Source of the DNA: Candidatus Omnitrophota bacterium
GTDB lineage: Bacteria > Omnitrophota > Gorgyraeia > JAFGHF01
Direction: 5' to 3'
Length of the DNA stretch: 64,000 bases
Assembly (NCBI GenBank): GCA_020341815.1
Contig: CP070837.1
Span: forward strand, 135,229-199,228
The translations under genes were made by a program, and so were the position numbers. How positions within the stretch are numbered: position 1 is the stretch's first letter; the number at the start of each line of letters is the position of its first letter. Below, one piece after another: positions 1 through 64,000 of the stretch. The notes beneath the pieces are model-generated. The model saw nothing but the letters and a program-made list of their open reading frames with translations, was not told the origin of the DNA and did not search any database.

Positions 1-1368
1 CTGGATGATTTGCGGCTTATTTTGAAGATAGAGGTCAAATCAGTCCTGGCGGCAGAAAGTGATATTTTAGAAGCGATTAGAAAATATTACGGAGTCGGTG
101 CTGATACGATAGAGACAATGGAGATAGAGCCTTCTTCTTCGGATAACCTGGAGACTTTCAAGGTCTCCAAAGAGGACTTAGAAGGCTTAGCCCAGGATGC
201 CTCCATCGTCAGATTTGTCAATCAGATATTAATGCAGGCCCTTAATGATAGAGCCACCGATATTCATATCGAGCCCTTTGAAGATCAGCTGCGCGTGAGA
301 TTTCGCATCGACGGAGTGCTTTATGATGCCAGCGTACCTTCCAACATTAAATTCTTTCACTCTGCGATTGTCTCGCGAATAAAGGTAATGGCCAATCTGG
401 ATATCGCAGAAAGGCGCCTGCCGCAGGACGGCCGGATAGTAATTAGGCTTGCCGATAAAGATTTGGACCTGCGTATTTCTGTTTTGCCTACTCCTTACGG
501 AGAGACTGTAGATATCAGAATTCTTGTTCCGGGCATGCTTTTTAGCCTGAAAGATTTAGGTCTCTTAGAAAGTGATTTAAAGATTTTAGAGTCTTTAATC
601 AAAAAACCGCACGGAATAGTTTTTGTTACAGGTCCCACCGGAAGCGGCAAGACCACCACTTTATATGCCTGTCTTACTAAAATTAACGATGCCCAAAAAA
701 AGATTATTACTATCGAAGACCCTATTGAATATCAGATAAAGGGCGTAACCCAGGTTCAAATTCAGCCCAAGATTAACTTAAGCTTTGCCCAGGGCTTACG
801 TTCGATGTTAAGGCACGACCCGGATATTATGATGGTAGGGGAAGTAAGAGACAGAGAGACGGCTGATATAACTATCCGCGTAGCTTTGACGGGGCATCTA
901 GTTTTCAGCACTTTGCATACCAATGACGCAGCCGGAGGAGTGGCCCGGCTCCTGGATATCGGTATCGAGCCATATTTAGTTGCTTCATCGGTTGAGTGTT
1001 TTATTGCTCAGCGCCTTGTGCGCCTTATCTGTCCTAAATGCAAGCATGAAGTTAAATTAGAAGAAGATATGCTGCAGCAGTTACAGCTTAGGCCTGAGGA
1101 CGTCTCCGGGATTAAGTTCTATGCGGGTAGAGGATGTGAGTTCTGCAAGTTTACAGGATACAGGGGGCGCACGGGAATTTATGAGTTTTTACTGATAGAT
1201 GAACGGATTAGAGAATTGATCTTACAAAGAGTCTCAGCCGATCAAATGAAAAAGGCGGCTGTATCGGCCGGCATGCATACCCTGCGCCAGGATGGCTGGG
1301 AGAAGATAAAAATGGGTCTGACTACCCCCGCCGAAGTAGTCAGGGTTACTCAGCAGGAACAGATGTAA
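1..1368 (+). CDS. Type II secretion / type IV pilus assembly ATPase (GspE/PilB family), 5'-truncated by window start
   Basis: The frame is open from position 1. It has a Walker A motif (VFVTGPTGSGKTTTLYA), an Asp box and a C-terminal CxxC...CxxC zinc motif typical of GspE/PilB. Confidence 0.85.
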   Translation: MDDLRLILKIEVKSVLAAESDILEAIRKYYGVGADTIETMEIEPSSSDNLETFKVSKEDLEGLAQDASIVRFVNQILMQALNDRATDIHIEPFEDQLRVRFRIDGVLYDASVPSNIKFFHSAIVSRIKVMANLDIAERRLPQDGRIVIRLADKDLDLRISVLPTPYGETVDIRILVPGMLFSLKDLGLLESDLKILESLIKKPHGIVFVTGPTGSGKTTTLYACLTKINDAQKKIITIEDPIEYQIKGVTQVQIQPKINLSFAQGLRSMLRHDPDIMMVGEVRDRETADITIRVALTGHLVFSTLHTNDAAGGVARLLDIGIEPYLVASSVECFIAQRLVRLICPKCKHEVKLEEDMLQQLQLRPEDVSGIKFYAGRGCEFCKFTGYRGRTGIYEFLLIDERIRELILQRVSADQMKKAAVSAGMHTLRQDGWEKIKMGLTTPAEVVRVTQQEQM

Positions 1369-1492
1369 TATCCCTTCAAAAAGCGCGTTGTGCTTCCCTT
1401 CACGAAACAACTTCCTTGACATTCGTTGATTTTCTTGGTAAATCTATGTATAGTCGCTGATTACTATCCAATAAAAAAAAGGGGGCGTTTAC

Positions 1493-3469
1493 TTGAATTT
1501 GCTTTTTGGTGTGCATAATCATCAGCCGGTAGGTAACTTTGAAAACGTCTTTCAGAAAGCAAATCGGGAGTGTTATCGCCCCTTTGTGGACACCCTCTAT
1601 AACTTCCCCTCCATTAAATGCACTTTCCACTTTAGCGGTTCCCTGATAGATTGGTTATTAAAAAACGACCCCGGTCTCCTTAAGAAAGTCAAAGAGATGC
1701 TTAAGCGTGGACAGGTGGAAATCTTAACAGGCGCATATTATGAGGCGGTTCTGTCCGTTATCCCGCAGAGGGACCGCTTAGGTCAAATTGATATGCTCAG
1801 CGGTTTTATCAAAGATTACTTTGAGTATGAGCCCAAGGGCATATGGCTGGGCGAGAGGGTTTGGGAGCCGCAGCTGGTAAAGACCTTGTGCGAGGCAGGA
1901 GTAAAATATACTATTTTAGATGAAGCGCATTTTCGTCTGGCGGGGATGGATGAGGAAAAAATAAAGGGTTATTATCTTACCGAGGACGAAGGAGAAACTC
2001 TGGCAATATTTCCTATCAACGAAAAATTGAGATATATTGTTCCCTTTTCGCTGCCGAGAGAGCCCATTAGATATTTGAAAAAATTGGCGGATGAAGGCGA
2101 AATTAACGCCTGCACAATAGTGGATGACGGGGAAAAATTCGGTCTTTGGCCCGGCACCCATAAATGGGTTTATAAAGAAAAGTGGCTGGAGAAGTTCTTC
2201 CAGCTCGTTGTAAAAAATCAGGATTGGCTGAAGACAGAGACTATCCATAACTATATGCAGAGAGAAAAACCTCAAGGGTTATTTTATCTTCCCTGTGCCA
2301 GCTATGACAGAATGGTTGTCTGGTCCGGAGGCTTCTTTAGGAATTTCTTTGTGAAATATCCTGAGGCAAATAATCTGCATAAGCGGATGCTTTATGTGAG
2401 CGATAGATTAAAAGATGAAGGCGACAGAGAAATAAAGAAATATCTCTATATGGGGCAATGCAATTGCCCTTACTGGCACGGAGTATTCGGGGGGATATAT
2501 TTGACGCATCTGAGGCACGCTGCTTATAAGAATATTATCACCGCCCAGGCCCTTCTTGAAAAGAAACAGAAGAAGCCTTTTCTGGAGAGCGAGATGTTCG
2601 ATTTTGATAAGGACGGCCATAACGAAATACTTATCAGGAATCCGCTTTTAAATATATTTGTCGCGCCAGCCCGCGGCGGGGCGATTTTCGAGATGGATTA
2701 TTTAGAACGTCCTATTAATCTGATGGATACGATGAGCAGGCGCCCTGAATCATATCATGAAAAAATTAAAACCAGCCTTAAAAAGCGCTTGCACCTGGGA
2801 AAGAAAAAGATTGTCAGTATCCATGATTTGCTAAGAAGCAAAGAAAAGGGCCTGGAGAAGTTTCTGATTTATGATTCCTACAGGCGAGCCTCACTCTTGG
2901 AGCACTTTTTCTATCAGGATTTAAGCTTTGAAGATTTCAGGAATTCGCGCTATGAAGAGCTGGGCGACTTCATCAATGCCCCATATTCCTTCAGACAGAG
3001 AAGAGATAAGGATACGCTTTCGCTAATTTTATCCAGGCGCGGCACCTTAAATTATAAGGGCGAAAGAGTTCTTCTGGGTCTTTCCAAAGAACTCTCTTTA
3101 AATACACAAGAGGCCCAGGTTATGATTAAATATAATCTGGAGAATTTAAGCAACAGGCCTCTAAAGATAATTTTTGCTGTAGAGTTTAATTTTTCAGTAC
3201 AAGGTAAACTTCAGCCCGATAATTTCCCTATTGAAGCAGAGCGGTTAAGCCTGCGCGATGAGGCCGCAGGCATAGAGTGCGCTTTCGGTTTTGATAAAAG
3301 GCCTAAACTCTGGGCGCATCCCTTAGAGACCGTTTCCGCTTCCGAATCAGGGTTTGAACGCAATTACCAGCAGAGGGTCCTCCTGCCTTTCTGGCCCATC
3401 ACGTTGGAAAAAACCTGGCAGACTGATATAAAAATAGCTGTTTCTAATTGCAATTTGGATGATATTTAG
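1493..3469 (+). CDS. Glycoside hydrolase family 57 (4-alpha-glucanotransferase / alpha-amylase-like)
   Basis: N-terminal HNHQP motif, GH57-like length (658 aa) and a TTG start preceded by a GGGGG RBS. Lies near other glycogen genes. Confidence 0.75.
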   Translation: MNLLFGVHNHQPVGNFENVFQKANRECYRPFVDTLYNFPSIKCTFHFSGSLIDWLLKNDPGLLKKVKEMLKRGQVEILTGAYYEAVLSVIPQRDRLGQIDMLSGFIKDYFEYEPKGIWLGERVWEPQLVKTLCEAGVKYTILDEAHFRLAGMDEEKIKGYYLTEDEGETLAIFPINEKLRYIVPFSLPREPIRYLKKLADEGEINACTIVDDGEKFGLWPGTHKWVYKEKWLEKFFQLVVKNQDWLKTETIHNYMQREKPQGLFYLPCASYDRMVVWSGGFFRNFFVKYPEANNLHKRMLYVSDRLKDEGDREIKKYLYMGQCNCPYWHGVFGGIYLTHLRHAAYKNIITAQALLEKKQKKPFLESEMFDFDKDGHNEILIRNPLLNIFVAPARGGAIFEMDYLERPINLMDTMSRRPESYHEKIKTSLKKRLHLGKKKIVSIHDLLRSKEKGLEKFLIYDSYRRASLLEHFFYQDLSFEDFRNSRYEELGDFINAPYSFRQRRDKDTLSLILSRRGTLNYKGERVLLGLSKELSLNTQEAQVMIKYNLENLSNRPLKIIFAVEFNFSVQGKLQPDNFPIEAERLSLRDEAAGIECAFGFDKRPKLWAHPLETVSASESGFERNYQQRVLLPFWPITLEKTWQTDIKIAVSNCNLDDI

Positions 3470-3511
3470 TTATAATCAATGCACGCAGATAGATAAAGAA
3501 GGAGGGGGAAG

Positions 3512-4369
3512 ATGCTCCTGAAGATAAGCGCCTTTTGCAGCATTAACCTGGTCCAGTTTTTATTTATTATTTTAGCCATTTATCTCTCGGGTGTATTAAT
3601 CATCAGGCTGATAAATAGATGGGTAAAGGACGTGCACCATCGCCATACGGGGCGCAAGATTACGCTTTACACGACAGTGCTGGCTATTCTGATAGTTTCT
3701 CTGATATTCTGGCTGGAAAGCGTAAAGCCGGTGGCGGTGATGATAAGTATTGTAGGCGCCGGTCTTGTAGTAGCCTTGCAGGAAGTAATCCTTTGTTTTT
3801 TCGGTTGGATTTTGATAATTTTTAAGCGTCCCTTCAGCGTAGGGGACCGGGTGGAAATTGGCTCGGTTAAAGGAGACGTCATCGATGTACGGATGTTTCA
3901 GACCGCGCTTCTTGAGGTGGGTAACTGGGTTAGCGCTGAGCAGAGCACCGGCAGGGTGGTACATGTTCCCAACAGCAGCGTATTCAGGGAAAGGGTATTT
4001 AACTATACCAAAGGCTTTGCCTTTATCTGGAACGAGGTCAAGGTAACCGTTACTTTTGAGACCAACTGGGCCAAGGCCAAAGAGATTGTTTTGCGCCAGG
4101 CCGGCTCCCAAGCAGATGAACTGAAAGCAAAGGCGCAGACGTCCATTGAAAAAATGGCTCAGCGCTATATGATTCATTATGAGAAATTTACGCCTATTGT
4201 CTATGTAAACATCGTTGATTATGGCGTAGAGCTTACCTTGCGTTATCTGACGCAGGTACGCGAAAGGCGCACGACCGAGGACAGGATATCGCGAGGTATC
4301 CTGGAGGAGTTTAACCGGGAAAAGGATATACAGTTTGCTTATCCTACTTACCGCATTGTAAAAAAATGA
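3512..4369 (+). CDS. mscS: Small-conductance mechanosensitive channel (MscS family)
   Basis: Three N-terminal transmembrane helices and an MscS beta-domain motif (PFSVGDRVEIGSVKGDVIDV). Confidence 0.8.
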   Translation: MLLKISAFCSINLVQFLFIILAIYLSGVLIIRLINRWVKDVHHRHTGRKITLYTTVLAILIVSLIFWLESVKPVAVMISIVGAGLVVALQEVILCFFGWILIIFKRPFSVGDRVEIGSVKGDVIDVRMFQTALLEVGNWVSAEQSTGRVVHVPNSSVFRERVFNYTKGFAFIWNEVKVTVTFETNWAKAKEIVLRQAGSQADELKAKAQTSIEKMAQRYMIHYEKFTPIVYVNIVDYGVELTLRYLTQVRERRTTEDRISRGILEEFNREKDIQFAYPTYRIVKK

Positions 4370-4480
4370 ACCCCGCCCTTCCCAACACTATGCTTTGCAT
4401 AAGAGATATTGGCGAAGGCAATAAAAGGAAGGGTTGGGGATATAACCCTGGCATAGCGATGAAAGGAAGAGCGGGGTGAA
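4366..4480 (+). repeat. IR-flanked intergenic repeat element (RPE/MITE-like), copy 1, subfamily A
   Basis: Left end TGAACCCCGCCCTTCC includes the mscS stop. Right end GGAAGAGCGGGGTGAA includes the SD-like motif and the glgC GTG start. Core is TTGCATAAGAGATATTGGCGAAGGCAATAAAAGG. Confidence 0.8.
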
Positions 4481-5696
4481 TAAGATACTTACATTTATTA
4501 TGGCCGGAGGAAAAGGGGAAAGACTTTTTCCTTTGACCAGGGAAAGAACCAAGCCGGCGACTCCCTTCGGAGGCGTCTATCGAATTATTGATTTTACTTT
4601 AAGCAATTGCATCAATTCGGGCCTACGCAAAGTCTGCGTGCTTACTCAATATAAATCCAGCTCCCTTAATCATCACTTAACTATGGGCTGGAGTATCTTA
4701 AACAGCGAATTGGGTGAGTATATCGATGCTGTTCCGGCCCAGCAGAGAATTAGCGATACCTGGTACTTAGGCACGGCCGATTCTATTTATCAAAATCTTT
4801 ATCTGGTTATCGAAGAGACCCCTGATTATGTCCTTATTCTGGCTGGCGACCATATATATAAGATGGACTATGGCCAGATGCTCCAGTTTCATCGCAAAAG
4901 ACGCGCCGACCTTACGGTTGCAGTTGTGGAGGCTCAAAAGGAAGAGGCTCATCGCTTGGGTATCCTTGAGGTCGACAGGAGGATGCAGGTGCGGGGTTTT
5001 CAGGAAAAACCCAAAGGGCCTGAGGGTATTTTCGGCAGAACAGACTCTGTCTATGCCTCGATGGGGATATATGTTTTTAGCCGGGAAGTCCTGATTGAGG
5101 AACTGGCCGAAGATGCTGCCAGGCAAAACTCTGAACACGACTTTGGGAAAAATATAATTCCCCAGATGGTCGGCAAGCGAAAGAAGATTTTTGCCTATAA
5201 TTTCAAAGACCCCGAAAGCAATACGCCGAAATACTGGAGAGATGTGGGGGATATCGATGCCTATTATGAGGCAAATATGGATTTGGTGCGGGTTACGCCC
5301 GAATTTAATCTCTATGATAAAGAGTGGCCTATTCGTACTTATCAGGAGCAGTTTCCCCCGGCAAAGACCGTCTGGAGCGGCCAGGAAAATAAACGGCGCA
5401 TCGGCCAGGCTATTAATTCTCTGATTGCCAGCGGATGTATTATAAGCGGAGGCTTGGTAAAGAATTCTATCCTTTCTCCTGCGGTGCGCATTAATAGCTT
5501 TGCCGAGGTTTATGATTCCATTATTATGGAAGGCGCAGAAATCGGAAGGTTTGCTAAAATCAAAAGGGCAATCATCGATAAAAATGTCAGGGTTTCTCAA
5601 GATGCGACAATCGGCTACGACCCGATAGAAGACAGAAAGAGATTTACGGTTAGCGAATCAGGAATTACCGTGGTAGGCAAAGGGGCCAGCGTCTAA
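4476..5696 (+). CDS. glgC: Glucose-1-phosphate adenylyltransferase
   Basis: N-terminal MNKILTFIMAGGKGERLFPLT nucleotidyltransferase motif. GTG start lies inside the repeat element. Confidence 0.9.
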   Translation: MNKILTFIMAGGKGERLFPLTRERTKPATPFGGVYRIIDFTLSNCINSGLRKVCVLTQYKSSSLNHHLTMGWSILNSELGEYIDAVPAQQRISDTWYLGTADSIYQNLYLVIEETPDYVLILAGDHIYKMDYGQMLQFHRKRRADLTVAVVEAQKEEAHRLGILEVDRRMQVRGFQEKPKGPEGIFGRTDSVYASMGIYVFSREVLIEELAEDAARQNSEHDFGKNIIPQMVGKRKKIFAYNFKDPESNTPKYWRDVGDIDAYYEANMDLVRVTPEFNLYDKEWPIRTYQEQFPPAKTVWSGQENKRRIGQAINSLIASGCIISGGLVKNSILSPAVRINSFAEVYDSIIMEGAEIGRFAKIKRAIIDKNVRVSQDATIGYDPIEDRKRFTVSESGITVVGKGASV

Positions 5697-6970
5697 TGCG
5701 ATTGAACATTACCGAGAAAATATTGTTAGCGCATACAGATCGAGAAGAGATCTCACCCGGAGAAATTATTGAGGCCCGCGTAGATTTGGCCCTGGGCAAC
5801 GATATTACCGCGCCCCTTGCTATTAAAAAATTCAAGGCCGCAGGCATCAAAAAGGTGTTCAACCGCGAAAGGATTGCTCTTGTCTGCGACCATTTTGTGC
5901 CCAATAAGGACGCTCCCAGCGCCCGTCAGTGCCGGATGGTTGAAGACTTCGCCCGTGATTTTAAGATTAATCATTTTTATCCCCTGGGAGAAGGCGGCAT
6001 TGAGCATGTGCTTTTGCCTGAGGCGGGCCTGGTTCTTCCGGGAGATTTGATTATAGGGGCCGATTCGCACACCTGCACCTACGGCGCCTTAGGGGCCTTT
6101 TCCACAGGAGTGGGCTCAACGGATTTAGCGGCGGTCTGGATTACGGGAAAGATTTGGCTGCGCGTGCCCGAATCGATGAAGTTTATCTATTCCGGAAAAT
6201 TAAGACCCTGGGTAGGCGGCAAAGACCTTATCCTGCACACCATAGGCGATATCGGGGTCTCCGGAGCTACATATAAGGCCATGGAGTTTACCGGGCCTGC
6301 GATTAAACATTTGTCCATGGATGACAGATTCTCGATGTGTAATATGGCTATTGAGGCCGGGGCAAAATCAGGGATAATTGAAGCGGATAAAATAACGCGT
6401 AAATATATTAATTCAGTCGCTAGTCGCTTGTCGCTAGTATCTAGTAAAAGATTTTATAAAAGCGATAGGAACGCCAGGTATTGCGACATGAGGGAATATG
6501 ACGTAAGTAAACTCCAGCCGCAGGTGGCCTGTCCGCATCTGCCCAGCAACGTAAAGCCCGTAGGCGAGCTGAAAAAAGTAAGCATAGACCAGGCGGTAAT
6601 CGGCTCCTGCACCAACGGGCGGATTTCCGATTTGATGACAGCGGCCAGAGTCCTGAAAAACAAAAAGGCTAATTCCCGGGTAAGGTTAATCGTTTTTCCG
6701 GGCACGCAGCAGATTTATCAAGAGGCCCTGAAGATGGGCTTAATGGATATATTTATTGATGCCGGTGCAACTATTTGTCCGCCTACCTGCGGGCCCTGCC
6801 TTGGCGGGCATATGGGCGTTTTAGGTGATAAAGAAGTGGCTATCGCCACCACTAATCGTAATTTCCGCGGTAGAATGGGGGCTTTAACAAGTAAGGTGTA
6901 TTTGTCTAATCCGGCTGTAGCAGCGGCAAGTGCCGTTCATGGCACGATTACGCATCCGGGAGAGAGTTGA
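5696..6970 (+). CDS. leuC: 3-isopropylmalate dehydratase large subunit (archaeal-type LeuC/aconitase family)
   Basis: Aconitase-family Cys ligands (CTNGR, CGPC) at a length of 424 aa. Followed by leuD and leuB. Confidence 0.85.
   Translation: MRLNITEKILLAHTDREEISPGEIIEARVDLALGNDITAPLAIKKFKAAGIKKVFNRERIALVCDHFVPNKDAPSARQCRMVEDFARDFKINHFYPLGEGGIEHVLLPEAGLVLPGDLIIGADSHTCTYGALGAFSTGVGSTDLAAVWITGKIWLRVPESMKFIYSGKLRPWVGGKDLILHTIGDIGVSGATYKAMEFTGPAIKHLSMDDRFSMCNMAIEAGAKSGIIEADKITRKYINSVASRLSLVSSKRFYKSDRNARYCDMREYDVSKLQPQVACPHLPSNVKPVGELKKVSIDQAVIGSCTNGRISDLMTAARVLKNKKANSRVRLIVFPGTQQIYQEALKMGLMDIFIDAGATICPPTCGPCLGGHMGVLGDKEVAIATTNRNFRGRMGALTSKVYLSNPAVAAASAVHGTITHPGES
6414..6446. repeat. Heptamer tandem array inside leuC (AGTCGCT AGTCGCT TGTCGCT AGTATCT AGTA)
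   Basis: The 7-bp periodic repeat is directly visible. About 30 nt nearly match the array at 15675-15712. Confidence 0.6.
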
Positions 6971-7032
6971 TAAAGCCTTGAGGCGTTTTTGAATACAATG
7001 AAGACGAACCTTAAAACAAAGGAGCGGATACA

Positions 7033-7395
7033 ATGAAAAGAATAGTTTGTATCTTATTGAGCGTTATTCTCCTTAGTGGTTGTGCAGGCAAGAAGATAGC
7101 CCAAGTTCCAGGGGTAAGTTATGATAACGGCATTACTAAAGAAGAGGCAAAGATAATTGCCAAGGAATACTTCCTTGATTCAAAATATAAAAATAAATTT
7201 CGCTCTACAGATGCTGGAGTATTGAGCAGCGTGGAAACAGCGCAACATCCGGATAGCTGGTTTATTATGTTTCGCCCCAAGAAAATGAAATGGATAAAGT
7301 ATAAACACATTGTCGGGGTTGATAAAAAGACAGGAAAGATAACATTTGAGGGAACGCTTTCTCCTTCGGGACTTTCCTCCTCTACACCTTATTAA
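7033..7395 (+). CDS. Small lipoprotein of unknown function
   Basis: Signal peptide with lipobox LLSGC-AG. Inserted between leuC and leuD. Confidence 0.6.
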
Positions 7396-7396
7396 A

Positions 7397-7885
7397 ATGA
7401 AGCTTAAAGGCAAAGTTCATAAGTTCGGCAGCAATATCAATACGGATGAGATAATTCCGGCCAAGTTCCTGAATATCAGTGAGGCTAAAGAGCTGGGTGC
7501 GCATTGCATGGAAGGGATAGCGCCGGGTTTTGCAAAAAAAGTGGAAAAGGGCGATATAATAGTAGCCGGGAAAAACTTTGGCTGCGGCTCATCCCGTGAG
7601 CATGCGCCCGTTTCCATCAAGGCCTGCGGGATTAGTTGCGTGTTAGCCGAAAGTTTCGCCCGTATTTTTTATCGCAATGCTATTAATATCGGCCTGCCAA
7701 TTTTAGAGTGCAGCCAGGTAAAGAGGATTTCTAAAAATAGTTTAGTGGAAATAGATCTGGATAACGGGGAAATCAGGGATTTGACCAAAAATAAAGTCTA
7801 TTCTGGGCAGGGTTTTCCTAAATTCATGCAGGAGTTGATCAAGGCAGGAGGACTCTTGCCTTACATAAGAAAGGGACATCGCTAA
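7397..7885 (+). CDS. leuD: 3-isopropylmalate dehydratase small subunit
   Basis: [25 protein letters not shown] is a typical LeuD N-terminus. The ATG lies 1 nt after the lipoprotein stop. Confidence 0.85.
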
Positions 7886-8953
7886 ATGAGCAGGAATTAC
7901 AAGATTGCCGTAGTGCCCGGAGATGGAACGGGTCCGGAAGTAGTCAGAGAGGGCTTGAAGGTCTTGAAGGCGGTAAGCGAAATTAGCGGCTTTAAATATA
8001 CCTTGAAGGAGTTTGATTACGGGGCAGAACGTTATTTAAAGACAAACAAGGTGCTTTCCGATTCAGCTTTAGCTGAGTTTAAAAAGTTTGATGCTATTTA
8101 CCTTGGCGCGGTGGGCGACCCGCGGGTAAAGCCGGGGATACTGGAGCAGGGCCTTCTTTTAAAGATGAGATTTGGCCTGCAGCAGTATATTAATCTGCGG
8201 CCGGTAAAGCTTTATCCGGGTGTCTGGACACCTCTTAGAGACAAGGGTCCTGAGGATATCGATTTTGTGGTGGTGCGCGAAAATAATGAAGGTTTATATG
8301 TGGGAGAGGGAAAGTTTATTAAAAAAGGCACCAAGAATGAAGTGGCCCTTCAGGTTTCACGCAACAGCCGAAGTGGTGTCGAGCGCTGTATTCGTTATGC
8401 CTTTGAGTTTACCCGAAAGCGCAACAAGAGAAAAAAACTCACCCTTTGCGGTAAGACTAATGTCTTGACTTATGCCTGGGACCTGTGGGAGCGCACCTTT
8501 GGCGAGGTGGCCAAGGAATATTCCGATATCACCACCGATTATGCCCATGTGGATGCAACGTGTATGTGGATGGTGAAGAACCCTGAGTGGTTTGACGTGA
8601 TTGTTACGGATAATATGTTCGGTGATATTATTACCGACCTGGGCGCAATGATTCAGGGTGGGATGGGCATTGCCGCAGGGGGCAATATCAACCCCCAAGG
8701 AGTTTCCATGTTTGAGCCGATTGGCGGCTCGGCCCCCAAATATACCGGCAAGAACTTAATCAATCCTTTGGCGGCAATCTGTGCCCTGGGAATGCTGCTC
8801 GATGAATTAGGGGAAGAAGAGGCCGCTACAACGATAGAGAAGTCGGTAATGCATGTAACCGCAAATAAACTAAAAAGTCTCTCCGCTGGAAAAATGGGTT
8901 ATTCCACCAGCGAGGTGGGGGACTTAGTGGCGGAGAACTTAAGCAGGGGTTAG
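7886..8953 (+). CDS. leuB: 3-isopropylmalate dehydrogenase
   Basis: N-terminal [16 protein letters not shown] and isocitrate/isopropylmalate dehydrogenase motifs. Confidence 0.9.
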
Positions 8954-8955
8954 AA

Positions 8956-9453
8956 ATGGTTTTTTATGAAGAGACATTGCGGGCATTTCAAAAACAAAAA
9001 GTAAAATATGTACTTGTAGGGGGAATTGCCGTTAATCTGCTTGGTGCAATGCGAAGTACCGCTGATTTAGATATTCTTGTCGAAATGAGTGATAATAATT
9101 TGAGAAAGACAGTTAAAATTTTAAAAAGGCAGGGTTATTATGTTAAGCAGCCGGTTGATCCGATAAGCATTGCAATTAGAGAAATAAGAGAAGACTGGAT
9201 TAAGAATAAACACATGAAGGCTTTTAACTTCTATAAAGAAGATGAGTTAAAAGAAGTCGACATAATTATAGAATCGCCCGTATCCTTCAAGGAAGCCAGA
9301 AACAGTGCAATACGTATTAAAGCCGGCGACTTAACTTTACCTGTAATTTCCATAGATAAGCTGATCAAAATGAAAAGCAAGGCAGCGCGCTTGGTTGATA
9401 AATTAGATATAGAAGAGTTAAAGAAAATAAAAAAATTAAGGAAGAAGCTATGA
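8956..9453 (+). CDS. Minimal nucleotidyltransferase-fold protein (DUF6036/MNT-like)
   Basis: hGG-x13-DLD motif (YVLVGGIAVNLLGAMRSTADLDILV). It is an accessory insertion between leuB and asd. Confidence 0.55.
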   Translation: MVFYEETLRAFQKQKVKYVLVGGIAVNLLGAMRSTADLDILVEMSDNNLRKTVKILKRQGYYVKQPVDPISIAIREIREDWIKNKHMKAFNFYKEDELKEVDIIIESPVSFKEARNSAIRIKAGDLTLPVISIDKLIKMKSKAARLVDKLDIEELKKIKKLRKKL

Positions 9454-9608
9454 TTTTTAAATGGGAAAGCCAAAGGGAGCGTCTTTTGAGATTTATGAAG
9501 ATATCACCGAAGAAAAAGTTAGAGTGGCTTCGGGAAATAAATGAATTCACTGCTAAATATTCGTCAAAACGCAGCAACTTAATTCGGCGGAAACTTCGCA
9601 CGAGGTAA
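9450..9608 (+). CDS. Small basic ORF (52 aa) translationally coupled to the nucleotidyltransferase gene
   Basis: ATGA start/stop overlap with the upstream gene. Peptide is MIFKWESQRERLLRFMKISPKKKLEWLREINEFTAKYSSKRSNLIRRKLRTR. Not in the ORF track because it is shorter than 60 aa. Confidence 0.4.
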   Translation: MIFKWESQRERLLRFMKISPKKKLEWLREINEFTAKYSSKRSNLIRRKLRTR

Positions 9609-9613
9609 ATCAA

Positions 9614-10633
9614 ATGAAGAGATATAATGTAGCGGTAGTAGGAGTGGGAGCGGTTGGTGAGGAAATGCTGCGCGTTCTGCACCAGCGAAAGTTTCCTGTA
9701 AATGAATTGCGTGTTTTTGCCCGCAGCTCACGGGAGATTGTCGTAGATAGGCATAAATATAGCGTCCGGAAGGTCTCTCCCGAGGGCTTTGAGGCAATAA
9801 ATATTGCTTTATTTGCCGGAACCGAAGGCGAAAAGGGCGCAGCCGTAACTTATGCCCCCGAGGCCATAAAAAGAGGGGCGATAGCGATTGATAACGGCGC
9901 AGACTTTCGTCTGAGGAAAGATGTGCCTTTGGTTGTGCCGGAAGTAAATCCGCAGGATGTAAAAAAGCATAAGGGGATTATCTCCAATCCCAATTGTTCT
10001 ACTATTCAGCTGGTTGTTGCCTGCGGGCCTATCCATAAAAAAGTAGGAATAAAAAGGATGATTGTTGCTACCTACCAGGCCGCCTCCGGCGCCGGCAGGG
10101 CAGCGGTGGATGAGTTGAACAGGCAGTCAAAGGAGGTCTTAAGCGGGGGCGCAGTAAGTGAGGCTAAGGCCCTCCCGGCCCGGATTGCCTTTAATGTTTT
10201 TCCGCAAATCGGCGGCTTCCAGAAGGATGATTATACAACAGAGGAGTGGAAGACGGTTAATGAGACGCACAAGATTCTCCATGATAATAAGATAAAGATT
10301 ACCTCAACCACAGCGCGCGTGCCTGTTGCCGTAGGCCACAGCCAGGCGGTTTATCTGGAGACGGCTGAAGAGATTTCTCCTGCCGGCCTCAGGCAGTTGC
10401 TTAAGAAATCAAAAGGCATAAAGGTGGTTGACGCAGCGCAAGGTGAGAAAGGGCGCAGTTATCCCCAGGCCATAGACGCCGCAGGAGGCGATGATGTATT
10501 GGTCGGGCGCATCAGAAAGGACCCATTTGTGAAAAATGGCCTCTGGTTATGGGTGGTTGCCGATAATCTGCGCAAAGGCGCAGCCTTGAATGCGGTGCAG
10601 ATTGCCGAACTCGTATGCGGAATATCAAGTTAA
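9614..10633 (+). CDS. asd: Aspartate-semialdehyde dehydrogenase
   Basis: N-terminal NAD-binding VAVVGVGAVG and the Asd active-site region (NPNCSTI). Confidence 0.9.
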   Translation: MKRYNVAVVGVGAVGEEMLRVLHQRKFPVNELRVFARSSREIVVDRHKYSVRKVSPEGFEAINIALFAGTEGEKGAAVTYAPEAIKRGAIAIDNGADFRLRKDVPLVVPEVNPQDVKKHKGIISNPNCSTIQLVVACGPIHKKVGIKRMIVATYQAASGAGRAAVDELNRQSKEVLSGGAVSEAKALPARIAFNVFPQIGGFQKDDYTTEEWKTVNETHKILHDNKIKITSTTARVPVAVGHSQAVYLETAEEISPAGLRQLLKKSKGIKVVDAAQGEKGRSYPQAIDAAGGDDVLVGRIRKDPFVKNGLWLWVVADNLRKGAALNAVQIAELVCGISS

Positions 10634-11364
10634 TCATTGAATATGAGGGCAGCGGTTATTCCGGCTGGCAGGTACAAAACGGAAGTCAGAGAAAAACCGT
10701 TCAGGAGACGATAGAAGGCGCCTTAGCTCAGATTCTTCAGGAAAAGGTTAAATTAATCGGTTCAGGAAGGACCGATAGCGGGGTTCATGCCCAAGCCCAG
10801 ATAGCCAATTTTAAGACCAAATCCGGGCTTGATTGCGCCAATATCAAGAGGGCCTTAAACAGTGTTTTGCCTGTGGATATCCGTATCAAAGAGGTCAAAG
10901 AGGCCCATCCCGATTTTCACGCAAGATTTGCTGCCCAAAGCAAGACCTATCGCTACACTATAGTTAATGACAGCTTTGCCTCGCCTTTTCTCAGGCGCTA
11001 CGCGCATCTGATAAAGTACCCTTTAAGTATAACAAAGATGCGTAAAGCAGGTAATTATCTTATAGGAAGGCATAATCTCGCTTCCTTTCAGGCCCAGGAT
11101 AAAAGAAAGAGGCCGGCGGTGCGCACAATCAAGCGCCTGAACGTGCGCAAGTATAAGAATCTTATACATATAGACATTGAGGCCGACGGTTTTCTCTACC
11201 GGATGGTGCGCAATATTGTAGGCACCCTTATTGAAGTGGGCCGAAAGAAGCTTACTCCAGAGGATATAAAGGCCATTCTTAAGGCCAAAAACAGGATTTA
11301 TGCCGGTCCCTGTGCCCCGGCCAGGGGTTTGTGCCTCTTAGAGGTGAGATATAAAAGGGGTTGA
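10615..11364 (+). CDS. truA: tRNA pseudouridine(38-40) synthase
   Basis: IEYEGSGYSGWQ and RTDSGVHA motifs. Confidence 0.85.
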   Translation: MRNIKLIIEYEGSGYSGWQVQNGSQRKTVQETIEGALAQILQEKVKLIGSGRTDSGVHAQAQIANFKTKSGLDCANIKRALNSVLPVDIRIKEVKEAHPDFHARFAAQSKTYRYTIVNDSFASPFLRRYAHLIKYPLSITKMRKAGNYLIGRHNLASFQAQDKRKRPAVRTIKRLNVRKYKNLIHIDIEADGFLYRMVRNIVGTLIEVGRKKLTPEDIKAILKAKNRIYAGPCAPARGLCLLEVRYKRG

Positions 11365-11389
11365 CAAACGGCTAAAATTATGCTATACT
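11361..11389 (+). promoter_or_regulatory. Sigma70-type promoter TTGACA-17-TATACT upstream of rplM-rpsI
   Basis: TTGACA at 11361-11366, a 17-nt spacer and TATACT at 11384-11389. Confidence 0.6.
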
Positions 11390-11414
11390 TCACCTCTCCC
11401 GAAAAGAGGCAAAA

Positions 11415-11843
11415 ATGAAGACCTACATCGCTAAACCCAAAGAAATCAAGAGGAAATGGTATTTGCTTGACGCCAAGGATAAAATCTTGGGCCGTATTGC
11501 CACGCAGGCGGCGACGATTCTGCGCGGCAAGCATAAGGCCATCTTTACACCTCATGTCGATTGCGGAGATTATGTGGTTATAATTAACGCTAAAGATATA
11601 AGGGTAACCGGAAACAAGATGGAAGAGAAGATGTATAAGCGTTATTCCGGATATCCCAGCGGATTGAAGGAAACGCCGCTAAAAGATATGCTTAAGAAAA
11701 AGCCTGAAGAGGCGCTTAAGCATGCAATCAAGGGGATGCTGCCTAAGGGGCCTTTAGGCAGAGAGACTTTTAAAAAGCTGAAGATTTATGCAGGAAGCGC
11801 CCATCATCACCAGGCCCAGAAACCAAAGGTCTTGGAGCTTTAA
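11415..11843 (+). CDS. rplM: 50S ribosomal protein L13
   Basis: [30 protein letters not shown] is a canonical L13 N-terminus. Confidence 0.95.
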
Positions 11844-11846
11844 GCT

Positions 11847-12239
11847 ATGGAAAAGGAAAAATTTCAGGGGACAGGAAGAAGAAAAAGAGCCGTAGCCAGG
11901 ATAATGCTTTCGCCGGGCGAAGGGAAAGTGCTGATTAACGGCAGGACGCCGGAGGACTACTTTCCTATTCCGACCCTGCGTGTATGTATCTTGCAGCCTC
12001 TGAAAGCTACAGATACCCTAAAGAAGTTTAACGTCCATGTCAATGTAAGAGGCGGAGGTACCGCCGGCCAGGCCGAAGCTGTGCGTCATGGGATCGCCCG
12101 GGCTTTAATCAAAGCGGATGAAACCCTGCGCGCAACATTAAAAAGCGCCGGTTTCCTAAGGCGTGACCCACGGATGAAAGAGCGCAAGAAATACGGGCAA
12201 AAAGGCGCGCGACGGCAATTCCAGTGGACCAAGCGATAA
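11847..12239 (+). CDS. rpsI: 30S ribosomal protein S9
   Basis: [12 protein letters not shown] motif and a C-terminal basic tail ending in KR. Confidence 0.95.
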
Positions 12240-12302
12240 GTAAGGAGGACCAGCCAGAGATTGTTTAATATTTTTAAGTTTAATATTTAAGGTTTTAAAA
12301 TG

Positions 12303-12350
12303 AGCCTACTTATCGACGAAATTTCTTGACGGAGTAGGCTTTTTTATTTT
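12303..12350 (+). terminator. Putative intrinsic terminator after rpsI
   Basis: Stem GCCTACT...AGTAGGC followed by TTTTTTATTTT. Confidence 0.5.
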
Positions 12351-12364
12351 ATAATATAAGTGAG

Positions 12365-12400
12365 GTTATAACTTATGGAACGAAGTAAACATAAGTTATA
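12365..12400 (+). promoter_or_regulatory. 12-bp perfect inverted repeat TTATAACTTATG-N12-CATAAGTTATAA in the argC leader
   Basis: Directly visible. A second imperfect hairpin (CCGAC..TGCGGGAAA / TTTCCCCGCA..GTCGG) follows at 12411-12465. Confidence 0.5.
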
Positions 12401-12486
12401 AGGCCGAACTTATTCCGACGAGTGCGGGAAAATTGTGGAATAGAATTTCCCCGCATCATACGAGTCGGAGAAGAGGATAAACGGTT

Positions 12487-13506
12487 ATGTTAAAAATTGC
12501 TATAGTAGGGGCAACAGGATATGCAGGTGAGGAATTATTGAAAGTTTTAGTCAATCATCCCCGCCTTAAGATAACCTCTGTCTCGGCGAAGATAGATAAA
12601 CCGCAGAAGATCGATCAAGTCTTTCCTTATCTTAAAGGCAAGTTAGATTTAATCTGTAAAGAGCCGGACTTTTCTCAAATTGTACCTGATTGCGATTTGG
12701 CCTTTCTGGCGCTTCCGCACCGGGTATCTATGGATGTGGCTCCTCAATTTCTGCATGGGGGAAAGAAGGTTATCGACTTAAGCGCAGATTATAGATTAAA
12801 AGAGACTTCTGTCTATGAGAAGTGGTACGCCGCCAAACATAAAGACCCCGAACATCTTAAAGGGGCAGTTTATGGCCTGCCGGAAGTTTACAGAAAAAAA
12901 ATTAAACAGGCCCAGCTTATAGCCAATCCCGGCTGTTATCCTACGGGAATAATTCTGGGCTGCCTGCCTTTTTTGTCGAAGCATGCGGTGTTCACGGAGA
13001 ATATTATCGTTGATGCCAAGACCGGCTTAAGCGGCGCAGGAAGAGAAAAAGAGGCCTTGCTTATTCCCCAGATGCAGGATAATTTCAGGGCCTATAAGGT
13101 TGATGAACATCAGCATTCACCGGAGATAAATCAGGAATTATCCGGCTTTGCCAAAGAAAAAATAGAGATTACCTTTACCCCTCATCTTATTCCTATAAAG
13201 AGGGGAATCTTGAGCACAATTTATTTTCAATTGAAAAATAGAATTTCCCAGGAAGAGGCGCAGAAACTGTATCAGGATTTTTATCAGAATGAGCCGTTCG
13301 TGAAAGTGTTACCGGAAGGAAAGTTTCCTCAGCTTAGGGATGTAGTGAAGACGAATTTCTGCCACATAGGCTTGAAGGTAAACCCGGCCAGAAAAACAGC
13401 TATTGTTATTTCCGCCATAGATAACTTGGTTAAGGGTGCCTCCGGACAGGCGGTACAGAATATGAATATTATGTATGGGTTTGAAGAAACAGAAGGCTTG
13501 AAATGA
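12487..13506 (+). CDS. argC: N-acetyl-gamma-glutamyl-phosphate reductase
   Basis: MLKIAIVGATGYAGEEL and the active-site Cys region (NPGCYPT). Confidence 0.9.
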   Translation: MLKIAIVGATGYAGEELLKVLVNHPRLKITSVSAKIDKPQKIDQVFPYLKGKLDLICKEPDFSQIVPDCDLAFLALPHRVSMDVAPQFLHGGKKVIDLSADYRLKETSVYEKWYAAKHKDPEHLKGAVYGLPEVYRKKIKQAQLIANPGCYPTGIILGCLPFLSKHAVFTENIIVDAKTGLSGAGREKEALLIPQMQDNFRAYKVDEHQHSPEINQELSGFAKEKIEITFTPHLIPIKRGILSTIYFQLKNRISQEEAQKLYQDFYQNEPFVKVLPEGKFPQLRDVVKTNFCHIGLKVNPARKTAIVISAIDNLVKGASGQAVQNMNIMYGFEETEGLK

Positions 13507-13620
13507 ACCCCGCCCTTCCTAAAAAATGCAACTTAAGTATTGCAAAGAAGCGCTGGGGAGCTTTACTTTTGTTAAAAAAATGTATACAGAATAAGGGATG
13601 AAAGGAAGAGCGGGGTGAAG
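13504..13620 (+). repeat. IR-flanked intergenic repeat element, copy 2, subfamily B
   Basis: Left end TGAACCCCGCCCTTCC includes the argC stop. Right end GGAAGAGCGGGGTGAAG includes the argJ GTG start. Confidence 0.8.
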
Positions 13621-14802
13621 ATTATTGAAGGAGGAATAACAGCGCCAAAGGGTTTTACCTCAGGCGGCGTCCATTGCGGCATAAAATACAGAAATAAAGA
13701 CTTGAGCTTGATATATTCAAAAGCTCCTTGTCTGGGGTGTGGGTTGTTCACCCAGAATAAGGTTCAGGCCGCACCTGTTAAGATAACTCGTGCCCATTTA
13801 AAGAATAATAAAGCCCAGGCCATTATTGCCAACAGCGGAAATGCCAATTGTTGCACGGGAGAGCAAGGCCTTAAAGATGCCCGCAGGATATGTAAAGTTG
13901 TGGCCGATAAATTGGGCATAAGTCCGAGCGATGTCCTGGTAGCCTCTACAGGGATTATCGGCAAGAGATTGCCGATGGAGAGAATGGAAAAAGCTATCCC
14001 TGCGCTGCTTGATAGATTAAGCAACGAAAGAAGCCTTGAGGCGGCCCATGCGATTATGACTACGGATACTAAGCCTAAGCAGATATCCGTAGAGCTGAAC
14101 TTGGGAAGTGCTAAGGTGAGAATTGGCGCTATCGCCAAGGGCGCAGGGATGCTCCAGCCTCATTTGGCTACGATGCTCGCCTTTATTAGCACCGATGCGA
14201 AAATAGATAAAACAAGATTACAAAAAGCGCTTAAAGAGGCGGTGGATAATTCCTTCAATCTGATTACTGTAGAGGGCGATACCAGTACCAATGATATGGT
14301 TTTGATGCTGGCTAATGGTTTATCCGGCAATAAAAAGCTTAACGCAAAAGAGTTTATGCTTTTTCAGCAGGCCCTTAATTTTGTCTGCCTTTCCTTGGCT
14401 AAGATGCTTATTAAGGATGCCGAGGGCGCAACCAAATTTGCCCAGATTAAGGTGGAGCAGGCAAAAAATATTACTCAAGCCAAGCAAGTAGCCTTTAAAG
14501 TGGCCAATTCTGCTTTGGTAAAGACTGCCTTATTCGGGTCCAATCCCAACTGGGGCAGGATTGCTGCCGCAGCCGGTTGTGCCGATAGCGCGATCAAGGC
14601 TGATAGACTGGATATTTATCTGGATGGGCTAAAGGTATTGCAAAAAGGCGTTGTCTCGAAAGTGGACCGCCAGAGATTAAATGAAAGCTTCAAAAAAGAC
14701 GAAATAGAGATAAAAATTAATTTAGGATTAGGCAAATCTGCAACACGTGTTTTTACATGCGACCTGTCCGGGAAATATGTCAAGATCAATGCCAGGTATT
14801 AA
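13615..14802 (+). CDS. argJ: Bifunctional glutamate N-acetyltransferase / ornithine acetyltransferase
   Basis: GITAPKGF, ATMLAFISTDA and the T-autocleavage region. GTG start. Confidence 0.9.
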   Translation: MKIIEGGITAPKGFTSGGVHCGIKYRNKDLSLIYSKAPCLGCGLFTQNKVQAAPVKITRAHLKNNKAQAIIANSGNANCCTGEQGLKDARRICKVVADKLGISPSDVLVASTGIIGKRLPMERMEKAIPALLDRLSNERSLEAAHAIMTTDTKPKQISVELNLGSAKVRIGAIAKGAGMLQPHLATMLAFISTDAKIDKTRLQKALKEAVDNSFNLITVEGDTSTNDMVLMLANGLSGNKKLNAKEFMLFQQALNFVCLSLAKMLIKDAEGATKFAQIKVEQAKNITQAKQVAFKVANSALVKTALFGSNPNWGRIAAAAGCADSAIKADRLDIYLDGLKVLQKGVVSKVDRQRLNESFKKDEIEIKINLGLGKSATRVFTCDLSGKYVKINARY

Positions 14803-14823
14803 CCGCAGGAGTGTTGAAGTTTA

Positions 14824-15678
14824 ATGAAAAAGGCGATACAGAAGGCGGATATTTTATTAGAGGCCCTGCCTTATATTAAGAAGTTTCAGCATAAGGTTAT
14901 GGTGATAAAGTGCGGGGGCAGGCAGTTAATGAATAAACACATTATTGATAATATCCTGCAGGATATAGTGTTTATGAATTGCGTGGGCCTGAATCCGGTG
15001 CTTATCCACGGAGGCGGCCCCAGCATTAATCAGACACTGCAAGATTTAGGCAAAAAGATAGAGTTTCATCAGGGCTTTCGTGTTACGGATAAGCATACCT
15101 TAACAGTGGTGGTTAAGGAGTTAAATAAGCTTAACCAGTTAATGGTGAAGAAAATCAGGCAACTGGGAGCAAAGGCCGAAGGCCTAAGCGGTCAAAAGGG
15201 TAAGGCAATTAAAGCAAAAAAATTGCATTTCGATAAGAATATCGGTTTTGTGGGAGAGGTGGCCGCGATAAATACGCAAGGGATAAAAAATTTATTAAAA
15301 AGAGGAGTTGTGCCGGTACTTACTCCTTTGGGAATAGGCAGGGACAATCAAATTTACAACATTAATGCCGATATGGCAGCGGCGGAGATAGCCGCACAAT
15401 TAGGAGCGTGGAAACTGGTTCTTTTGACCGATGTGCAGGGTATTATGTATAGTCAAAGGGATAAAAATTCGCTGATTTCGACTTTGAAAATAGCAGAGAT
15501 TAAAGCTTTGATTAAAAAAGGCATTATCCATGGAGGGATGCTGCCCAAGGTTGCTTCCTGCGTAAAAGCATTAAAAAATGGAGTAAAAAAGACGCACATA
15601 ATTGACGGGGGAACCCCTCGTTCCTTGCTTCTGGAAATCTTTACCAATGAAGGTATCGGTACCCAGATTGTCAGTTAG
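14824..15678 (+). CDS. argB: Acetylglutamate kinase
   Basis: VIKCGG and the amino-acid kinase fold, with arginine-cluster context. Confidence 0.9.
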   Translation: MKKAIQKADILLEALPYIKKFQHKVMVIKCGGRQLMNKHIIDNILQDIVFMNCVGLNPVLIHGGGPSINQTLQDLGKKIEFHQGFRVTDKHTLTVVVKELNKLNQLMVKKIRQLGAKAEGLSGQKGKAIKAKKLHFDKNIGFVGEVAAINTQGIKNLLKRGVVPVLTPLGIGRDNQIYNINADMAAAEIAAQLGAWKLVLLTDVQGIMYSQRDKNSLISTLKIAEIKALIKKGIIHGGMLPKVASCVKALKNGVKKTHIIDGGTPRSLLLEIFTNEGIGTQIVS

Positions 15679-15812
15679 TCGCTCGTCGCTCGTATCTGGT
15701 ATCTAGTAAGAAGTAAGACAGAAACAATAAAATTTTTTAAATATTTAGAAATTACACAAAAAGTTTTTAATAACTAGATACAAGATACTGGATACTAGAT
15801 ACTAGTAAAAAT
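15675..15812. repeat. Inverted arrays of GTATCTNG/GTCGCT heptamer repeats flanking an AT-rich core (argB-argD intergenic)
   Basis: Left arm is TAGTCGCTCGTCGCTCGTATCTGGTATCTAGTAAGAAGTAAG. Right arm is CTAGATACAAGATACTGGATACTAGATACTAGTAA, the reverse complement of tandem GTATCTNG units. About 60 bp of AT-rich sequence lies between them. Confidence 0.6.
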
Positions 15813-16994
15813 ATGGATAAGAATAAATTAATTAAAGAATATGAAAAATATGTAATGCCCACTTATACCAGGACACCTTTGGTGATTACAAAGGGTAAGG
15901 GCTCAAAGGTTTGGGATGAGAGTGGCAAGGAATATCTGGACTTTTTTCCCGGCTGGGCAGTCAGCGGCCTGGGACACAGGCATCCTCTGGTAGTTGCGGC
16001 TTTATCGGAGCAGGCCAAGAAAGTTCTACATGTACCCAATAATTATTATAATGAATTGCAGGGAGAATTAGCAAAAAAGATTTCTCAAAGTTCTTTTGAC
16101 GGCAAGGTTTTTTTCTGTAACAGCGGCGCCGAAAGCGTTGAGTCGGCAATAAAACTGGCCAGGCTTTACGGAAGCAGCGCCGGTAAATACGAAATTATCA
16201 CTATGGAAAACTCTTTCCATGGCAGGACATTAGCTTCTTTGGCCGCCACAGGCCAAAGTAAATATAAAGAAGGTTTTGCTCCTTTGCCGCAAGGATTTCT
16301 CCAGGTGCCTTTCAATGATTTGGCGGCCCTGAAGGCAAAAATTAACCCAAAGACGACTGCTGTGATGCTTGAGCTGATTCAGGGAGAAGGCGGGATAAAT
16401 GTAGCCGACCCCGAATATATTAAAGCTATAAAAGCGCTTTGCGATGAAAAGGGCTTGCTTTTGATTTTTGATGAGGTGCAGACGGGAATAGGAAGAACGG
16501 GAAAGATGTTTTGCTATCAGCATTATGGTATTACGCCCGATATAATGACTATGGCAAAGTCCTTAGGCGGAGGCTTTCCTATAGGAGCAATTATTGCCCA
16601 GAGAAAAATCGCCGATACATTGGGGCCGGGAAAGCATGCCTCTACCTTTGGGGGCAGTCCTTTGGCCTGCGCCTGCAGTTTGGCGGTTTTTCAGGCCGTA
16701 GAGAAAGAAAAACTTTTAGCCAATGCTAAAGAGACGGGCGAATATTTATATAAAAAATTATCCCATTTGAAAGAAAAATATCATATAATAAAAGAGATTA
16801 GAGGAAAAGGCCTGATGCTGGGGATAGAATTGGATAAAGAGGGAGGCCCCATATATGAGGAGTGTCTTAAAAAGGGCCTTCTGATTAATTGCACGCACGG
16901 CAATGTCTTAAGGATAATGCCCCGCTTGGGCGTATCAAAAGCTGAAATAGATAAGGCGATAGCTATTCTGGATAGCGTATTGCAGGGAAGCTGA
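15813..16994 (+). CDS. argD: Acetylornithine aminotransferase
   Basis: Class-III aminotransferase motifs (FDEVQTGIGRTG and the PLP lysine region). Confidence 0.9.
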   Translation: MDKNKLIKEYEKYVMPTYTRTPLVITKGKGSKVWDESGKEYLDFFPGWAVSGLGHRHPLVVAALSEQAKKVLHVPNNYYNELQGELAKKISQSSFDGKVFFCNSGAESVESAIKLARLYGSSAGKYEIITMENSFHGRTLASLAATGQSKYKEGFAPLPQGFLQVPFNDLAALKAKINPKTTAVMLELIQGEGGINVADPEYIKAIKALCDEKGLLLIFDEVQTGIGRTGKMFCYQHYGITPDIMTMAKSLGGGFPIGAIIAQRKIADTLGPGKHASTFGGSPLACACSLAVFQAVEKEKLLANAKETGEYLYKKLSHLKEKYHIIKEIRGKGLMLGIELDKEGGPIYEECLKKGLLINCTHGNVLRIMPRLGVSKAEIDKAIAILDSVLQGS

Positions 16995-17001
16995 GAAAAA
17001 A

Positions 17002-17922
17002 ATGAAGAGAGACTTTCTTTCCATTAAGGATTTGCAGTTAGAAGAGATTGAGCATATCTTTAGCCTGACCGATGAGCTCAAGGCGAAGGTCAAGGACCAT
17101 AGCCGCAGTTTATCGGGTAAGTCCCTGGGGCTCATCTTTCTCAAGCCTTCTTTAAGGACAAGGGTATCTTTTGAAGTGGGGATGAACCAGTTAGGGGGTT
17201 ACGCCCTTTCCCTGGCGGCGGAAGATATAAAGTTTGGCACCAGAGAAGCGGCTAAAGATTTCGGTAAAGTTCTTTCGCGATATTTAGATGCCTTGGTGGT
17301 AAGGACCTTTTCTCATAGCGAAGTTGAGGAGCTGGCAGACTCATCCGATATTCCCGTAATCAACGGCTTAACGGATTTACTGCACCCTTGCCAGGCATTA
17401 AGCGACCTTTATACCATTAAAGAGAAAAAAGGTAATTTAGACGATATTAAGCTTGCCTTTATAGGTGACGGAAATAATGTAGCCCATTCTTTGCTTTACG
17501 GATGCGCTAAATTAGGAGTAAACTTAAAGATAGCTACTCCCTCCAAACATAAACCTGATGAGGAAATCTTTAATCATGCAAAGGAACTGGCCAAATCATC
17601 CGGAGTGGAAATAATTTTGTCGGATAAGCCCTCCAGCGCGGCAGCCAATGCCGATGTAATATATACCGATGTCTGGGCAAGTATGGGCCAGGAGAGAGAA
17701 TATAAGAAAAAAGTTAAAGATTTTAAAGGATTTCAGGTAAATCAGGAGCTTCTTTCTTTGGCAAAACCAGATTGTCTGGTGATGCATTGCCTGCCGGCGC
17801 ACAGAGGCGAAGAGATAACCGATGAGGTACTTGACGGGGCCCATTCCATAGTATTTGACCAGGCAGAGAACAGGATGCACCTGCAGAAGGCAATATTATT
17901 GATGTTGTTAGGAGGATATTGA
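17002..17922 (+). CDS. argF: Ornithine carbamoyltransferase
   Basis: STRTR and HCLPA motifs. Confidence 0.9.
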   Translation: MKRDFLSIKDLQLEEIEHIFSLTDELKAKVKDHSRSLSGKSLGLIFLKPSLRTRVSFEVGMNQLGGYALSLAAEDIKFGTREAAKDFGKVLSRYLDALVVRTFSHSEVEELADSSDIPVINGLTDLLHPCQALSDLYTIKEKKGNLDDIKLAFIGDGNNVAHSLLYGCAKLGVNLKIATPSKHKPDEEIFNHAKELAKSSGVEIILSDKPSSAAANADVIYTDVWASMGQEREYKKKVKDFKGFQVNQELLSLAKPDCLVMHCLPAHRGEEITDEVLDGAHSIVFDQAENRMHLQKAILLMLLGGY

Positions 17923-18043
17923 TGAACCCCGTTACTCCCAAGCACCACGCCTTGCATAATAGATATGGGCGAAGCTAATAAAAAGGAATAGCGGGGATAA
18001 AGATTTGGCATTAGGATGAGATGAAAGGAGTAACGGGGTGAAA
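17923..18043 (+). repeat. IR-flanked intergenic repeat element, copy 3, subfamily A, with compensatory arm changes
   Basis: Left end TGAACCCCGTTACTCC and right end GGAGTAACGGGGTGAA, including the argG GTG start. The arms differ from the other copies but remain mutually complementary. Confidence 0.8.
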
Positions 18044-19207
18044 AAGGTAATTTTAGCCTATTCGGGAGGATTGGATACTTCTTGCTGTGTAGTTTGGCTT
18101 AAAGAGCAGGGGTTTAAGGTGATTACCTATACCGCAGATTTAGGCCAGGGAATAAACTTTGCCCAGCTGAAGAAAAAGGCCAAAGATTGCGGGGTAAGCA
18201 AGGCCTATGTTCAGGGCTTAAAAGATAAGTTTCTCAAACATTTTGTTTTTCCTACGCTTCGTGCCGGGGCAATCTATGAAGCAAAATATCCTCTGGCTAC
18301 AGCCTTGGGCAGGCCCTTGATTGCCGAGGGCTTGGTGGAGATTGCCCATAAAGAAGGGGCTGGATATATCGCCCACGGCTGCACCGGAAAGGGTAACGAC
18401 CAGGTGCGAATTGAGGTCTCTGTAGCAGCCCTGGATAAAAAAATAAAAACGATTGCACCTTTAAGGGAATGGGACTTAAAAACAAGAGAAGAGGAAATAA
18501 AATATGCCAAAAAACACCAGATTCAGGTTTCCGCTACCAAAAAGAGCCCTTACAGCACAGACTTAAATCTCTGGGGCAGAAGTATTGAATGCGGGGTATT
18601 AGAAAACCCCTATCATGAGCCTCCGGAAGAGATTTATGAGTTAACCGAAAATCCGCTTAAATGTCCAAATAAAGCAACTTATGTAACAATTGAGTTTGCC
18701 GAAGGCGTGCCTGTAAAATTAAACGGAAAAGCACAGGGAGCAGTTGCTCTTATATCCAAGCTTAATAAAATAGCCGGTGCCTGTGGTGTAGGCAGGATTG
18801 ATATGGTGGAAAACAGGCTCGTTGGAATTAAAAGCAGGGAGATTTATGAGGCCCCGGCAGCGATAGTTCTTTACCTTGCCCATCGTGAGCTGGAGGATTT
18901 GGTCTTAGATAGAGAAACTGCCCAGTTTAAAAGAATTGTTGCAGAGAAATATTCGCAGTTAGTCTACAACGGCCTCTGGCACACGTCGCTAAAGAGCGCC
19001 CTGGATAAGTTTGTTCAGGTCACACAGAAAAATGTCACAGGTGTTGTTAAAATGAAGCTGTATAAAGGCAGTTGTGTATGTGTAGGCAGAAAATCGCCCT
19101 TCTCCTTGTACAAAAAAGAACTGGCCACATATGAAAAAGGGGATAAGTTTGATGCATCCGCAGCAAGCGGCTTCATCAAGATTTGGGGCCTGCCATATAA
19201 TAGTTAA
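18038..19207 (+). CDS. argG: Argininosuccinate synthase
   Basis: AYSGGLDTS PP-loop and argininosuccinate synthase signature. GTG start. Confidence 0.9.
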   Translation: MKKVILAYSGGLDTSCCVVWLKEQGFKVITYTADLGQGINFAQLKKKAKDCGVSKAYVQGLKDKFLKHFVFPTLRAGAIYEAKYPLATALGRPLIAEGLVEIAHKEGAGYIAHGCTGKGNDQVRIEVSVAALDKKIKTIAPLREWDLKTREEEIKYAKKHQIQVSATKKSPYSTDLNLWGRSIECGVLENPYHEPPEEIYELTENPLKCPNKATYVTIEFAEGVPVKLNGKAQGAVALISKLNKIAGACGVGRIDMVENRLVGIKSREIYEAPAAIVLYLAHRELEDLVLDRETAQFKRIVAEKYSQLVYNGLWHTSLKSALDKFVQVTQKNVTGVVKMKLYKGSCVCVGRKSPFSLYKKELATYEKGDKFDASAASGFIKIWGLPYNS

Positions 19208-19229
19208 TTGATAAAAAGGAGAAAAAACA

Positions 19230-20927
19230 ATGCCTAAAATCAATGTAATACTTTTGATTGGTTTGGCTGCTATTGTTACGAGCACATCCTTTGCCGAAGA
19301 ATTCACCCTGACCACCTATTACCCCGCCCCATACGGGGTATATCGCGAGATGCGCGCACAAAGAATGGCCATAGGAGATAACTTCTATGATGCCTCGGCC
19401 TATTGTTGGCAGGGAACTTGTACCGATGCCATAGGTTCGGCTGCCGATTTAGTTGTACAGGGTGATGTGGGTATTGGAACTCATAATCCTTCAAGGAGAC
19501 TGACTATTGCCGGAAGCGGCGGATACGGCGAAGCAGGAGCCGCGGCAATCGGGCTGGAAAATACATCAGCAACAGGCACCAACTGGCAGTGGCACGTAAG
19601 AGATGACATGCGGGCTCAACTCGTTGACTACACTACAGCAGGCATAACAAGATTTTTGGCTTCATCAGGTAATGCTGTAGGATACATATATGTTGATGGA
19701 ACAGACGGTAATGTAGGCATTGCCGCAACCGGGACATTTAGTCCTGTAAATAAGCTGGATGTGGATGGAGCAGTTGCCATTGGCGATACTTACGCGGGAT
19801 CATCCACAGCGCCTGCTAACGGGTTGCTTGTTGAGGGTAATGTCCGTTTCAACAGTGCTATAGCGCGGCAGGGCTCGACCCTGGCAGGTAACGCTCCTGC
19901 CACCCACGTTAATTTAGGAGCAAGTAGCACTACAGGGTGGAAAGGAACAGGAGCAGCCGGCTATGCAACAGTGGGGGGAGGATATAATAATAAGGCAATA
20001 TTGGATTACACCACGGTTGCTGGTGGATCGGGCAACAAAGCAGATAATAGCTGGTCAACAGTTGGCGGTGGAAAGTCAAATAGTGCAATTGACTATGCCT
20101 GTTTCATTGGAGGCGGGGATGGCAATTCTGCAAAAGGAGACTGTTCTTCAATTTTAGGTGGCAAGAACAATCAGGCTGCGGATAACTACTCTACTGTAGC
20201 AGGAGGCATAGCCAATAAAGCTATCGGCAGAGTGTCTTTTGCAGCAGGAGCATTGGCAACAGCTAGACATGATGGTAGTTTTGTTTGGGCTGACTATTCA
20301 GAAAGTGTAGAGTATGCTTCTAATGGAGAAAACACCTTCAACATCCTTGCCGACGGAGGTATCTATTTTACTGGAGCAGCTGGGACCAATAACTTAAGAT
20401 ATAGGCCGGGTGACATTGCAGAGTTTGTCGATACCCTAAAAAAAGACCGACTTCAGGAAGCAGAGATAGTCAGTATAGTGGACAATAATCTTTTTGGCAG
20501 GACAACAAAGCCTTATGATGAGAACCTAATGGGGGTTATTTCCGGGGATAGGACCTGTTCTTTTTATATAGGCCAGACCGAAAGTCTCAAAGAAGAGATA
20601 GAGCGCTTGCCCATAGCTTTGGCCGGCCCTGTGTATGTGAAGGTAACCAGCGAGTCAGGTAATATAGCTATAGGCGATTCCATAACTTCATCGGCTATTG
20701 CAGGTGTAGGGATGAAGGCTACTCGAAGCGGCAAAATCATCGGTTACGCGATGGAAAATGAGGATTTTTCTGATGCCGGAGAGATAAAAGAAATTTTGGT
20801 ATTTGTTAATATAGGATATTATATGGCAAATGATGATTTTCGAAAGTTAACACAACTTGAGCAAAGCTTGACTAAGATTGAACGCTTAGAAGAAGAGATA
20901 GAGATGTTGAAGGCGGAATTATTTTAA
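19230..20927 (+). CDS. Secreted glycine-rich repeat protein (tail-fibre-like / YadA-head-like repeats) with C-terminal coiled coil
   Basis: Signal peptide MPKINVILLIGLAAIVTSTSFA. Repeated xTVAGG.GNKA / SxxGGG.xNxA units and a C-terminal heptad coiled coil (LTQLEQSLTKIERLEEEIEMLKAELF). Inserted between argG and argH. Confidence 0.6.
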   Translation: MPKINVILLIGLAAIVTSTSFAEEFTLTTYYPAPYGVYREMRAQRMAIGDNFYDASAYCWQGTCTDAIGSAADLVVQGDVGIGTHNPSRRLTIAGSGGYGEAGAAAIGLENTSATGTNWQWHVRDDMRAQLVDYTTAGITRFLASSGNAVGYIYVDGTDGNVGIAATGTFSPVNKLDVDGAVAIGDTYAGSSTAPANGLLVEGNVRFNSAIARQGSTLAGNAPATHVNLGASSTTGWKGTGAAGYATVGGGYNNKAILDYTTVAGGSGNKADNSWSTVGGGKSNSAIDYACFIGGGDGNSAKGDCSSILGGKNNQAADNYSTVAGGIANKAIGRVSFAAGALATARHDGSFVWADYSESVEYASNGENTFNILADGGIYFTGAAGTNNLRYRPGDIAEFVDTLKKDRLQEAEIVSIVDNNLFGRTTKPYDENLMGVISGDRTCSFYIGQTESLKEEIERLPIALAGPVYVKVTSESGNIAIGDSITSSAIAGVGMKATRSGKIIGYAMENEDFSDAGEIKEILVFVNIGYYMANDDFRKLTQLEQSLTKIERLEEEIEMLKAELF

Positions 20928-20968
20928 AGGAACAGACTTCTTTTTTGCAAATAAGATAAGGTGATAAA

Positions 20969-22288
20969 ATGAAAAAGTTATGGGGTGGAAGGTTTAAGAA
21001 GAAGACTAATCCTCTGGTGGAAGAGTTTACCAAGTCTATTCATTATGACTATAAGCTTGCTAAATATGATTTAGCGGGTTCGATAACCCATGTAAAGATA
21101 TTGGAGAAATGCGGGTATTTGACTTCAGATGAAACGTCTGAATTAGAGACTGCCCTTGAGTCTATTGGCAAAGAAATCGGTAAGAAAGATTTCACCCAGA
21201 ATGAAAAGTGCGAAGATATCCACACCTATATCCAAAATGAATTACAGAAAAAGGTGGGTAATTTGGCATTGAAGCTGCAGACCGCCAGAAGCAGAAATGA
21301 CCAGGTGGTATTTGCCACCAAGCTATATTGCAAGGAAGAGGCTATTCCTGATTTGCAAAGTGCTATAAAGCATTTAGTAAAGGCTATAGATAAATTGGTT
21401 GATGAAAATAAAAATATTATTCTGCCCGGCTTTACTCATATGCAGCATGCCCAGCCGGTTTATCTAAAAGATTATCTGGGCGCTTATTGCGATATGCTCA
21501 AGAGGGATAGCAATAGATTAAAATATATTTCTCAAAATATGAAAGTAACTCTGGGCGCCGGCGCTTTAGCAGGCACTCCCATTAAGGCGGATATTTATGA
21601 AGCAGCGGATGTAGAGGCAGTAATCAATTCCATAGATTCGGTAAGTGACAGAGACTTTGTAATCGAGATTATCAGCGCCTTGTCAATTGTTGCTATGCAT
21701 TTATCCAGATTGGCCGAAGATTTAATTATCTACTCAAGCAAAGAGTTTGACTTTATTGAGATAGATGAGGCCTTTTGCACGGGCAGCTCGCTTATGCCTC
21801 AGAAGAAAAATCCCGATGTATTGGAGCTGGTAAGGGGCTATAGCGGAAGATTATATGGTAATTTAGTCAGTATGCTTACGATGATGAAGGGTTTACCCTT
21901 AAGTTACAACAGGGATATGCAGCTGGATAAAGAATCTTTATTTTCCTCTTTTGAGATAGTTTCTCAAGAGCTGGAAGTATTGACAGGACTTATCAAGACA
22001 CTCAAGTTCAATAAGGCAAAGATAAAGGAACATTTGGAAGATGAATCCCTGTATGCGACCGATTTAGTATATTACCTTGTGGATAAAGAGGTTCCTTTTG
22101 CTCAGGCCCATGAAATTGCGGGTGAGCTCTACAGATATTCTTTGGATAATAAATTAGGAATAAAAGGGTTACCTCAAAAAAAGCTGAAAAAATTCTCCGA
22201 CAAAATTGTAAAAAAAGAAATAGTCAGATTATTTAATCCTGCGTTTTCAGTCAGGTCCAAAAAATCAATCAAAAGAGCAAAGGCATAA
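20969..22288 (+). CDS. argH: Argininosuccinate lyase
   Basis: Fumarate-lyase family signature (GSSLMPQKKNPD). Confidence 0.9.
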   Translation: MKKLWGGRFKKKTNPLVEEFTKSIHYDYKLAKYDLAGSITHVKILEKCGYLTSDETSELETALESIGKEIGKKDFTQNEKCEDIHTYIQNELQKKVGNLALKLQTARSRNDQVVFATKLYCKEEAIPDLQSAIKHLVKAIDKLVDENKNIILPGFTHMQHAQPVYLKDYLGAYCDMLKRDSNRLKYISQNMKVTLGAGALAGTPIKADIYEAADVEAVINSIDSVSDRDFVIEIISALSIVAMHLSRLAEDLIIYSSKEFDFIEIDEAFCTGSSLMPQKKNPDVLELVRGYSGRLYGNLVSMLTMMKGLPLSYNRDMQLDKESLFSSFEIVSQELEVLTGLIKTLKFNKAKIKEHLEDESLYATDLVYYLVDKEVPFAQAHEIAGELYRYSLDNKLGIKGLPQKKLKKFSDKIVKKEIVRLFNPAFSVRSKKSIKRAKA

Positions 22289-22289
22289 A

Positions 22290-23552
22290 ATGCACGAGTT
22301 CAGATATAAGGGAAATGAGCTTTATTGCGAGGGAGTGAAAATAAGCCGCATAGCTAAGAGGTTTGATACCCCTCTCTATATTTACAGCCGTAAGACTTTG
22401 ATTGATCATTATCGCAAGATTAAAAAGGCCTTTAGCGCAATTAGGCCCTTAATCTGTTTTTCGGTAAAGGCAAATTCAAACCTTGCCGTATTAAAGGTCT
22501 TGGCCAACCAGAGCGCAGGTATGGATGTGGTCTCAGGAGGTGAGCTCTACAGGGCCCTTAAGGTGGGTGTTGCCCCCCAAAGAATAGTTTATGCCGGGGT
22601 AGGCAAAAGAGAACAGGAAATCGCCTTAGCAATAAAAGCAGGAATCCTTTTGTTTAATGCGGAGTCTTTTGCGGAGCTGGGACTGATTGAACGGGCAGCC
22701 GGCCGCTTAAGGAAAAAGGTGGATGTCTCTTTAAGGATAAACCCGGATGTCGAGATACATACTCATAGGTTTATTACTACAGGGAGAATGATTAATAAGT
22801 TTGGGCTGGATATAAGGACTGCTGAGGAAATATTTTTGCGCTCGCGCATCTTTTCGCACCTCAATTTGGTCGGGGTGCATATCCATATCGGTTCACAGAT
22901 AACCGAGGGGCGACCCTTTGTTTTAGCAATTAAGAAGGCACTTCATCTGATAAAGCGGCTGAAGAGCAAGGGAGTGCAGCTTAAATATTTCAATATCGGA
23001 GGGGGCTTGGGTATAGTCTATCGGAATGAGCGTCCCCAGACGGCTGATGAGTTTGCCCAAGCTGTCCTGCCTCTTTTGAAGGAAACAAAGCTTAAGATAA
23101 TTCTTGAACCCGGCAGGTTTATTGCCGGAAACAGCGGGATTTTACTTACAAAGGTAGTCTATGTAAAGAAGACACCGAAGAAAAACTTTGCTATTGTTGA
23201 TGCCGGAATGAATGATTTGATTCGACCAGCCCTATACGGGGCATATCATGAGATTTTACCCGTTGTGCGCGCAAAAGATAAGGCCGAGCGGAAAGTGCGC
23301 TATGATGTAGTAGGGCCAATTTGCGAAAGCGGGGATTTTTTGGCTCAAGGCAGGGATATGCCTATCGTTCAAGCCGGAGATTTATTGGCGGTGATGTCGA
23401 GTGGTGCCTATGGCTTTGTTATGTCCAGCAATTATAATTCCCGGCCGAGAGTTGCCGAGGTCTTAATAGATAAAAATAAAGTTAGCCTGGTGAGAAAAAG
23501 AGAATCTTATCGCGATTTGATAAGGGCTGAGGTTATACCAAAGGGTTTATGA
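22290..23552 (+). CDS. lysA: Diaminopimelate decarboxylase
   Basis: Orn/DAP/Arg decarboxylase fold motifs (FSVKAN and the HIGSQ region). Confidence 0.9.
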   Translation: MHEFRYKGNELYCEGVKISRIAKRFDTPLYIYSRKTLIDHYRKIKKAFSAIRPLICFSVKANSNLAVLKVLANQSAGMDVVSGGELYRALKVGVAPQRIVYAGVGKREQEIALAIKAGILLFNAESFAELGLIERAAGRLRKKVDVSLRINPDVEIHTHRFITTGRMINKFGLDIRTAEEIFLRSRIFSHLNLVGVHIHIGSQITEGRPFVLAIKKALHLIKRLKSKGVQLKYFNIGGGLGIVYRNERPQTADEFAQAVLPLLKETKLKIILEPGRFIAGNSGILLTKVVYVKKTPKKNFAIVDAGMNDLIRPALYGAYHEILPVVRAKDKAERKVRYDVVGPICESGDFLAQGRDMPIVQAGDLLAVMSSGAYGFVMSSNYNSRPRVAEVLIDKNKVSLVRKRESYRDLIRAEVIPKGL

Positions 23553-24376
23553 TGGAATTTGTCAAGGCCGAGGCCTGCGGCAACGATTTTATTATTATCG
23601 ATAGATTTAATAGCCAGAAACTAGCCTCCAGAAATCATATAGGAAAACTGGCAAAGAGATTTTGTCAGCGTAAGACGTCTGTTGGGGCAGATGGCCTGCT
23701 TCTGCTTGAGCGCTCAAAAAGATGTGATTTTAAGATGCGCATTTTTAATCCCGATGGTAGCGAAGTAGATATGTGCGGTAACGGCGCCCGCTGCATAGCT
23801 CTTTATGCCGCTCGAGATAAAGTTGTCTCTAGGCGCAAAATGACTATCGAGACCGCAGCAGGAGACTTAGAGGCCGAAGTCAAAAAAGATCTGGTTAAAA
23901 TAAAGATGTCTCTGCCGCAAGATTTGCGGCTGAAATTCGATTTGAATATCGACGGGCAAAGACAAAATGTAAGTTATATTAATACGGGCGTTCCTCATGT
24001 TGTTTGTTTTGTGCAGGGTTTAGATAATTTTGGCGTTGAAAAAATGGGCCGGGCTATTCGCTATCATCCTGAATTTCGCCCGGAAGGAACAAATGCCGAT
24101 TTCGCCGAAGTATTGCGTAATGACCGTATCCGAATAAGGACCTATGAGCGGGGAGTGGAGACTGAGACCTTAGCCTGCGGCACAGGGGCGGTAGCCTCAG
24201 GGATAATCACTGTCTATCAAAGGAAAAAACCTCAAGGTAAATACAGGGTTAAGGTGGATACACGTAGCGGAGAGAGTTTGAATGTTTATTTTAGTATAAA
24301 AAAAGACATAATAGACAATGTCTATTTAGAAGGCAAGGCAAAGATTGTCTATAGGGGAGGAATTGAAGATGTTTAA
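23549..24376 (+). CDS. dapF: Diaminopimelate epimerase
   Basis: Two catalytic Cys motifs (MCGNG and CGTG) in the DapF fold. Confidence 0.9.
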   Translation: MMEFVKAEACGNDFIIIDRFNSQKLASRNHIGKLAKRFCQRKTSVGADGLLLLERSKRCDFKMRIFNPDGSEVDMCGNGARCIALYAARDKVVSRRKMTIETAAGDLEAEVKKDLVKIKMSLPQDLRLKFDLNIDGQRQNVSYINTGVPHVVCFVQGLDNFGVEKMGRAIRYHPEFRPEGTNADFAEVLRNDRIRIRTYERGVETETLACGTGAVASGIITVYQRKKPQGKYRVKVDTRSGESLNVYFSIKKDIIDNVYLEGKAKIVYRGGIEDV

Positions 24377-25241
24377 GGGTTCAATGGTAGCAATTGTTAC
24401 GCCCTTTGAAAACGGCAGGCTTGATGAGAAAAGATTTAAGGCGTTAATAGAGTTCCAGATTAAAAATGGCACTTCCGCTATTGTCCCTTGCGGGACAACG
24501 GGTGAGTCGGCAACTCTATCTTTAGAAGAGCACGAAAGGGTGATAGAGCTTACCGTTGAGACCGTAGCCGGCAGAGTTCCCGTAATTGCCGGGGCCGGCT
24601 CTAATAATACGGCCGAGGCGATAACATTGACCAAACATGCCAAGAGCGCTGGGGTGAGCGCTGTGCTTTTGATTTCTCCTTATTACAATAAGCCTACGCA
24701 AAATGGAATTTACCTCCATTTTAAGGCCGTTGCCGAGGTGGTAGATATCCCGATTGTCCTTTATAATATCGCCTCCCGCACAGGCATAAATATTGAACCT
24801 GAGACAATGGCGAAACTTGCTCAGATTAAGAATATTGTGGCTGTTAAAGAGGCCTCAGGCAATATTGCCCAGATGGCCCAGATTATGCGGTTGTGCGGGG
24901 ATAATATTACCTTGATTTCCGGAGACGATGCCCTTACTTTACCGGTTTTATCTATCGGGGGGACAGGGGTCATCTCTGTGGTTGCCAATATCGTCCCCAA
25001 AGAGACAGCCTCTTTGATTAAGGAGTTTGAGCGGGGTAATATAAAGGAAGCAAGGAAAATATATCTCCATTTATTGCCTTTGGTAAAGGCGATGTTTATC
25101 GAGACCAATCCCGCTCCGGTAAAGCAGGCCCTGGGGATGATGGGCCTGGTCAAGCCGGAGTTGCGTCTGCCGCTTTGTCCGATGTTGCCGGAGAACGAGG
25201 CAAAGCTCAAGAAGACGCTCAAGGAGTATAAGCTGATATGA
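24369..25241 (+). CDS. dapA: 4-hydroxy-tetrahydrodipicolinate synthase
   Basis: MFKGSMVAIVTPF N-terminus and the active-site Lys region. I chose the internal ATG at 24369 over the track start at 24345. Confidence 0.85.
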   Translation: MFKGSMVAIVTPFENGRLDEKRFKALIEFQIKNGTSAIVPCGTTGESATLSLEEHERVIELTVETVAGRVPVIAGAGSNNTAEAITLTKHAKSAGVSAVLLISPYYNKPTQNGIYLHFKAVAEVVDIPIVLYNIASRTGINIEPETMAKLAQIKNIVAVKEASGNIAQMAQIMRLCGDNITLISGDDALTLPVLSIGGTGVISVVANIVPKETASLIKEFERGNIKEARKIYLHLLPLVKAMFIETNPAPVKQALGMMGLVKPELRLPLCPMLPENEAKLKKTLKEYKLI

Positions 25242-25999
25242 TTAAGTTGGTCATCAGTGGCTGTTGCGGAAAAATGGGCAAAAGGATAATTGCCTTGGCT
25301 CTTGCTGACAAGGAATTCAAATTAGTAGGGGCCATAGAAAACAAAGGTCACCCGGCAATAGGAAAAAAAATAAATGAAATTCTGCATCTCTCTGCTTCCG
25401 ATATTAAGATTACGGATAATCTCGATATAATCAAAAAGGCAGATGCCTTGATTGAATTTACCAGTCCTTTAGCTACTGCAGAACATCTGGGCCTTGCAGC
25501 TGAATATAAAAAAGCGATAGTTATCGGCACGACAGGGCTGGACATCCGGCAAGTTTCTCAAATTAAAAAGGCGAGCAGCCAAATACCCATAGTCTTTTCG
25601 CCGAATATGTCGGTGGGAGTAAATCTTGTTTTTAGATTAGTTAAAGAATTATCCCGGCAATTGGGTAAGGATTATCAGGCGGATATTGTGGAGGCACATC
25701 ATATACAGAAGAAAGATGCACCCTCAGGTACCGCCAAGCGCCTGGCAGAATTGATTAAACAGAGTTCCGGGCGCAAAAAAGTAAATATTAAGTCTATTCG
25801 CGAAGGTGGAATTGTAGGAGACCACCAGGTGCGTTTTGAAAGCGGGCAGGATGCGATAGTTATAAAACACAGCGCAAAGACTCGGGACATCTTTGCCCAA
25901 GGGGCGCTTGAAGCGGCCAGGTTTGCGGTGAGACAGAAGCCCGGCTTGTACGATATGCAGGATGTAATCACAGATAGAAAGGTGATGGAAAAAAGATGA
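25238..25999 (+). CDS. dapB: 4-hydroxy-tetrahydrodipicolinate reductase
   Basis: DapB N- and C-domain motifs (EAHHIQKKDAPSGTA). Confidence 0.9.
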   Translation: MIKLVISGCCGKMGKRIIALALADKEFKLVGAIENKGHPAIGKKINEILHLSASDIKITDNLDIIKKADALIEFTSPLATAEHLGLAAEYKKAIVIGTTGLDIRQVSQIKKASSQIPIVFSPNMSVGVNLVFRLVKELSRQLGKDYQADIVEAHHIQKKDAPSGTAKRLAELIKQSSGRKKVNIKSIREGGIVGDHQVRFESGQDAIVIKHSAKTRDIFAQGALEAARFAVRQKPGLYDMQDVITDRKVMEKR

Positions 26000-27162
26000 G
26001 AATAGAGAAAGCAGAACGCTTAAAGAAGCTACCACCTTATCTTTTTGCCAAGATTGATAAGGCCAAAAGAGAAGCACAAAATGAAGGGCGAGATATAATC
26101 GATTTAGGCGTGGGTGACCCCGATCAGCCTACACCCAGCCATATTGTAGATAAATTGCATCAGGCAGCAGGCGAGCCGGCTAATCAACATTACGCCTTAG
26201 ATCAAGGCATGCGCGATTTAAGAGTGGCCATAGCGAGCTGGTATCGAAAAAGATTTAATGTAGAGCTTGATGCGGATAAGGAAATTTTGCCTTTAATCGG
26301 CTCCAAAGAAGGTTTAGCCCATTTGCCTCTGGCCTTAATTAATCCTAACGATGTAGTCTTAATACCCGAGCCCTGTTACCCTCCGTATCGTTCGGCGACT
26401 ATTTTTGCCGGAGGCAGGCCGAAGTATCTGCCTCTTCTGGAAGAAAAGGGGTTTTTGCCTCAACTTGATAAGATTAATTTTCGCATTCTTGCCAAAGCCA
26501 AGCTCCTTTTTCTGAATTATCCCAATAATCCTACTGCGGCAGTTGCTGAGAGTGATTTTTTCGCACGCGCTGTTAAGTTTGCCCGAAAAAATAAGATTTT
26601 AATTGCTCAGGATGCCGCTTATTCGGAGATTACCTTCGATAATTACACTGCCCCCAGTATATTACAGATTAAAGGGGCAAAGGATTTGGCGGTAGAGTTC
26701 CATTCGCTTTCCAAGACCTATAATATGACCGGCTGGCGGGTGGGCTGGGTTTGCGGAAATCGCGATATTATTGCCCATCTTACTCAGCTTAAGTCAAATA
26801 TAGATTCAGGGATTTTTCAGGCAATCCAGGTTGCCGCAATATGCGCGCTGAATACGGGGCCCAAGCACCTCGATTCTTTAAGAAAGCTCTATCAGGACAG
26901 AAGAGATGTGCTTTGCGCGGGATTGAATAGTTTGGGCTGGAAGGTAGATAAACCTCGCGCTACATTTTATGTCTGGGCGAGGCTCCCTAAGAAATATTCC
27001 GATTCCATAAAGTTTGCCCGGCTTCTTCTGGATAAGGCAAATGTAATAGCTACTCCGGGCGTGGGGTTTGGTCCATCGGGAAATAATTATATCCGTTTTG
27101 CCCTGACTGTACCCAGGGAAAGACTAGAGCAGGCTAGTGCAAAAATAAAAGAAATTATTTGA
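25996..27162 (+). CDS. dapL: LL-diaminopimelate aminotransferase (class I aminotransferase)
   Basis: KLPPYLFAKID...GDPDQPTP N-terminus typical of DapL, plus a PLP-lysine SKTYNMTGWR motif. Lies within the dap cluster. Confidence 0.7.
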   Translation: MRIEKAERLKKLPPYLFAKIDKAKREAQNEGRDIIDLGVGDPDQPTPSHIVDKLHQAAGEPANQHYALDQGMRDLRVAIASWYRKRFNVELDADKEILPLIGSKEGLAHLPLALINPNDVVLIPEPCYPPYRSATIFAGGRPKYLPLLEEKGFLPQLDKINFRILAKAKLLFLNYPNNPTAAVAESDFFARAVKFARKNKILIAQDAAYSEITFDNYTAPSILQIKGAKDLAVEFHSLSKTYNMTGWRVGWVCGNRDIIAHLTQLKSNIDSGIFQAIQVAAICALNTGPKHLDSLRKLYQDRRDVLCAGLNSLGWKVDKPRATFYVWARLPKKYSDSIKFARLLLDKANVIATPGVGFGPSGNNYIRFALTVPRERLEQASAKIKEII

Positions 27163-27581
27163 TGGTAATCTGCTATATTGCTTTAGGTTCAAATTTAGGA
27201 AATCGCGCTAAGAATATTGATCTCGCCCTTAAATACCTAAGAGAAGACCCTGCCATTATAATTCTAAAAACTTCCTCTTTTATCGAAACAAAGCCGCAAG
27301 GCGTCTTGCTTCAGGCGAAGTTCCTCAACGGGGTAATTAAAATAAAAACCGATTATTCTGCGCAGGAATTATTGAAGAAATTGCAGGCAGTCGAAACCAA
27401 AATGGGAAGAAGTCTTCCCCGTCCGAAGAATGAACCCCGCACTATCGATTTAGACATTTTGATTTATGCAGATATGAAGATTGAAGAAGAAACGTTACAA
27501 ATTCCTCATCCGCGGATGTGGCAGAGAGATTTTGTAATCACACCTTTAAAGGAAATTGCTCCGGAATTATTTTTAAAATGA
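27159..27581 (+). CDS. folK: 2-amino-4-hydroxy-6-hydroxymethyldihydropteridine pyrophosphokinase
   Basis: YIALGSNLGNR and TIDLDIL motifs. Confidence 0.85.
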   Translation: MMVICYIALGSNLGNRAKNIDLALKYLREDPAIIILKTSSFIETKPQGVLLQAKFLNGVIKIKTDYSAQELLKKLQAVETKMGRSLPRPKNEPRTIDLDILIYADMKIEEETLQIPHPRMWQRDFVITPLKEIAPELFLK

Positions 27582-28423
27582 AAGTTATCTCAAGTATTAA
27601 CGGAATGCAGAATTGGTCAAAGCAGATGCGTTGCAAAGGCAAGACCATCGGTTTTGTTCCTATGATGGGATATCTGCACGAGGGTCATTTGAGTCTTTTG
27701 CGCAAGGCAAGAGAAGAAAACGACTATCTGGTAATGAGTATCTTTGTTAATCCCACTCAATTTGGTCCGAAGGAAGACCTGGGACGATATCCGCGCGATT
27801 TTGGGCGGGATAAAAAACTGGCTAAGTTATGCGGCGTGGATGTGATATTTTATCCTGAAGCAAAAAAGATGTATCCGGCGCCTTACAAGACCTATGTTGA
27901 GGTTGAGGATTTAAGCGATGTGCTTTGCGGAAAATCGCGTCCGGGGCACTTTCGCGGCGTGACTACCGTCGTGCTCAAGCTTTTTAACATTGTTTTGCCA
28001 AACACAGCCTATTTCGGATGGAAAGACGCCCAGCAGGCAATTATTATTAATAAGATGGTCAAGGATTTAAACTTGCCTATTAAGATAAAAACCTTACCCA
28101 TTGCCAGGGAAGAGAATGGCCTGGCTTTGAGTTCGCGTAATACCTACCTGAAGGAAGATCAGAGGCGCCAGGCCATAATTTTAGATAAAGCTTTACAAGT
28201 TGCCGTCGGTATGATACAATCCGGGTATAAAGATCCTCGGAGAATTGTTGCAAAAATGCGCAAAATGATAAAGTCTCAAAAAACCGGTCGCATAGATTAC
28301 GTCGAGATAGTCGATATGAATACTCTTAAGCCGGTCAAAAAAATCAAAGGACGCCTGTTAATTTGCCTTGCCGTATTTTTTGGTAAAACCCGCCTTATTG
28401 ATAATGCAATTATTTGTGCCTAG
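27578..28423 (+). CDS. panC: Pantoate--beta-alanine ligase
   Basis: GFVPMMGYLHEGHLSL (HIGH-like) motif. Start taken at the ATG at 27578, overlapping the folK stop. Confidence 0.9.
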   Translation: MKVISSINGMQNWSKQMRCKGKTIGFVPMMGYLHEGHLSLLRKAREENDYLVMSIFVNPTQFGPKEDLGRYPRDFGRDKKLAKLCGVDVIFYPEAKKMYPAPYKTYVEVEDLSDVLCGKSRPGHFRGVTTVVLKLFNIVLPNTAYFGWKDAQQAIIINKMVKDLNLPIKIKTLPIAREENGLALSSRNTYLKEDQRRQAIILDKALQVAVGMIQSGYKDPRRIVAKMRKMIKSQKTGRIDYVEIVDMNTLKPVKKIKGRLLICLAVFFGKTRLIDNAIICA

Positions 28424-28435
28424 CGGGGAAAGTTT

Positions 28436-29383
28436 ATGCCTTACAGCGAAGAGAACGATAAAAAGTATCGCCAGGAATTAGAAAAAGAGATAGCCAGATT
28501 AAAGAAAGAGAAAAATGCGATAATTCTGGCGCACAATTATCAGAGAGAAGAAATTCAGGATATCGCTGATATTGTAGGAGATTCCCTGCAATTGGCTCGC
28601 GCCGCAACAAAAGTGGATGCCGATATAATCGAGTTTTGCGGCGTGCGTTTTATGGCTGAGAGCGCCAGTATCCTCAATCCCGATAAAAAGGTGCTTCTTC
28701 CGGTGAAGGAGGCGGGTTGCCCTTTGGCCGATATGATTAGTCCGGAAAAACTAAAGGCGCTAAAAGCTCAACATCCGGATGCAGCTTGCGTCTGCTATGT
28801 GAATTCCTCCGCAGAAGTAAAGGCCGAAAGCGATGTGGCGTGCACCTCAAGCAATGCAATTGAGGTAGTCAGGTCCCTGCCTAATAAAAGAATTATTTTT
28901 GTCCCCGATGAAAACCTGGCTAAGTATGTGCAATCGCAGGTTCCCGAAAAAGAAATCATTATGTGGAAGGGCTTTTGCCCTACACATATCAGATTATCCG
29001 AGGAAGAAGTAATCCAAGCCAAAAAAGAGCACCCAAAAGCGCTTTTCCTGGCACATCCTGAGTGTAAGCCCGAGGTGCTTAAGCTTGCCGATCAGGTTTG
29101 CAGCACAGGAGGGATGTTTAAATATGCCCGCGCCTCCAAGGCTAAGGAGTTTATAATCGGCACGGAAAGCGGAATGCTCTACAGGCTAAAGAAAGAAAAC
29201 CCCGATAAGAATTTTTATCTGCCCAGTGAGCATTTGGTCTGTGCCAATATGAAGCTGACTACCTTGGGCTGGATAGCCCATTCCCTGGAATTAGAGGTCA
29301 ATGAGATAAGAGTCCCTGAGGAAATAAGGGTAAAGGCCAAGAAGTCCTTGGATAGGATGCTGGAAATTACTTATGGGAAATAA
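28436..29383 (+). CDS. nadA: Quinolinate synthase A
   Basis: NadA fold with conserved Cys ligands and an N-terminal coiled region. Confidence 0.85.
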   Translation: MPYSEENDKKYRQELEKEIARLKKEKNAIILAHNYQREEIQDIADIVGDSLQLARAATKVDADIIEFCGVRFMAESASILNPDKKVLLPVKEAGCPLADMISPEKLKALKAQHPDAACVCYVNSSAEVKAESDVACTSSNAIEVVRSLPNKRIIFVPDENLAKYVQSQVPEKEIIMWKGFCPTHIRLSEEEVIQAKKEHPKALFLAHPECKPEVLKLADQVCSTGGMFKYARASKAKEFIIGTESGMLYRLKKENPDKNFYLPSEHLVCANMKLTTLGWIAHSLELEVNEIRVPEEIRVKAKKSLDRMLEITYGK

Positions 29384-30194
29384 AAAGATAAGAATAGGCA
29401 TAATCGGCTGCGGCGCAATCGGATCGCAGTTGGCCGGGGCAATAAAAAATAACTTTTCTGAACAGGCCGAACTTTTTGCCATTTGCGATATAGATAGGGA
29501 TAAAGCAGAGAACCTGAAAGCAGATTTTTCTTTAGGGCCTGAGGTGCTCCTTATCGATGAATTGATTGAGAGGAGCGAGTTGATTATCGAGGCGGCTTCG
29601 GCGAAAATTTCATATGAAGTAGCCCAGAAGGCCTTGGCAGCGGGTAAAAATGTAATAATTATGAGCGTGGGAGGTATATTAGATAGATATGAGGAGCTTC
29701 GCGCCCTGGCACGGGATGCGGGCGGGCACATCTATCTTCCCAGCGGGGCAGTTGCAGGGCTGGATGCAGTAAAGGCCGCATCAATGGTGAGAGTTAACAA
29801 AGTCACTTTGACTACCCGCAAACCCCCTCAAGGATTAGCCGGGGCCCCTTATCTTGCAGAGAAAAATATAGACTTATCCGCCATCAAAGAAGAAACCGTG
29901 ATCTTTGAAGGAGATGCCTCCGAGGCAATAAAAGGATTTCCTCAAAATGTAAATGTCTGTGCTACCTTAAGCCTGGCCGGAATCGGACCGAAAAAGACAA
30001 GGGTGAAGATAATTGCTTCTCCCGAATATAAAACCAATATCCATGAAATAGAGGCAGAAGGGGATTTTGGAAGGCTCTTTGCCAGAACGGAAAATCTTCC
30101 CTTTCCCCAGAACCCCAGGACGAGTTTCCTGGCTTCTTTATCCGCTATCGCTACTTTGCGAAATATTTTGGATGTAGTGAAAATAGGAACATGA
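29373..30194 (+). CDS. nadX: L-aspartate dehydrogenase (NadX-like)
   Basis: IGIIGCGAIG Rossmann motif at ~270 aa, adjacent to nadA. Confidence 0.65.
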   Translation: MGNKKIRIGIIGCGAIGSQLAGAIKNNFSEQAELFAICDIDRDKAENLKADFSLGPEVLLIDELIERSELIIEAASAKISYEVAQKALAAGKNVIIMSVGGILDRYEELRALARDAGGHIYLPSGAVAGLDAVKAASMVRVNKVTLTTRKPPQGLAGAPYLAEKNIDLSAIKEETVIFEGDASEAIKGFPQNVNVCATLSLAGIGPKKTRVKIIASPEYKTNIHEIEAEGDFGRLFARTENLPFPQNPRTSFLASLSAIATLRNILDVVKIGT

Positions 30195-30212
30195 AGGGAG
30201 GTGAAAAGACTA

Positions 30213-30482
30213 ATGGCACAAAAAGTAATGAAATGCGGCGTCACTAGGAAGAAGGGCTATCTTTACTACCTTGATAAGAACGGTAACGTCGCCGAGGCAA
30301 AGATGGCCCGGGGCAGAAAAAGAGGTGGTGGCTCCAAGGTGGTCGTCAAATGCGGCATCAAGAGGAAAAAGGGTTATCTCTACTTCATTGACAAAAAAGG
30401 CGATGTCTCTATGGCCAAAATGGTTCGCGGCGGCCGCAAGAGAAAGAAGAAAAAGGCAACAAGAAGAAGGAGAAGAAGGTAG
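30213..30482 (+). CDS. Small extremely basic protein with internal tandem duplication and poly-Arg tail
   Basis: Two ~35-aa repeats: KCG(V/I)xRKKGYLY(Y/F)(L/I)DKxGxVxxAKMxRGxRKR. C-terminus is KKKKATRRRRRR. A GGGAGGTG RBS lies 9 nt before the ATG at 30213. Confidence 0.6.
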   Translation: MAQKVMKCGVTRKKGYLYYLDKNGNVAEAKMARGRKRGGGSKVVVKCGIKRKKGYLYFIDKKGDVSMAKMVRGGRKRKKKKATRRRRRR

Positions 30483-30503
30483 TTTTATTTAAGTTTTGAG
30501 CTT

Positions 30504-30564
30504 AAGGCCCCTGTAATTGCTGCTTGGCCCGTTCAAAATTTTGAATGGGCTTTACAGGGGCCTT
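30504..30564. promoter_or_regulatory. Nested palindrome overlapping the uvrA promoter
   Basis: Outer arms are AAGGCCCCTGTAA / TTACAGGGGCCTT. Inner palindrome is GCCCGTTCAAAATTTTGAATGGGC. TTTACA(30551)-17-TATAAT(30574) overlaps the right arm. Confidence 0.55.
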
Positions 30565-30588
30565 ACCCTTTGCTATAATCGGACTAAA

Positions 30589-33463
30589 GATGCCTAAGGA
30601 ATATATTATTATAAGAGGTGCCAAAGAGCACAACCTCAAAAGTATCAACCTCAAAATTCCCCGCGACAAATTAGTGGTCGTGACCGGCTTAAGCGGTTCG
30701 GGAAAATCTTCTCTTGCCTTTGATACTATTTATGCCGAAGGACAGAGAAGGTATGTAGAGAGCCTCTCCAGTTACGCCCGCCAGTTCTTAGAGCAGTTAC
30801 AGAAACCTGATGTAGAGCATATCGAAGGTATTTCTCCGGCAATCTCTATTGAACAGAGGCCCGCAGGCAGTAATCCGCGCTCTACGGTAGGCACTCAGAC
30901 CGAAATCTACGATTACCTGCGTCTTTTATTTGCCCGTGTAGGCAGGGCCCATTGCTATAAATGCGGCCGGGAGATTTCTCGCCAGAGCCCACAACATATC
31001 GTAGAGCAGATTCTCAAATTACCTGCCGAAAGCAATATTATGCTTCTGGCCCCTTGCATCCGGGGGCGTAAAGGTGAATTTCGTCAGGTCTTTAGCGACA
31101 TTCGCAAACAGGGTTTTGTGCGCGTACGGGTGGATAATAAAGTCTACGACATAGACGAAATAAACCCCGCCCTTCTTAAAAACCCTACGTCAAAGAATAT
31201 GTATAGATTGAGCGACAAAAAGAAGGGCGGGGTGAAATTAGATAAAAAAAGAGCTCATAGTATCGAAGCGGTAGTGGATAGGCTCAAGGTTAACCCTCTT
31301 GAGAAATCAAGGCTTACGGATTCGGTGGAGACTGCCTTAAAAGCAGGAGGAGGAATAGTAATTGTTTCCAGACTCATCAAAAAAGGGCGTTGGCAGGATA
31401 TGCTCTTCAGTGAAGATTATGCCTGCGTTGATTGCGGCATAAGTTTTGCTGAGCTGCAACCACGCGATTTTTCCTTTAACAGCCCTTATGGAGCATGCAG
31501 CGCCTGTAATGGGCTGGGCACCAAGATTGAGGTGGATCCGGATCTTTTAGTGCCGGATAAAAACCGCTCGCTTTCCGAAGGCGCACTTGAGCCTTGGAGA
31601 AAAGGAGGCAGGGGTTATATCCTATATTATCGAGGGCTGATAAGGGAATTGGCCAGACAAATGGGCTTCAGTATAGATATCCCTTTTAAAAAACTAAATA
31701 AAAATGTGCGCAAGGCGATTTTTTACGGATGCGACGAATATGTCTGGGGCAAGCCGTTTGAAGGGGTGATTCCCCACCTGGAGCGTCTTTTCCGGGAGAC
31801 CGAGAGCGAGTATTTAAAATCCGAAATCAATAACTTTATGAGTATCTTGCCTTGTCCTGTCTGCGACGGGGCGCGCCTGAAAAAAGAAAGTCTGGCCGTA
31901 ACCATCAATAATAAAAGCATATGGGATGTGGTCAGAATGTCTATTAGCCGGCTCAAAGGTTTTTTCGAAGAGTTGGATCTTACTCCCGCAGAAAGCATAA
32001 TTGCCCATCAGGCCCTCAAGGGCATTAAGGAAAGATGCAGATTTATGCTCAATGTGGGGCTGGACTATCTGACTTTAGAGAGGGCCGCCGGTACTCTTTC
32101 CGGAGGCGAGGCTCAACGCATTCGCCTGGCCACACAGGTGGGGGCGGGGCTAGTGGGTGTGGTTTATATACTGGATGAGCCCAGTATCGGCCTGCACCAG
32201 AGGGATAACAGGAAGCTTCTGAACACGCTTTGCGCTCTTCGGGACCTGGGAAACAGCTTGATTGTCGTAGAGCATGATGAGGCCACTATAAGGTCTGCAG
32301 ATTATATTATCGATCTGGGGCCCGGGGCAGGCCGTCATGGCGGAAAGGTTGTAGCCTGCGGAAGCTTTAAGAGTTTATTAAGGTCGCGCGAGTCTTTAAC
32401 CGCCAGATATCTGCGCGGGCAGCTTAAAATAGAAGTGCCCAAGGCAAGGAGAAAGATAAATGCCAAGGCCCTGCAGGTCTGGGGTGCACGCGAACACAAT
32501 CTAAAAAATATAAATGTGCGTATCCCCCTGGGGTTATTTGTCTGCGTCAGCGGCGTATCCGGCTCAGGCAAAAGCACGCTTGTGGATGAGATTCTTTACC
32601 GGGGCCTGGCAAAGAAGCTCTACCGCCATAAAGAAAGGCCCGGGGCACATGACAAAATTACCGGAGCGGAATTTATAGATAAGGTGATTGTGGTGGATCA
32701 GTCTCCCATTGGCCGCACGCCCCGCTCTAATCCGGCTACCTATTCAGGGGTTTTTACTCATATCCGTGAGCTTTTCTCTAGACTTCCGGAGTCGCGTATG
32801 GCAGGATATAAGCCGGGCAGGTTCAGCTTTAATCTTAAAGGCGGAAGGTGCGAAGACTGCCAGGGCGAGGGGATAAAAAGGATAGAGATGCACTTTCTTC
32901 CCGATGTTTATGTTAGCTGTGAGACTTGTCGGGGCTTAAGGTTCAACGAGCAGACCTTGGGAATAAAATATAAGGGAAAATCTATTGCCGATGTTTTGAA
33001 TATGACAACGGAAGATGCCTTGAACTTATTTAAGAATATCCCCAGAATCAGAGAGAAGCTGGCAATTCTTAATGATGTGGGCCTGGGGTATATTCAGCTG
33101 GGTCAGTCGGCAACTACCCTCTCAGGAGGCGAGGCCCAGAGACTGAAGCTTTCTGCGGAATTAGGCAAGAGGGCTACCGGCAAGACGCTCTATATACTGG
33201 ATGAGCCCACAACGGGATTGCATTTTGCGGATATAGATAAGTTACTCGCTGTTTTACAGAGATTGGTTGATATGGGTAATACAGTGCTTGTGATCGAGCA
33301 CAATTTGGAGGTGCTTAAAAGCGCCGATTATATTATTGATTTGGGGCCTGAAGCAGGAGAGTCCGGAGGCCGCATTGTTGGCTGCGGTACACCGGAAGAA
33401 CTGGCCAGGATTGAAAGTTCCTTCACCGGTAAATATTTGAAAAAGATTTTGATGAGATGCTAA
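30589..33463 (+). CDS. uvrA: Excinuclease ABC subunit A, carrying an in-frame repeat-element insertion
   Basis: Two ABC ATPase modules ([20 protein letters not shown]), zinc fingers and signature motifs. Start taken at the ATG at 30589 after the promoter. Confidence 0.9.
31160..31237 (+). repeat. IR-flanked repeat element, copy 4, subfamily B, inserted in-frame inside uvrA
   Basis: TAAACCCCGCCCTTCT ... GAAGGGCGGGGTGAA, translated as [27 protein letters not shown] within UvrA. Confidence 0.75.
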
Positions 33464-35946
33464 GGATTATTTATATCTGGATTATTTTATTTTTTCTCAG
33501 TTGTTTGAGCGGGACTGCTTCTTGCGAAGAGCCGCAGGATTTATATTTAGCCAAACGGGCCTTCGATGACGGCTTTTATGAAATTGCCCTTAAGCACTTC
33601 CAGAAATATCAACAGGTTAATCCCGAGGCACAGATTTTTATCGGCCGTTGTTATCTAAATTTAAATAAGTTTCCGGAGGCCCTGGAGGTACTGGGTGAGA
33701 TTTTGAAGCAGGATTCCCGCGAAAATAAATTTTTAGACTCAGCTACCTATTGGACGGCACAAACATATTTTAAAGCCAAGGATTATGAAAATGCCCTTAG
33801 CTTTTTTGAGAAGGTGATCGGCTCTTACCCAAATTCTTCCCTCCTGCCGCAGAGTTATTATTATCGAGCTTGCTGCTATTATCAACGCCAGCAATACAAT
33901 CAGGCATTTAATTTTTATAAAGAATTCAATAAGGCTTTTAATAGGCACCAATTGAAGGAAAAAAGCTCTTTCCGTATTGCCCAGTGCCTCTACAATATTA
34001 AAAATTATAAGCAGGCTCATAAAGAATTCAAATCATTTCTTAAGAGTTTTTCTAAGTCGGGAGAGAGAAATAGCGCCTTCTATTATTTAGGCGAGATAGA
34101 ATATACCAGAGGCAATTTCAATAAAGCCCTGGGCTATTATACCGAGGCCGCTGAGCTTCTGCCCAAGGTGAAAATTGCTGCTCTGGCTAAATATGCCAGG
34201 GGCTGGTCCTACCTTAAGCTCGAAGAATATAAAAAGGCTCTGAATGAGTTTAACAGATTGCAAAGGGCTTCAAGTTTCGGCCCGGCCTTAGAAGATTCGA
34301 TAATTTTTGCTAAAGGACGTTGCAATGCTTATTTAAGGAGATACCCGGAGAGCATTCAATTATATGAAAAAATTATCAATGAGTTTAGTCACTCTTCCTG
34401 GTTTGCCGATGTCTATTTTTGGAAAGGCCAGGCACTTTATGAAATGGGAGAATACAAACAGGCTTGCCAGACCTATGAAGAGGCCTTGGAGAGGTTTTCT
34501 AAAAGCCCTTCTCTTAGAAGAATTGATAAGGATTCAGTCGTCTATGAGCGCGAGGGTTTTTCCGATAATCTAATCGATAATCTTCGTTATAATCTGGGCT
34601 GGGCCTATGCCAGAATGAAAGACTATACGCAAGCCATAGATCAGTTCAGGCAGGTCTTCGAACGTTCCGGCGAGCGCTTTCTTAAAAGCGGAGCGCTTTG
34701 CAGAATAGGGGATATCTATCTTGAGCAGGCAGATACCAAAGAGGCAATTAAGCATTACGATTCCGTATTGAAAGACTTTTCCGCCTCCTATTATGCGGAT
34801 TATGCTCAATATCAATTGGGTGTTGCCTTCTGCGAAGAAAAGAGATTTGATAGCGCGATATTGGCTTTTAATGCTTTGATAGCCAATTTTCCCCAGAGCA
34901 ATCTTCAGGATAAGGCGCATTATCAAATAGCCGCAATATATTTTCGCCAGGGCAGGTTTTCTCAAGTCCAAGAGCAGATGGATAATTTAATTAAGAAGTT
35001 TCCGCGCAGCCAGCTTAAAAGCGAGGCTACTTTTCTTAAAGGCTTCGCCTATTACAATAACAAGAAATATAAAGAGGCAGAAGAGGCTTTTAGCGATGTC
35101 CTGCGTCTATCAGAAGATACAAAGCTAAAGTTGAAAGCGCAATATCAGATAGGATTTTGTTTTTACCAGAGGGGCGAAGAGGAAAGAGCTATAAAAGAGT
35201 TTAAAAAGTTTTTAAGTATTTATCCTGATTCGGAGTTGAGTTGCGACTTATTATTTTGGATGGGAAAGTATTATTTTCGCAAAAAGGATTATAGTAAAGC
35301 GCAAAAATATTTCGCCGACTTAAAAGAAGAGTTTCCTCGCAAGGAATTAGTTGATGATGCCTTGTTCTGGCAGGCCAAGGCACTTTCTGAGCAGAATAAG
35401 TCGAAGGAGGCGCTTAAATTATTGAAAGATCTGGAGAATGGTTATCCAAATAGCGATTTGGCGGCTGATGCCTTGTTGCTTCAGGGAGATATCTTGAAAG
35501 CTGAAAACAGGATGGATGAAGCCAGGAATTTACATAAAATAGTCTGCAGTAGATTTAGGGAAACAAACTTTGAGCGTCTCGCCCATAAAAAAATAGCTGA
35601 GATTATGCTTGAAGAGGGGCAGTTTCTTGAGGCCATTGAGGAATATGGCCGGGCCTTGGGTTCCGACAGCGATGACTTCAATGCCCAGATACAATTTGCC
35701 ATAGCCGACTGTTTTCAAGGACAGAAAGACCTCATCCGGGCCCTGGACGAATACTTAAAGGTCTGCTATCTTTACCCCGATGCCTTTGAGTGGGCAAAGA
35801 AGGCCCAGTTTGAATGCGCGCAGATTTTTGAAGAGCAGGCCGATTGGCAAAAGGCCAAAGATATCTATGAAAAATTGGCTAAAGGTAAGGGTGAAGAGGC
35901 CGAGTTTGCACGCAAGAGATTAGAACAGTTGGGGGGAGAAAAGTAA
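33457..35946 (+). CDS. Secreted tetratricopeptide (TPR) repeat protein
   Basis: Signal peptide and more than 15 TPR-like repeats. Confidence 0.7.
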   Translation: MLRIIYIWIILFFLSCLSGTASCEEPQDLYLAKRAFDDGFYEIALKHFQKYQQVNPEAQIFIGRCYLNLNKFPEALEVLGEILKQDSRENKFLDSATYWTAQTYFKAKDYENALSFFEKVIGSYPNSSLLPQSYYYRACCYYQRQQYNQAFNFYKEFNKAFNRHQLKEKSSFRIAQCLYNIKNYKQAHKEFKSFLKSFSKSGERNSAFYYLGEIEYTRGNFNKALGYYTEAAELLPKVKIAALAKYARGWSYLKLEEYKKALNEFNRLQRASSFGPALEDSIIFAKGRCNAYLRRYPESIQLYEKIINEFSHSSWFADVYFWKGQALYEMGEYKQACQTYEEALERFSKSPSLRRIDKDSVVYEREGFSDNLIDNLRYNLGWAYARMKDYTQAIDQFRQVFERSGERFLKSGALCRIGDIYLEQADTKEAIKHYDSVLKDFSASYYADYAQYQLGVAFCEEKRFDSAILAFNALIANFPQSNLQDKAHYQIAAIYFRQGRFSQVQEQMDNLIKKFPRSQLKSEATFLKGFAYYNNKKYKEAEEAFSDVLRLSEDTKLKLKAQYQIGFCFYQRGEEERAIKEFKKFLSIYPDSELSCDLLFWMGKYYFRKKDYSKAQKYFADLKEEFPRKELVDDALFWQAKALSEQNKSKEALKLLKDLENGYPNSDLAADALLLQGDILKAENRMDEARNLHKIVCSRFRETNFERLAHKKIAEIMLEEGQFLEAIEEYGRALGSDSDDFNAQIQFAIADCFQGQKDLIRALDEYLKVCYLYPDAFEWAKKAQFECAQIFEEQADWQKAKDIYEKLAKGKGEEAEFARKRLEQLGGEK

Positions 35947-35948
35947 AC

Positions 35949-37529
35949 TTGAATAAGCTGCATAAGGTAAGCTTAATCTTTTTATTTTTTGCACTTTTTA
36001 TTCAGCAGAATTGCTTTGGCGAGAAAGTCTGGCAGCGACTGGATTCGGAAGTCAAAGACTCAGAGATTATCTCAATTTCTGTCTTTTCAGGGAATGATAG
36101 TTTTATTTGTGCTGCAAGCGAGAACTGCGTTTATCTTTCAAAAGACGCAGGAGATTCCTGGAAAGAGGTTTTCTCTCTCAAAGTTGCTACGGGTGAGATA
36201 AACTTTGTCGCTTTTGATTGTCTGGATGAGGAGACTTTGTATTTAGCTACAACCGAGGGACTCTTTATCAGGAAAGACCAGCGCTGGCAGAAGGTATTCT
36301 CAAAACCAAGCGAGGAGGCAAATAATGTGCTTCGGATTGCTCCTGCCTGTTTTGATTCCCGCAAGCTTTATATTGGTACAAAAGAAGGCTTGTACTTTTC
36401 TCAGGATAAGGCACAGACTTGGAAGAGGCTTAAAGGAGGCCTGCCTCGCTCGGAAATCAGGTCCATTGCGGCTCATACAGATAATTCCTTTGTTTTATAT
36501 TTAGCCAATACATACGGCCTTTTTAAATCGACAGATGTCGGCCGCTCCTGGCGAAGGATTTACGTTACCAGCTATAAAGTTAGCGATGAAGAAGAGGAAG
36601 AGAGTGACGAGGAAGAGGATTCGCAAAATCTGATTAACTGTATTGCCATTGACAGGACCGATCCCAGAAGAGTGTTTATTGCTACAGGTAAAGGTGTCTT
36701 GGTTTCTCCGGATGCGGGAGAAAGCTGGAATAGATTACCCAGCCGAGGTTTGGTTTGCGATTATGTCAATTTTATAGTTATCTCAAGTAAAAAAGGCACG
36801 TTATATGCGGCTACAAATAACGGTGTATTCAAATTTTCTCCTCAATCGGATAGCTGGCAGGAAATCTACCAGGGTATGACCGGGCGCAATGTTTATTCTC
36901 TTGCCTTGGGTATGGATGAGGAGCATCTGTTTGCCGCTACGGATAAGGGGATTTTTAACACAGTTAGGGCCAAAGATATCCAAAAACAAAAAGTAAAGAA
37001 AGAAAAAGATAAACCGGCTCTTGAACAAGTGCTTAAGGAGCTCACCCTGAAGGAGCCGACTATCCGGGAGGTTCAGGAGGCGGCGATAAGATATGCCGAA
37101 GTGGTTCATCCTAAGGTATTTAAAGCTCTACGCAGGGATTCCAGGCTCAGGGGGTTTTTGCCAACTATAAGTTTAGATTATGATAAGACTGTATATGGAA
37201 GTTCCAACAATAAAGTTGGATTTGTCGGTCCTCGCGACTGGGGGCTTAGCTTTTCCTGGGATGTGGGGGAGCTTCTTTTTAGCGAGCAGACAAGATTGGT
37301 GGACAGTAACATCCGCCTGGCGGTGCAGCTGCGTGATGATATCCTTGATGAAGTAACGCGGCTCTATTATGAAAGGCGAAAGTTGCAGACAGAACTTATC
37401 GTCAGGCCACCCAAAAAGACCGAAGATAAACTGGCCCAAACCCTGAGACTACAAGAGCTAACCGCAAATATTGATGCCTTAACCGGGGGCTACTTCTCCC
37501 GACAGCTGAAAATGGCTAATTGCAAATAA
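35949..37529 (+). CDS. Secreted BNR/Asp-box repeat beta-propeller protein (Ycf48-like)
   Basis: Signal peptide, repeated SxDxGxSW motifs (SKDAGDSW, STDVGRSW, SPDAGESW) and an acidic DEEEEESDEEEDS stretch. Confidence 0.65.
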   Translation: MNKLHKVSLIFLFFALFIQQNCFGEKVWQRLDSEVKDSEIISISVFSGNDSFICAASENCVYLSKDAGDSWKEVFSLKVATGEINFVAFDCLDEETLYLATTEGLFIRKDQRWQKVFSKPSEEANNVLRIAPACFDSRKLYIGTKEGLYFSQDKAQTWKRLKGGLPRSEIRSIAAHTDNSFVLYLANTYGLFKSTDVGRSWRRIYVTSYKVSDEEEEESDEEEDSQNLINCIAIDRTDPRRVFIATGKGVLVSPDAGESWNRLPSRGLVCDYVNFIVISSKKGTLYAATNNGVFKFSPQSDSWQEIYQGMTGRNVYSLALGMDEEHLFAATDKGIFNTVRAKDIQKQKVKKEKDKPALEQVLKELTLKEPTIREVQEAAIRYAEVVHPKVFKALRRDSRLRGFLPTISLDYDKTVYGSSNNKVGFVGPRDWGLSFSWDVGELLFSEQTRLVDSNIRLAVQLRDDILDEVTRLYYERRKLQTELIVRPPKKTEDKLAQTLRLQELTANIDALTGGYFSRQLKMANCK

Positions 37530-37612
37530 ATGTCGGTTATAACCATTTTCTTATCAAGCGGTTACGAATACAAGTTTATTCTTTTGAAATTGTTGAATAA
37601 TTTGAAATAAAT

Positions 37613-37642
37613 GTTGTATTTATTTTACAACTATGGTATACT
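37613..37642 (+). promoter_or_regulatory. Palindromic operator GTTGTATTTATTTTACAAC overlapping the TTGTAT-17-TATACT promoter of the XRE gene
   Basis: Directly visible 19-bp palindrome with 6-bp arms. -35 at 37614-37619 and -10 at 37637-37642. Confidence 0.5.
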
Positions 37643-37712
37643 TTAAGTAGGCGTAGTAGATATATTACAACACTGCGGTCATTAGAACTGTTAAACAGAA
37701 AGGTAGGTGAGT

Positions 37713-38081
37713 ATGATGGTTACCTTTGGAGAATTCTTTAAACAGAAAAGAATTTCTTTAGGTAAGACATTAAGGCAGTTCTGCTTAGAGAATCAACTGG
37801 ACCCTGGCAATATCAGCAAGATAGAAAGAGGGAAATTACCTCCGCCTGCTTCAGAGGAAAAATTGAAAGAGTATGCTAAATATTTAAATATCCAATTTGG
37901 CAGTGAAGAATGGCAAACATTTAAAGATTTAGCTTCTCTTAGCGCCGGTAAGATACCCGATGATTTAAAGAATGAGCAGGAATTGCTTGCAAGACTTCCT
38001 GTATTCTTTAGGACATTAAGAGATAAAAAATTCTCGGAAGAAGATTTGAAGGAGCTGATTAAAAAAATCAGAGAATCATGA
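37713..38081 (+). CDS. XRE-family helix-turn-helix transcriptional regulator
   Basis: HTH_XRE signature (LRQFCLENQLDPGNISKIERGK). Confidence 0.75.
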   Translation: MMVTFGEFFKQKRISLGKTLRQFCLENQLDPGNISKIERGKLPPPASEEKLKEYAKYLNIQFGSEEWQTFKDLASLSAGKIPDDLKNEQELLARLPVFFRTLRDKKFSEEDLKELIKKIRES

Positions 38082-38084
38082 TAG

Positions 38085-38717
38085 ATGGAACTCCAGCCAA
38101 TATTTAAAACTAAAGAGCAAATAAATTCTGAAGCAGAAAGTTTTTTAAAAAAGTACCATCCATCCAAAGCTATCCCTATCCCAATAGAACAAATAATAGA
38201 TATACAATTACAAATCGATATTATTTCAATTCCTGGCTTAAAAGATGCCTCTGAAACATTAGACCATGATATAGATGCATTTATTTCTTCAGATTTCAGA
38301 AGTATTTCCGTAGATAAGTATATTTATGATAAAGTTGCTACCCGATATAGATTTACTTTAGCGCATGAAATTGGGCATATGATACTTCACGAATATTTAT
38401 ATGCACAATTTAAATTTAATAAAATGGATGAATTTATTACAACCATTAACGAGATGCCATTGAAGGAACGGGGAATGGTTGAATGGCAAGCCGATGAATT
38501 TGCCGGTTTAATTCTTGTGCCTCGAGAATTTCTGGAAGAGAAATTTAAAAAAGCGCTAACAAGAGCTGAAGAAGTACTCAATACATCTTTTAAGGATAGT
38601 CCGGATTTTGTAATAGATGTGGCAATTGCCTATCTTGCACAAGACTTTGCTGTAAGTGCAGATGTAGCAAGAATACGGCTCGAAAGAGATGGTTTAAAGG
38701 AAAAACAGCTTCAATAA
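38085..38717 (+). CDS. ImmA/IrrE-family zinc metallopeptidase (COG2856)
   Basis: HEIGH zinc motif (LAHEIGHMILHEY) and the downstream WQADEFAGLILVP motif. Starts 3 nt after the XRE gene. Confidence 0.8.
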   Translation: MELQPIFKTKEQINSEAESFLKKYHPSKAIPIPIEQIIDIQLQIDIISIPGLKDASETLDHDIDAFISSDFRSISVDKYIYDKVATRYRFTLAHEIGHMILHEYLYAQFKFNKMDEFITTINEMPLKERGMVEWQADEFAGLILVPREFLEEKFKKALTRAEEVLNTSFKDSPDFVIDVAIAYLAQDFAVSADVARIRLERDGLKEKQLQ

Positions 38718-38886
38718 ATAAACCATACCGACGTTGATATTGCTGTCAAAACAGGCGTTTTGAAGTGGAAAGAGTCATGAACTTTTCTCTTGACTAACCC
38801 TATATTTTATGGTATGTTAAGCCAAATTTGCCTCTCTTTAATTAGCCCGTCAAGGTTAGTCCTTTGATGACAGACTCCATATTATT

Positions 38887-41526
38887 ATGAATAAAAAAGT
38901 ATTGCTTATTGACGGTAACTCCTTTTGTTATCGTGCCTTTTACGCCATCAGAAGCCTTTCCACATCAAAAGGTCAGCCCACCAATGCGGTTTACGGTTTT
39001 GTGGCTATGCTGAATAAGCTTATCACGCAGCAAAAGCCCGATTATCTGGCAGTAGCCTTTGACCTTAAAGGGCCTACTTTTCGCCACAAGAAATTTGCCG
39101 ATTACAAAGTTCAGCGCAAGCCTATGCCGGATGATTTAAGCGTTCAATTGCCTGTGATTAAAAGGGTTCTTCATGCCTATCGTATTCCCATATTTGAGAA
39201 AAAGGGCTATGAGGCCGATGATGTTATCGCTACTTTAGCCAAGAGATTAAGCCAGACGAAAGCAGAGATATTGATAGTTACGGGAGATAAAGATATATTG
39301 CAGTTGGTTAGCAGTAATATCAAGGTAATCAATCCGCACAAAGACGATTTAGTTTTAGATGAGGGTTGGGTGAAGAAGAGGTTTGGTGTTGCGCCCGATA
39401 AAATTACCGAGATTATGGCTTTGGCAGGAGATGCCAGCGATAATATTCCCGGCGTTCCCGGCATAGGTGAGGCCACTGCCGTAGAACTGATTAAGCAGTT
39501 CGGCACACTTGATGAGGTATTAGCCAATACGGATAAGATAAAAAATAAGGCCAGGGCCGAAAAGATAAAGGAGTTTGCAAGCCTTGCCCAGATGAGCAGG
39601 GAGCTTACCCGACTGGACAGCGACATTACTCACCTGGCCGAAACCGAGCCAGGCCAGCTGCTCGGACAATTGAAAATAGTCGAGGCGGATAAAAAGGAGT
39701 TGTTTGAGATCTTTAAGGAGCTTGAGTTTAAATCCTTAATGGAGAAGGCCGCAGAAGAATTTAAGGATGAGACAGGTTATAAAGTTATTTCCGATACTAA
39801 AGAAATAGAGGAATATTTTAAAAAGCTTGCGAAAAAAGATACCATAACCTTTTATCCCGCAGGCGGGCGGCCTGACCCTGTGACGGCCAAAATATCAGGC
39901 ATTGCTTTTACTTTCGAGAGAACGAAGCCGGCGTTTTTTTCTTTCGCAGATATTTCCAAAGACGCCCTGAAGCTTATTCTGGAGAATAAAAATATAAAGA
40001 AAATCGGGCACAATTTAAAATACGCAAAAGTGCTTTTCTCCAATTACGGAATTACCTTGGAAGGTATGAGTTTCGATACGATGATTGCCGCATATCTCTT
40101 AGACCCGGCAAAACTGAAATACGGCCTGGGTGATTTAGCTTTAGAATATCTTAATTGCAAATTGGGAGATTTGCCTGATGCGGGCCTGTCTCGCCCTCAG
40201 GCGGACACAGAAAACGAGGCGGCAGAACTTGCCTGCCAGAATGTAACTATAATTTTTAGATTGAGCAAAACCTTAAAAGAAAAGCTGAAAGAAAAGAGTC
40301 TTTTGAGTTTATTTGAGAATATCGAGATGCCCCTTGCGGGAGTCTTGGCGGATATGGAAAGAGAAGGGGTTACGCTGGATAAGAAATTATTGCTTGAGCT
40401 CTCCGGAGATTTTGAGAAGAAACTGAATAGTTTAACCAGAGAGATTTATGAGATGGCCGGCGGCAGCTTCAATATCAATTCACCCAAGCAACTGAGTTCT
40501 GTTTTGTTTGATAAGCTGAAACTGCCCAGAATAAAGCGGACAAAGACAGGAAGCTCAACAGACACAGAAGTCCTGCGTAAGCTCACCAGCGTTCATCCTC
40601 TGGCCCAGCGGCTTCTGGAGTTTAGAGAGATATCCAAGCTAAAGTCCACTTATGTAGAGGGGATGATGAAGCTGTTAAAGTCTTCCTCGTCAGGAAAAAT
40701 TCACACCTCTTTCAATCAAACAGGCACCGCAACCGGCAGGCTTTCTTCAAGCCAGCCCAATTTACAAAATATCCCTATACGCACCGCTTTAGGGAGAAAG
40801 ATTCGCCGGGTTTTTGTTCCTTCGGCAGGCGACAGTTTTCTTTTATCGGCAGACTATTCGCAAATAGAATTAAGGATACTTGCCCATCTTTCGGAAGATA
40901 AAGGCTTGATTTCGGCATTTAAAGAAGACTTGGATATCCATGCCTATACGGCATCTTTAATTTTTAATGTAAGCGTTGATAAAGTATCCCGCCAGATGAG
41001 GAGCGCTGCCAAGACGGTTAATTTCGGAATTATTTACGGAATGGGCGCTTACGCCCTATCCAAGGATTTGGGCATAAAACAGGCCCAGGCAGAGGAGTTC
41101 ATCGAGGCCTATTTCCAGAGGTATCCCGGGGTGAGGAATTATGTCAAGCGCCAGACAGAAAAGGCCGCAAAAGACGGCTTTGTGACCACGCTTATGAAGC
41201 GCCGGCGCTACATCCCACAAATCCAGAGCCCTGATGAAAGCATGCGCCGCTTTGCCCAGCGCATGGCCATAAACGCGCCCGTGCAGGGCTCTGCCAGCGA
41301 TTTAATCAAGGCAGCAATGGTAAATATTCACAATGCCCTGATAAAACAAGGGCATCGGGCGAAGATGATTATCCAGGTTCACGATGAGCTGGTATTTTCC
41401 CTGCCCGAGGAGGAATTGGAGGCGCTCTCTTTGCTTGTTAAGGACAAAATGGAAAATGTAATAAAACTGAAAGTTCCGATTAAGGTTTCAATCAAAAGCG
41501 GAAAGAACTGGCTGGAGGTAAAATGA
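38887..41526 (+). CDS. polA: DNA polymerase I
   Basis: 5'-3' exonuclease N-terminus and family A polymerase motifs A, B and C (DYSQIELR, RRSAKTVNFGIIYG, QVHDEL). Confidence 0.9.
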   Translation: MNKKVLLIDGNSFCYRAFYAIRSLSTSKGQPTNAVYGFVAMLNKLITQQKPDYLAVAFDLKGPTFRHKKFADYKVQRKPMPDDLSVQLPVIKRVLHAYRIPIFEKKGYEADDVIATLAKRLSQTKAEILIVTGDKDILQLVSSNIKVINPHKDDLVLDEGWVKKRFGVAPDKITEIMALAGDASDNIPGVPGIGEATAVELIKQFGTLDEVLANTDKIKNKARAEKIKEFASLAQMSRELTRLDSDITHLAETEPGQLLGQLKIVEADKKELFEIFKELEFKSLMEKAAEEFKDETGYKVISDTKEIEEYFKKLAKKDTITFYPAGGRPDPVTAKISGIAFTFERTKPAFFSFADISKDALKLILENKNIKKIGHNLKYAKVLFSNYGITLEGMSFDTMIAAYLLDPAKLKYGLGDLALEYLNCKLGDLPDAGLSRPQADTENEAAELACQNVTIIFRLSKTLKEKLKEKSLLSLFENIEMPLAGVLADMEREGVTLDKKLLLELSGDFEKKLNSLTREIYEMAGGSFNINSPKQLSSVLFDKLKLPRIKRTKTGSSTDTEVLRKLTSVHPLAQRLLEFREISKLKSTYVEGMMKLLKSSSSGKIHTSFNQTGTATGRLSSSQPNLQNIPIRTALGRKIRRVFVPSAGDSFLLSADYSQIELRILAHLSEDKGLISAFKEDLDIHAYTASLIFNVSVDKVSRQMRSAAKTVNFGIIYGMGAYALSKDLGIKQAQAEEFIEAYFQRYPGVRNYVKRQTEKAAKDGFVTTLMKRRRYIPQIQSPDESMRRFAQRMAINAPVQGSASDLIKAAMVNIHNALIKQGHRAKMIIQVHDELVFSLPEEELEALSLLVKDKMENVIKLKVPIKVSIKSGKNWLEVK

Positions 41527-41599
41527 ACCCCGCCCTTCCAAATACCACGCCTTGCATAAAAGATATGTGCGGAAGCAATAGAAAGAAGGGCGGGGTGAA
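41524..41599 (+). repeat. IR-flanked intergenic repeat element, copy 5 (short form), subfamily A
   Basis: Left end TGAACCCCGCCCTTCC includes the polA stop. Right end GAAGGGCGGGGTGAAA includes the glgA GTG start. The element frame is open and in frame with glgA. Confidence 0.8.
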
Positions 41600-42956
41600 A
41601 GTCTTATTCTGTTCCAGCGAAGTAGTCCCTTTTGCCAAAACCGGCGGCCTGGCCGATGTAAGCGGGGCCCTGCCGCAGGCCTTAGAAAAGGAGGGTGCCG
41701 AGGTAAAGGTAGCTTTGCCCGGATACAGATCCGCAAAGGCGCACTCCCCTAAAATGGGCAAAGATATAGAGGTTTATCTTGTTCAAAACGATAAATACTT
41801 CGACCGTAAAGAATTATACGGGACAAGCAGCGGGGATTATCCCGATAATTTAGAAAGATTCGCCTTTTTCTGCAAACAGACCCTCTTGCTATTGAAAGAA
41901 AAAGGGTTCTGCCCCGATATTATTCACTGCAACGACTGGCAGAGCGCCCTTATCCCCGTTTACTTAAAGACCAATTTTAAGGATGATGACTTTTTTAAAA
42001 AGACAAAGGTTATATTTACTATTCATAACCTGGCATATCAGGGGGTTTTCCCTCAAGATGAGTTTGCCAAGACGGATCTCGATAAGCAGCTCTTTAATAT
42101 GCACGCCCTTGAGTTTTACGGCAAAGCCAATTTACTAAAAGGGGGCTTGGTTTTCTCGCGCTTTATTACTACGGTCAGCCCTACATACGCCCAGCAGATT
42201 CAAAGCGTAAAATTCGGCTGTGGACTGGATGGAGTCTTAAGGAAAAGAAAGAAAGATTTATCGGGGATAATTAATGGTCTGGATTATCATATATGGGACC
42301 CTCAGCAGGATAATAAGATTTTTCAGAAATACGGCAGGGATGATTTAGGAGACAAATACATTAATAAGGAAAAGCTGCAGCAGGAATTGAACCTACCTGT
42401 TGACAGAAATATTCCGCTTCTGGGGATAGTCACCCGCCTGGCTTCGCAAAAAGGCATAGAACTTATAATTTCAGCATTGAATAAAAAAATGCCCAAGCTC
42501 AATCTGCAATTTGTTCTTCTGGGTACGGGAGATGAGAAATACCACCATCAGCTGGAAAAGATAATGCAGAGAGGATATAAAAATATCTCTATCAGTCTGC
42601 GTTTTGATGCGGTCCTGGCGCGTAAGATTTATGCCGGGTGCGATATGTTCTTAATGCCTTCATATTATGAGCCCTGTGGGCTGGGGCAGTTGATTTCCTT
42701 GAAATACGGCACTATTCCTATCGGGCGAAAGACCGGGGGGCTGGCGGATACTATTATAGATGCACAAAACGGATTCCTTTTTGAAAAATACAGCCCTGGC
42801 GAGATGATGAGGGCCATAATGAGAGCTCTCAAATTATATGAAAACAGGGAAAAATGGCGAAGCCTGATGCTCAAAGCTATGGATTGCGATTTTTCCTGGG
42901 AGGCCTCCGCTAAAAAATATATCGAGCTTTACGGACAGGCCTTGAAAGAAGTTTAG
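41595..42956 (+). CDS. glgA: Glycogen synthase
   Basis: MKVLFCSSEVVPFAKTGGLADV is a canonical GlgA N-terminus, from the GTG at 41595. The ORF track extends it to 41523 through the element. Confidence 0.85.
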   Translation: MKVLFCSSEVVPFAKTGGLADVSGALPQALEKEGAEVKVALPGYRSAKAHSPKMGKDIEVYLVQNDKYFDRKELYGTSSGDYPDNLERFAFFCKQTLLLLKEKGFCPDIIHCNDWQSALIPVYLKTNFKDDDFFKKTKVIFTIHNLAYQGVFPQDEFAKTDLDKQLFNMHALEFYGKANLLKGGLVFSRFITTVSPTYAQQIQSVKFGCGLDGVLRKRKKDLSGIINGLDYHIWDPQQDNKIFQKYGRDDLGDKYINKEKLQQELNLPVDRNIPLLGIVTRLASQKGIELIISALNKKMPKLNLQFVLLGTGDEKYHHQLEKIMQRGYKNISISLRFDAVLARKIYAGCDMFLMPSYYEPCGLGQLISLKYGTIPIGRKTGGLADTIIDAQNGFLFEKYSPGEMMRAIMRALKLYENREKWRSLMLKAMDCDFSWEASAKKYIELYGQALKEV

Positions 42957-42966
42957 GGCTTTTATC

Positions 42967-43569
42967 TTGAAGAAAAAGATATTGGTTTTAGGCATTACGG
43001 GAAGTTTTGCCAGCGGCAAAAGCAGTGTTGCTGAGATGTTCAGGAGGCTGGGTGCCAGAATTATCGATGCCGATAAAATATACCACCGCCTAATCAAACC
43101 CCCAAACCCTCTCTATAAAAAAATTGTTTCCGTCTTTGGGCAAGACATCTTAAGAAGAAATAAATATATAGACAGGAAGAAACTGGCCGAGAGAGTTTTC
43201 ACCGACAAAGAGGCCTTAAATAAATTATCGCAGATTACGCATCCTGTAATTATAAAGGAAATCAAAAGAAGATTAAAAAAAATTAAGCCGGGGGTTGTAA
43301 TAATCGATGCTCCGCTTTTGATAGAAGCGGGTTTAAATAAGATTGTAGATAAGTTGATAGTGGTGAAAATAAACAGAAAGAATCAAGTCATAAGGTGCAG
43401 AGAGCAAAGGGGCTTATCCGGCGATGAAATTGCCGGAAGAAACAGGGCTCAAGTAGCTTTGAGTGAAAAAATTAAATTGGCCGACTATGTAATAGATAAT
43501 AATGGGACTTTTAAACAGACAAACGAACAGGTGGATAAAATTTGGAAAAAGATCAGTGTCAAGCGCTGA
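42967..43569 (+). CDS. coaE: Dephospho-CoA kinase
   Basis: [13 protein letters not shown]-loop. TTG start. Confidence 0.85.
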
Positions 43570-43589
43570 TTAACAAGGAGGTTTTTAAG

Positions 43590-44849
43590 ATGGAGATAGC
43601 GAATTTAAAAGATATGAAAATGGCCGGATTGAATAAGCTGGGAAAGGAGCTTAAGATAAACGGCATAAGCGGCTTAAGGAAGCAGGACCTGATTTTCAAA
43701 ATCCTGCAGGCCCAGGCGCAAAAGGAAGGCCGCATTTTTGGCGAAGGGATACTGGAGATATTGCAGGACGGCTTTGGTTTCTTAAGGTCTCCTAATTATA
43801 ATTATCTGCCCTGTCCGGACGATATCTACATTTCTCCTTCCCAGATTCGCAAGTTTGGTCTGCGCACAGGGGACACCGTAGGCGGGCAGATCCGCCCTCC
43901 CAAAGAGGGGGAAAAATACTTTGCTATGCTCAAAGTGGAGGCGGTAAATTTTGAGAACCCGGAGGAGGCGAAGGATAAAATACTTTTTGATAATCTTACG
44001 CCTCTTTATCCCAAGGAGCGCTATTTGCTGGAGACAAAGGCTGATGAGATTTCCACCCGCATTATGGACCTGATTACTCCTTTGGGGAAAGGTCAGCGTG
44101 CCTTGATTGTCGCTCCGCCATACAGCGGAAAGACCGTAATAATGCAGAAGGTGGCCAACGGCATTACCGCCAATTCTCCCGATACCATTCCGATAATTCT
44201 TCTGATTGACGAGCGTCCTGAGGAGGTTACGGATATGCAGCATTCGGTAAAGGCTGAGGTAATCAGCTCTACCTTTGATGAGCCGGCCGAACGGCATATC
44301 CAGGTTGCCGAGATAGTGCTGGAGAAGGCCAAAAGGCTTGTTGAACACAAAAAGGACGTAGTGATACTCCTAGACAGTATTACCCGTCTTGCCCGGGCCT
44401 ATAATACTATTGCCCCGCACAGCGGAAAGATTCTTACCGGTGGGGTGGATTCCAGCGCTTTGCATAAACCTAAACGCTTTTTCGGTGCGGCAAGGTGCGT
44501 GGAAGAGGGCGGTTCTCTAACTATAATTGCCACTGCCTTGGTTGATACAGGCAGTCGCATGGATGAGGTTATCTTTGAGGAGTTTAAGGGCACAGGCAAT
44601 ATGGAACTTCAGCTGGATAGAAATCTATTTCAGCGCCGGATTTATCCTGCTATTGATATCAAGCGCTCCAATACACGCAAGGAAGAGCTGCTTCTGGACC
44701 CGGAGGAATTGAAGAAGGTCTGGCTGCTGCGCAAGGCGCTGAATGAATTAAGTTCCGTAGAGGCAATGGAACTTCTCATCGAAAAATTGAAAAAGTTTAA
44801 AACCAATGCCGAGTTTTTGCTGTCTTTGGATAAGCTACGCTTGGCGTAA
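43590..44849 (+). CDS. rho: Transcription termination factor Rho
   Basis: N-terminal domain, cold-shock-like RNA-binding domain and RecA-like ATPase motifs. AGGAGG RBS before the ATG at 43590. Confidence 0.95.
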
Positions 44850-44850
44850 T

Positions 44851-44940
44851 ACACTGAGAGCACTGAGAAAAATCTGAAACCTCTGAGAGTCAATTCAGTG
44901 GTTTCAGTGTAATAATTTCAGTGATTTCAGTGATAAAAAA
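44851..44940. repeat. CACTGAG / TTCAGTG repeat-rich imperfect inverted repeat in the rho-rpmE intergenic region
   Basis: CACTGAGA x2 and CTCTGAGAG on the left, TTCAGTG x4 on the right. The halves are reverse complements. Confidence 0.55.
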
Positions 44941-44949
44941 GGAGATAAA

Positions 44950-45162
44950 ATGAAAAAGAAGATACATCCCGAATATAAAGAGACGACAATCAGCTGCGCC
45001 TGCGGAGAGGTGATCCACACCCGTTCAACAAAGCAGAATATCCGCGTGGAGATTTGCTCTAAGTGTCATCCTCTCTATACCGGAAAACAGAGACTCGTTG
45101 ATTCTGCCGGGCGCGTGGAAAAGTTCAGACGTAAATACGACCGACAGAAAAAAAATAAATAA
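44950..45162 (+). CDS. rpmE: 50S ribosomal protein L31 (zinc-ribbon type)
   Basis: CACGEV...CSKCHP zinc ligands with an L31 fold. Confidence 0.9.
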
Positions 45163-45173
45163 GAGAAAAAACT

Positions 45174-46256
45174 ATGTTTGAACGCTTGCAGGAGATAGAA
45201 AAGCGTTATAACCAGCTGCAGGAATTATTGGCGAGACCTGAAACCTTGCAGGATAAAAAGTTATACCCCAGGTATGCCAGGGAGCTGGCAGGCTTGAGTC
45301 TTACCGTGGACAGGTATAAGCAATACAAGGTCCTGCTTAAAGAAATAGAGAATATTGAAACAATGCTGGCGAATAAGGAGCATCATGGTGAGAAAGAGTT
45401 CCTGAAATTAGCAAAAGAGGAATTAGACCAGCTGAATGAAAAGAAAAAAGATTTGGAGTTGCAGCTGGAGGAGATGCTTCTTGAAGAGGAAGACAGCATT
45501 CACAAAAATATTATTCTTGAAATCCGGGCAGGCACAGGAGGCGAGGAAGCAGCTTTGTTCTGCGCCGACCTTTACCGGATGTATACTAAATACGCGGCAA
45601 AATGCGGATGGAAAATGGAGCTTTTAAGTTCCCGTCCCACGGCCATAGGCGGTGTTAAGGAAGTTATCTTTTCGTTGCAAGGAGAAGGCGTCTTTAAAAA
45701 ATTGAAATATGAAAGCGGCGTGCATCGTGTTCAGCGCGTTCCCCAGACAGAGACCTCCGGACGCATCCATACCTCGGCGGTTTCGGTAGCGGTCCTGCCG
45801 GAGCCGCAGGAAGTGGAGTTGAAGCTTGACCCCAAGGATATCAAGATAGATGTTTACCGCTCCACAGGCCCCGGCGGGCAGGGGGTAAATACCACAGATT
45901 CGGCGGTAAGGATTACGCATTTTCCCACAGGGATAGTGGTCAGCTGCCAGGATGAGCGCTCACAGATGAAAAATAAGGCCAAGGCAATGCGTGTGTTGCG
46001 CGCACGTCTTTTAAATAAAATGCAGACGGATCAGAAGAAAGAAATTTCTCAAGCGCGTAAATCGCAGGTAGGCACAGGCGACCGCAGCGAAAAAATCCGC
46101 ACTTATAATTTTCCCGATTCGCGCGTTACCGACCACAGGATAGGTTTTACCTTGCATAAATTGGAATTGGTTTTGGAGGGGAATCTTGAAGAGATAGTCC
46201 AGGCTCTTATCAGCGAAGACAGAAAAAGAAGGCTCAAAGAGTGGAAAAAAGAATAG
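45174..46256 (+). CDS. prfA: Peptide chain release factor 1
   Basis: GGQ motif ([20 protein letters not shown]) and PxT-type decoding region. Confidence 0.95.
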
Positions 46257-47092
46257 ATTTATTGAAGGAAGGATTTCATTTTTTATCCAAAGAAGGCTTG
46301 GCTAATCCAAAGGTCGAGGCAGAGATTTTCCTGTCGCATATAATTAATTGTCCGCGCCTGGGGCTTTATCTCGATAAAGAGCCCATAACACAAAAAGAAT
46401 CACAGGATTATTGGCATCTGTTGCGCCAGAGGGCAAAGGGGCGTCCTTTACAATATCTTATCGGCTATGTCGAGTTTATGGGTTTAGAGTTCAAGACAGC
46501 TCCGGGAGTATTTATCCCCCGCCCGGAAACAGAGATTTTGATAGAGAAAGCATTGGAGCTTTTAACTCTTAAGAGTTATCTTTCATCCGCTATTTTGGAT
46601 ATAGGTACCGGCTGCGGAAATATCGCCATAAGCATTGCCAAAGAAATAAAAAAAACCGATATTTTTGCTTGCGATATCTCCGATTCTGCTCTACAATTAG
46701 CAGAGGAGAATGCTCATCTAAACAAGGTAGAAATCAATCTTGTCAAAAGCAACCTCTTTAGCGTTTTTAAAAGGAAGAATTACTTTTCTTTAATTCTTAG
46801 CAATCCTCCTTATATCAGAAGCGAGGCTATCCCTGGACTTTCCCGGGAATTGCATTATGAGCCAAGAGGCGCTATTGATGCAGGGAATGATGGCCTCCTT
46901 TATTACCGGGCAATTTTGTCTGAGGCTGCGGATTATTTATCCGATAAAGGTATGCTGATATTGGAAATCGGGGATAAACAAGGGGCTTTAATAAAAGAGA
47001 TTGTTGCCAGGACGAAAAGGCTTTCCGTGATCGAGGTAATTAAAGATTATAACGATATCGAAAGAATAATAGTCGCAGAAAAACAAAGGTAG
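46241..47092 (+). CDS. prmC: Release factor glutamine methyltransferase
   Basis: NPPY motif (LSNPPYI) and SAM-binding GTGCG motif. Downstream of prfA. Confidence 0.85.
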
Positions 47093-47095
47093 AAT

Positions 47096-48358
47096 ATGGA
47101 TAAGCTTGTTATTGAAGGCGGAAGGAAACTCAAGGGCACTGTGCAGATAAGCGGGGCTAAAAATGCAGCGTTACCTATCCTGGCGGCTACTTTACTTACG
47201 CAGGAGAAGTGCGTTATATCCAATGTTCCCCCCCTTCGCGATGTGCAGACTATGGTTAAAATTTTGCGCAGTTTAGGGGTAAGGGTGCAGATGCAGGACA
47301 GCCGCATTACGGTTTACCCGGCTAAATATAAAGGATATACCGCCCCTTATAAATTAGTCAGTACTATGCGGGCTTCTATTTGTGTGCTCGGGCCGCTTCT
47401 GGCAAAACAGGCCCTGGTGCGGGTGTCTCTGCCGGGAGGATGCGTTATCGGGCCCCGGCCTATCGATTTGCACCTTAAAGGACTAAGCGCCCTGGGTGCT
47501 AAGATTAAGATTGAGCATGGATACATTGTTGCCCAGGGAAAGAAGATGAAAGGGGCGCGCATTTATTTAGGCGGGCCTTTTGGTTCTTCGGTCCTGGCCA
47601 CGGCCAATGTAATGATGGCGGCAACCTTAACCCCCGGCATAACCATAATCGAGAATGCCGCCTGCGAGCCTGAAGTGGTGGACTTGGCAAATTTCTTATT
47701 GAAGATGGGAGCCAAGATTCATGGCCAGAAGACACATACTATTGAAATTGAGGGAGTGAAAAAGTTGCACGGCGCCGAACACAAAATTATCAATGACCGC
47801 ATAGAGGCAGGAACTTATATGCTGGCCTGCGCTATAACGGGAGGAGAGATTTCCATCAAGGGTGCATCTATCAGTCATCTGGGGGTGTTGATTGATAAAC
47901 TCAAGGGTGTCGGAACGACAATCAGGCATTCCGGCGACACTATTTTTGTTAAGGCCACGCGCCGCCTGCGACCGGTAGATATTACTACGCTGCCTTTTCC
48001 GGGTTTTCCTACTGATCTTCAGGCGCAGATGATGGTCTTGATGTGTATGGCTGGTGGCATTAGCGTGATTACCGAGAAGGTTTATCCCGAGAGATTTATG
48101 CATATCAGCGAGCTAAACCGCATGGGTGCCCGAGTTATGAAGGAAGGCTCAAGCGCCATTATTGAGGGGGTGCCGAAATTGAGCGGCGCGCCGGTAATGG
48201 CTTCGGACTTACGCGCTTCCGCAGCGCTGGTTTTAGCGGGGCTGGCGGCCTCAGGCAGGACGGAAATCTCGCGGGTTTATCATTTGGATAGAGGTTATAA
48301 AACAATGGAAGAGAAACTCTCACGATTAGGAGCAAAGATTTGGCGGGAGAAGGAATGA
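47096..48358 (+). CDS. murA: UDP-N-acetylglucosamine 1-carboxyvinyltransferase
   Basis: EPSP-synthase-like fold with MurA N-terminus KLVIEGGRKLKGTVQISGAKNAALP. Confidence 0.9.
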   Translation: MDKLVIEGGRKLKGTVQISGAKNAALPILAATLLTQEKCVISNVPPLRDVQTMVKILRSLGVRVQMQDSRITVYPAKYKGYTAPYKLVSTMRASICVLGPLLAKQALVRVSLPGGCVIGPRPIDLHLKGLSALGAKIKIEHGYIVAQGKKMKGARIYLGGPFGSSVLATANVMMAATLTPGITIIENAACEPEVVDLANFLLKMGAKIHGQKTHTIEIEGVKKLHGAEHKIINDRIEAGTYMLACAITGGEISIKGASISHLGVLIDKLKGVGTTIRHSGDTIFVKATRRLRPVDITTLPFPGFPTDLQAQMMVLMCMAGGISVITEKVYPERFMHISELNRMGARVMKEGSSAIIEGVPKLSGAPVMASDLRASAALVLAGLAASGRTEISRVYHLDRGYKTMEEKLSRLGAKIWREKE

Positions 48359-48371
48359 TTAAGGAGGCAAG

Positions 48372-48614
48372 ATGGCAGTAGCAATAAGATTAAAAAGATT
48401 AGGCACAAATAAAAAACCGCATTCAAGGATTATTGTCTGCGAATCAAGCAGGGCGCGCGATGCGCGCATAATCGATAAAATCGGTTTTTATAACCCCACG
48501 AAGAATCCGCCTTTAGTGAAAGTCGATAAGGAAAAGGCGGAGAAATGGCTCAAGGCGGGGGCGCGGCCTTCGGAGACGGTTAGAAGTATCTTTAAGAGAC
48601 AAGGTATAGTTTAA
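48372..48614 (+). CDS. rpsP: 30S ribosomal protein S16
   Basis: MAVAIRLKRLGTNKKPHSRIIV is a canonical S16 N-terminus. Confidence 0.9.
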   Translation: MAVAIRLKRLGTNKKPHSRIIVCESSRARDARIIDKIGFYNPTKNPPLVKVDKEKAEKWLKAGARPSETVRSIFKRQGIV

Positions 48615-48627
48615 GAAGCTTTAAGCT

Positions 48628-49344
48628 ATGAAAATAGATGTAATTACTATTTTCCCCAAGATGTTTTCCCCGGTTTTGAATGAGTCTATCATCAAGCGTG
48701 CTCAGGCCAAGGGGCTTCTGAAGATAAAGATACACAACTTAAGGGATTATTCTAAAGATAAGCACCGCAAGATTGATGACCGTCCTTTCGGGGCAGGCCC
48801 GGGAATGGTTTTTCAGCCGGAGCCTATTTTTAGGGCAGTAGAAAGCATAGTTCATAGTTCGTCGTTCATAGTTCATAGAAAAAAAAGAATACGAAAAACA
48901 AAGTCTAAGACAAAGATTATTTTGTTGAGTCCGCAGGGAAAAAAATTAAACCATAAACTCACTAAGAAACTGTCCAGATACAAGCACTTAATCCTGATTT
49001 GCGGACACTACGAAGGCGTTGATGAAAGAGTGCGTCAGAAGTTAGTTACGGATGAGGTCTCCATAGGCGACTATGTCTTGACCTGTGGAGAATTGCCGGC
49101 AATGGTTTTAATCGATGCGGTCACCCGGCTTATCCCCAAGGTCTTAGGCAAGCTTGAGTCAACGCATTTTGAATCATTTAGCCAGGACTTGTTAGAGTAT
49201 CCCCAATACACCAGGCCTTCTGTATTTCGGGGTATGAAGGTGCCTGAGGTGCTTTTATCCGGCAATCATAAATTGATTGAAAAATGGCGCAGGGATAAGG
49301 CGCTGGAGATAACCAGGAAAAACAGGCCCGACCTTTTAAAGTAG
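48628..49344 (+). CDS. trmD: tRNA (guanine37-N1)-methyltransferase
   Basis: SPOUT-fold motifs ([18 protein letters not shown]). Confidence 0.9.
48846..48878. repeat. Heptamer tandem array inside trmD (CATAGTT CATAGTT CGTCGTT CATAGTT CATAG)
   Basis: Directly visible 7-bp periodic repeat in the coding sequence. Confidence 0.55.
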
Positions 49345-49367
49345 ATAGAGAGAGGAGTGCAAAAAAG

Positions 49368-49739
49368 ATGAAACAGATTGACTTAATGGAATCAGCCCAC
49401 CTTAAAAAAGAGATCCCTGAGCTTAAAGTCGGGGATACCATTTGTGTATATGTAAAGATCAAGGAAGAAGACAAAGTGCGCATTCAGGCCTTTGAAGGGA
49501 CCTTGATCGCCAAGCGTGGCAAGGGCCCTAAGGCAACTTTTACCATGCGTAAGGTCTCATACGGAGAGGGCCTGGAGAGAACGTTTCTCCTGCATTCTCC
49601 TTCGATTGACAGGATTGAAGTGGTCAGAAAAGGAAAGGCCAGAAGGGCTAAACTCTATTACCTCAGGGAAAAAGTAGGGAAAAAGTCAAAGGTTGCGCAA
49701 AAGCTGGAAAAGGCACAATCTAAAACTAAAAAAGTTTGA
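49368..49739 (+). CDS. rplS: 50S ribosomal protein L19
   Basis: Canonical L19 sequence, in the rpsP-trmD-rplS arrangement. Confidence 0.9.
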
Positions 49740-50328
49740 GAAGAAGCTCCTGGGCGCCAAAAGATATCGACTTGTAGCCGGAGTGGATGAGGCCGGTCGC
49801 GGTCCTTTGGCCGGACCGGTAGTGGCTGCTGCCTGTATCCTAAAAAGACACTCATTCACGGCCAGGATCTTTGATTCCAAAAAACTCTCGATTTCCGCTA
49901 GAAGAAGGGCTTTTGAGCAAATAATCAAACAGGCTCACATAGGGCTGGGAATAGTGGATAGAGAAACTATCGACCAAAAAAATATTTTGCAAGCTACCAT
50001 AATGGCGGTAAAGATGGCTTTAGATAATTTGCGCATAAGGCCGGAATGTCTGTTGGTGGACGGCAAGTTTAAGAAAGATACCTGGAGCGTTCCCTGCCGA
50101 AGTGTTGTTGGCGGAGACGGATTATGTTTTTCTATTGCCTGCGCTTCAATCATAGCCAAGGTGGCCAGAGATAATTTAATGTCCTATTATTCTGCTCTTT
50201 ATCCTCATTATGGCTTCAACTCTAATCGCGGCTACCATACACCAGAACATATCCGTGCGATTAATAAATACGGCTTAACTCCTATTCATCGTCGCAGCTT
50301 CAGACCTATCCGTAAGACATATTATTAA
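49693..50328 (+). CDS. rnhB: Ribonuclease HII
   Basis: [17 protein letters not shown] motif. The start is uncertain; the track ORF overlaps the rplS 3' end. Confidence 0.8.
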
Positions 50329-50365
50329 AATATATAAAGTTTAAAATTATATAAGGGGGAGGTGT

Positions 50366-50776
50366 TTGATGAAAGAGGAAAACAGGGGTTTTCAGGAAAG
50401 AAGAAAATACCTGCGCTTCAGCGCCGCAGTAGAAGTAAAATATACAATTATCGGCAATCCCGGAGCAATAAAAGTTTCCTCGAAGAATGTCGGCGCGGGC
50501 GGATTGTGCCTGACTCTTAAAGAACAGCTGAAAGTTGACAGTCCTTTGCAATTGGAGATAAAAATTCCCGATTTAAAAGAACCCATTCGCGCCTTGGGCA
50601 GGGTGGTCTGGCAAAAACCGGCTAAGACCTCAGGAGCTCAACCCACGGTGCATTTTGATACGGGAATAGAGTTTATCGGCATCAGTAATTTCGATCGTTT
50701 TAATATCAATCGTTATGTAAAGGAGCAAATTGAACCAAAATCGGAAGAAGAAGGAAGCGCTGAGGGCACTGAATAA
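50366..50776 (+). CDS. PilZ-domain (c-di-GMP-binding) protein
   Basis: RxxxR (QERRKYLRF) and D/NxSxxG (NVGAGGLCL) PilZ motifs. Confidence 0.7.
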   Translation: MMKEENRGFQERRKYLRFSAAVEVKYTIIGNPGAIKVSSKNVGAGGLCLTLKEQLKVDSPLQLEIKIPDLKEPIRALGRVVWQKPAKTSGAQPTVHFDTGIEFIGISNFDRFNINRYVKEQIEPKSEEEGSAEGTE

Positions 50777-50783
50777 ATAACTG

Positions 50784-50813
50784 AGTAGGGGCGTATTGCA
50801 ATACGCCCCTACT
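50784..50813. terminator. 30-bp perfect palindrome AGTAGGGGCGTATTGCAATACGCCCCTACT (hairpin, no U-tract)
   Basis: Perfect self-complementarity is directly visible, immediately after the PilZ gene stop. Confidence 0.4.
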
Positions 50814-50853
50814 TGCGAAAGAACGGTTCAGTGATAAAAAAGGAGGTGGGAAA

Positions 50854-51111
50854 ATGGAAGAGAAAAAAATAGGCGTAGTAACTCATTATTTTGGACACAT
50901 TGGCGTGGGAATTATAAAGCTCGAGAAAGAAGGCCTCAAATTGGGAGATACGCTTCATTTTAAAGGGCATACATCCGATTTTCAGCAAACGGTAGATTCA
51001 ATGCAAATCGAGCATAAGGACGTGCAGGAAGCCAAGGTCGGAGACTCTGTAGGGGTAAAGCTGAATGAGCATGTCCGTGAGCATGATGAGGTTTTTAAGG
51101 TAGTTGCCTAA
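50854..51111 (+). CDS. Small EF-Tu domain-2-like beta-barrel protein
   Basis: Pattern IGVVTHYFGHIGVGIIKLEKEGLKLGDTLHF...VDSMQIEHKDVQEAKVGDSVGVKL matches the EF-Tu/EF-1alpha domain 2 consensus. Confidence 0.5.
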   Translation: MEEKKIGVVTHYFGHIGVGIIKLEKEGLKLGDTLHFKGHTSDFQQTVDSMQIEHKDVQEAKVGDSVGVKLNEHVREHDEVFKVVA

Positions 51112-51117
51112 TTGCTT

Positions 51118-51921
51118 ATGCAAGCCGATAAAGAAAAGCTGGTTCTGGATCTGGAGACCAAGAAAAGCTTTGATGAGGTTAAAGGAAGAAGCTTAGAGTT
51201 ATTAGAGGTTTCGGTAGTAGGCATATACTCCTACAAGAACGATGAGTTTAAGACTTTTCTGGAAAAAGATATAAAGCTTCTTTTGCCATACCTTGAAGAA
51301 GCAGAGCTGGTTATCGGCTTTAACACCAAGGCGTTTGACTACCCTGTCTTGCAGCCCTATCTGGATTTCGATCTGAAGACCTTAAAAAGCCTGGATATAT
51401 TTGAGGAAGTGCGTAACCGCTTAGGGTTTCGCCTGAGCCTGAATAACATTGCTCAGGCAACGCTTGGAATTGGCAAGATTGGCTCAGGGCTTGATGCCCT
51501 CAAGTATTTTCGCCAGGGAGAAATAGATAAGCTTAAAACATATTGCCAGCAGGATGTGTTTGTTACCCGGGAACTTTATGAATACGGCCGCAAACACGGA
51601 AACCTGCTTTATCGCCGCGGCTTGCGTCTGGAGACTATCCCTGCGAGCTGGTCCGAGTCTAAGAGCATCGATCAGATTATGCATGAGGCCTTTAATGAGC
51701 GCAGGACCGTAGAAATTGATTACTCCTCAGGCTTTAATGCTGCCGGCAAGCTCACTCGCAAAATAGATGTTTATGAGTTTGAGTTCGGCAGGATAATTGC
51801 CTATTGCCACCTGCGAAAAGACTTGCGTACTTTTAATATGCGTAGGATTTTATCTGCGAAATTAACTCAACAACAGTATGAGATTCCTTCCTCTTTTAAT
51901 AAAGAAAGGAAACTGTCGTGA
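51118..51921 (+). CDS. DEDD-family 3'-5' exonuclease fused to a C-terminal WYL-like domain
   Basis: Exo I (LVLDLETKK), Exo II (VIGFNTKAFDYPVL) and Exo III (YCQQDVFVTRELYEY) motifs. C-terminus GRIIAYCHLRKDLRTFNMRRI resembles the WYL ligand-sensing domain. Confidence 0.55.
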   Translation: MQADKEKLVLDLETKKSFDEVKGRSLELLEVSVVGIYSYKNDEFKTFLEKDIKLLLPYLEEAELVIGFNTKAFDYPVLQPYLDFDLKTLKSLDIFEEVRNRLGFRLSLNNIAQATLGIGKIGSGLDALKYFRQGEIDKLKTYCQQDVFVTRELYEYGRKHGNLLYRRGLRLETIPASWSESKSIDQIMHEAFNERRTVEIDYSSGFNAAGKLTRKIDVYEFEFGRIIAYCHLRKDLRTFNMRRILSAKLTQQQYEIPSSFNKERKLS

Positions 51922-52568
51922 AGATTGTAACTGCAGACCAAATGCAGAAAATCGATAAAACAGCCGAAAAAAGATACGCTATTCCTGCCATAATTCTGAT
52001 GGAAAATGCCGCAATATCAATCGCCTTTTGCGTCTTTGAGGTGCTTAAAATCGGACAGGGCAATATTGTAATCTTTTGCGGAGAAGGCAACAATGGCGGC
52101 GATGGTTTTGCCTGCGCGCGCCATTTGATTAACCGAGGATTTAAGGTGAAGGTATGTTTTTCCGGCAATAAACAGAAGTTTTCTCGCGAGACAAAAATAA
52201 ATTATATGATTTTGAAGAAGATGGGATGTGAGATTGTCAAGGCGAAAGCCGCCCTCTTAAAAAAAGAACTAAGCGATGCGGATTTAATTATCGATGCCTT
52301 GCTGGGGATAGGCCTTAAGGATAAGGTAAGGGAGCCTTTTTACAGCTTAATCGAACTTATCAATAACTCCAAGAAACCCGTGCTTTCCCTGGATATTCCC
52401 TCAGGACTGGATGCCACATCCGGCCAAGTTCGCGGCACAGCCATTAAGGCCCAACATACAATTACTTTTGGTCTGTATAAAAGAGGATTTCTTAATCCGC
52501 AGGCCGCAGAGTATACAGGCAAAGTAACCATTGGCGACATCAGCCTTCCCCGCAAACTTTTGTATTAG
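51918..52568 (+). CDS. NAD(P)H-hydrate epimerase (YjeF N-terminal domain only)
   Basis: GEGNNGGDGFACARHL motif. GTG start overlapping the upstream stop (GTGA). Confidence 0.75.
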   Translation: MKIVTADQMQKIDKTAEKRYAIPAIILMENAAISIAFCVFEVLKIGQGNIVIFCGEGNNGGDGFACARHLINRGFKVKVCFSGNKQKFSRETKINYMILKKMGCEIVKAKAALLKKELSDADLIIDALLGIGLKDKVREPFYSLIELINNSKKPVLSLDIPSGLDATSGQVRGTAIKAQHTITFGLYKRGFLNPQAAEYTGKVTIGDISLPRKLLY

Positions 52569-52572
52569 ATAG

Positions 52573-53706
52573 ATGGAAAAAGCCGATATTACTATTATTG
52601 GAGCAGGAGTAATCGGATTGGCGGTTGCTGCGGCTTTGGCCAGGCAGGATAGAGCCCTCTATGTGCTGGAGAGAAATGCATCTTTTGGGCAGGAGACTTC
52701 CGGCAGAAACAGCGAAGTTATTCATAGCGGGATATATTATCCGCAAAACAGCCTGAAAGCCAGGACCTGTGTTAGGGGCAATCGTTTGATTTATGAGCTT
52801 TGCGCAAAAAATAATATCCCTTGCGAAAAAAGGGGGAAGCTGATTATAGCCAGCGAGGAGAAGGAGCTCGCAAAACTTAATGAGCTTTTGCGAAATGGCC
52901 AAAATAACGATGTCCAGGGCCTTAAAATCATTAGCGAAAAAGAGATTAAAGATATAGAGCCGAATGTAAGGGCGCTGGCAGCTCTATATTCACCCGATAC
53001 AGGGATAGTCGATTCTCATAATTTGATGCGTTACTTTTTTCAAAAAGCCAAGACCGAAGGGGGAGAGTTCGTTTTTGAGGCCGAGGTGCGAAAGATAAAA
53101 AAGCAGGGTGAGGGATTTGAAGTAACTGTTTGCGATGCCGATGGCAGCGACTTTTTATTTTTTAGTCGTATTTTGATAAATTGCGCCGGGTTAAGCAGCG
53201 ATATCGTTGCGGGATTGGCCGGCATAGATACAGGTAAGGAAAATTACACTTTAAAGTTTTGCAAGGGTCAGTATTTTCGCGTAGGCGCCGCAAAAAGCCG
53301 CATGATTACGCACTTGGTTTATCCTGTGCCTGATGAAAAGCACGGCTCTTTAGGGATACACGCCACTCCCGACTTAGGCAAGGGCTTGCGTCTGGGGCCC
53401 GATGCCGAATACGTTGAAAGAGACAAAGCAGATTACAGTGTCGATAATTCAAGAAAAGAGCACTTTTGGCGCGCGGCAAACAGATTTCTACCTTTCATTG
53501 AAGCGAATGACTTGACTGCTGATACCTCTGGCATCAGGCCAAAGCTGCAGGGTGAAGATGAGCCTTTTCGGGATTTTGTGATTTCGCATGAGGAGAAAAA
53601 GGGTTTAACAGGTCTGATTAATCTTATCGGTATTGATTCACCCGGCTTGACCGCTGCTGCGGCTATCGCAAAACACGTAGAGGATATGGTAGAGGATTTA
53701 ATTTAA
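52573..53706 (+). CDS. FAD-dependent oxidoreductase, L-2-hydroxyglutarate oxidase-like
   Basis: N-terminal ITIIGAGVIGLAVA FAD motif and LhgO-like pattern NSEVIHSGIYYPQNSLKA. Confidence 0.65.
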   Translation: MEKADITIIGAGVIGLAVAAALARQDRALYVLERNASFGQETSGRNSEVIHSGIYYPQNSLKARTCVRGNRLIYELCAKNNIPCEKRGKLIIASEEKELAKLNELLRNGQNNDVQGLKIISEKEIKDIEPNVRALAALYSPDTGIVDSHNLMRYFFQKAKTEGGEFVFEAEVRKIKKQGEGFEVTVCDADGSDFLFFSRILINCAGLSSDIVAGLAGIDTGKENYTLKFCKGQYFRVGAAKSRMITHLVYPVPDEKHGSLGIHATPDLGKGLRLGPDAEYVERDKADYSVDNSRKEHFWRAANRFLPFIEANDLTADTSGIRPKLQGEDEPFRDFVISHEEKKGLTGLINLIGIDSPGLTAAAAIAKHVEDMVEDLI

Positions 53707-53714
53707 CTTAAAAA

Positions 53715-55430
53715 ATGAAAAATAAGGAAGTGGCGGAGATATTCCGCCAGATTGCCGAGATTCTGGAAATTCAGGATGAGAATCCTTTTCGTATTCGCGC
53801 TTATCTTAAGGCGGCGCAAAATATAGAGAGTTTAAGCCGGGATATCGCCGAAATCGCCCGCAAGGATGAATTGGAGAAGATTCCGGGTATTGGGAAAGAC
53901 CTGGCCGAGAAAATAAAAGAGATTGTCAAGACAGGGAAGCTGAAATTTTATAATCAATTGAAAGATGAGATCCCCGAAGGGCTAACTGTGTTGATGTCTA
54001 TCCCCGGCATTGGCCCTAAGACCGCCAAGCTTTTATACGATAAATTAAAGATAAAGAATATCAAGGACTTAGAAAAGGCCGCAGCTAAGCATAAAATAAG
54101 CGCCCTGCCCGGAATAAAAGAGAAGACCGAAGAGAATATCCTGCGCGGAATTGCCTTGAAGAAAAAGGCAAAGGAAAGGATGTCCCTGGCCCAGGCCTTA
54201 TCTATCTATGGAGAGCTGGAAGAGCCTTTAAAAAAGTTGAAAGAGGTAAAAGAGATTGCCCCGGCAGGCTCCTTGCGCCGCCGAAAGGAGACGGTGCGGG
54301 ATATAGATATCCTGGTTACCTCATCCCACCCGGAAAAAATTATGGATGTCTTTACAAAATTGCCGCAGGTAAAGGAGATTAATGCAAAAGGCCCAACCAA
54401 GTCCAGCATATTGACTAAAGAGGGTGTGCAGGTTGATTTGCGTTGTGTTGAGCCCAAGAGCTTTGGCGCAGCACTTCTATATTTTACCGGCTCCAAGCAG
54501 CATAATATCAAACTGCGCCGCCTGGCGGTAAAAAAGGGCTGGAAAATTAATGAATACGGCCTGTATAAAAAGGACAGGTGGCTGGCGGGAAAGACCGAGG
54601 AAGAGCTGTTTGGCAAGTTCAACCTTCCTTATATAGTACCTGAGCTGCGTGAGGATACAGGCGAGATTGAGGCAGCTTTTAAGGGAAAGTTGCCTAAACT
54701 CATAGAATTGGAACATATAAAAGGTGACTTACACGTCCATTCTAAATGGAGCGATGGCGCATCAAAGATTGAGGATGTTGCCCGGGCCGCTAAAAAAAGA
54801 GGCTATAGCTATATTGCAATCTGCGACCATTCCCAGTCTATAAAGATTGCTAGAGGCTTAAGTATTGAACGCTTGAAGAAGCAAATAGACCTAATTCATA
54901 AATTGAATAAAAAGTTAAAGGGCTTTCGCATTTTGACGGGCAGTGAAGTAGATATCAAGTCGGACGGAAGTCTGGATTATCCGGATAAGGTATTGAAAGA
55001 GCTGGATGTTGTGGTGGGGGCTATCCATACCGGATTTAAGCAGAGCCGCAGACAGCTCACCCAGAGGATAACTGCGGCAATGGAAAACAAATATGTCAAT
55101 ATTATTGCTCATCCTTCAGGGAGGCTTATAGGTGAGCGTGAGCCTTATGAGCTGGATATGGATGAGGTCTTAAAGAAGGCGCACCAGACAAACACCTTTA
55201 TAGAGATTAATGCTTTCCCGGAGAGGCTGGACCTTACGGATATAAATTGCCGCCGGGCCAAAGAGCTGGGCGTAAAAATGGCTATTTCTACCGATAGCCA
55301 TATGCTGGAGCAGTTGGATTATATGTATCTGGGTCTAACCGTTGCCCGCAGAGGATGGCTTGAGAAAAAGGATGTAGTGAATACGCTTTCTCTGGATAAG
55401 CTCTTAACGTTGCTTAAAAAGAAAAGATAA
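53715..55430 (+). CDS. DNA polymerase X family protein with C-terminal PHP domain
   Basis: HhH/Pol-beta-like N-terminus, GSLRRRKETVRDIDIL nucleotidyltransferase motif and PHP motif DLHVHSKWSDG. Confidence 0.85.
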   Translation: MKNKEVAEIFRQIAEILEIQDENPFRIRAYLKAAQNIESLSRDIAEIARKDELEKIPGIGKDLAEKIKEIVKTGKLKFYNQLKDEIPEGLTVLMSIPGIGPKTAKLLYDKLKIKNIKDLEKAAAKHKISALPGIKEKTEENILRGIALKKKAKERMSLAQALSIYGELEEPLKKLKEVKEIAPAGSLRRRKETVRDIDILVTSSHPEKIMDVFTKLPQVKEINAKGPTKSSILTKEGVQVDLRCVEPKSFGAALLYFTGSKQHNIKLRRLAVKKGWKINEYGLYKKDRWLAGKTEEELFGKFNLPYIVPELREDTGEIEAAFKGKLPKLIELEHIKGDLHVHSKWSDGASKIEDVARAAKKRGYSYIAICDHSQSIKIARGLSIERLKKQIDLIHKLNKKLKGFRILTGSEVDIKSDGSLDYPDKVLKELDVVVGAIHTGFKQSRRQLTQRITAAMENKYVNIIAHPSGRLIGEREPYELDMDEVLKKAHQTNTFIEINAFPERLDLTDINCRRAKELGVKMAISTDSHMLEQLDYMYLGLTVARRGWLEKKDVVNTLSLDKLLTLLKKKR

Positions 55431-55431
55431 A

Positions 55432-55869
55432 ATGGCAAAGCGTGAATTTTCCGCAGGAGGAATAGTCTTTAAGAAAAAGGACAGGGGTTTTGAGATTCTC
55501 TTGATTAAAGATTCCTACGGGCGCTGGACCTGGCCCAAGGGAAAGATTGATAAGGGTGAGAAATCCCTTGATGCAGCAGTGCGTGAGATAGAAGAGGAGG
55601 TGGGGCTAAAGGATGTAGATGTCTTAGGCCGGATTGGCCGCACTAATTATTTTTATCGTTTAAAAGGGGGCTTGATTTTTAAAACGGTGTTTTTCTTTTT
55701 GATGGAAGCGAAGGGAAATGAAAAATTGAAGATTCAAAAAGGTGAAATCAACGATGCTCGCTGGTTTAAATCATCCGAGGCTCTTGAGAAGGTTGAATAT
55801 AAAGGAGCAAGGGAAATGCTGGAGAAGGCCATAAATATGTATAAAAAGGAGAGGAAATGTTCAGAATAG
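55432..55869 (+). CDS. NUDIX hydrolase
   Basis: Nudix box GKIDKGEKSLDAAVREIEEEVG. Confidence 0.85.
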   Translation: MAKREFSAGGIVFKKKDRGFEILLIKDSYGRWTWPKGKIDKGEKSLDAAVREIEEEVGLKDVDVLGRIGRTNYFYRLKGGLIFKTVFFFLMEAKGNEKLKIQKGEINDARWFKSSEALEKVEYKGAREMLEKAINMYKKERKCSE

Positions 55870-56822
55870 AATATCCTTTTAAGAAGGAGATTTTGGCCTG
55901 TGGAGCGCAAAGTGAGGCCGGGTTTTGCCTTACCAAAAAGAATCTCGGTTATGTAATCAATGGCTTAGGGAAATGGCTTGAAGATTCTGTGCTTGAGCAT
56001 TACCGCCAGCAGATAGGACGTGCCAGAGATGAATTGAAGATTAAGCCGAAGGTTATTGCGCACGATTTACATCCTGAGTACGCCTCTACGAAATACGCCC
56101 AGAGCTTAAGTCAGAGTTCAAAAGGTTTGAAATATTTTCCCATCCAGCACCACCACGCCCATATTGCCAGTTGTATAGCGGAAAATAGACACGAGGGGAA
56201 GGTGATTGCTGTAGTTTTTGACGGTGCCGGATATGGTGAAGACGGCAATATTTGGGGCGGAGGGTTCTTTGTCGGAGACCTTCGGGCTTTTAGGAGGGTT
56301 GCCTATTTAAGAGACGGCGCAGCAAAAGGCGCTGCCTTGAGCGCAGCGGGATTGTTTGATGCGGTTTCGATATTGGCGGGCCTGCGTGAGCAGGTAGAGT
56401 ACGAAGGCCAGGGGATAATCGATTTGGAAAAGATAGTTAACCGTTCAACCCATGTAGCCAGCAAAAATTATGAGTTTACGCTGGGTTCGGAAAAAGGCCA
56501 ATTTTCAATTAATACAGAGCCGATATTGCAAAATATTAGCGAGGACTTAAAAAGCAATATTTCCAAGTCAATCATCTCTGCGGCCTTTCACAATACTCTC
56601 GTTGAGCTCATTGTTCAAGTTTGCCATAAAATCAGTCAGAAGGAAAAGACTAAGAGCATTATTCTAACCGGCACAGTCTTTCAGAATAAAGTGTTATTAA
56701 ATCGCCTTAAGGATTTATTGAGCCGGGAAGGTTTCGAGGTAATTACCCATAGGCATTTTTCCTGCAATGACAGTAATATTTCCTTTGGCCAGGCGGTCCT
56801 GGCAGACGCGAGATGTAAATGA
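55857..56822 (+). CDS. HypF C-terminal (Kae1/YgjD-like carbamoyltransferase) domain protein; N-terminal HypF domains absent
   Basis: HDLHPEY...IQHHHAHIASC and TGTVFQN motifs of the HypF Kae1-like domain. Only 321 aa. Confidence 0.55.
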   Translation: MFRIEYPFKKEILACGAQSEAGFCLTKKNLGYVINGLGKWLEDSVLEHYRQQIGRARDELKIKPKVIAHDLHPEYASTKYAQSLSQSSKGLKYFPIQHHHAHIASCIAENRHEGKVIAVVFDGAGYGEDGNIWGGGFFVGDLRAFRRVAYLRDGAAKGAALSAAGLFDAVSILAGLREQVEYEGQGIIDLEKIVNRSTHVASKNYEFTLGSEKGQFSINTEPILQNISEDLKSNISKSIISAAFHNTLVELIVQVCHKISQKEKTKSIILTGTVFQNKVLLNRLKDLLSREGFEVITHRHFSCNDSNISFGQAVLADARCK

Positions 56823-58180
56823 TCGGACGATTGTTGCCTAATAATTACAGATTGAATTTAACCGAAGGTAATACCATAAAAAATATCTGGGTCCTGGCCT
56901 TTCCGATAATGCTGGGAAATATCCTGCAGACCGCTTTTAATGTGGTGGATATGATTTGGGTGGGCCGCCTTGGTGAAGCGGCGATAGCCAGCGTAGCTAT
57001 GAGCGGAGGCGTGCTTCTGGTGATTATAACTTTAGTTATCGGGGTTTCTGCGGCAACTCATAGCTTGATAGCCAGATTTACAGGAGCCGGCAATCAGCAG
57101 GCAGCAGAAAATGTAGCTATGCAGTCTTTGATTGTTGGCACCGTTCTTTCGGTGATACTGGCAGCGGCAGGTTTGATTTTTGCCCGCCCGATTTTAGGGC
57201 TTTTAGGGGCAAAGGCGCAGGTTCTTGAACTGGGTACAGATTATCTGAAGATAATTCTAATGGGCGGCGTTGCAATGGTGTATCTATTTTTAATATGTGC
57301 CATCTTTCGCGCCAGGGGAGATGCGGTTACGCCTATGCTGATTATGATTGGGGCGACAGTTTTGAATGTTATCCTCGACCCTTTAATGATTTTTGGTATC
57401 GGCTTTCCCTTTATGGGTGTCAAGGGTGCGGCCCTGGCCACTGTAGTTTCTCGGGGGCTGGCAGCTTTTCTGGGGCTTTATATTTTATTTCGGGGCTCAT
57501 CCACATTGCGGCTAAGCCTGGTGAAATTGCGCGCCGATATCAAAAGCATTGGCAATATTATTAAGCTGGGATTCCCTAATTCTATACAGATGGCCCTGCG
57601 CAGCATAGCCGGCTTAGTATTGATGGCTATCGTTGCCCAATATGGCACCTATGCCCTGGCGGCATACGGTATCGGCCTGCGGATATTTTCGGTAGTCTTG
57701 ATGCCGGGATTTGCCCTGGCCACGAGTGCCGCTACACTAGTAGGGCAAAACCTGGGAGCAAAGAAATTATTGCGGGCGAATACCTGTGCAAGGCAGGCAG
57801 CAGGGTTTAATAGTCTGCTGATGGGATTAGTCGGGGTTGTTTTTTTTGTATTTTCTGCCCAGTTGATAGCTCTATTTAATACCAATCCCGATGTAGTTAA
57901 GTTAGGCACCGAGTATCTAAAGATAACCTCTTTTGGTTATGTATTTGTGGCCCAGGGGTTGGTCTTGGGACGGTCTTTAGTGGGTGCGGGGGACAGTCTT
58001 TCCCCAATGTTGATTTCTGTTGTTACGCTTTTAGGTATTCAGCTGCCTTTAGCCGTTATCCTTCCCGATTATTTAAAGATAGGAATAAACGGGGTTTGGT
58101 GGGCAATTTTGATTTCTTCGGTTTTACAAGGTATATTGACGCATTTTTGGTTCAATCTAGGACTAAGGAGGCATTTTTAA
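56819..58180 (+). CDS. MATE family efflux transporter
   Basis: Twelve predicted transmembrane helices and the MATE duplication. Confidence 0.8.
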   Translation: MIGRLLPNNYRLNLTEGNTIKNIWVLAFPIMLGNILQTAFNVVDMIWVGRLGEAAIASVAMSGGVLLVIITLVIGVSAATHSLIARFTGAGNQQAAENVAMQSLIVGTVLSVILAAAGLIFARPILGLLGAKAQVLELGTDYLKIILMGGVAMVYLFLICAIFRARGDAVTPMLIMIGATVLNVILDPLMIFGIGFPFMGVKGAALATVVSRGLAAFLGLYILFRGSSTLRLSLVKLRADIKSIGNIIKLGFPNSIQMALRSIAGLVLMAIVAQYGTYALAAYGIGLRIFSVVLMPGFALATSAATLVGQNLGAKKLLRANTCARQAAGFNSLLMGLVGVVFFVFSAQLIALFNTNPDVVKLGTEYLKITSFGYVFVAQGLVLGRSLVGAGDSLSPMLISVVTLLGIQLPLAVILPDYLKIGINGVWWAILISSVLQGILTHFWFNLGLRRHF

Positions 58181-58500
58181 TGAGCACTGTTCGTTTATCC
58201 GACAGCCAGTTTAAGCAAGAGGTATTGCAATCCAAAGAACCTGTTATAGTTGATTTCTGGGCACCCTGGTGTGGGCCATGCATGGCCGTTGCTCCGATTT
58301 TGGAAGATTTGGCCAAAGAATATAAGGGCCGCCTTAAAGTCTGCAAGGTAAATATAGATGAGGCCCAAACCGTAGCGACAAAATACCAGATTTTAAGTAT
58401 CCCCACCTTGTTATTCTTTAAAGACGGAAAAGTTACCAACCAGTTGGTGGGAGCAAAATCCAAATCAGAAATAAAGAAGGTGATTGCATCATTATGTTGA
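58180..58500 (+). CDS. trxA: Thioredoxin
   Basis: WCGPC active site. ATG overlaps the MATE gene stop (TAATG). Confidence 0.9.
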   Translation: MSTVRLSDSQFKQEVLQSKEPVIVDFWAPWCGPCMAVAPILEDLAKEYKGRLKVCKVNIDEAQTVATKYQILSIPTLLFFKDGKVTNQLVGAKSKSEIKKVIASLC

Positions 58501-58847
58501 GAGTAATGTATAAATCCAAGATTCAGAGAGCAACTATTACGCAAACCAAACTGCACTATCAGGGCAGTATCGGCATTGATAGCGACCTTATAGAGATGGC
58601 CGATATATTGCCGAACGAAAAGGTGCAGGTGCTTAATTTAGATACGGGTGCGAGATTTGAGACCTATGTAATTAAGGAAAAGGCACGTTCAGGCACAATA
58701 TGTCTTTATGGGCCGGCTGCTCACTTGGGAAAGGTCGGTGAGAAGATATTTATTATTTCTTATTGCCTGCTCGATACTCACCAGGCCAGCAGCCTTAAAC
58801 CAAAAGTGGTCTATGTGGACGAACATAATCGAGTAAAGCCAATCTAA
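58494..58847 (+). CDS. panD: Aspartate 1-decarboxylase (pyruvoyl-dependent)
   Basis: KSKIQRATIT and the G-S autocleavage site (YQGSIGID). Confidence 0.9.
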   Translation: MLRVMYKSKIQRATITQTKLHYQGSIGIDSDLIEMADILPNEKVQVLNLDTGARFETYVIKEKARSGTICLYGPAAHLGKVGEKIFIISYCLLDTHQASSLKPKVVYVDEHNRVKPI

Positions 58848-58856
58848 AAGAAAGAG

Positions 58857-59894
58857 TTGAGGAAAATGGCTAAATGCGCAAAGATTGTGGGCACAGGTTC
58901 GTATTTACCTAAAAAGAAAATTAACAATGAACAGATGGAAAAGCTCGTGCGCAATTTTGATTATGAGCGGGCGGGTATGCCTTTTAGCCAATGGGTTGAG
59001 AAGGTGACCGGTATAAAAACGAGATACTTCGTGCAGGAGGAAGATACCGAAAGCATGGCTCGTGAGGCCTCCCTGCGGGCACTGGAGGCAGCGCAGATGA
59101 ATCCGGAGGAAATAGATTTTATTATTGTTTCCAGCTTTACGCCTACAAGGGATATTCCTAATTTAGCCTGTTCGTTGGGGGCCCTGATTGGGGCTCAAGG
59201 GGTCGGAGGTTTTCCTTTAAATGCGGCCTGCGCAGGATTCGTCTATGCTTTGTCTGTTGGATATGCCTTGATTAAATCCGATATATATAAAAATATTCTG
59301 GTGGTTTCTTCAGAAACCCTCTCACGGGTAACCGATTACGGCGATCCAACGACAGCGGTGCTTTTTGCTGACGGAGCGGGTGCGGCCATCTTACAGGCCT
59401 CAAGCCAAAGCGGCATTTGCAGTCCACCGTATTTAAGTTCAAGTTTTACCGACCACTTTGAATTGCGAAACTCAGATGCCTATGGCCCTGAGAATATAAA
59501 GGAGATAGAGGGGCAGGAATTTTTTCCGCGCAGCACCCTGCATATGCCCGGGGGGCCTCAGGTATTAAGGAAGGCGGTAAATGGAATGGCAGAGGCCCTG
59601 CTTAAGGCATTGGAGGCGAGTCCCTACGAACTAAAAGATTTGGATTTAATTATTCCTCATCAGGCAAATCGGAGAATTACTTACGGCCTGATTGAGAAAT
59701 TGAAAATCCCGGAAAGCAAGGTTTGCCGGGTTATTGATATGATTGGTAATACCTCAGGCGCCTCGGTAGCAATAAGTTTGGATATGGCCGCGCGCAATCA
59801 GCTGCCGGATGTAAAGATAAAGCGGGGCGATAAAATCGCCATGACCACAATCGGCGGGGGTTACAGCATAGGGTCAATCGTCTTCGAATATTGA
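58857..59894 (+). CDS. fabH: 3-oxoacyl-ACP synthase III (KAS III)
   Basis: Active-site Cys region LNAACAGFVYAL. FabH-like N-terminus IVGTGSYLP. Confidence 0.75.
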   Translation: MRKMAKCAKIVGTGSYLPKKKINNEQMEKLVRNFDYERAGMPFSQWVEKVTGIKTRYFVQEEDTESMAREASLRALEAAQMNPEEIDFIIVSSFTPTRDIPNLACSLGALIGAQGVGGFPLNAACAGFVYALSVGYALIKSDIYKNILVVSSETLSRVTDYGDPTTAVLFADGAGAAILQASSQSGICSPPYLSSSFTDHFELRNSDAYGPENIKEIEGQEFFPRSTLHMPGGPQVLRKAVNGMAEALLKALEASPYELKDLDLIIPHQANRRITYGLIEKLKIPESKVCRVIDMIGNTSGASVAISLDMAARNQLPDVKIKRGDKIAMTTIGGGYSIGSIVFEY

Positions 59895-60907
59895 TGAAAA
59901 AAATATTAATTTTATTTGCCGTCTTTGCGTCTTGTTCAAGTTGTAGTGAGTGCGCTCTGATTAAACAAACTAAGCCCGCCTTAGGCACTATTGTAGAGAT
60001 TACAGTCGCAGACAAAGATAAATCTCACGAGCTTCTTTACGGCGCAATAGAAAAGGCTTTTAGTGAGATAGAAAGAATAGAAGGGCTTTTTAGTAGATTT
60101 AGGCCCGAGAGCGATATTAGCCGAATTAACAATTATTCTTCTCTTAAGCCCATTAAGGTAAGCCCTGAGACAATAGAGGTGCTTGAGGATTCAATCAAAT
60201 TCAGTCGGCTTACCGATGGGGCCTTTGATATTACGATTTGCCCCTTAATGGAGGATTGGGATTTCAAAAGGAGAAAGATTAAAAGCTTGCCGCAGGATGC
60301 ACAATTGAAGGAGTCTTTAGATAAAGTAGGCTGGCAGAATATAAATATTATTAAGGAAAAGAGGGTTGTATCTTTTGGGCAACCGCAGATGAGTCTGGAT
60401 TTAGGGGGTATTGCCAAAGGTTATGCCGTGGATAAGGCCGTAGAGGTGCTTAAGCAGGAGGGGATTGATAACGCCTTAGTTAATGCCGGGGGAGATATCT
60501 ATGCCTTAGGCAAATGTAGTAAAGTTAATAAATGGCATATTGGTCTGCAGCATCCGCGCAAGCGCGATGCGATTTTGACGGTATTAGAGTTAGAGAACAA
60601 GGCCGTGGCTACATCCGGTGATTATCAAAAATATATTGAGATTAATAAAACACGCTATAGCCATATTCTTAATCCTGAATCAGGCTGGCCTGCCTCAAAG
60701 AACGCGATAAGCGTAACGATATTGGCCGATAATTGCACCAGCGCTGATGCTTTGGCTACCTCTGTATTTGCTTTGGGCCCAGAGAAGGGAATGAGTTTAG
60801 TTAATCGTTTAGAGAATACTGAGGCTATTATGGCTGGTTTTGAAGAGGATAAGTTGTGCTTTTGGCTTTCGGAAGGACTAAGAGAAAGAGTGAGGCTTAA
60901 TCAGTGA
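59891..60907 (+). CDS. apbE: FAD:protein FMN transferase (ApbE family lipoprotein)
   Basis: Lipoprotein signal (FASCSSCSE) and ApbE-family pattern. Confidence 0.75.
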   Translation: MMKKILILFAVFASCSSCSECALIKQTKPALGTIVEITVADKDKSHELLYGAIEKAFSEIERIEGLFSRFRPESDISRINNYSSLKPIKVSPETIEVLEDSIKFSRLTDGAFDITICPLMEDWDFKRRKIKSLPQDAQLKESLDKVGWQNINIIKEKRVVSFGQPQMSLDLGGIAKGYAVDKAVEVLKQEGIDNALVNAGGDIYALGKCSKVNKWHIGLQHPRKRDAILTVLELENKAVATSGDYQKYIEINKTRYSHILNPESGWPASKNAISVTILADNCTSADALATSVFALGPEKGMSLVNRLENTEAIMAGFEEDKLCFWLSEGLRERVRLNQ

Positions 60908-61734
60908 ATAAGATACTCTTTAAAGAAGATTTGGCGCCCAATATAAAAAAGATTGTCCTGGAGGCTCCCTTTGTAGCAAAGAAGGCTTCGCCTGGTGAGT
61001 TTGTCGTAATTATTGTTGATGGACAAGGGGAAAGGGTGCCCTTGACAATTGTCGATAGCGATAAGAAAAAAGGCACGATTACCTTAATCTTTCAGGAAGT
61101 AGGAAAGACAACTTATAAGTTGGGAAAACTCAAAACAGGTGATGCGATTTTAAATCTTTTGGGCCCCCTGGGTAAAGCAGCAGAGATTAAGAAAATAGGC
61201 ACAGTAGTTACCGTAGGCGGAGGGGTGGGTATTGCTGAGGTTTATCCGCTTACCCGTGCTTTTAAGGAAGCGGGCAATTCGGTTATCTCTATTATCGGGG
61301 CAAGGTCTAAGAAGCTTTTAATTTTAGAGCAGGAATTGCGCAGCGTGAGCAACGAACTCTTTGTCACTACCGACGATGGAAGCTATGGCCGCGAGGGATT
61401 TGTCAGCGATGTCTTGGAGGAAGTAATGGCCTCTTCCAAGAAGCCGCAGCTGATTTATGCGGTAGGGCCGGTAGTGATGATGCGAGTAGTCTCTGAGCTT
61501 AGCCGTCCTTATAAGATAAAAACGCTGGTCAGCCTCAATCCGGTTATGGTTGATGCTACGGGGATGTGCGGCTCATGCAGGGTTTGCGTATGCGGAGAAA
61601 CAAAATTCGGTTGTGTGGATGGGCCGGAGTTTGACGGACACGAAATAGATTTTGCAGAGCTGGAGAAACGTCTAAAATTATTTTCGGAACAGGAAAAAAT
61701 AGCTATGGAGGGCTTAAAAATACATGCGACCTGA
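60904..61734 (+). CDS. nfnA: NADH-dependent reduced ferredoxin:NADP oxidoreductase subunit A / sulfide dehydrogenase beta (PyrK-like)
   Basis: FAD/NAD-binding ferredoxin-reductase fold and a C-terminal 2Fe-2S Cys cluster (CGSCRVCVCG...C). Confidence 0.7.
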   Translation: MNKILFKEDLAPNIKKIVLEAPFVAKKASPGEFVVIIVDGQGERVPLTIVDSDKKKGTITLIFQEVGKTTYKLGKLKTGDAILNLLGPLGKAAEIKKIGTVVTVGGGVGIAEVYPLTRAFKEAGNSVISIIGARSKKLLILEQELRSVSNELFVTTDDGSYGREGFVSDVLEEVMASSKKPQLIYAVGPVVMMRVVSELSRPYKIKTLVSLNPVMVDATGMCGSCRVCVCGETKFGCVDGPEFDGHEIDFAELEKRLKLFSEQEKIAMEGLKIHAT

Positions 61735-63112
61735 GATGCCCAGACAAGCGCCGGGAGAGCGGATTAAAAACTTCAATCCTGTAGCCTTAGGATTGACTCA
61801 GCAGCAGGCGCAGGATGAGGCAAAAAGATGCCTTAAGTGCAAGGCCTCACCCTGCGTAAAGGGCTGTCCCGTAGAGATAGATATAGTGGCCTTTATAAAA
61901 TTGATTGCGGAGGGGAAATTTACAGAAGCCGCTGAAAAAATAAAGGAGAAAAATAACCTTCCGGCAGTCTGCGGGCGGGTTTGTCCTCAGGAGGCGCAGT
62001 GTGAGCTTTGCTGTACTCTGGGGAAAAAGGGTAAGCCTATCGCTATCGGGGCGCTGGAGCGATTTGCCGCCGACTGGCAATTAAACCATCCGTCGGAAAA
62101 AAAGAAAAAAATTACTAAGAAAAGAAAAGCCGTAAAGATAGCGGTAGTGGGCTCAGGGCCTTGCGGGTTGACTTGTGCGGGAGATTTGGCTAAAATGGGG
62201 TATCAGGTAAGCCTTTTTGAGTCTTTGCATAAACCGGGAGGGGTATTGGTTTACGGTATCCCGGAGTTTCGCCTGGCCAAAAAGATTGTAGAAACAGAAA
62301 TCGATTATATTAAAAGTTTGGGTGTAACTCTTAAGGAAAATACCCTTATAGGCAAGACCTTTAGTTTAGAGGACTTGTTGAGTAAAGAGGGATATAAAGC
62401 CGTCTTTATTGCAGTGGGGGCGGGTCTTCCGCAGTTCTTAGGTATTCCCGGTGAGAACTTAGACCGGGTTTATTCCGCCAATGAGTTTTTGACGCGGGTC
62501 AATCTGATGAAAGCTTATCTCTTTCCTCAATATGACACGCCCATAAATATAGGAAAGCGAGTTGCAGTGATTGGCGGGGGAAATGTGGCCTTTGATTCGG
62601 CACGCTGCGCCATCAGGCTGGGGGCAGACGAGGTCTTTATTGTTTATAGACGCACAGAAAAAGAGATGCCTGCCAGAGTTGAGGAAATAGAGAATGCCAA
62701 AGAGGAAGGAGTAAAGTTTCATCTTTTGACCCTGCCGGTAAAAATAATGGGCGATATACGGGGATATGTCAAAGGTATGGAATGTTTAAAAATGCGCCTG
62801 GGCGAACCTGATGCCTCCGGCAGAAGAAGACCCCTTCCTATCGAAGGCTCAGAGTTTATATTAGATGTAGATACGGTTATAGTTGCCATTGGCCAGAGAC
62901 CCAATCCTTTACTGATCAAGGCCACCCCGGAGTTAAAAACCGCGAAAGGCGGAATTATCGCTATCGATGAGAAAACACAAAAGACAAATTTAGCCGGAGT
63001 ATATGCCGGAGGAGATATCACTACAGGCGCAGCTACGGTAATCAGCGCCATGGGTGCGGGAAAACGCGCAGCAGGCGCTATAGATAAATACATCAGGAGG
63101 CAACATGATTGA
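61724..63112 (+). CDS. nfnB: NfnB / sulfide dehydrogenase alpha (glutamate synthase small-subunit-like)
   Basis: Two 4Fe-4S Cys motifs followed by FAD and NAD(P) Rossmann motifs (VAVVGSGPCGL, VAVIGGGNVAFD). Confidence 0.75.
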   Translation: MRPEMPRQAPGERIKNFNPVALGLTQQQAQDEAKRCLKCKASPCVKGCPVEIDIVAFIKLIAEGKFTEAAEKIKEKNNLPAVCGRVCPQEAQCELCCTLGKKGKPIAIGALERFAADWQLNHPSEKKKKITKKRKAVKIAVVGSGPCGLTCAGDLAKMGYQVSLFESLHKPGGVLVYGIPEFRLAKKIVETEIDYIKSLGVTLKENTLIGKTFSLEDLLSKEGYKAVFIAVGAGLPQFLGIPGENLDRVYSANEFLTRVNLMKAYLFPQYDTPINIGKRVAVIGGGNVAFDSARCAIRLGADEVFIVYRRTEKEMPARVEEIENAKEEGVKFHLLTLPVKIMGDIRGYVKGMECLKMRLGEPDASGRRRPLPIEGSEFILDVDTVIVAIGQRPNPLLIKATPELKTAKGGIIAIDEKTQKTNLAGVYAGGDITTGAATVISAMGAGKRAAGAIDKYIRRQHD

Positions 63113-63932
63113 GGAAACCAGGATTAGCCGGGCTATTATTAAGACAGCAGTCGATGATTTATTAAACTCTCTAGAGGTTGATGTAGGTATTGCCGGAGCC
63201 GGCCCTGCAGGCTTGACATGCGCTTACTATTTGGCAAAAGGCGGAGCCAAGGTAGTTATTTTTGAGCGTCGCCTGAACTATGGCGGGGGCATACCCGGAG
63301 GAGGCATGCTTTTTCCCCGTGTAGTTATTCAGGAGAAGGCCATACCTATTATAGAAGACATAAAGGTAAAAATAAAAGAGTTTGCCCCGGAGTTATATAC
63401 CGCTGATTCCGTAGAGATGGTGGCAAAATTAGGTACCGCTGCTATCGATGCGGGGGTGAGGATATTCCCCGCGGTCTTCGTGGAGGATGTAGTTATCCGC
63501 GAAAACGACAGAGTAGCCGGTCTTGTTTTGAATTGGACTGCAATACATATGTCCGGATTGCACGTAGACCCTTTAGGGCTTAAGGCAAAGTTTGTAGTTG
63601 ATGCCACTGGACATGAGGCCCAGATTGCCCGTATAATAGAGCGTAAAATATATGGCGCGAAGTTCAGGACGCCCACGGGTAAAGTTATGGGTGAGAAATC
63701 GATGTGGGCGAAAGAGGCGGAAGAAAAAATAGTGCAATATACGGATGAGGCCTATCCAGGCCTTTATCTTGCCGGAATGAGTGTCTCTGCGGTATATGGC
63801 CTGCCGCGGATGGGCGCTATCTTCGGAGGGATGCTTCTTTCGGGAAAGAAGACGGCGCAATTGATATTGCAGAGGTTAGAGGAAGAGGTAATTATATCAA
63901 GTAAGGATAGTAATCTGGCGGCCCACCAGTAA
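63105..63932 (+). CDS. thi4: Thiazole synthase, Thi4 family
   Basis: DVGIAGAGPAGLTCAYYLA FAD/NAD motif. Thi4-like length and pattern. Confidence 0.75.
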   Translation: MIEETRISRAIIKTAVDDLLNSLEVDVGIAGAGPAGLTCAYYLAKGGAKVVIFERRLNYGGGIPGGGMLFPRVVIQEKAIPIIEDIKVKIKEFAPELYTADSVEMVAKLGTAAIDAGVRIFPAVFVEDVVIRENDRVAGLVLNWTAIHMSGLHVDPLGLKAKFVVDATGHEAQIARIIERKIYGAKFRTPTGKVMGEKSMWAKEAEEKIVQYTDEAYPGLYLAGMSVSAVYGLPRMGAIFGGMLLSGKKTAQLILQRLEEEVIISSKDSNLAAHQ

Positions 63933-64000
63933 TTCTGGTGAGGCTCGCCGAATTACTGTATAATAATCTGGCGGCCCACCAGTAATTCTGGTGAGGCTCG
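63911..64000. repeat. Tandem ~55-bp duplication overlapping the thi4 3' end, truncated by window edge
   Basis: AATCTGGCGGCCCACCAGTAATTCTGGTGAGGCTCG occurs at 63911-63946 and 63966-64000. It contains the hairpin CACCAG-TAATT-CTGGTG. Confidence 0.6.

Follow-up and report, generated by a model that had tools for sequence, protein, structure and literature searches.

The window, a stretch of 64 kb of Candidatus Omnitrophota DNA, carries five copies of an element belonging to a family of small, non-autonomous, hairpin-forming mobile elements of about 70-125 nt, and this family is widespread in Candidatus Omnitrophota. It is almost certain that these elements insert at a defined target and that the start codon of the invaded gene is rebuilt upon insertion. 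The further proposal that ribosomes gate the unmasking of the new start, which derives from the geometry of the copies and from predicted RNA folds, has in our judgement an even chance of being correct. Insertion, start-codon rebuilding and ribosome-gated unmasking, taken together, are probably the best explanation of the observations as a whole.

Five copies of a hairpin-forming element in the window

The five copies, each 78-122 nt long with complementary arms (CCCCGCCCTTCC / GGAAGRGCGGGG), are presented with their parts in Table 1. All had been pointed out in an initial annotation of this DNA and all were found again; a repeat search run independently on the window returned the same five, as families D1-D3, and scanning of the window for extra or decayed copies revealed none beyond them. 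Four are located at gene starts and one lies in frame within uvrA. Identification of the flanking genes with Pfam agreed with the names given initially, and the proposed division of the interiors into subfamily A (copies 1, 3 and 5) and subfamily B (copies 2 and 4) was confirmed.

Table 1. Positions of the five element copies and their parts in the 64-kb window.
Feature	Position	Strand	Description
Copy 1	4366..4480	+	subfamily A, long form; mscS / glgC junction
Copy 1 leftover ATG	4366-4368	+	
Copy 1 left TGAA	4367-4370	+	TGA is the mscS stop
Copy 1 core (CCCC...GGGG)	4371-4476	+	
Copy 1 left arm L, CCCCGCCCTTCC	4371..4382	+	anti-SD-like
Copy 1 inner right arm R1, GGAAGGGTTGGGG	4427..4439	+	degenerate; possible decoy partner of L
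Copy 1 terminal right arm R2, GGAAGAGCGGGG	4465-4476	+	4465..4478 with GTG; carries SD, GAAA before it
glgC GTG start	4476-4478	+	element's last G joined to duplicated TG
Copy 1 right TGAA	4477-4480	+	
Copy 2	13503..13619	+	subfamily B, long form; argC / argJ junction
Copy 2 leftover ATG	13503-13505	+	
Copy 2 left TGAA	13504-13507	+	TGA is the argC stop
Copy 2 core	13508-13615	+	
Copy 2 R1	~13547-13558	+	
Copy 2 R2	13604-13615	+	
Copy 2 GTG	13615-13617	+	
Copy 2 right TGAA	13616-13619	+	
Copy 3	17922..18042	+	subfamily A interior, variant arms CCCCGTTACTCC/GGAGTAACGGGG; argF / argG junction
Copy 3 leftover ATG	17922-17924	+	
Copy 3 left TGAA	17923-17926	+	
Copy 3 core	17927-18038	+	
Copy 3 R1	17985-17996	+	
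Copy 3 R2	18027-18038	+	
Copy 3 GTG	18038-18040	+	
Copy 3 right TGAA	18039-18042	+	
Copy 4	31160..31236	+	subfamily B, short form; in uvrA, read as 24 extra residues
Copy 4 left TAAA	31161-31164	+	ATG decayed to ATA
Copy 4 core	31165-31232	+	
Copy 4 GTG	31232-31234	+	a Val codon here
Copy 4 right TGAA	31233-31236	+	
Copy 5	41523..41599	+	subfamily A, short form; polA / glgA junction
Copy 5 leftover ATG	41523-41525	+	
Copy 5 left TGAA	41524-41527	+	TGA is the polA stop
Copy 5 core	41528-41595	+	
Copy 5 GTG	41595-41597	+	
Copy 5 right TGAA	41596-41599	+	

The termini of the family read CCCCGCCCTTCC ... GGAAGRGCGGGG and constitute terminal inverted repeats with arms of 12-14 bp; in variant subfamilies, conservation is limited to the CCCC(G)/(C)GGGG tips and to the complementarity of the arms. 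When the 13-mer arm alone was searched across the window with up to 3 mismatches, 21 matches were obtained against 20.6 expected, that is, chance level. At 0-2 mismatches the matches coincided with the paired arms of copies 1, 2, 4 and 5 and with nothing else, the variant arms of copy 3 falling outside this set. An in-place compensatory change was considered for copy 3, a reading weakened by the finding that arms of the CCCCGTTA type make up an arm subfamily of their own, which is also present in other genomes.

Three features come in addition to those described initially: an ATG at the left edges of the intergenic copies, a direct TGAA...TGAA duplication, and the nature of copy 4 as an in-frame insertion of 24 codons in uvrA. 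In all intergenic copies, the left edge is an ATG overlapping the TGA. This edge TGA had been taken as the upstream gene's stop codon, which is correct for mscS, argC and polA but not for argF, whose stop is the TGA at 17920-17922, outside copy 3; the TGA at the edge of the element (17923-17925) follows it directly as a further in-frame stop. The ORF opened by the leftover ATG of copy 1 spans 37 codons and stops at the TGA of GTGA, and the leftover ATG of copy 5, which reads in frame with glgA, could possibly give GlgA an N-terminal extension of 24 aa.

Empty sites in relatives demonstrate insertion

Empty sites were sought at the orthologous junctions of relatives and were found, with exact boundaries, at three of them: argC|argJ (loci L186, L187 and L189), argF|argG (L186 and L189) and polA|glgA. 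The empty site reads ...ATGAA... where the window reads ...ATGAA[CCCC...GGGG]TGAA... For polA|glgA, the empty-site sequence was predicted in advance and then found in four relatives out of four (L190-L193). Because relatives have empty sites, the copies are insertions and not conserved leaders, as expected from their initial description as an RPE/MITE-like repeat family.

Several other observations, on the distribution of the copies, also speak for insertion. The argF|argG position is filled by subfamily A in the window and by subfamily B in locus L188, at the identical site. Tandem arrays of copies, which are rare, have a spacer of exactly TGAA. The element load is uneven among relatives (5, 2 and 0 copies), and the short-read contigs of the same organism end at element copies. 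A metagenome scan with ArgJ retrieved only relatives at ≤50% identity, none of which carries the element, and was uninformative as to empty sites.

Regarding the copy within uvrA, the 24-aa insert is absent at the protein level from 20 other Omnitrophota UvrAs and from solved UvrAs, the UvrA fragment search having returned mostly partial proteins at ≤60% identity, without a self-match or close relatives. At the nucleotide level, the empty site is predicted to read GAA ATG AAA TTA. A second in-frame insert, of 22 aa, was detected in the phosphofructokinase (PFK) gene of locus L083. Such in-frame coding copies are a minority (one of the five in the window, two of about 76 in total); in-frame, stop-free copies landing in coding sequence survive as peptide inserts, as in uvrA and the phosphofructokinase gene.

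The element targets start codons and rebuilds them

Insertion takes place at R-TGAA, in almost every case the ATGAA at which a gene begins. Comparison of the flanks shows that TGAA is duplicated on insertion, over 4 nt (3 nt is also compatible). A flank-free search yielded 56 elements flanked by TGAA/TGAA, and the rarer flanks covary: TAAA/TAAA (6), TGAG/TGAG (5), TGGA/TGGA (1) and TGCG/TGCG (1). Left and right flanks agree in 73-76 of 76 copies at positions 1-3 and in 70 of 76 at position 4.

The new GTG is composed of the element's last G and the duplicated TG, the second codon of the protein is preserved, and an element-borne Shine-Dalgarno sequence (AGAAAGGAAG) precedes the new start. The initial annotation had assigned the starts of the downstream genes to these GTG codons. 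The GTG starts of argJ, argG and glgA are confirmed because the orthologues start at the same residue, with ATG-AAG-ATT (ArgJ), ATG-AAA-AAG (ArgG) and ATG-AAA-GTT (GlgA), and the NCBI call of a 453-aa GlgA matches the GTG start as well. The original ATG is left behind at the left edge, together with the TGA of the upstream neighbour if the two genes overlapped as ATGA. The ends of the element do not supply both codons, as initially suggested: the right end gives the SD and part of the GTG, whereas the stop pre-exists in the target, the upstream TGA of an ATGA (or TGATG) overlap predating the element and being retained and duplicated at its left edge.

The same architecture was found, in the flank-free search, in 24 species-level genomes, 20 of them labelled Omnitrophota, and about 88 copies were counted across 537 kb of related loci, these copies being phylogenetically non-independent across genomes. 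TGAA-flanked copies are at gene starts in 52 of 56 cases, and the right-end GTG opens a long ORF in about 48 of 50. An upstream stop abuts in only 23 of the 52 gene-start copies. The description of the element as an intergenic connector fits this subset but is too narrow, since the stop belongs to the target and not to the element and the constant association is with gene starts. Among the ATGAA sites of the window, 4 of about 14 at gene starts and 1 of 34 in-frame internal sites are occupied, while the 67 out-of-frame internal sites and the 8 sites outside long + strand ORFs are all empty.

The arms are predicted to bury the new start

In the MFE fold, L pairs with R2 in all five window copies, in line with the initial proposal of an end-to-end pairing of the inverted-repeat termini that sequesters the SD and GTG. 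The same pairing is obtained in 51 of 60 copies overall, where the arm helix contains the SD together with the G of the GTG at the thermodynamic optimum (median about -30 kcal/mol). Among 60 copies picked by their 4-nt tips alone, the inner arm forms at least 7 of 8 pairs in 58, and variant arms form 7-8 of 8 pairs with their own partner versus a mean of 4.0 with foreign partners; these arm statistics are biased towards the consensus, as the loci were found with consensus arms as query. The arm sequence is near-invariant across at least 24 species while the interiors diverge, and the internal order L-R1-R2 is constant relative to the gene throughout the family.

In the mRNA, L would pair with the terminal right arm and hide the SD together with the G of the GTG. 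The helix could be melted by either of two kinds of ribosome: one that terminates at the upstream TGA, located 1 nt ahead of the left arm, or one that begins at the leftover ATG and translates the left arm as Met-Asn-Pro-Ala-Leu-Pro. RNA-unfolding coupling of this kind would expose the new start. In about a third of the copies the leftover-ATG ORF ends at GTGA, a geometry in which termination-reinitiation would be possible, as proposed for MIRUs. The original initiation signals of the gene would still set its output, so that insertion would be nearly neutral.

When the leftover-ATG ORFs were followed, 20 of 65 stopped at GTGA and 36 of 65 ended 13-102 nt short of the GTG. The phase that leads to GTGA is open in 20 of 29 copies, compared to 9 of 36 in the other phases. 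An obvious SD is present upstream of the leftover ATG in only 20 of 50 copies. The 12-bp G+C-rich helix might also simply depress translation, or it might be opened when the 30S subunit binds the AGAAA that lies unpaired upstream of the arm.

The strongest alternative to ribosome-gated unmasking, possible but clearly less probable, is that the element is mobile and translationally inert: the hairpin would serve transposition only, as DNA or single strand, and translation would proceed plainly from the element's SD and GTG or from an in-frame leftover ATG, with little harm to the gene. The reading frame through the element is not conserved and all three phases are present, as would be expected of such an insertion; a transposition mechanism could maintain the complementarity of the arms, occlusion would be weakened by the common C.A mismatch variant and by the unpaired AGAAA adjoining the arm, and in many copies no gene from upstream terminates at the TGA. 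Against this stand the burial of the SD and start in most folds, the retention of the leftover ATG in 60 of 76 copies together with the more frequent opening of the GTGA-overlap phase, and the fixed L-R1-R2 polarity relative to the gene, which suggests selection at the RNA level. As to the claim that the element has been co-opted, survival of harmless insertions accounts for the pattern equally well.

Other functions were considered for the hairpin. The idea that a conserved small peptide (MNPALP...) is the functional unit was rejected, since frame-shifting indels distinguish the copies from one another and every phase occurs. An intrinsic terminator was rejected as well, as no T-run follows the right arm (TGAATAAG, TGAAGATT, TGAAAAAG, TGAAATTA and TGAAAGTC) and the gene starts there. 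A SECIS-like UGA-plus-hairpin was dropped, the flanking genes encoding separate proteins.

Mobilisation of the element

No transposase was detected among the 19 window ORFs scanned, no gene-sized version that could be a parent element was present in the related loci examined, and no match was obtained in viral contigs. The fixed L-R1-R2 polarity is unexpected for a symmetric cut-and-paste transposase, and selection or an oriented mechanism is needed. An attC-like reading was considered and dropped. An IS91-type target (GAAC) was dropped too, the C after GAA being part of the element and not of the target.

A rather unlikely source of such orientation is a single-strand HUH/Y1 enzyme, IS200/IS605-like or RAYT-like, that would recognise the hairpin and insert it 3' of a tetranucleotide in one orientation, the right TGAA then being the element's own and excision seamless. 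The left TGAA and the fixed orientation fit IS200/IS605, since canonical copies all have a single orientation relative to the non-palindromic TGAA, without exception. Across subfamilies it is the complementarity and not the arm sequence that is conserved, and the closest relatives are cleanly empty at sites filled in a more distant one, which would fit seamless excision. However, the covarying tetranucleotides are directly explained by duplication, whereas guide recognition needs matched changes in the element; the element has one long hairpin from end to end in place of a distinct subterminal hairpin on the left and another on the right; and the ORFs examined contained no Y1 gene.

Still less probable is co-option by the host as a global device, in which a trans-acting RNA-binding protein or small RNA would read the arms and tune roughly a hundred genes. 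The arm sequence itself, and not pairing alone, is near-invariant in the species sampled, and the window copies are located at housekeeping biosynthetic and repair genes; but the closest relatives lack the element at the same genes, variant-arm subfamilies coexist, and recognition by a transposase predicts arm conservation equally. No candidate for the trans-acting factor emerged, nor was any Rfam family matched at gathering thresholds in the whole window, a permissive scan of copy 1 giving chance-level matches only. Finally, a leader or intergenic connector with a cis-regulatory role, passed on vertically, immobile and evolved in place at each operon junction, would account for the highly conserved arms and their position relative to the start codon in many species and for the hiding of SD and GTG, but is refuted by the precise empty sites of the closest relatives at three junctions, by the same element at unrelated genes and within two coding sequences, by different subfamilies at one site in different genomes, by the tandem arrays and by the uneven load, and its probability is very small indeed.

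Comparison with known systems

The nearest precedents are MIRUs (mycobacterial interspersed repetitive units), MITEs and RPEs. MIRUs are direct or tandem repeats of high-GC Actinobacteria that lack a long hairpin and inverted repeats at their ends, and they are defined by the phase of their ORF. The Omnitrophota element differs by its 12-14 bp inverted repeat, its TGAA duplication, its own SD, the change from ATG to GTG and the occurrence of all three phases. It resembles MIRUs in being short, apparently mobile and in landing on start codons, with GTGA geometry in 20 of 65 copies; the MIRU-type overlap of the ORF stop with the gene start (-4 nt) is thus enriched and not defining, 36 of 65 ORFs stopping earlier. 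A passage of PMC12548453, which cites Supply et al. 1997, describes MIRUs as mobile repeats landing on start codons, in which a short ORF within the repeat is coupled at -4 nt to the invaded gene, with a minimal effect on expression. The initial annotation knew of no named equivalent, a statement that does not stand in view of these MIRUs, as that passage describes them, and of the Neisseria REP2 repeats (PMC3184786).

REP2 repeats carry an RBS and an ATG, and both they and Borrelia IR-A/IR-B are found immediately upstream of genes with RBS, start codon and internal stem-loops (PMC3184786). By contrast with the Omnitrophota element, REP2 lacks terminal inverted repeats and contains a promoter in addition; neither the duplication of a target nor the replacement of a start codon is described for REP2, whereas the Omnitrophota start is a chimera of the element's G and the duplicated TG.

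MITEs, of which the Neisseria Correia elements are an example, are described in general terms in PMC3184786. The Omnitrophota element is likewise small (<300 bp) and without coding capacity of its own, with terminal inverted repeats, a short target duplication, and many dispersed copies that are polymorphic for presence or absence and co-transcribed with neighbouring genes. It is distinguished from MITEs by its position on the start codon, its orientation fixed to the gene, the rebuilding of the start and the supply of an SD; in addition, its arm subfamilies vary in sequence and keep their complementarity, and no parent IS was seen in the loci examined. RPEs (Rickettsia palindromic elements) are palindromic repeats fused in frame in protein-coding genes, according to a passage of PMC3184786 citing Ogata et al. 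2000. The inserts in uvrA (24 aa) and the PFK gene (22 aa) are of this kind, but most Omnitrophota copies are at gene starts, in another phylum, and no sequence relationship is apparent, the two being set apart by description.

REPs are extragenic, located mostly 3' of genes, with a GTAG/CGTC tag and no target duplication, as a passage of PMC3733652 describes them. With the REP/REPIN-RAYT system the Omnitrophota element shares a G+C-rich palindrome, a high copy number and a conserved hairpin structure, but its copies are at start codons between TGAA/TGAA flanks, and neither a RAYT nor another Y1 gene was seen in the ORFs scanned.

Regarding the proposed gating, both the RNA-unfolding and the reinitiation models of translational coupling are treated in PMC12548453, and in E. 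coli rpmI-rplT, phage MS2 coat-lysis and f1 genes VII-IX an RBS-masking helix is opened by an upstream ribosome (PMC12548453). The predicted geometry of the Omnitrophota element is of the same kind; however, those cases are each unique to one locus, whereas this module is portable and precedes many unrelated genes. No account of the family was found in the literature on Omnitrophota combined with repeats or start codons. Judged by its sequence features, what would be new here is a hairpin, start-codon-targeting version, start-codon mobile repeats such as the mycobacterial MIRUs being already known.

Significance

The element offers a natural example of a selfish repeat that colonises a start codon and RBS without killing the gene, and it points to a mobilisation system with target specificity at the level of the start codon. 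The annotation of Omnitrophota and related MAGs is affected by it through element-made GTG starts, phantom small ORFs and contig breaks, and through spurious N-terminal extensions (ArgJ called at 432 aa, GlgA possibly at 477 aa). It also provides a testable system for distinguishing RNA unfolding from reinitiation, with one module of about 70 nt in front of many genes, natural arm variants and empty-site controls.

We propose, tentatively and as a reading that is more likely to fail than to hold, that the element is a start-codon-homing module acting as a portable, ribosome-gated RBS. It would recognise ATGAA in one orientation and rebuild the start from its own terminal G and the duplicated target; ribosomes from the old start or from upstream would unmask it, and an unrecognised, possibly new enzyme would move it. 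If this is true, about a hundred genes in heavily colonised Omnitrophota genomes may have been placed under strict translational coupling.

Copies of the element in the window

The initial annotation had described five copies of a short repeat, and all five were recovered at the positions it reported, as families D1-D3 in an independent repeat search of the window and, in agreement, as CCCC...GGGG cores in a generalised hairpin search; no further or decayed copy was found in the window. Subfamilies A (copies 1, 3 and 5) and B (copies 2 and 4) are both real, and Pfam agreed with the genes named at the four intergenic junctions (MscS-type channel and GlgC; ArgC and ArgJ; OTCase (ArgF) and ArgG; PolA and GlgA). 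What had been overlooked was the ATG/TGA overlap, the TGAA direct repeats and the in-frame position of copy 4. All the intergenic copies open with ATGAACCCC, in which an ATG overlaps TGA. The direct repeat TGAA...TGAA flanks copies 1-3 and 5, and TAAA...TGAA flanks copy 4, which lies inside uvrA and is translated through in frame. The TGA at the element edge had been taken as the stop of the upstream gene; this holds except for argF, which ends at TGA 17920-17922, the edge TGA (17923-17925) being merely a second in-frame stop. The coordinates of the copies, the arg junctions compared and other features are collected in the table.

Element copies, arg-operon junctions and neighbouring features (window positions unless a fetched locus, L###, is named)
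Feature	Position	Strand	Description
Copy 1, mscS-glgC	4371-4476	+	core CCCC...GGGG; generalised hairpin search
Copy 2, argC-argJ	13508-13615	+	core CCCC...GGGG; generalised hairpin search
Copy 3, argF-argG	17927-18038	+	core CCCC...GGGG; generalised hairpin search
Copy 4, in uvrA	31165-31232	+	core CCCC...GGGG; generalised hairpin search
Copy 5, polA-glgA	41528-41595	+	core CCCC...GGGG; generalised hairpin search
argC-argJ, window			filled: ...GGCTTGAAATGAA[CCCC..GGGG]TGAAGATTATTGAAGG
argC-argJ, L186			empty: ...GGTCTAAAATGAAGATTATCGAAGG
argC-argJ, L187 and L189			empty, like L186
argC-argJ, L188			filled, at the same point as the window
argF-argG, window			filled, subfamily A: AGGAGGATATTGATGAA[CCCCGTTACTCC..GGAGTAACGGGG]TGAAAAAGGTAATT
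argF-argG, L186			empty: AGGAGGATATTGATGAAAAAGGTAGTT
argF-argG, L189			empty
argF-argG, L188			filled, at the same point as the window, with a subfamily-B interior against the window's subfamily A
argF-argG spacer, L187	L187 6522-6632		unrelated sequence of 111 nt that has an inverted repeat of its own (GGAACTGGTTCC ... GGAACCTGTTCC), no element
Three tandem copies	L086 3275-3561	-	exactly TGAA between copies; ahead of a 424-codon ORF
Copy in 6-phosphofructokinase gene	L083 4204-4265	-	in frame, another MAG; 22 extra residues, PRPSYKKRKGKFWVKQEEERGE
Miscalled ArgJ	L188 10001-11299		called as 432 aa, with a 37-aa false extension
Phantom ORF	L188 14313-14408		31 aa, in the argF-argG copy
Miscalled GlgA	41523-42956		listed from the leftover ATG, at 477 aa
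argB-argD spacer	15679-15812		134 nt, different inverted-repeat element (GTCGCTCGTCGCTCGTATCTGGTATCTAGTAA ... CTAGATACAAGATACTGGATACTAGATACTAGTAA); just 6 nt in the 89%-identity relative L186
Partial left end of the argB-argD spacer element	6415-6447		within ORF 5696-6970
HTH_3 (XRE-type) and Peptidase_M78 (ImmA/IrrE-like) genes	37707-38717		directly upstream of polA
19-nt motif TTCAGTGATAAAAAAGGAG (family D12), identical sites	44926-44944, 50827-50845		one site precedes the ATG at 50854 by 8 nt
Near-copy of the D12 motif	30384-30402		third site
Tandem repeat	63907-64000		41-nt unit (ATAGTAATCTGGCGGCCCACCAGTAATTCTGGTGAGGCTCG), 53-nt period, continues past the window end; short-read contig L194 of the same organism stops there

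Empty sites in relatives

The ArgJ of the window has a 100% identical match in a Candidatus Omnitrophota MAG, on a contig of 1,553,238 bp. The arg operons of four relatives whose ArgJ proteins are 89, 73, 67 and 65% identical (L186-L189, respectively) were compared with the window. For polA-glgA, the empty-site sequence ...ATGAAAGT... was predicted beforehand, and all four relatives (L190-L193) were empty, with a plain ATGA overlap (CTGGAGATGAAATGAAAGTTTTATTCTGC in L191). Empty orthologous sites are thus present at argC-argJ, argF-argG and polA-glgA. Similarly, solved UvrA structures pass directly from residue 210 to residue 212 where the window UvrA has 24 extra residues, and an alignment with 20 further UvrAs from Omnitrophota is cleanly gapped at this position. 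Taken together, the filled and empty junctions and the UvrA gap show that the element has inserted at these sites with duplication of TGAA, and the precision of the empty sites supports the proposal of a mobile RPE/MITE-like repeat. The left edge retains the original ATG start together with any upstream-gene TGA stop that overlapped it; this stop, which the initial annotation had credited to the element, belongs to the upstream gene in the empty sites. As had been claimed, the right end supplies the Shine-Dalgarno (SD) sequence and the start, in that the SD and the G of GTG are element-borne. The new GTG consists of the last G of the element and the duplicated TG, so that the second codon of the protein stays as before.

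It should be noted that three other Omnitrophota UvrAs (P0124, P0164 and P0170; alignment A2, columns ~278-322) carry unrelated long inserts ~70 residues further downstream than the insert in the window UvrA, which may be other translated repeats.

Anatomy and target site

In the usual layout, ATGAA is followed by the left arm L (CCCCGCCCTTCC, mostly with TAAA after it). A variable loop separates L from the inner right arm R1, which is degenerate, and a spacer then leads to the terminal right arm R2 (AGAAAGGAAGRGCGGGG) and the closing TGAA. R1 is missing from the short copies 4 and 5, and copy 4 aligns with long subfamily-B copies across a 40-nt internal gap. Other arm subfamilies (CCCCGTTAGAAA/TTTCTAACGGGG, CCCCGCACCTTC/GAAGGTGCGGGG and CCCCACCACCTCC/GGAGGTGGTGGGG) share these flanks, the L-R1-R2 order and the presence of a long ORF downstream, and more than arm sequence alone is conserved. 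In-place compensation was considered for the arms of copy 3, which are of the CCCCGTTA type; this type occurs in other copies, and a subfamily reading fits better. Among 60 copies for which the 4-nt tips and the gene context were the sole selection criteria, 58 have 7 or more of the 8 inner positions paired, and the four non-consensus arms form 7-8 of 8 pairs with their own partner versus a mean of 4.0 with the arms of other copies. The polarity does not vary: 29/60 copies contain an R1-like inner segment (complementary to L at 10/12 positions or more), and just 7/60 an L-like one. A sister class of short simple hairpins with the same CCCCG/CGGGG tips was seen in L023, L046, L049, L072, L075 and L099; these have TAAA/TAAA flanks, usually with a G before the flank, and lie in spacers or just past stop codons, none at gene starts.

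The great majority of copies are flanked by ATGAA and TGAA, though the flanks were absent from the search pattern. Uncommon flanks covary (TGAG/TGAG, TGGA/TGGA, TGCG/TGCG), the left and right 4-mers agreeing position by position in 75, 73, 76 and 70 of 76 elements. At position -5, 60 of these have A and 15 have G, with no consensus beyond it; the G mostly reflects a new copy placed on the GTGAA left by an earlier one, and the L086 tandem array suggests such re-insertion. Gene starts hold 52 of the 56 TGAA/TGAA elements. Since 29 of these 52 have no upstream ORF ending there, the stop/start junctions (23 copies) are a subset, and the connector role first proposed is too narrow a description. 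In the window, 4 of ~14 ATGAA gene starts and 1 of 34 in-frame internal ATGAA sites are occupied, with no copy at the 67 out-of-frame internal sites or the 8 outside long + strand ORFs, an occupancy that fits sequence-targeted insertion followed by selective filtering. The phosphofructokinase copy in L083 is read in another frame than the uvrA copy.

Distribution and mobilisation

When one genome per species was searched with a pattern that left out the flanks (CCCCGCCCTTC N40-70 GAAGRGCGGGG), 105 loci matched. The low-GC loci are canonical copies, which extends the element beyond the window to 24 assemblies, 20 of them labelled Omnitrophota/Omnitrophica and the others 'bacterium', Planctomycetia or Elusimicrobiota; the high-GC matches were set aside as unrelated hairpins. 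The load is patchy, with 5 copies in the 64-kb window, 2 in 21 kb of L188 and none in ~74 kb of DNA fetched from six other relatives without reference to the element. Short-read contigs from the same organism break inside copy 1.

The length of a target-site duplication, here 3-4 nt, is linked to DDE transposase families. Together with the terminal inverted repeats, the duplication suggests a MITE mobilised by a DDE transposase. A single-strand HUH/Y1 mechanism is also in play, being favoured by the fixed orientation, the conservation of the hairpin over its sequence and the clean empty sites in the closest relatives. The covariation of the flanks speaks for a genuine duplication. Related DNA totalling 537 kb contained no gene-sized version, viral contigs gave no match, and no transposase was found among the 19 window ORFs scanned. 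Because subfamily-B similarity does not track position (78% between different sites versus 70% at the same site in two genomes), repeated independent insertion appears weakly favoured over shared ancestry with precise loss.

Translation of the downstream gene

In minimum free energy (MFE) folds, L pairs with R2 in all five window copies, and in 51/60 copies overall, so that GGAAG and the initial G of the GTG are buried, as the initial annotation had anticipated. Whether a ribosome finishes translation at the TGA, which lies 1 nt ahead of L, or starts at the leftover ATG and reads AAC-CCC-GCC-CTT-CCx, it would have to unwind L and would thereby free R2; this is the same model as the RNA-unfolding model of translational coupling reviewed in PMC12548453. 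The ORF from the leftover ATG ends exactly at GTGA in 20/65 copies, which is the -4 geometry used for reinitiation. This ORF is open in 20/29 copies of the GTGA phase versus 9/36 in the remaining phases (p = 5e-4 in a Fisher test, although the copies are not independent). Five copies, copy 5 among them, are in frame with the downstream gene, making an N-terminal extension of its product possible. Copies 3 and 5 have kept an intact ancestral SD ahead of the leftover ATG, matching the empty sites, and only 20/50 copies overall have an obvious SD there. That the element is inert junk as regards translation is still a viable reading. The element has also misled gene callers (see table).

Relation to known repeats

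No Rfam family matched the element, and no description of it was found in the literature searched on Omnitrophota. The initial annotation knew of no named equivalent; precedents do exist. In PMC12548453, which cites Supply et al. 1997 on this point, MIRUs are summarised as mobile repeats that land on start codons and contain an ORF coupled to the gene at -4 nt, which keeps the effect on the gene minimal. Neisseria REP2 and Borrelia IR repeats provide an RBS and ATG directly upstream of genes, and several repeat families, RPEs included, occur fused in frame within genes (PMC3184786). The original observation is confirmed and its interpretation partly supported. As far as could be established, what is distinctive is the combination of an inverted-repeat hairpin that spans the element end to end, a TGAA duplication through which the start codon is rebuilt as GTG, an arm-borne SD masked by the opposite arm and a spread across a whole candidate phylum. 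Conceptual precedents exist for a start-codon-targeting repeat, and the element provides a comparatively well-supported, clean case of one, with a portable RBS that the predicted fold indicates to be self-masking and with natural empty-site controls.

Follow-up and report, generated by a model that had tools for sequence, protein, structure and literature searches.

The window, i.e. the whole stretch of 64 kb that was analysed, carries five copies of a short element, all on the + strand. The third of them (copy 3) separates argF from argG. The features at this junction, all on the + strand, are the following:

17002..17922, +: argF, ornithine carbamoyltransferase
17922..17978, +: short residual ORF that begins with the former ATG (translation MNPVTPKHHALHNRYGRS, 18 codons, then TAA at 17976-17978)
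17923..17926, +: left TGAA target-site duplication, defined by comparison of the empty with the filled site
17926..17938, +: left arm of copy 3, ACCCCGTTACTCC, a terminal inverted repeat of class 2 (perfect 13-nt inverted repeat)
17927..18038, +: copy 3, element proper (CCCCG...CGGGG, 112 bp, long form), between argF and argG and absent from the same junction in relative L184
17985..17996, +: internal segment resembling a right arm, GGAATAGCGGGG, then ATAA; forms a direct repeat (80% identity) with the outer right arm
18027..18039, +: right arm of copy 3, GGAGTAACGGGGT (13-nt inverted repeat)
18038..19207, +: argG, argininosuccinate synthase (NCBIfam NF001770, residues 1-387, E=1.6e-172)
18039..18042, +: right TGAA duplication, the TG of which completes a new GTG start

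The stop codon of argF (TGA, 17920-17922) lies directly before the duplication, and the left TGA of copy 3 follows it immediately and in frame. The original start codon of argG was built from an A and the left TGAA (ATG, 17922-17924); it now opens the residual ORF, which the old Shine-Dalgarno sequence GGAGG (17911-17915) would drive. The present start of argG is a GTG composed of the last G of the element and the TG of the duplication, while the homolog in L184 begins with ATG at the same residue. As read from the sequence, a Shine-Dalgarno-like AAGGAG (18025-18030) extends into the right arm, 7 nt before the GTG.

An earlier note on this DNA had reported matching changes in the two arms of copy 3 and had taken them as evidence for a selected secondary structure. 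The matching changes are real, and the strings given for both sides, TGAACCCCGTTACTCC (17923-17938) and GGAGTAACGGGGTGAA (18027-18042), were recovered at these positions; the length of the stem, the arms ascribed to the other copies and the identity of the core had to be corrected. The stem is 13 bp long instead of 16 bp, as the outer TGAA on both sides form a direct repeat (the reverse complement is TTCA). A single inverted repeat was detected in the region 17880-18080, namely 17926-17938/18027-18039, with 13 nt, 100% complementarity and a distance of 88 nt, the leading A of the left arm (17926) being the last base of the left TGAA. Perfect inverted repeats of at least 13 bp within 140 nt were found at four loci of the window, whereas simulations with a first-order Markov model gave 0.13, and a chance repeat was therefore rejected for copy 3. 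Copy 3 was also recovered by a search that was independent of the flanks. As RNA, it is predicted to fold with -34.5 kcal/mol (z = -3.9) into a structure closed by the arm stem. The TAA reported for the internal frame is present, since the left-ATG frame stops at 17976-17978. With that frame broken, the earlier statement that an encoded peptide does not explain the arms of this copy can be maintained.

Insertions at sites that are empty in a close relative

The other four copies of the window are the following:

4371..4476, +: copy 1, 106 bp, long form, A-type core, between a mscS-like gene and glgC
13508..13615, +: copy 2, 108 bp, B-type core, between argC and argJ
31165..31232, +: copy 4, 68 bp, short form, in frame within uvrA
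41528..41595, +: copy 5, 68 bp, short form, A-type core, between polA and glgA

The element proper (CCCCG...CGGGG) thus measures 68-112 bp across the five copies. Copy 1 is flanked by TGAA on both sides (4367-4370 and 4477-4480) and holds a short ORF that runs from an ATGA overlap on the left to a GTGA overlap on the right. The upstream gene ends with the left TGA in copies 1, 2 and 5. At the right end, the newly formed GTG starts glgC (copy 1), argJ (copy 2), argG (copy 3) and glgA (copy 5). The left ATG of copy 5 is in frame with glgA. Together with the 4-bp repeat of its right flank, copy 4 adds 72 nt (24 codons) to uvrA, giving a UvrA of 972 aa against 949 aa in the relative and leaving a gap of 23-24 residues in the alignment with solved UvrA structures. 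Only 5 of the 573 TGAA/TTCA sites of the window are occupied, four at start codons and one in frame. The core of copy 3, which had been described as nearly identical to that of copy 5, is 80% identical to it and 84% identical to that of copy 1. A fuzzy search for the A-type core across all loci returned mostly noise, with real matches in window copies 1, 3 and 5 only.

The top homologs of ArgG and UvrA belong to Candidatus Omnitrophota. The closest relative was found in sequencing run SRR24270831, with ArgG 96% and UvrA 95% identical to those of the window; its contigs L184 and L192 show 92-96% nucleotide identity to positions 8559-19370 and 20954-42407. The window ArgG has no exact match on record, and a metagenome search with ArgJ yielded only relatives of at most 50% identity. 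The sites of four copies could be compared with this relative:

argF/argG: L184 TTGATGAAAAAGG (empty); window TTGATGAA, then the element (CCCCG...CGGGGTGAA), then AAAGG
argC/argJ: L184 AAAATGAAGATT (empty); window with copy 2
polA/glgA: L192 AAAATGAAAGTC (empty); window with copy 5
uvrA: relative GAAATAAAATTAGAT (empty); window with copy 4

Taking out the element of copy 3 and one TGAA restores the original ATGAA start. Copies 2, 3 and 5 have TGAA on both sides, and a single TGAA is present at each of the corresponding empty sites in L184 and L192. Copy 4 is the exception, with TAAA on the left (31161-31164), TGAA on the right (31233-31236) and TAAA at the empty site; a strict 4-bp duplication does not predict such flanks. 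No copy of the element was detected in the 32.5 kb of L184 and L192. From the empty sites in both contigs, it follows by sequence comparison that copies 2, 3, 4 and 5, all those that are testable, are insertions younger than approximately 7% nucleotide divergence, each amounting to the element and one additional TGAA.

The argF/argG junction was also compared in relatives of about 80% identity. At the same TGAA, L185 carries two tandem copies and L187 one B-core copy, while the site is empty in L188 and L189. The combination of empty and filled sites with repeated hits demonstrates that the element is mobile, duplicates its target and strikes the same junctions again and again. In 1.9 Mb of loci, a search for an autonomous copy, defined by matching ends 140-7000 bp apart enclosing an ORF, paired only neighbouring small copies, and no transposase with these ends was found in the same 1.9 Mb. 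The only ORF specific to the window (8956-9453) is absent from the relative and was considered as a transposase; it was rejected as it encodes a nucleotidyltransferase.

The element family and the covariation of its arms

The family was scanned in one genome per species with the pattern TGAACCCCGNNNNTC...GANNNNCGGGGTGAA. As the termini TGAACCCCG/CGGGGTGAA were demanded, the resulting sample of at least about 118 copies from at least 103 public contigs is biased and incomplete. Among the matches listed, the hosts are mostly Omnitrophota, along with Saccharibacteria, Parcubacteria and other groups of the candidate phyla radiation (CPR/Patescibacteria), contigs of Planctomycetota and Elusimicrobia (Elusimicrobiota), and one 'Nitrospirae' bin. 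The pattern had no match in viral contigs. The element has an AT-rich core between two terminal inverted repeats of 12 bp, whose tip (CCCCG) is invariant while their inner portion varies, and its 4-bp target TGAA is duplicated. The predicted stem is 13-14 bp long, with one A-T pair added by the duplication and one further pair possible inwards (13 bp in copy 3). When the flanks were left free in the search, TGAA/TGAA was found 107 times, TAAA/TAAA three times, and TCAA/TCAA and TCAG/TCAG once each, with a few one-base mismatches. Among the matches of a relaxed search, nine had one mismatch at each end, and eight of these were concordant (five identical flank changes, three compensatory changes at the stem tip). 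Tandem copies have one TGAA in common.

Surviving copies are nearly all located at start codons and gene junctions or in frame within genes. Among the matches listed, the GTG of the right end starts an open frame of 60 codons or more in 94 of 125 copies (0 and 6 in control frames), and the base preceding TGAA is an A in 91 of 125. Likewise among the matches listed, 48 of 118 copies can be read through from the left ATG without a stop (17 and 11 in the other two frames), a short ORF ends exactly at the GTGA overlap in 29 of 118, and the element lengths fall into 55, 46 and 24 copies for the three classes modulo 3. The copies of CPR genomes have a GC-rich core and lie antisense and in frame inside RmlD, a RluA-type pseudouridine synthase, UvrA and HolA; DapF of L185 carries an in-frame copy as well. 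A class with TTAGAAA arms is located at gene junctions without a Shine-Dalgarno-like motif. Searched with Rfam 15 at the gathering score, the window gave no match and 18 loci gave tRNAs only; for three loci, lowering the threshold to E<=5 revealed nothing significant, apart from a chance match to HgcC (E=1.1) on the other strand.

Covariation of the arms was analysed with 73 distinct arm pairs among the matches listed, using a 14-bp stem in which the search pattern had left eight positions free. Pairing within the stem reached 93.6%, against 83.8% after shuffling (none of 500 shuffles reached the observed value) and 47-58% with a slid partner. All eight free pairs showed changes on both sides (120 cells in total). 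The arms thus co-vary strongly across the family, in agreement with the earlier note. A few arm classes (CCCT, CCCC, TTAC, TACC and ATCC) account for most of this signal, which lies between classes. Within the C-rich class, the two arms are tightly linked at position 13 among the matches listed (66 T-A, 19 C-G, 1 cross), while at position 11 they behave independently (C-G 53, C·A 28, T·G 6, T-A 3; Fisher p=1; same matches). Position 11 is C·A in 29 of the 118 copies listed (about 25%, and about a third of the C-rich class), including window copies 1 and 2. With this polymorphism set aside, G·T and C·A mismatches occur in similar numbers (17 vs 15); no strand bias exists beyond one old polymorphism, and hence nothing that would be specific to RNA.

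Copies 1 and 2 have the arms GCCCTTCC/GGAAGAGC, copy 4 has GCCCTTCT/AGAAGGGC and copy 5 has GCCCTTCC/AGAAGGGC. The right arm that had been ascribed to the other copies in general, GGAAGAGC, thus holds for copies 1 and 2, while copies 4 and 5 have GAAGGGC. Nor is GGAAGAGC a matched reference, as it forms the C·A mismatch with GCCCTTCC. Compared with copies 1 and 2, copy 3 differs by four changes on the left and three on the right, corresponding to three double pair changes and one repaired mismatch. Exact complementarity is a property of the arms that result and not of the changes themselves. The arm pair of copy 3, GTTACTCC/GGAGTAAC, is an existing class. Among the matches listed, it is present in 14 other copies, all on CPR-type contigs, and it dominates the copies from such contigs. 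With a divergence of about 7% from L184, less than one substitution is expected in the 24 arm bases, and seven differences are seen, which indicates that the pair was inherited from the source copy and did not evolve in place. Copy 3 combines this CPR-type arm class with a core of Omnitrophota type, which shares 80-84% identity with copies 5 and 1, and no other such hybrid was found in the approximately 95 Omnitrophota copies among the matches listed. The internal segment GGAATAGCGGGG is intermediate between class 1 (GGAAGGGC) and class 2 (GGAGTAAC).

Inherited copies allowed the behaviour of the arms after insertion to be followed. In the orthologous pairs L004/L074 and L092/L098, whose flanks are about 90% identical, all three arm substitutions are uncompensated. 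Together with the C·A of position 11, this is the kind of uncompensated change that the earlier note had named as pointing to drift rather than to structural constraint. A more divergent pair at the same site, L061/L102, shows two compensated changes from C-G to T-A and one T·G wobble. If truly orthologous, it would represent compensation in place; its orthology is uncertain because the same sites are often struck independently.

Origin of copy 3 and alternative explanations

Copy 3 is probably a MITE-like, non-autonomous transposable element that inserted recently and brought its arms with it, their matching being kept in the transposing lineage. Terminal inverted repeats, target duplication, small size, at least about 118 copies and empty as well as filled sites all argue for such an element, while the flanks of copy 4, the isolated hybrid nature of copy 3, the failure to find an autonomous partner or transposase in the 1.9 Mb of loci and, if truly orthologous, the pair L061/L102 count against it. 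Selection on RNA structure at the argF/argG locus is not established. The covariation had been presented as direct evidence of selection on secondary structure, RNA or DNA; yet what pairs here are the two inverted ends of a mobile element, and the arm pair was inherited. That inference also passed over the alternative that two ends bound by one transposase co-vary without any hairpin.

The course of events at argG may be pictured as follows. The commonest gene start, ATG AAx, has TGAA at its core. After insertion, the left TGAA preserves the upstream stop and the old ATG, and the right arm supplies AAGGAG, with the last G and the duplicated TG giving GTG, such that argG could still be expressed. 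In the mRNA, the anti-SD-like CUCC of the left arm would mask the Shine-Dalgarno motif of the right arm. The stem would be opened by ribosomes as they complete argF or the short ORF, so that the coupling of the former TGATG overlap would be maintained; with such an anti-SD/SD stem, initiation at argG would depend on ribosomes arriving from argF or from the short ORF. Copy 3 itself would descend from a source copy of another arm class (GTTACTCC/GGAGTAAC). Presumably only copies with two matching ends are mobilised, which would enforce complementarity in the transposing lineage, and the arms would drift at the resident locus after insertion. The match may be read through a hairpin formed by a single strand, or else a protein may bind the two ends as identical sites. 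We lean slightly towards pairing or shape, since copies of class 1 (2, 4 and 5) and of class 2 (copy 3) have all inserted recently in one lineage. Two active arm classes need either two transposases or a single one that reads the tips and the shape, and the latter is slightly favoured.

According to an alternative explanation, the stem is a resident RNA structure that is selected in the mRNA of each locus, as an anti-SD/SD hairpin coupling or tuning translation or for transcript stability. It would be in line with the sense orientation and the start codon at the foot of the stem (5 of 5 window copies and 94 of 125 family copies, among the matches listed), with GGAG, GGAAG or GAGG motifs of the right arm 6-8 nt before the GTG, with predicted folds far more stable than shuffled sequences (z from -3.6 to -6.4), with the open left-ATG frames (48 of 118 against 17 and 11) and the 29 short ORFs ending at the GTGA overlap among the matches listed, and with L061/L102 if compensation occurred there in place. 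We nevertheless consider it unlikely. Copy 3 is too young for arm changes in place, uncompensated changes build up in inherited orthologous copies, and the common mismatch on the top (mRNA) strand is C·A and not G·U, with no excess of wobbles on the sense strand (17 vs 15). In addition, CPR copies retain the same stem antisense inside ORFs, the TTAGAAA-arm class occupies junctions that have no Shine-Dalgarno-like motif, and there is no Rfam match. A constraint on a peptide encoded by the arms (MNPALP.../...GRAG in sense, or HPVTP...GSNGVH antisense in CPR genes) is highly improbable. The left-ATG frame is indeed enriched for openness and the CPR copies are open in one antisense frame within essential genes; survival of in-frame insertions alone predicts open frames, however, and the TAA of copy 3 is in frame, the lengths are not confined to multiples of three (55, 46 and 24 copies among the matches listed), and the arm change alters the peptide from MNPALP to MNPVTP.

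Two further explanations concern the way in which the ends are made or recognised. In a single-strand (HUH/Y1-type) or core-recombination element, the right TGAA would belong to the element, which would insert 3' of TNAA without duplication and be recognised as a single-stranded DNA hairpin; such recognition would directly require arm pairing. Copy 4 fits it exactly (TAAA when empty, TAAA...TGAA when filled), the copies have a strongly uniform orientation in a region whose genes are all on one strand, and pairing seems to outweigh sequence, with two arm classes active in one lineage. Both flanks change jointly in one arm family, on the other hand (TAAA/TAAA three times, TGAA/TGAA once), and TCAA/TCAA and TCAG/TCAG occur elsewhere, as expected from a true duplication. 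Moreover, the ends pair mutually with no subterminal hairpin of their own as in IS200/IS605 derivatives, the GTAG/CGTC tag of REPs is lacking and no Y1 transposase was seen, so that a mechanism of this type appears improbable. Still less probable is concerted evolution without selection, in which one arm is copied to the other by mismatch repair or template switching after fold-back. The three arm-like segments of copy 3 do change at overlapping positions, the internal one being intermediate, and the arms of young copies are perfectly paired. The C·A of position 11, however, persists uncorrected in about a quarter of the copies listed and in many genomes, and new mismatches are retained in orthologous copies.

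Several known types of sequence were examined and rejected as identities of the element: an integron attC site (no R''/R' core sites; simple insertions), a CRISPR repeat, a small ribozyme or intron (no conserved catalytic core, no Rfam match), a REP element (the copies have 68-112 bp, a loop of about 40-90 nt and no GTAG/CGTC head, and TGAA is duplicated) and an IS200/IS605-derived PATE (the ends pair with each other and neither arm is a hairpin by itself).

Going beyond the MITE-like insertion, one may speculate about a cross-phylum family of transposable hairpins that is harmless by design, although we regard this as rather doubtful. It would target the TGAA of ATG-AAx, its ends would provide an anti-SD/SD stem together with a stop/start cassette restoring coupling, and its machinery would read the hairpin shape and the conserved tips, leaving the inner arms free as long as they pair. 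If this were true, 'selection on structure' would be right, acting on transposition and on tolerance by the host. The literature search revealed no description of an element in Omnitrophota or CPR that targets TGAA and rebuilds the start codon, which is absence of evidence only.

The element has consequences for annotation. It explains why many Omnitrophota and CPR genes begin at a GTG right after a strong hairpin, and it accounts for odd inserts of 24-40 residues in the housekeeping proteins UvrA, DapF, RmlD and HolA. Gene callers should mask or model it, as copy 5 falsely extends the ORF of glgA and a 31-aa 'gene' was called in L187. It also offers a natural experiment, in which overlapping stop/start junctions have been interrupted with the genes kept expressed, and the same junctions have been struck repeatedly in related lineages. 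Two arm classes recently active in one lineage make it testable whether transposon ends are recognised by shape or by sequence. Finally, a word of caution is needed: complementary changes at both ends are what transposon subfamilies look like and do not prove a selected RNA structure.

Comparison with known systems

Rickettsia palindromic elements are palindromic repeats inserted in frame in unrelated housekeeping genes and translated as an extra peptide (PMC10969869). The in-frame copies in UvrA, DapF, RmlD, the RluA-type synthase and HolA resemble them. The present element apparently differs from them in sequence, and it differs in hosts and base composition, in its clear TGAA duplication, and in the Omnitrophota copies being mostly at gene starts and junctions. 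MIRU, reportedly described by Supply et al. in 1997, are said to be repeats at operon junctions in one orientation, with short ORFs overlapping the flanking stop and start codons, and to be arranged as direct tandem units that lack inverted ends and target duplications; we know of no transposition of MIRU. The short ORF of copy 1 from ATGA to GTGA, the 29 of 118 copies with an ORF ending at GTGA (among the matches listed) and the tandem copies of L185 are reminiscent of MIRU, whereas the inverted ends and the target duplication set our element apart.

Neisseria REP2 and similar Borrelia repeats are located directly upstream of genes, to which they bring a ribosome-binding site and a start codon (PMC3184786). 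The present element likewise brings both to the downstream gene. REP2, in contrast, has no inverted ends or duplication and carries a promoter and an ATG, whereas the start codon is here assembled from the end of the element and the duplicated target. For bcr1 of the Bacillus cereus group, a transcribed mobile repeat of about 155 bp with a 5-bp direct repeat, compensatory changes were reported to keep the stem (PMC3184786). It has a different sequence, target and host range and is not linked to start codons. REPs are palindromes of 20-40 nt headed by GTAG or CGTC, without target duplication. The IS200/IS605-derived PATEs have separate subterminal hairpins and no inverted ends, and are inserted 3' of a tetra- or pentanucleotide without duplication. 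Copy 4 would be compatible with insertion 3' of a fixed tetranucleotide, while the joint flank changes of other copies argue for duplication. The element does not appear to be a member of the RPE, MIRU, REP2, REP or IS200/IS605 families, and to our knowledge no parent insertion sequence has its ends.

The closest likeness is to bacterial MITEs such as Nezha of cyanobacteria or Correia/NEMIS of Neisseria, which have about 70-115 bp, no transposase gene and inverted ends forming a long stem, as well as brief direct repeats on either side, numerous scattered copies, and sites that are filled in one genome and empty in another. Nezha was defined by inverted ends, short direct repeats, a high copy number, and a contrast of occupied and unoccupied sites between close relatives (PMC3184786). 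In contrast to these MITEs, the element described here always inserts the same way round at the non-palindromic TGAA, is distributed over Omnitrophota, CPR/Patescibacteria, Planctomycetota and Elusimicrobiota among the matches listed, and survives at start codons, where it rebuilds both the start codon and the Shine-Dalgarno motif.

In-frame copies of the element and their effect on gene calls

Copy 5 of the MITE-like hairpin element lies between polA and glgA. The old ATG shares the reading frame of glgA, and the ORF listed for this gene (window 41523-42956) therefore runs through the copy and is 24 codons too long. The argJ gene of L187, a relative of about 80% identity, was likewise extended (432 aa), and in the same contig a 31-aa 'gene' was called within an element. 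The two extended genes and the 31-aa 'gene' are annotation artefacts of the element family.

In L185, an Omnitrophota relative, a copy of 107 bp (11277-11383) with TTAA/TAAA flanks is located in frame within the DAP epimerase gene, the product of which counts 312 aa versus 272-283 aa in other relatives. Copy 4, which sits in frame within uvrA, is flanked by TAAA on the left (31161-31164) and TGAA on the right (31233-31236), although the empty site of the 92-96% identical relative L184/L192 reads TAAA. Either a synonymous A-to-G change occurred later, or the right TGAA is part of the element.

The copies of about 115 bp from contigs of the candidate-phyla-radiation (CPR) type (L001, L003, L020, L030, L044, L053, L078 and L087) have GC-rich internal hairpins in common. 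These hairpins display paired changes, e.g. CCCCGCC...GGCGGGG versus CCCTGCC...GGCAGGG, and the in-frame translation of the copies gives (L/I/V)HPVTP...AGSNGVH. Paired changes and in-frame peptide taken together therefore suggest that nucleic-acid and peptide constraints may both be acting on these copies.

Other repeats and palindromes of the window

Further structures were located in the window.

Repeats and palindromes
63907-64000: 41-nt sequence ATAGTAATCTGGCGGCCCACCAGTAATTCTGGTGAGGCTCG, present twice, 53 nt apart, 98% identical
30503-30565: perfect palindrome TAAGGCCCCTGTAA/TTACAGGGGCCTTA, short gap directly 3' of a gene
50784-50813: perfect palindrome AGTAGGGGCGTATTGCAATACGCCCCTACT, short gap directly 3' of a gene

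Each 41-nt copy has its own hairpin, and the region is truncated by the window end. Both palindromes are probably terminators, and they are unrelated to the element. Position 30545, where the uvrA ORF is listed to start, falls within the first one.

Small inserts and the arg operon junctions

Comparison with the close relative L184 revealed further window-specific segments.

Segments and inserts
8943-9611: region with a nucleotidyltransferase-like ORF (8956-9453, 165 aa; DUF6036, NTP_transf_5 and aminoglycoside-2''-adenylyltransferase hits)
12357-12486: segment 5' of argC, with hairpin-forming stretches GTTATAACTTATGG...CATAAGTTATAA and CGGGAAAATTGTGGAATAGAATTTCCCCG
15669-15811: inverted-repeat insert between argB and argD, AGTCGCTCGTCGCTCGTATCTGGTATCTAGTAA ... 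CTAGATACAAGATACTGGATACTAGATACTAG

The 165-aa ORF is absent from L184, and its region looks like a small gene insertion. Upstream of argC the window has about 100 nt more than L184, which may represent another small element or a leader. The argB/argD insert, a second inverted-repeat insert unrelated to the element, is missing in L184 (92-94% identical), where 16 nt occupy the same place. A heptamer-rich end resembling that of this insert was noticed at 6415-6447.

In the Omnitrophota relative L191, a repeat of another kind, about 100 bp long (…CCTTATCGGAACTGGTTCC…TTATTAGCAAAAG…), occurs in both orientations.

Repeat copies in L191
3340-3440: argJ/argB junction
5490-5600: argD/argF junction
6521-6633: argF/argG junction

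It seems that these arg operon junctions serve small elements in general as insertion sites.

Follow-up and report, generated by a model that had tools for sequence, protein, structure and literature searches.

Selfish DNA that lies in frame within genes is best known from Rickettsia, and the Candidatus Omnitrophota are a free-living, mostly uncultured phylum. The Rickettsia palindromic elements (RPEs) are many-copy palindromic repeats of about 100–150 bp (Ogata et al. 2000, via PMC10969869). They share several traits with the Omnitrophota element described here: a sizeable fraction of the copies keeps the frame of unrelated housekeeping genes and can be translated as extra peptide, the inserts tend to sit where the host protein tolerates them, and no transposase is known for either (PMC10969869). 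The sequence-only reading of this locus had drawn the same parallel. As an analogy of in-frame behaviour it stands, but membership of the RPE family does not: the Omnitrophota element belongs to a different, shorter family (50–77 nt, or 110–121 nt in its long forms) from a phylum other than that of the Rickettsiales, set apart by the length and ends described for RPEs in PMC10969869. Its 4-bp target duplications are clear and its target, R-T-R-A-A, is defined, and most of its copies lie on start codons rather than inside genes.

A second point of comparison is offered by the bacterial MITEs known for in-frame fusions or for effects on expression, i.e., ERIC, BOX, Correia/NEMIS, QMITE1 and the Anabaena and Synechococcus MITEs (PMC10969869). 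Like these, the Omnitrophota element is small, codes for no transposase and has terminal inverted repeats with a target-site duplication; also in common are presence/absence differences between close relatives, a stable RNA hairpin when transcribed and occasional in-frame intragenic copies (PMC10969869). It differs in having an asymmetric target and a fixed orientation, in that no parent insertion sequence was found in about 1.3 Mb of loci, and in that its copies sit almost exclusively on ATGAA/GTGAA start codons, with the duplication regenerating the start. The REP/REPIN-RAYT and IS200/IS605-derived elements form a third comparison, sharing the hairpin repeats, the oriented insertion by a short specific sequence and the compensatory stem changes. 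However, they do not duplicate their target and lie essentially outside genes, whereas the Omnitrophota element duplicates even rare flanks on both sides; instead of an element-encoded right end, one finds flanks that co-vary within a single subfamily.

An in-frame insertion in uvrA

The window, i.e., the whole 64-kb stretch of DNA analysed, contains a 972-codon ORF (30545–33463) that encodes UvrA (phmmer against PDB UvrA chains, E=0). Though the longest ORF opens at 30545, the true uvrA start is probably ATG 30590 (MPKEY); a TATAAT box (30573–30578) and a conserved hairpin lie upstream of the gene. The locus can be compared with a syntenic relative (L001) with 92–95% DNA identity, whose UvrA (P0001) is the closest ortholog and 97% identical. 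The features at the locus are as follows:

30590–33463, + strand: uvrA coding sequence (PDB and Pfam matches)
31160–31236, + strand: uvrA copy of the element (c4), within the uvrA frame
31161–31164, + strand: host target TAAA, left copy of the 4-bp target-site duplication (from the L001 empty site)
31164–31177, + strand: left terminal inverted-repeat arm ACCCCGCCCTTCTT (14-nt inverted repeat, 100% complementary)
31165–31232, + strand: element body CCCCG...CGGGG, 68 nt (from the alignment to L001)
31220–31233, + strand: right terminal inverted-repeat arm AAGAAGGGCGGGGT, 100% complementary to the left arm
31233–31236, + strand: right flank TGAA, right copy of the target duplication (from flank concordance across the family)

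The sequence at 31160–31236 (ATAAACCCCGCCCTTCTT...AAGAAGGGCGGGGTGAA) had been proposed to be a repeat copy sitting stop-free in the uvrA frame with a 27-residue translation, and the ORF translation agrees exactly, with zero stops within the insert. In L001 the corresponding site is empty and uninterrupted (gaaATAAA|ATTAGAT, encoding SEIKLDK); the alignment of the window to it stops at 31164 and restarts at 31235, with 2 nt of ambiguity. Measured against this empty site, the insert has a net length of exactly 72 nt (24 codons; 31165–31236, the junction being ambiguous by 2 nt), made up of the 68-nt body and the right duplication, which matches the insertion of about 24 residues suggested earlier. 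The leading TAAA (31161–31164), which had been counted as part of the element, is instead host target sequence by the same comparison. The right TGAA and the left TAAA of this copy are one synonymous transition apart (GTA to GTG). The insert is translated as N207–V230 of the 972-aa ORF (codons 31163–31234), and the added 24 residues are mostly hydrophilic. Since it measures 72 nt and stays free of stops in the frame of uvrA, read-through would give a full-length UvrA with 24 additional residues. The gene is still under strong purifying selection (dN/dS 0.06 at a dS of 0.275 against L001, with the 957-codon frame intact). The copy folds into a hairpin at -28 kcal/mol (z = -5.9). It is known from one assembly only, and the exact protein is without record elsewhere.

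Within the protein, the insert interrupts the Pfam UvrA_inter domain at about position 66 of 109 and falls in the UvrB-binding domain between two beta-strands. AlphaFold2 models residues 194–213 as coil with pLDDT below 50, flanked by strands at 184–187 and 223–233, with values around 80 in the flanks; the model is consistent with the insert occupying a surface segment or flexible loop. A search of the literature on the UvrA-UvrB interface returned no residue-level information.

The segment is not broadly present among orthologs, in keeping with its having been read as an insertion: besides the uninterrupted L001 site, 112 of the 120 nearest UvrA proteins have no large insert at this position, nor does any solved UvrA structure, the PDB UvrA chains being gapped there. 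One of the 112 (P0019) has just three extra residues, and its ATAAA-CCCGC-TGAA is possibly a 9-nt excision footprint at the same site. The other 8 of the 120 are Omnitrophota orthologs with inserts in the same loop; four of these, read at the DNA level, prove to be four different palindromic elements that the nearest relatives lack. Because the four elements differ and the nearest relatives are without them, the inserts appear to have arisen independently and not to form a conserved segment. The insertion into ATAAA within uvrA postdates the split from the closest sampled relative.

The element family and its flanks

Five copies occur in the window, every one on the + strand. The arm motif CCCCGCCCTTCT (at most 1 mismatch) is found 6 times against 0.45 expected, and 0 of 100 shuffles reach 6. 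Besides the uvrA copy these are:

4366–4480, + strand: copy c1, 110-nt form, on a start codon
13503–13619, + strand: copy c2, 112-nt form, on a start codon
17922–18042, + strand: copy c3, 116-nt form, on a start codon (inverted repeat)
41523–41599, + strand: copy c5, 72-nt form, in the ATGA overlap of the polA stop and the glgA start

The sequence-only reading had placed these four between genes; each sits exactly on a start codon. At c1 the left TGA (4367–4369) ends the upstream ORF and GTG 4476 opens the downstream ORF, which looks GlgC-like by its N-terminal motif, while the c1 leader ORF terminates on a GTGA overlap. At c2 the corresponding TGA (13504–13506) and GTG (13615) end the upstream ORF and open one that looks ArgJ-like. 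At c3, whose stem differs from those of the other copies (CCCCGTTACTCC / GGAGTAACGGGG), the downstream ORF opens at GTG 18038 and looks ArgG-like. Copy c5 keeps the glgA frame when read from the old ATG, with a GTG regenerated at 41595, and its same-frame reading of MNPALP...KKGGVK was correctly reported. The nucleotide similarity to the other copies also holds, so that neither of the two refuting conditions set with the sequence-only reading applies: the uvrA copy and c5 are both 77 nt long with 60/77 bases in common, and even their loops alone give a similarity score reached by only 16 of 2000 shuffles. Relative to the window, L001 is shorter by exactly 72 nt at each of uvrA and glgA, where the junctions are TAAA and TGAA, respectively; its empty glgA site (ggaggtaaaATGAA|AGTC) has one TGAA versus two in the filled site. 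The arms of the other window copies measure 12–13 nt versus 14 in the uvrA copy, and the hairpins of the window copies exceed shuffled sequence in stability by a wide margin (z -3.2 to -5.9).

The uvrA segment very probably represents one copy of a MITE-like palindromic transposable element, non-autonomous and common among Candidatus Omnitrophota. Members of the family end in CCCCG...CGGGG, have stems that vary and are flanked by 4-bp target duplications, usually TGAA or TAAA; their net insert sizes are 47–77 nt (short forms) and 110–116 nt (long forms), and they carry no transposase gene, only stops or short ORFs. GTDB genomes, mostly Omnitrophota MAGs, yielded more than 110 loci, and metagenomes yielded 78 copies. 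Small size, terminal inverted repeats, a target duplication of fixed length and dispersed copies with presence/absence differences (c4 and c5 being absent from L001) are the features of a MITE. In-frame copies are also found in EtfB, ApbE, BirA (two copies), V-ATPase B, a ParA/Fe-S protein, ScpB, DUF4416, a GH-like protein and an MFS-like protein, unrelated proteins to which they would add extra peptide, as RPEs do.

In the genome sample the flank pairs were TGAA/TGAA in 33 cases, TAAA/TAAA in 18 and discordant in 6, i.e., concordant in 51 of the 57 T-R-A-A-flanked copies, statistics that are partly forced, as the first scan pattern required AA before the element and T after it. For this reason a flank-free pattern was then used for the metagenome sample (78 copies, one subfamily), in which 59/78 were TGAA/TGAA and the rare flanks TAAA, TCAG, TTGA and TGGA were also concordant, as was CAAA in another related locus (L004). 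Two of the observations against the MITE-like model concern the flanks. Those of the uvrA copy differ (TAAA versus TGAA), which calls for an extra substitution or for conversion from another copy. Further, the orientation of the loop is locked to the asymmetric target, with 59 TGAA/TGAA versus 0 TTCA/TTCA, and this counts against the model because identical inverted ends are not expected to give it.

The strict lock of 59 versus 0 favors instead a movement of single-stranded DNA by a tyrosine (HUH) transposase of the IS200/IS605 or REP/RAYT type, with oriented insertion 3' of T-R-A-A and a right TGAA borne by the element. This is an unlikely account, albeit one with several points in its support: a hairpin whose CCCCG feet are conserved and whose stems differ through compensatory changes, the combination of TAAA on the left with TGAA on the right in both the uvrA copy and the P0019 footprint, five unbiased copies with a non-TGAA left and a TGAA right flank, and a correlation of flank type with stem subtype. 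However, rare flanks are concordant within a single arm subfamily (TCAG, TTGA, TGGA, TAAA), as they are in CAAA/CAAA, and a fixed, element-borne right end is therefore contradicted; the glgA empty site reveals a true TGAA duplication; and no Y1 or RAYT gene is seen in the annotated related loci, with Y1_Tnp absent from the Pfam gene labels on six related contigs.

No transposase or autonomous partner with matching ends was found for the MITE-like element in about 1.3 Mb of related loci, a result that also counts against the MITE-like model. Seven candidates between matching CCCCG ends 0.5–3.5 kb apart all turned out to be host genes bracketed by two copies, GlyA, GT9 and QueC among them. An IS630-like transposase in a further related locus (L002) adjoins three copies, yet the inverted ends of this transposase element (CTAAGTGGT...) bear no relation to theirs. 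The whole window gave zero Rfam matches at the gathering threshold, and for the insert alone, relaxing the cutoff to E = 1 brought up CopA and RybB at chance level and nothing else (best E-value 0.61). A BLAST search of plasmids with the element had no match, and the viral contigs scanned contained no copies.

Placement on start codons

The unbiased sample, drawn from one subfamily, contains 45 distinct copies with TGAA flanks, and every one of them has an A or G before the flank and hence lies on ATGAA or GTGAA. The right-hand GTG opens an ORF of at least 90 codons in 39 of 40 copies, in a single orientation, and the left TGA ends an upstream ORF in 19 of 38: the duplication rebuilds a GTG start and retains the upstream TGA stop. 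A TGAA target combined with nothing but purifying selection is insufficient to account for this, as it predicts about 39% non-start copies versus the 0–1 of 40 observed; a census of TGAA sites in the window after restoring the empty sites counted 19 that coincide with putative starts and 12 that lie between genes. An apparent bias to in-frame lengths at gene starts (19/33 multiples of 3 in the flank-biased sample) is gone in the unbiased sample (15/14/16). Literature searches returned nothing relevant on Omnitrophota repeats or start-codon MITEs, and no report of MITEs placed almost exclusively on ATGAA/GTGAA with a duplication that regenerates the start codon.

These placements can be brought together in a mechanism in which a DNA transposase supplied in trans would move the element by a 4-bp staggered cut at R-T-R-A-A targets. 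The usual target would be the start codon ATGAA, the left copy of which would keep the TGA stop of the upstream gene, and a new in-phase GTG would be formed from the last G of the element and the TG of the right copy. This GTG follows the right arm (AAGGAAGGG), which is rich in purines and resembles a ribosome-binding site, so that neither neighboring gene would be inactivated. Internal in-frame copies of the uvrA type would be rare survivors of insertions into intragenic R-T-R-A-A sites, the uvrA copy surviving because the loop tolerates extra residues.

One may tentatively go further, to a proposal that falls somewhat short of an even chance, namely that the family is a start-codon-homing mobile element: R-T-G-A-A, possibly together with the ribosome-binding context, would be recognized in one orientation, and the ends would have evolved such that the duplication rebuilds the signals it interrupts—the TGA stop upstream and the GTG start with a Shine-Dalgarno-like arm downstream. 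The ATGA stop/start overlaps of very compact genomes could thereby be colonized at almost no cost, translation of the leader from the old ATG could be required for melting the hairpin, which would provide a mobile form of translational coupling, and intragenic in-frame copies such as that in uvrA would be by-products.

A quite improbable alternative takes the insertion to have been co-opted: the loop might tune the UvrA-UvrB contact, or the mRNA hairpin might regulate the translation or decay of uvrA, or the family might act as a mobile translation-initiation or coupling module at gene starts. This would fit the repeated strikes on the uvrA loop in different lineages, the arms of the uvrA copy that are still perfect despite a dS of 0.275 to the nearest relative, the stability of the hairpins (z -3.2 to -5.9) and the start-codon copies, which have a Shine-Dalgarno-like run and GTG inside the stem, with the c1 leader ORF ending on its GTGA overlap. 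Yet the closest relative manages without the insert, the UvrA insert peptides are unrelated among the four elements read at the DNA level, the AlphaFold2 model of the insert is unstructured, and the lengths of the start-codon copies show no frame bias (15/14/16), which fits tolerated rather than used peptides.

Remaining alternatives and significance

It is very improbable that the segment is an ancestral or lineage-specific expansion of the UvrA loop lost in relatives, or an assembly artefact at a repeat. The exact allele does come from one assembly only and assemblers can be misled by repeats, but the segment shares 78% identity with a repeat located elsewhere and has the inverted ends of the family; it is absent from 112 of 120 orthologs and all solved structures; both uvrA flanks stay in frame, with boundaries that match the empty site exactly; and equivalent in-frame copies recur in independent assemblies (P0037 on 3 contigs, P0085 on 9). 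It is scarcely credible that the segment acts as a mini-intron or intein-like element and is cut out of the transcript or the protein, leaving a normal mature UvrA, for although a strong terminal-stem hairpin would bring both junctions together, the insert, at only 72 nt and 24 residues, is much too small to be an intein and has no intein motifs, no Rfam family, intron or other, matches it at threshold, and the gene-start copies occur in all three length classes, often with stops, fitting plain DNA insertions.

The MITE-like element extends a Rickettsia-like in-frame behavior to the Omnitrophota with a different element family, for which filled and empty sites are clean. The repeated strikes on one loop of a repair protein amount to a natural experiment on insertion-tolerant loops and on the origin of new peptide segments. 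For those annotating these genomes there is a warning to gene callers, as many wrong starts and spurious N-terminal extensions are to be expected, and conserved proteins would show unexplained inserts of 18–24 residues. The placement of one subfamily on start codons is the more unusual part, and if it is due to the insertion mechanism, it would represent a new targeting strategy for bacterial transposable elements.

The uvrA copy and its empty site

The stretch at 31160-31236 (ATAAACCCCGCCCTTCTT...AAGAAGGGCGGGGTGAA) lies within an open reading frame of 972 codons (30545-33463) coding for UvrA (E=0 to the chains 9gxk, 2r6f, 3zqj and 3pih in a phmmer search of the PDB). Its two 14-nt arms, at 31164-31177 and 31220-31233, are perfectly complementary. 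Across the window, the arm motif has 6 matches where 0.45 would be expected, a count reached by 0 of 100 shuffles. The sequence-only reading had described an in-frame repeat insertion here: the segment is indeed stop-free in the uvrA frame, with an identical translation, and, given the arms, the excess of the motif over shuffles and the open frame, that finding is correct; the repeat in uvrA is real, chance being excluded. The insert-bearing allele is known from a single assembly only. Judging by the names attached to the top UvrA matches and to the repeat-bearing genome contigs, the host belongs to Candidatus Omnitrophota. Five copies are found in the window.

Copies of the element in the window
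4366-4480, + strand, copy c1
13503-13619, + strand, copy c2
17922-18042, + strand, copy c3
31160-31236, + strand, copy c4, in uvrA
41523-41599, + strand, copy c5, between polA and glgA

All five form terminal-stem hairpins on folding (-28 to -42 kcal/mol, z -3.2 to -5.9). Copies c4 and c5 have the same length, 77 nt, and are identical at 60 of 77 bases, and even the alignment of their loops alone beats 1984 of 2000 shuffles; thus, the similarity to the other copies survives careful alignment at the nucleotide level.

The closest UvrA (P0001; 97% identity outside the insert) is encoded on L001, a Logan contig with conserved synteny, whose alignment to window 20954-42407 (92-95% DNA identity) is interrupted at exactly two places, namely c4 and c5. 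At the first, L001 has an empty site, gacagtgaaATAAA directly followed by ATTAGATAAG (encoding DSEIKLDK), and the window the filled gaaATAAA[CCCCG...72 nt...GGGGTGAA]ATTAGAT; at the second, L001 has ggaggtaaaATGAA directly followed by AGTC, where TGA is the polA stop and ATG the glgA start, and the window ATGAA[CCCCG...GGGGTGAA]AGTC. As a large insert at the c4 position is absent from 112 of the 120 nearest UvrA proteins, and solved UvrA structures have a gap there, the segment is no broad feature of the orthologs, and the claim of an insertion is not refuted. From these alignments, the c4 segment is judged to have been inserted, and recently.

The Pfam match to the UvrB-binding UvrA interaction domain (PF17760) falls into two stretches with a break at about position 66 of 109, and the UvrB-binding-domain structures 3fpn and 4dfc match up to residue 202-205, followed by a separate second stretch. 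In an AlphaFold2 model from 38 orthologs (mean pLDDT 77.7), residues 194-213, numbered from the ATG at 30590, are predicted as coil (pLDDT <50) between strands 184-187 and 223-233 (pLDDT ~80). This domain is a mobile module touching domain 2 of UvrB (PMC12796330, PMC3167621). The insert-bearing uvrA still looks functional, since the gene is intact with a dN/dS of 0.06 (dS 0.275) between the window and L001.

Several further features surround uvrA. A TATAAT box (30573-30578) points to the ATG at 30590, and not to 30545, as the start. Between a small ORF and uvrA lies a hairpin, TTAAGGCCCCTGTAA...TTTACAGGGGCCTTA (30503-30565), conserved in L001 (9985-10030), whose loop in the window has an extra palindrome of ~25 nt, GCCCGTTCAAAATTTTGAATGGGC, that L001 lacks. 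A very basic 93-residue ORF with an R/K tail (30201-30482) bears an internal duplication, KCG..RKKGYLY..DK.G.V..AKM.RG (x2), and has zero Pfam matches; genes of 75-91 residues without a Pfam match likewise lie just upstream of uvrA in L001 and the related contigs L002, L115, L116 and L195. Further downstream, L001 has ~1.1 kb extra (18176-19314) with a SIR2_2-like gene, absent from the window (~38780-38807) and adjoining an HTH_19 and Peptidase_M78 gene pair; this resembles a small variable islet of defence-like character.

Distribution, target duplication and start codons

A scan for the arm pattern across one genome per GTDB species, in which left-hand AA and right-hand T were fixed, matched at least 110 loci, the majority among the matches listed being Omnitrophota MAGs, with a few labelled Planctomycetia or Saccharibacteria (labels as given); a Zoogloeaceae match was an unrelated symmetric palindrome. 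Among the matches listed, the flanks were TGAA/TGAA in 33, TAAA/TAAA in 18 and discordant in 6. Because this pattern imposed part of the flanks, metagenomes were re-analysed for one subfamily with a flank-free pattern, giving 78 copies in 62 contexts, 59 of the 78 with TGAA/TGAA and the rare flanks (TAAA, TCAG, TTGA, TGGA) concordant too. This concordance, together with the empty glgA site, shows a genuine 4-bp target duplication. The CCCCG...CGGGG ends are constant, whereas the stems vary among subfamilies through compensatory changes (CCCTTCC/GGAAGGG, TTACTCC/GGAGTAA, TTAGAGA/TCTCTAA). By its sequence, the anatomy is that of a MITE-like element (miniature inverted-repeat transposable element). 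No copies were found in viral contigs and plasmids, no family match in Rfam and, in about 1.3 Mb of loci, no transposase with matching ends. An IS630-like element of L002 (19183-20530; DDE_3 and HTH genes) was rejected as parent, its inverted ends (CTAAGTGGT...) being unrelated; it abuts two CCCCGTTAGAGA-subfamily copies.

The other four window copies had been taken as plain intergenic; instead, each coincides precisely with a start codon (ATGAA). Copies c1, c2 and c5 occupy ATGA stop/start overlaps (upstream ORFs ending at 4369, 13506 and 41526) and c3 an ATG one base past the stop of the preceding ORF; for each of the four, the downstream protein starts at a GTG made of the element's last G and the TG of the right duplication. 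Copy c5 may also give GlgA a 24-residue N-terminal extension. In the metagenomes, the base before 45 distinct TGAA/TGAA copies is A in 42, G in 3 and never C or T, and the right-hand GTG opens an ORF of 90 codons or more in 39 of the 40 copies with downstream room, representing ~39 different genes as judged by eye. The upstream ORF terminates at the left TGA in 19 of 38 copies, and net lengths are spread evenly over the frame classes (15/14/16). Despite identical inverted terminal arms, the element-oriented flanks are never TTCA/TTCA (0 against the 59 TGAA/TGAA).

A TGAA target combined with purifying selection alone does not account for this pattern: with empty sites restored, the window has 351 TGAA sites (19 at putative starts, 12 intergenic, 319 coding), which predicts ~39% of survivors off starts, and this is not observed. 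That leaves two readings: the element targets RTGAA, possibly with further context, in one orientation, or selection favours copies at gene starts.

Insertion at R-T-R-A-A gives the 4-bp duplication, keeps the upstream TGA and creates an in-phase GTG, which, with the purine-rich run AAGGAAGGG, falls within the right arm of the strong hairpin. A transposase acting in trans would make the staggered cut, and ribosomes initiating at the old ATG would melt the hairpin. Copy length would then decide whether they continue into the gene, terminate at a GTGA overlap (the c1 case) or terminate soon after, downstream translation being maintained in every case. Intragenic insertions at R-T-R-A-A would survive only with a length that is a multiple of three, an open frame and a tolerant loop, all three of which the uvrA copy combines.

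Other palindromes are also seen. In many Omnitrophota loci (L007, L013, L016, L031, L036, L042, L063, L093, L109 and others), a CCCCGCCCTTTTGG-stem hairpin is nested in an outer CGAATT...AATTCG palindrome and flanked by other hairpins, ACTTACGG...CCGTAAGT, forming clusters of several palindromic families, perhaps by insertion of elements into one another's loops. In the window, a perfect 30-nt palindrome, AGTAGGGGCGTATTGCAATACGCCCCTACT (50784-50813), follows a stop codon; the 19-mer after it, TTCAGTGATAAAAAAGGAG (50827-50845), recurs exactly in another intergenic gap (44926-44944), perhaps as a common 5' leader or ribosome-binding region. At 63907-64000, two 41-nt copies (98% identical, 53 nt apart, each with hairpin CTGGCGGCCCACCAG) begin directly after a gene end and extend past the window edge (at least 2 copies). 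Heptamer runs (GTCGCTA, GTCGCTC, GTATCTG, GTATCTA) and their inverse surround an AT-rich spacer between two genes at 15677-15805, with a similar run at 6415-6447.

In-frame copies and the UvrA loop

Loop inserts are present in 8 further orthologs among the 120 nearest UvrA proteins.

Loop inserts in other UvrA orthologs
P0037 and P0046, AKI[NPALSTTERDYNIRKGGV]KL
P0064 and P0097, [NPVRN...ISNG(V/A)]
P0048 and P0071, RM(S/A)LSKE...
P0074 and P0085, SFAKAS...

At the DNA level, one member per group was read: P0037 (L002) carries a copy of c4's family, 54 nt long, at the identical ATAAA site (flanks TAAA/TAAA), P0097 (L004) a copy with a CCCCGTTAGAAAT stem, one codon upstream (CAAA/CAAA), and P0085 (L115) and P0048 (L116) two further, different palindromic elements. 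These events look independent because close relatives of the insert-bearing proteins lack inserts. P0019 has just three extra residues (NPL) at the c4 site, encoded by 9 extra nt (ATAAA-CCCGC-TGAA-ACTG; L195 2580-2600), suggestive of an excision scar composed of target, a few element-end bases and duplicated target. The flanks of c4 and of this putative scar are alike discordant by a single base (TAAA/TGAA), for which a subsequent synonymous change, conversion by other copies or donor-flank carry-over could account.

Stop-free, length-compatible copies also lie within long ORFs of several other proteins.

In-frame copies in other proteins
EtfB, aligning to 6fah_B with a clean gap of 19 residues
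V-ATPase subunit B, within a variable loop
ApbE
BirA, two elements
ParA-like Fe-S protein
ScpB
DUF4416
GH-like protein of 848 residues, antisense orientation
MFS-like protein, antisense orientation

In L055, the BirA-like ORF (minus strand, ~231-1364 in oriented coordinates) carries NPVRS...TSNGV and NPALSTYEATLRGRKGGV, which belong to different subfamilies.

A parallel had been struck with Rickettsia palindromic elements (RPEs). It is valid for behaviour, because in-frame copies recur across the family, and fails for membership: the host phylum differs, and the Omnitrophota copies are shorter and have target duplications. The in-frame kind is already known, as a 2024 review lists RPE, ERIC, BOX, QMITE1 and Anabaena MITEs (PMC10969869); nothing on the Omnitrophota elements was found in the literature searched. 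The uvrA insertion by itself thus adds a new case to an already known phenomenon, the in-frame MITE as in RPEs, while the family's specificity for start codons and orientation, together with the repeated hits in the UvrA loop, makes it a distinct variant that deserves follow-up.
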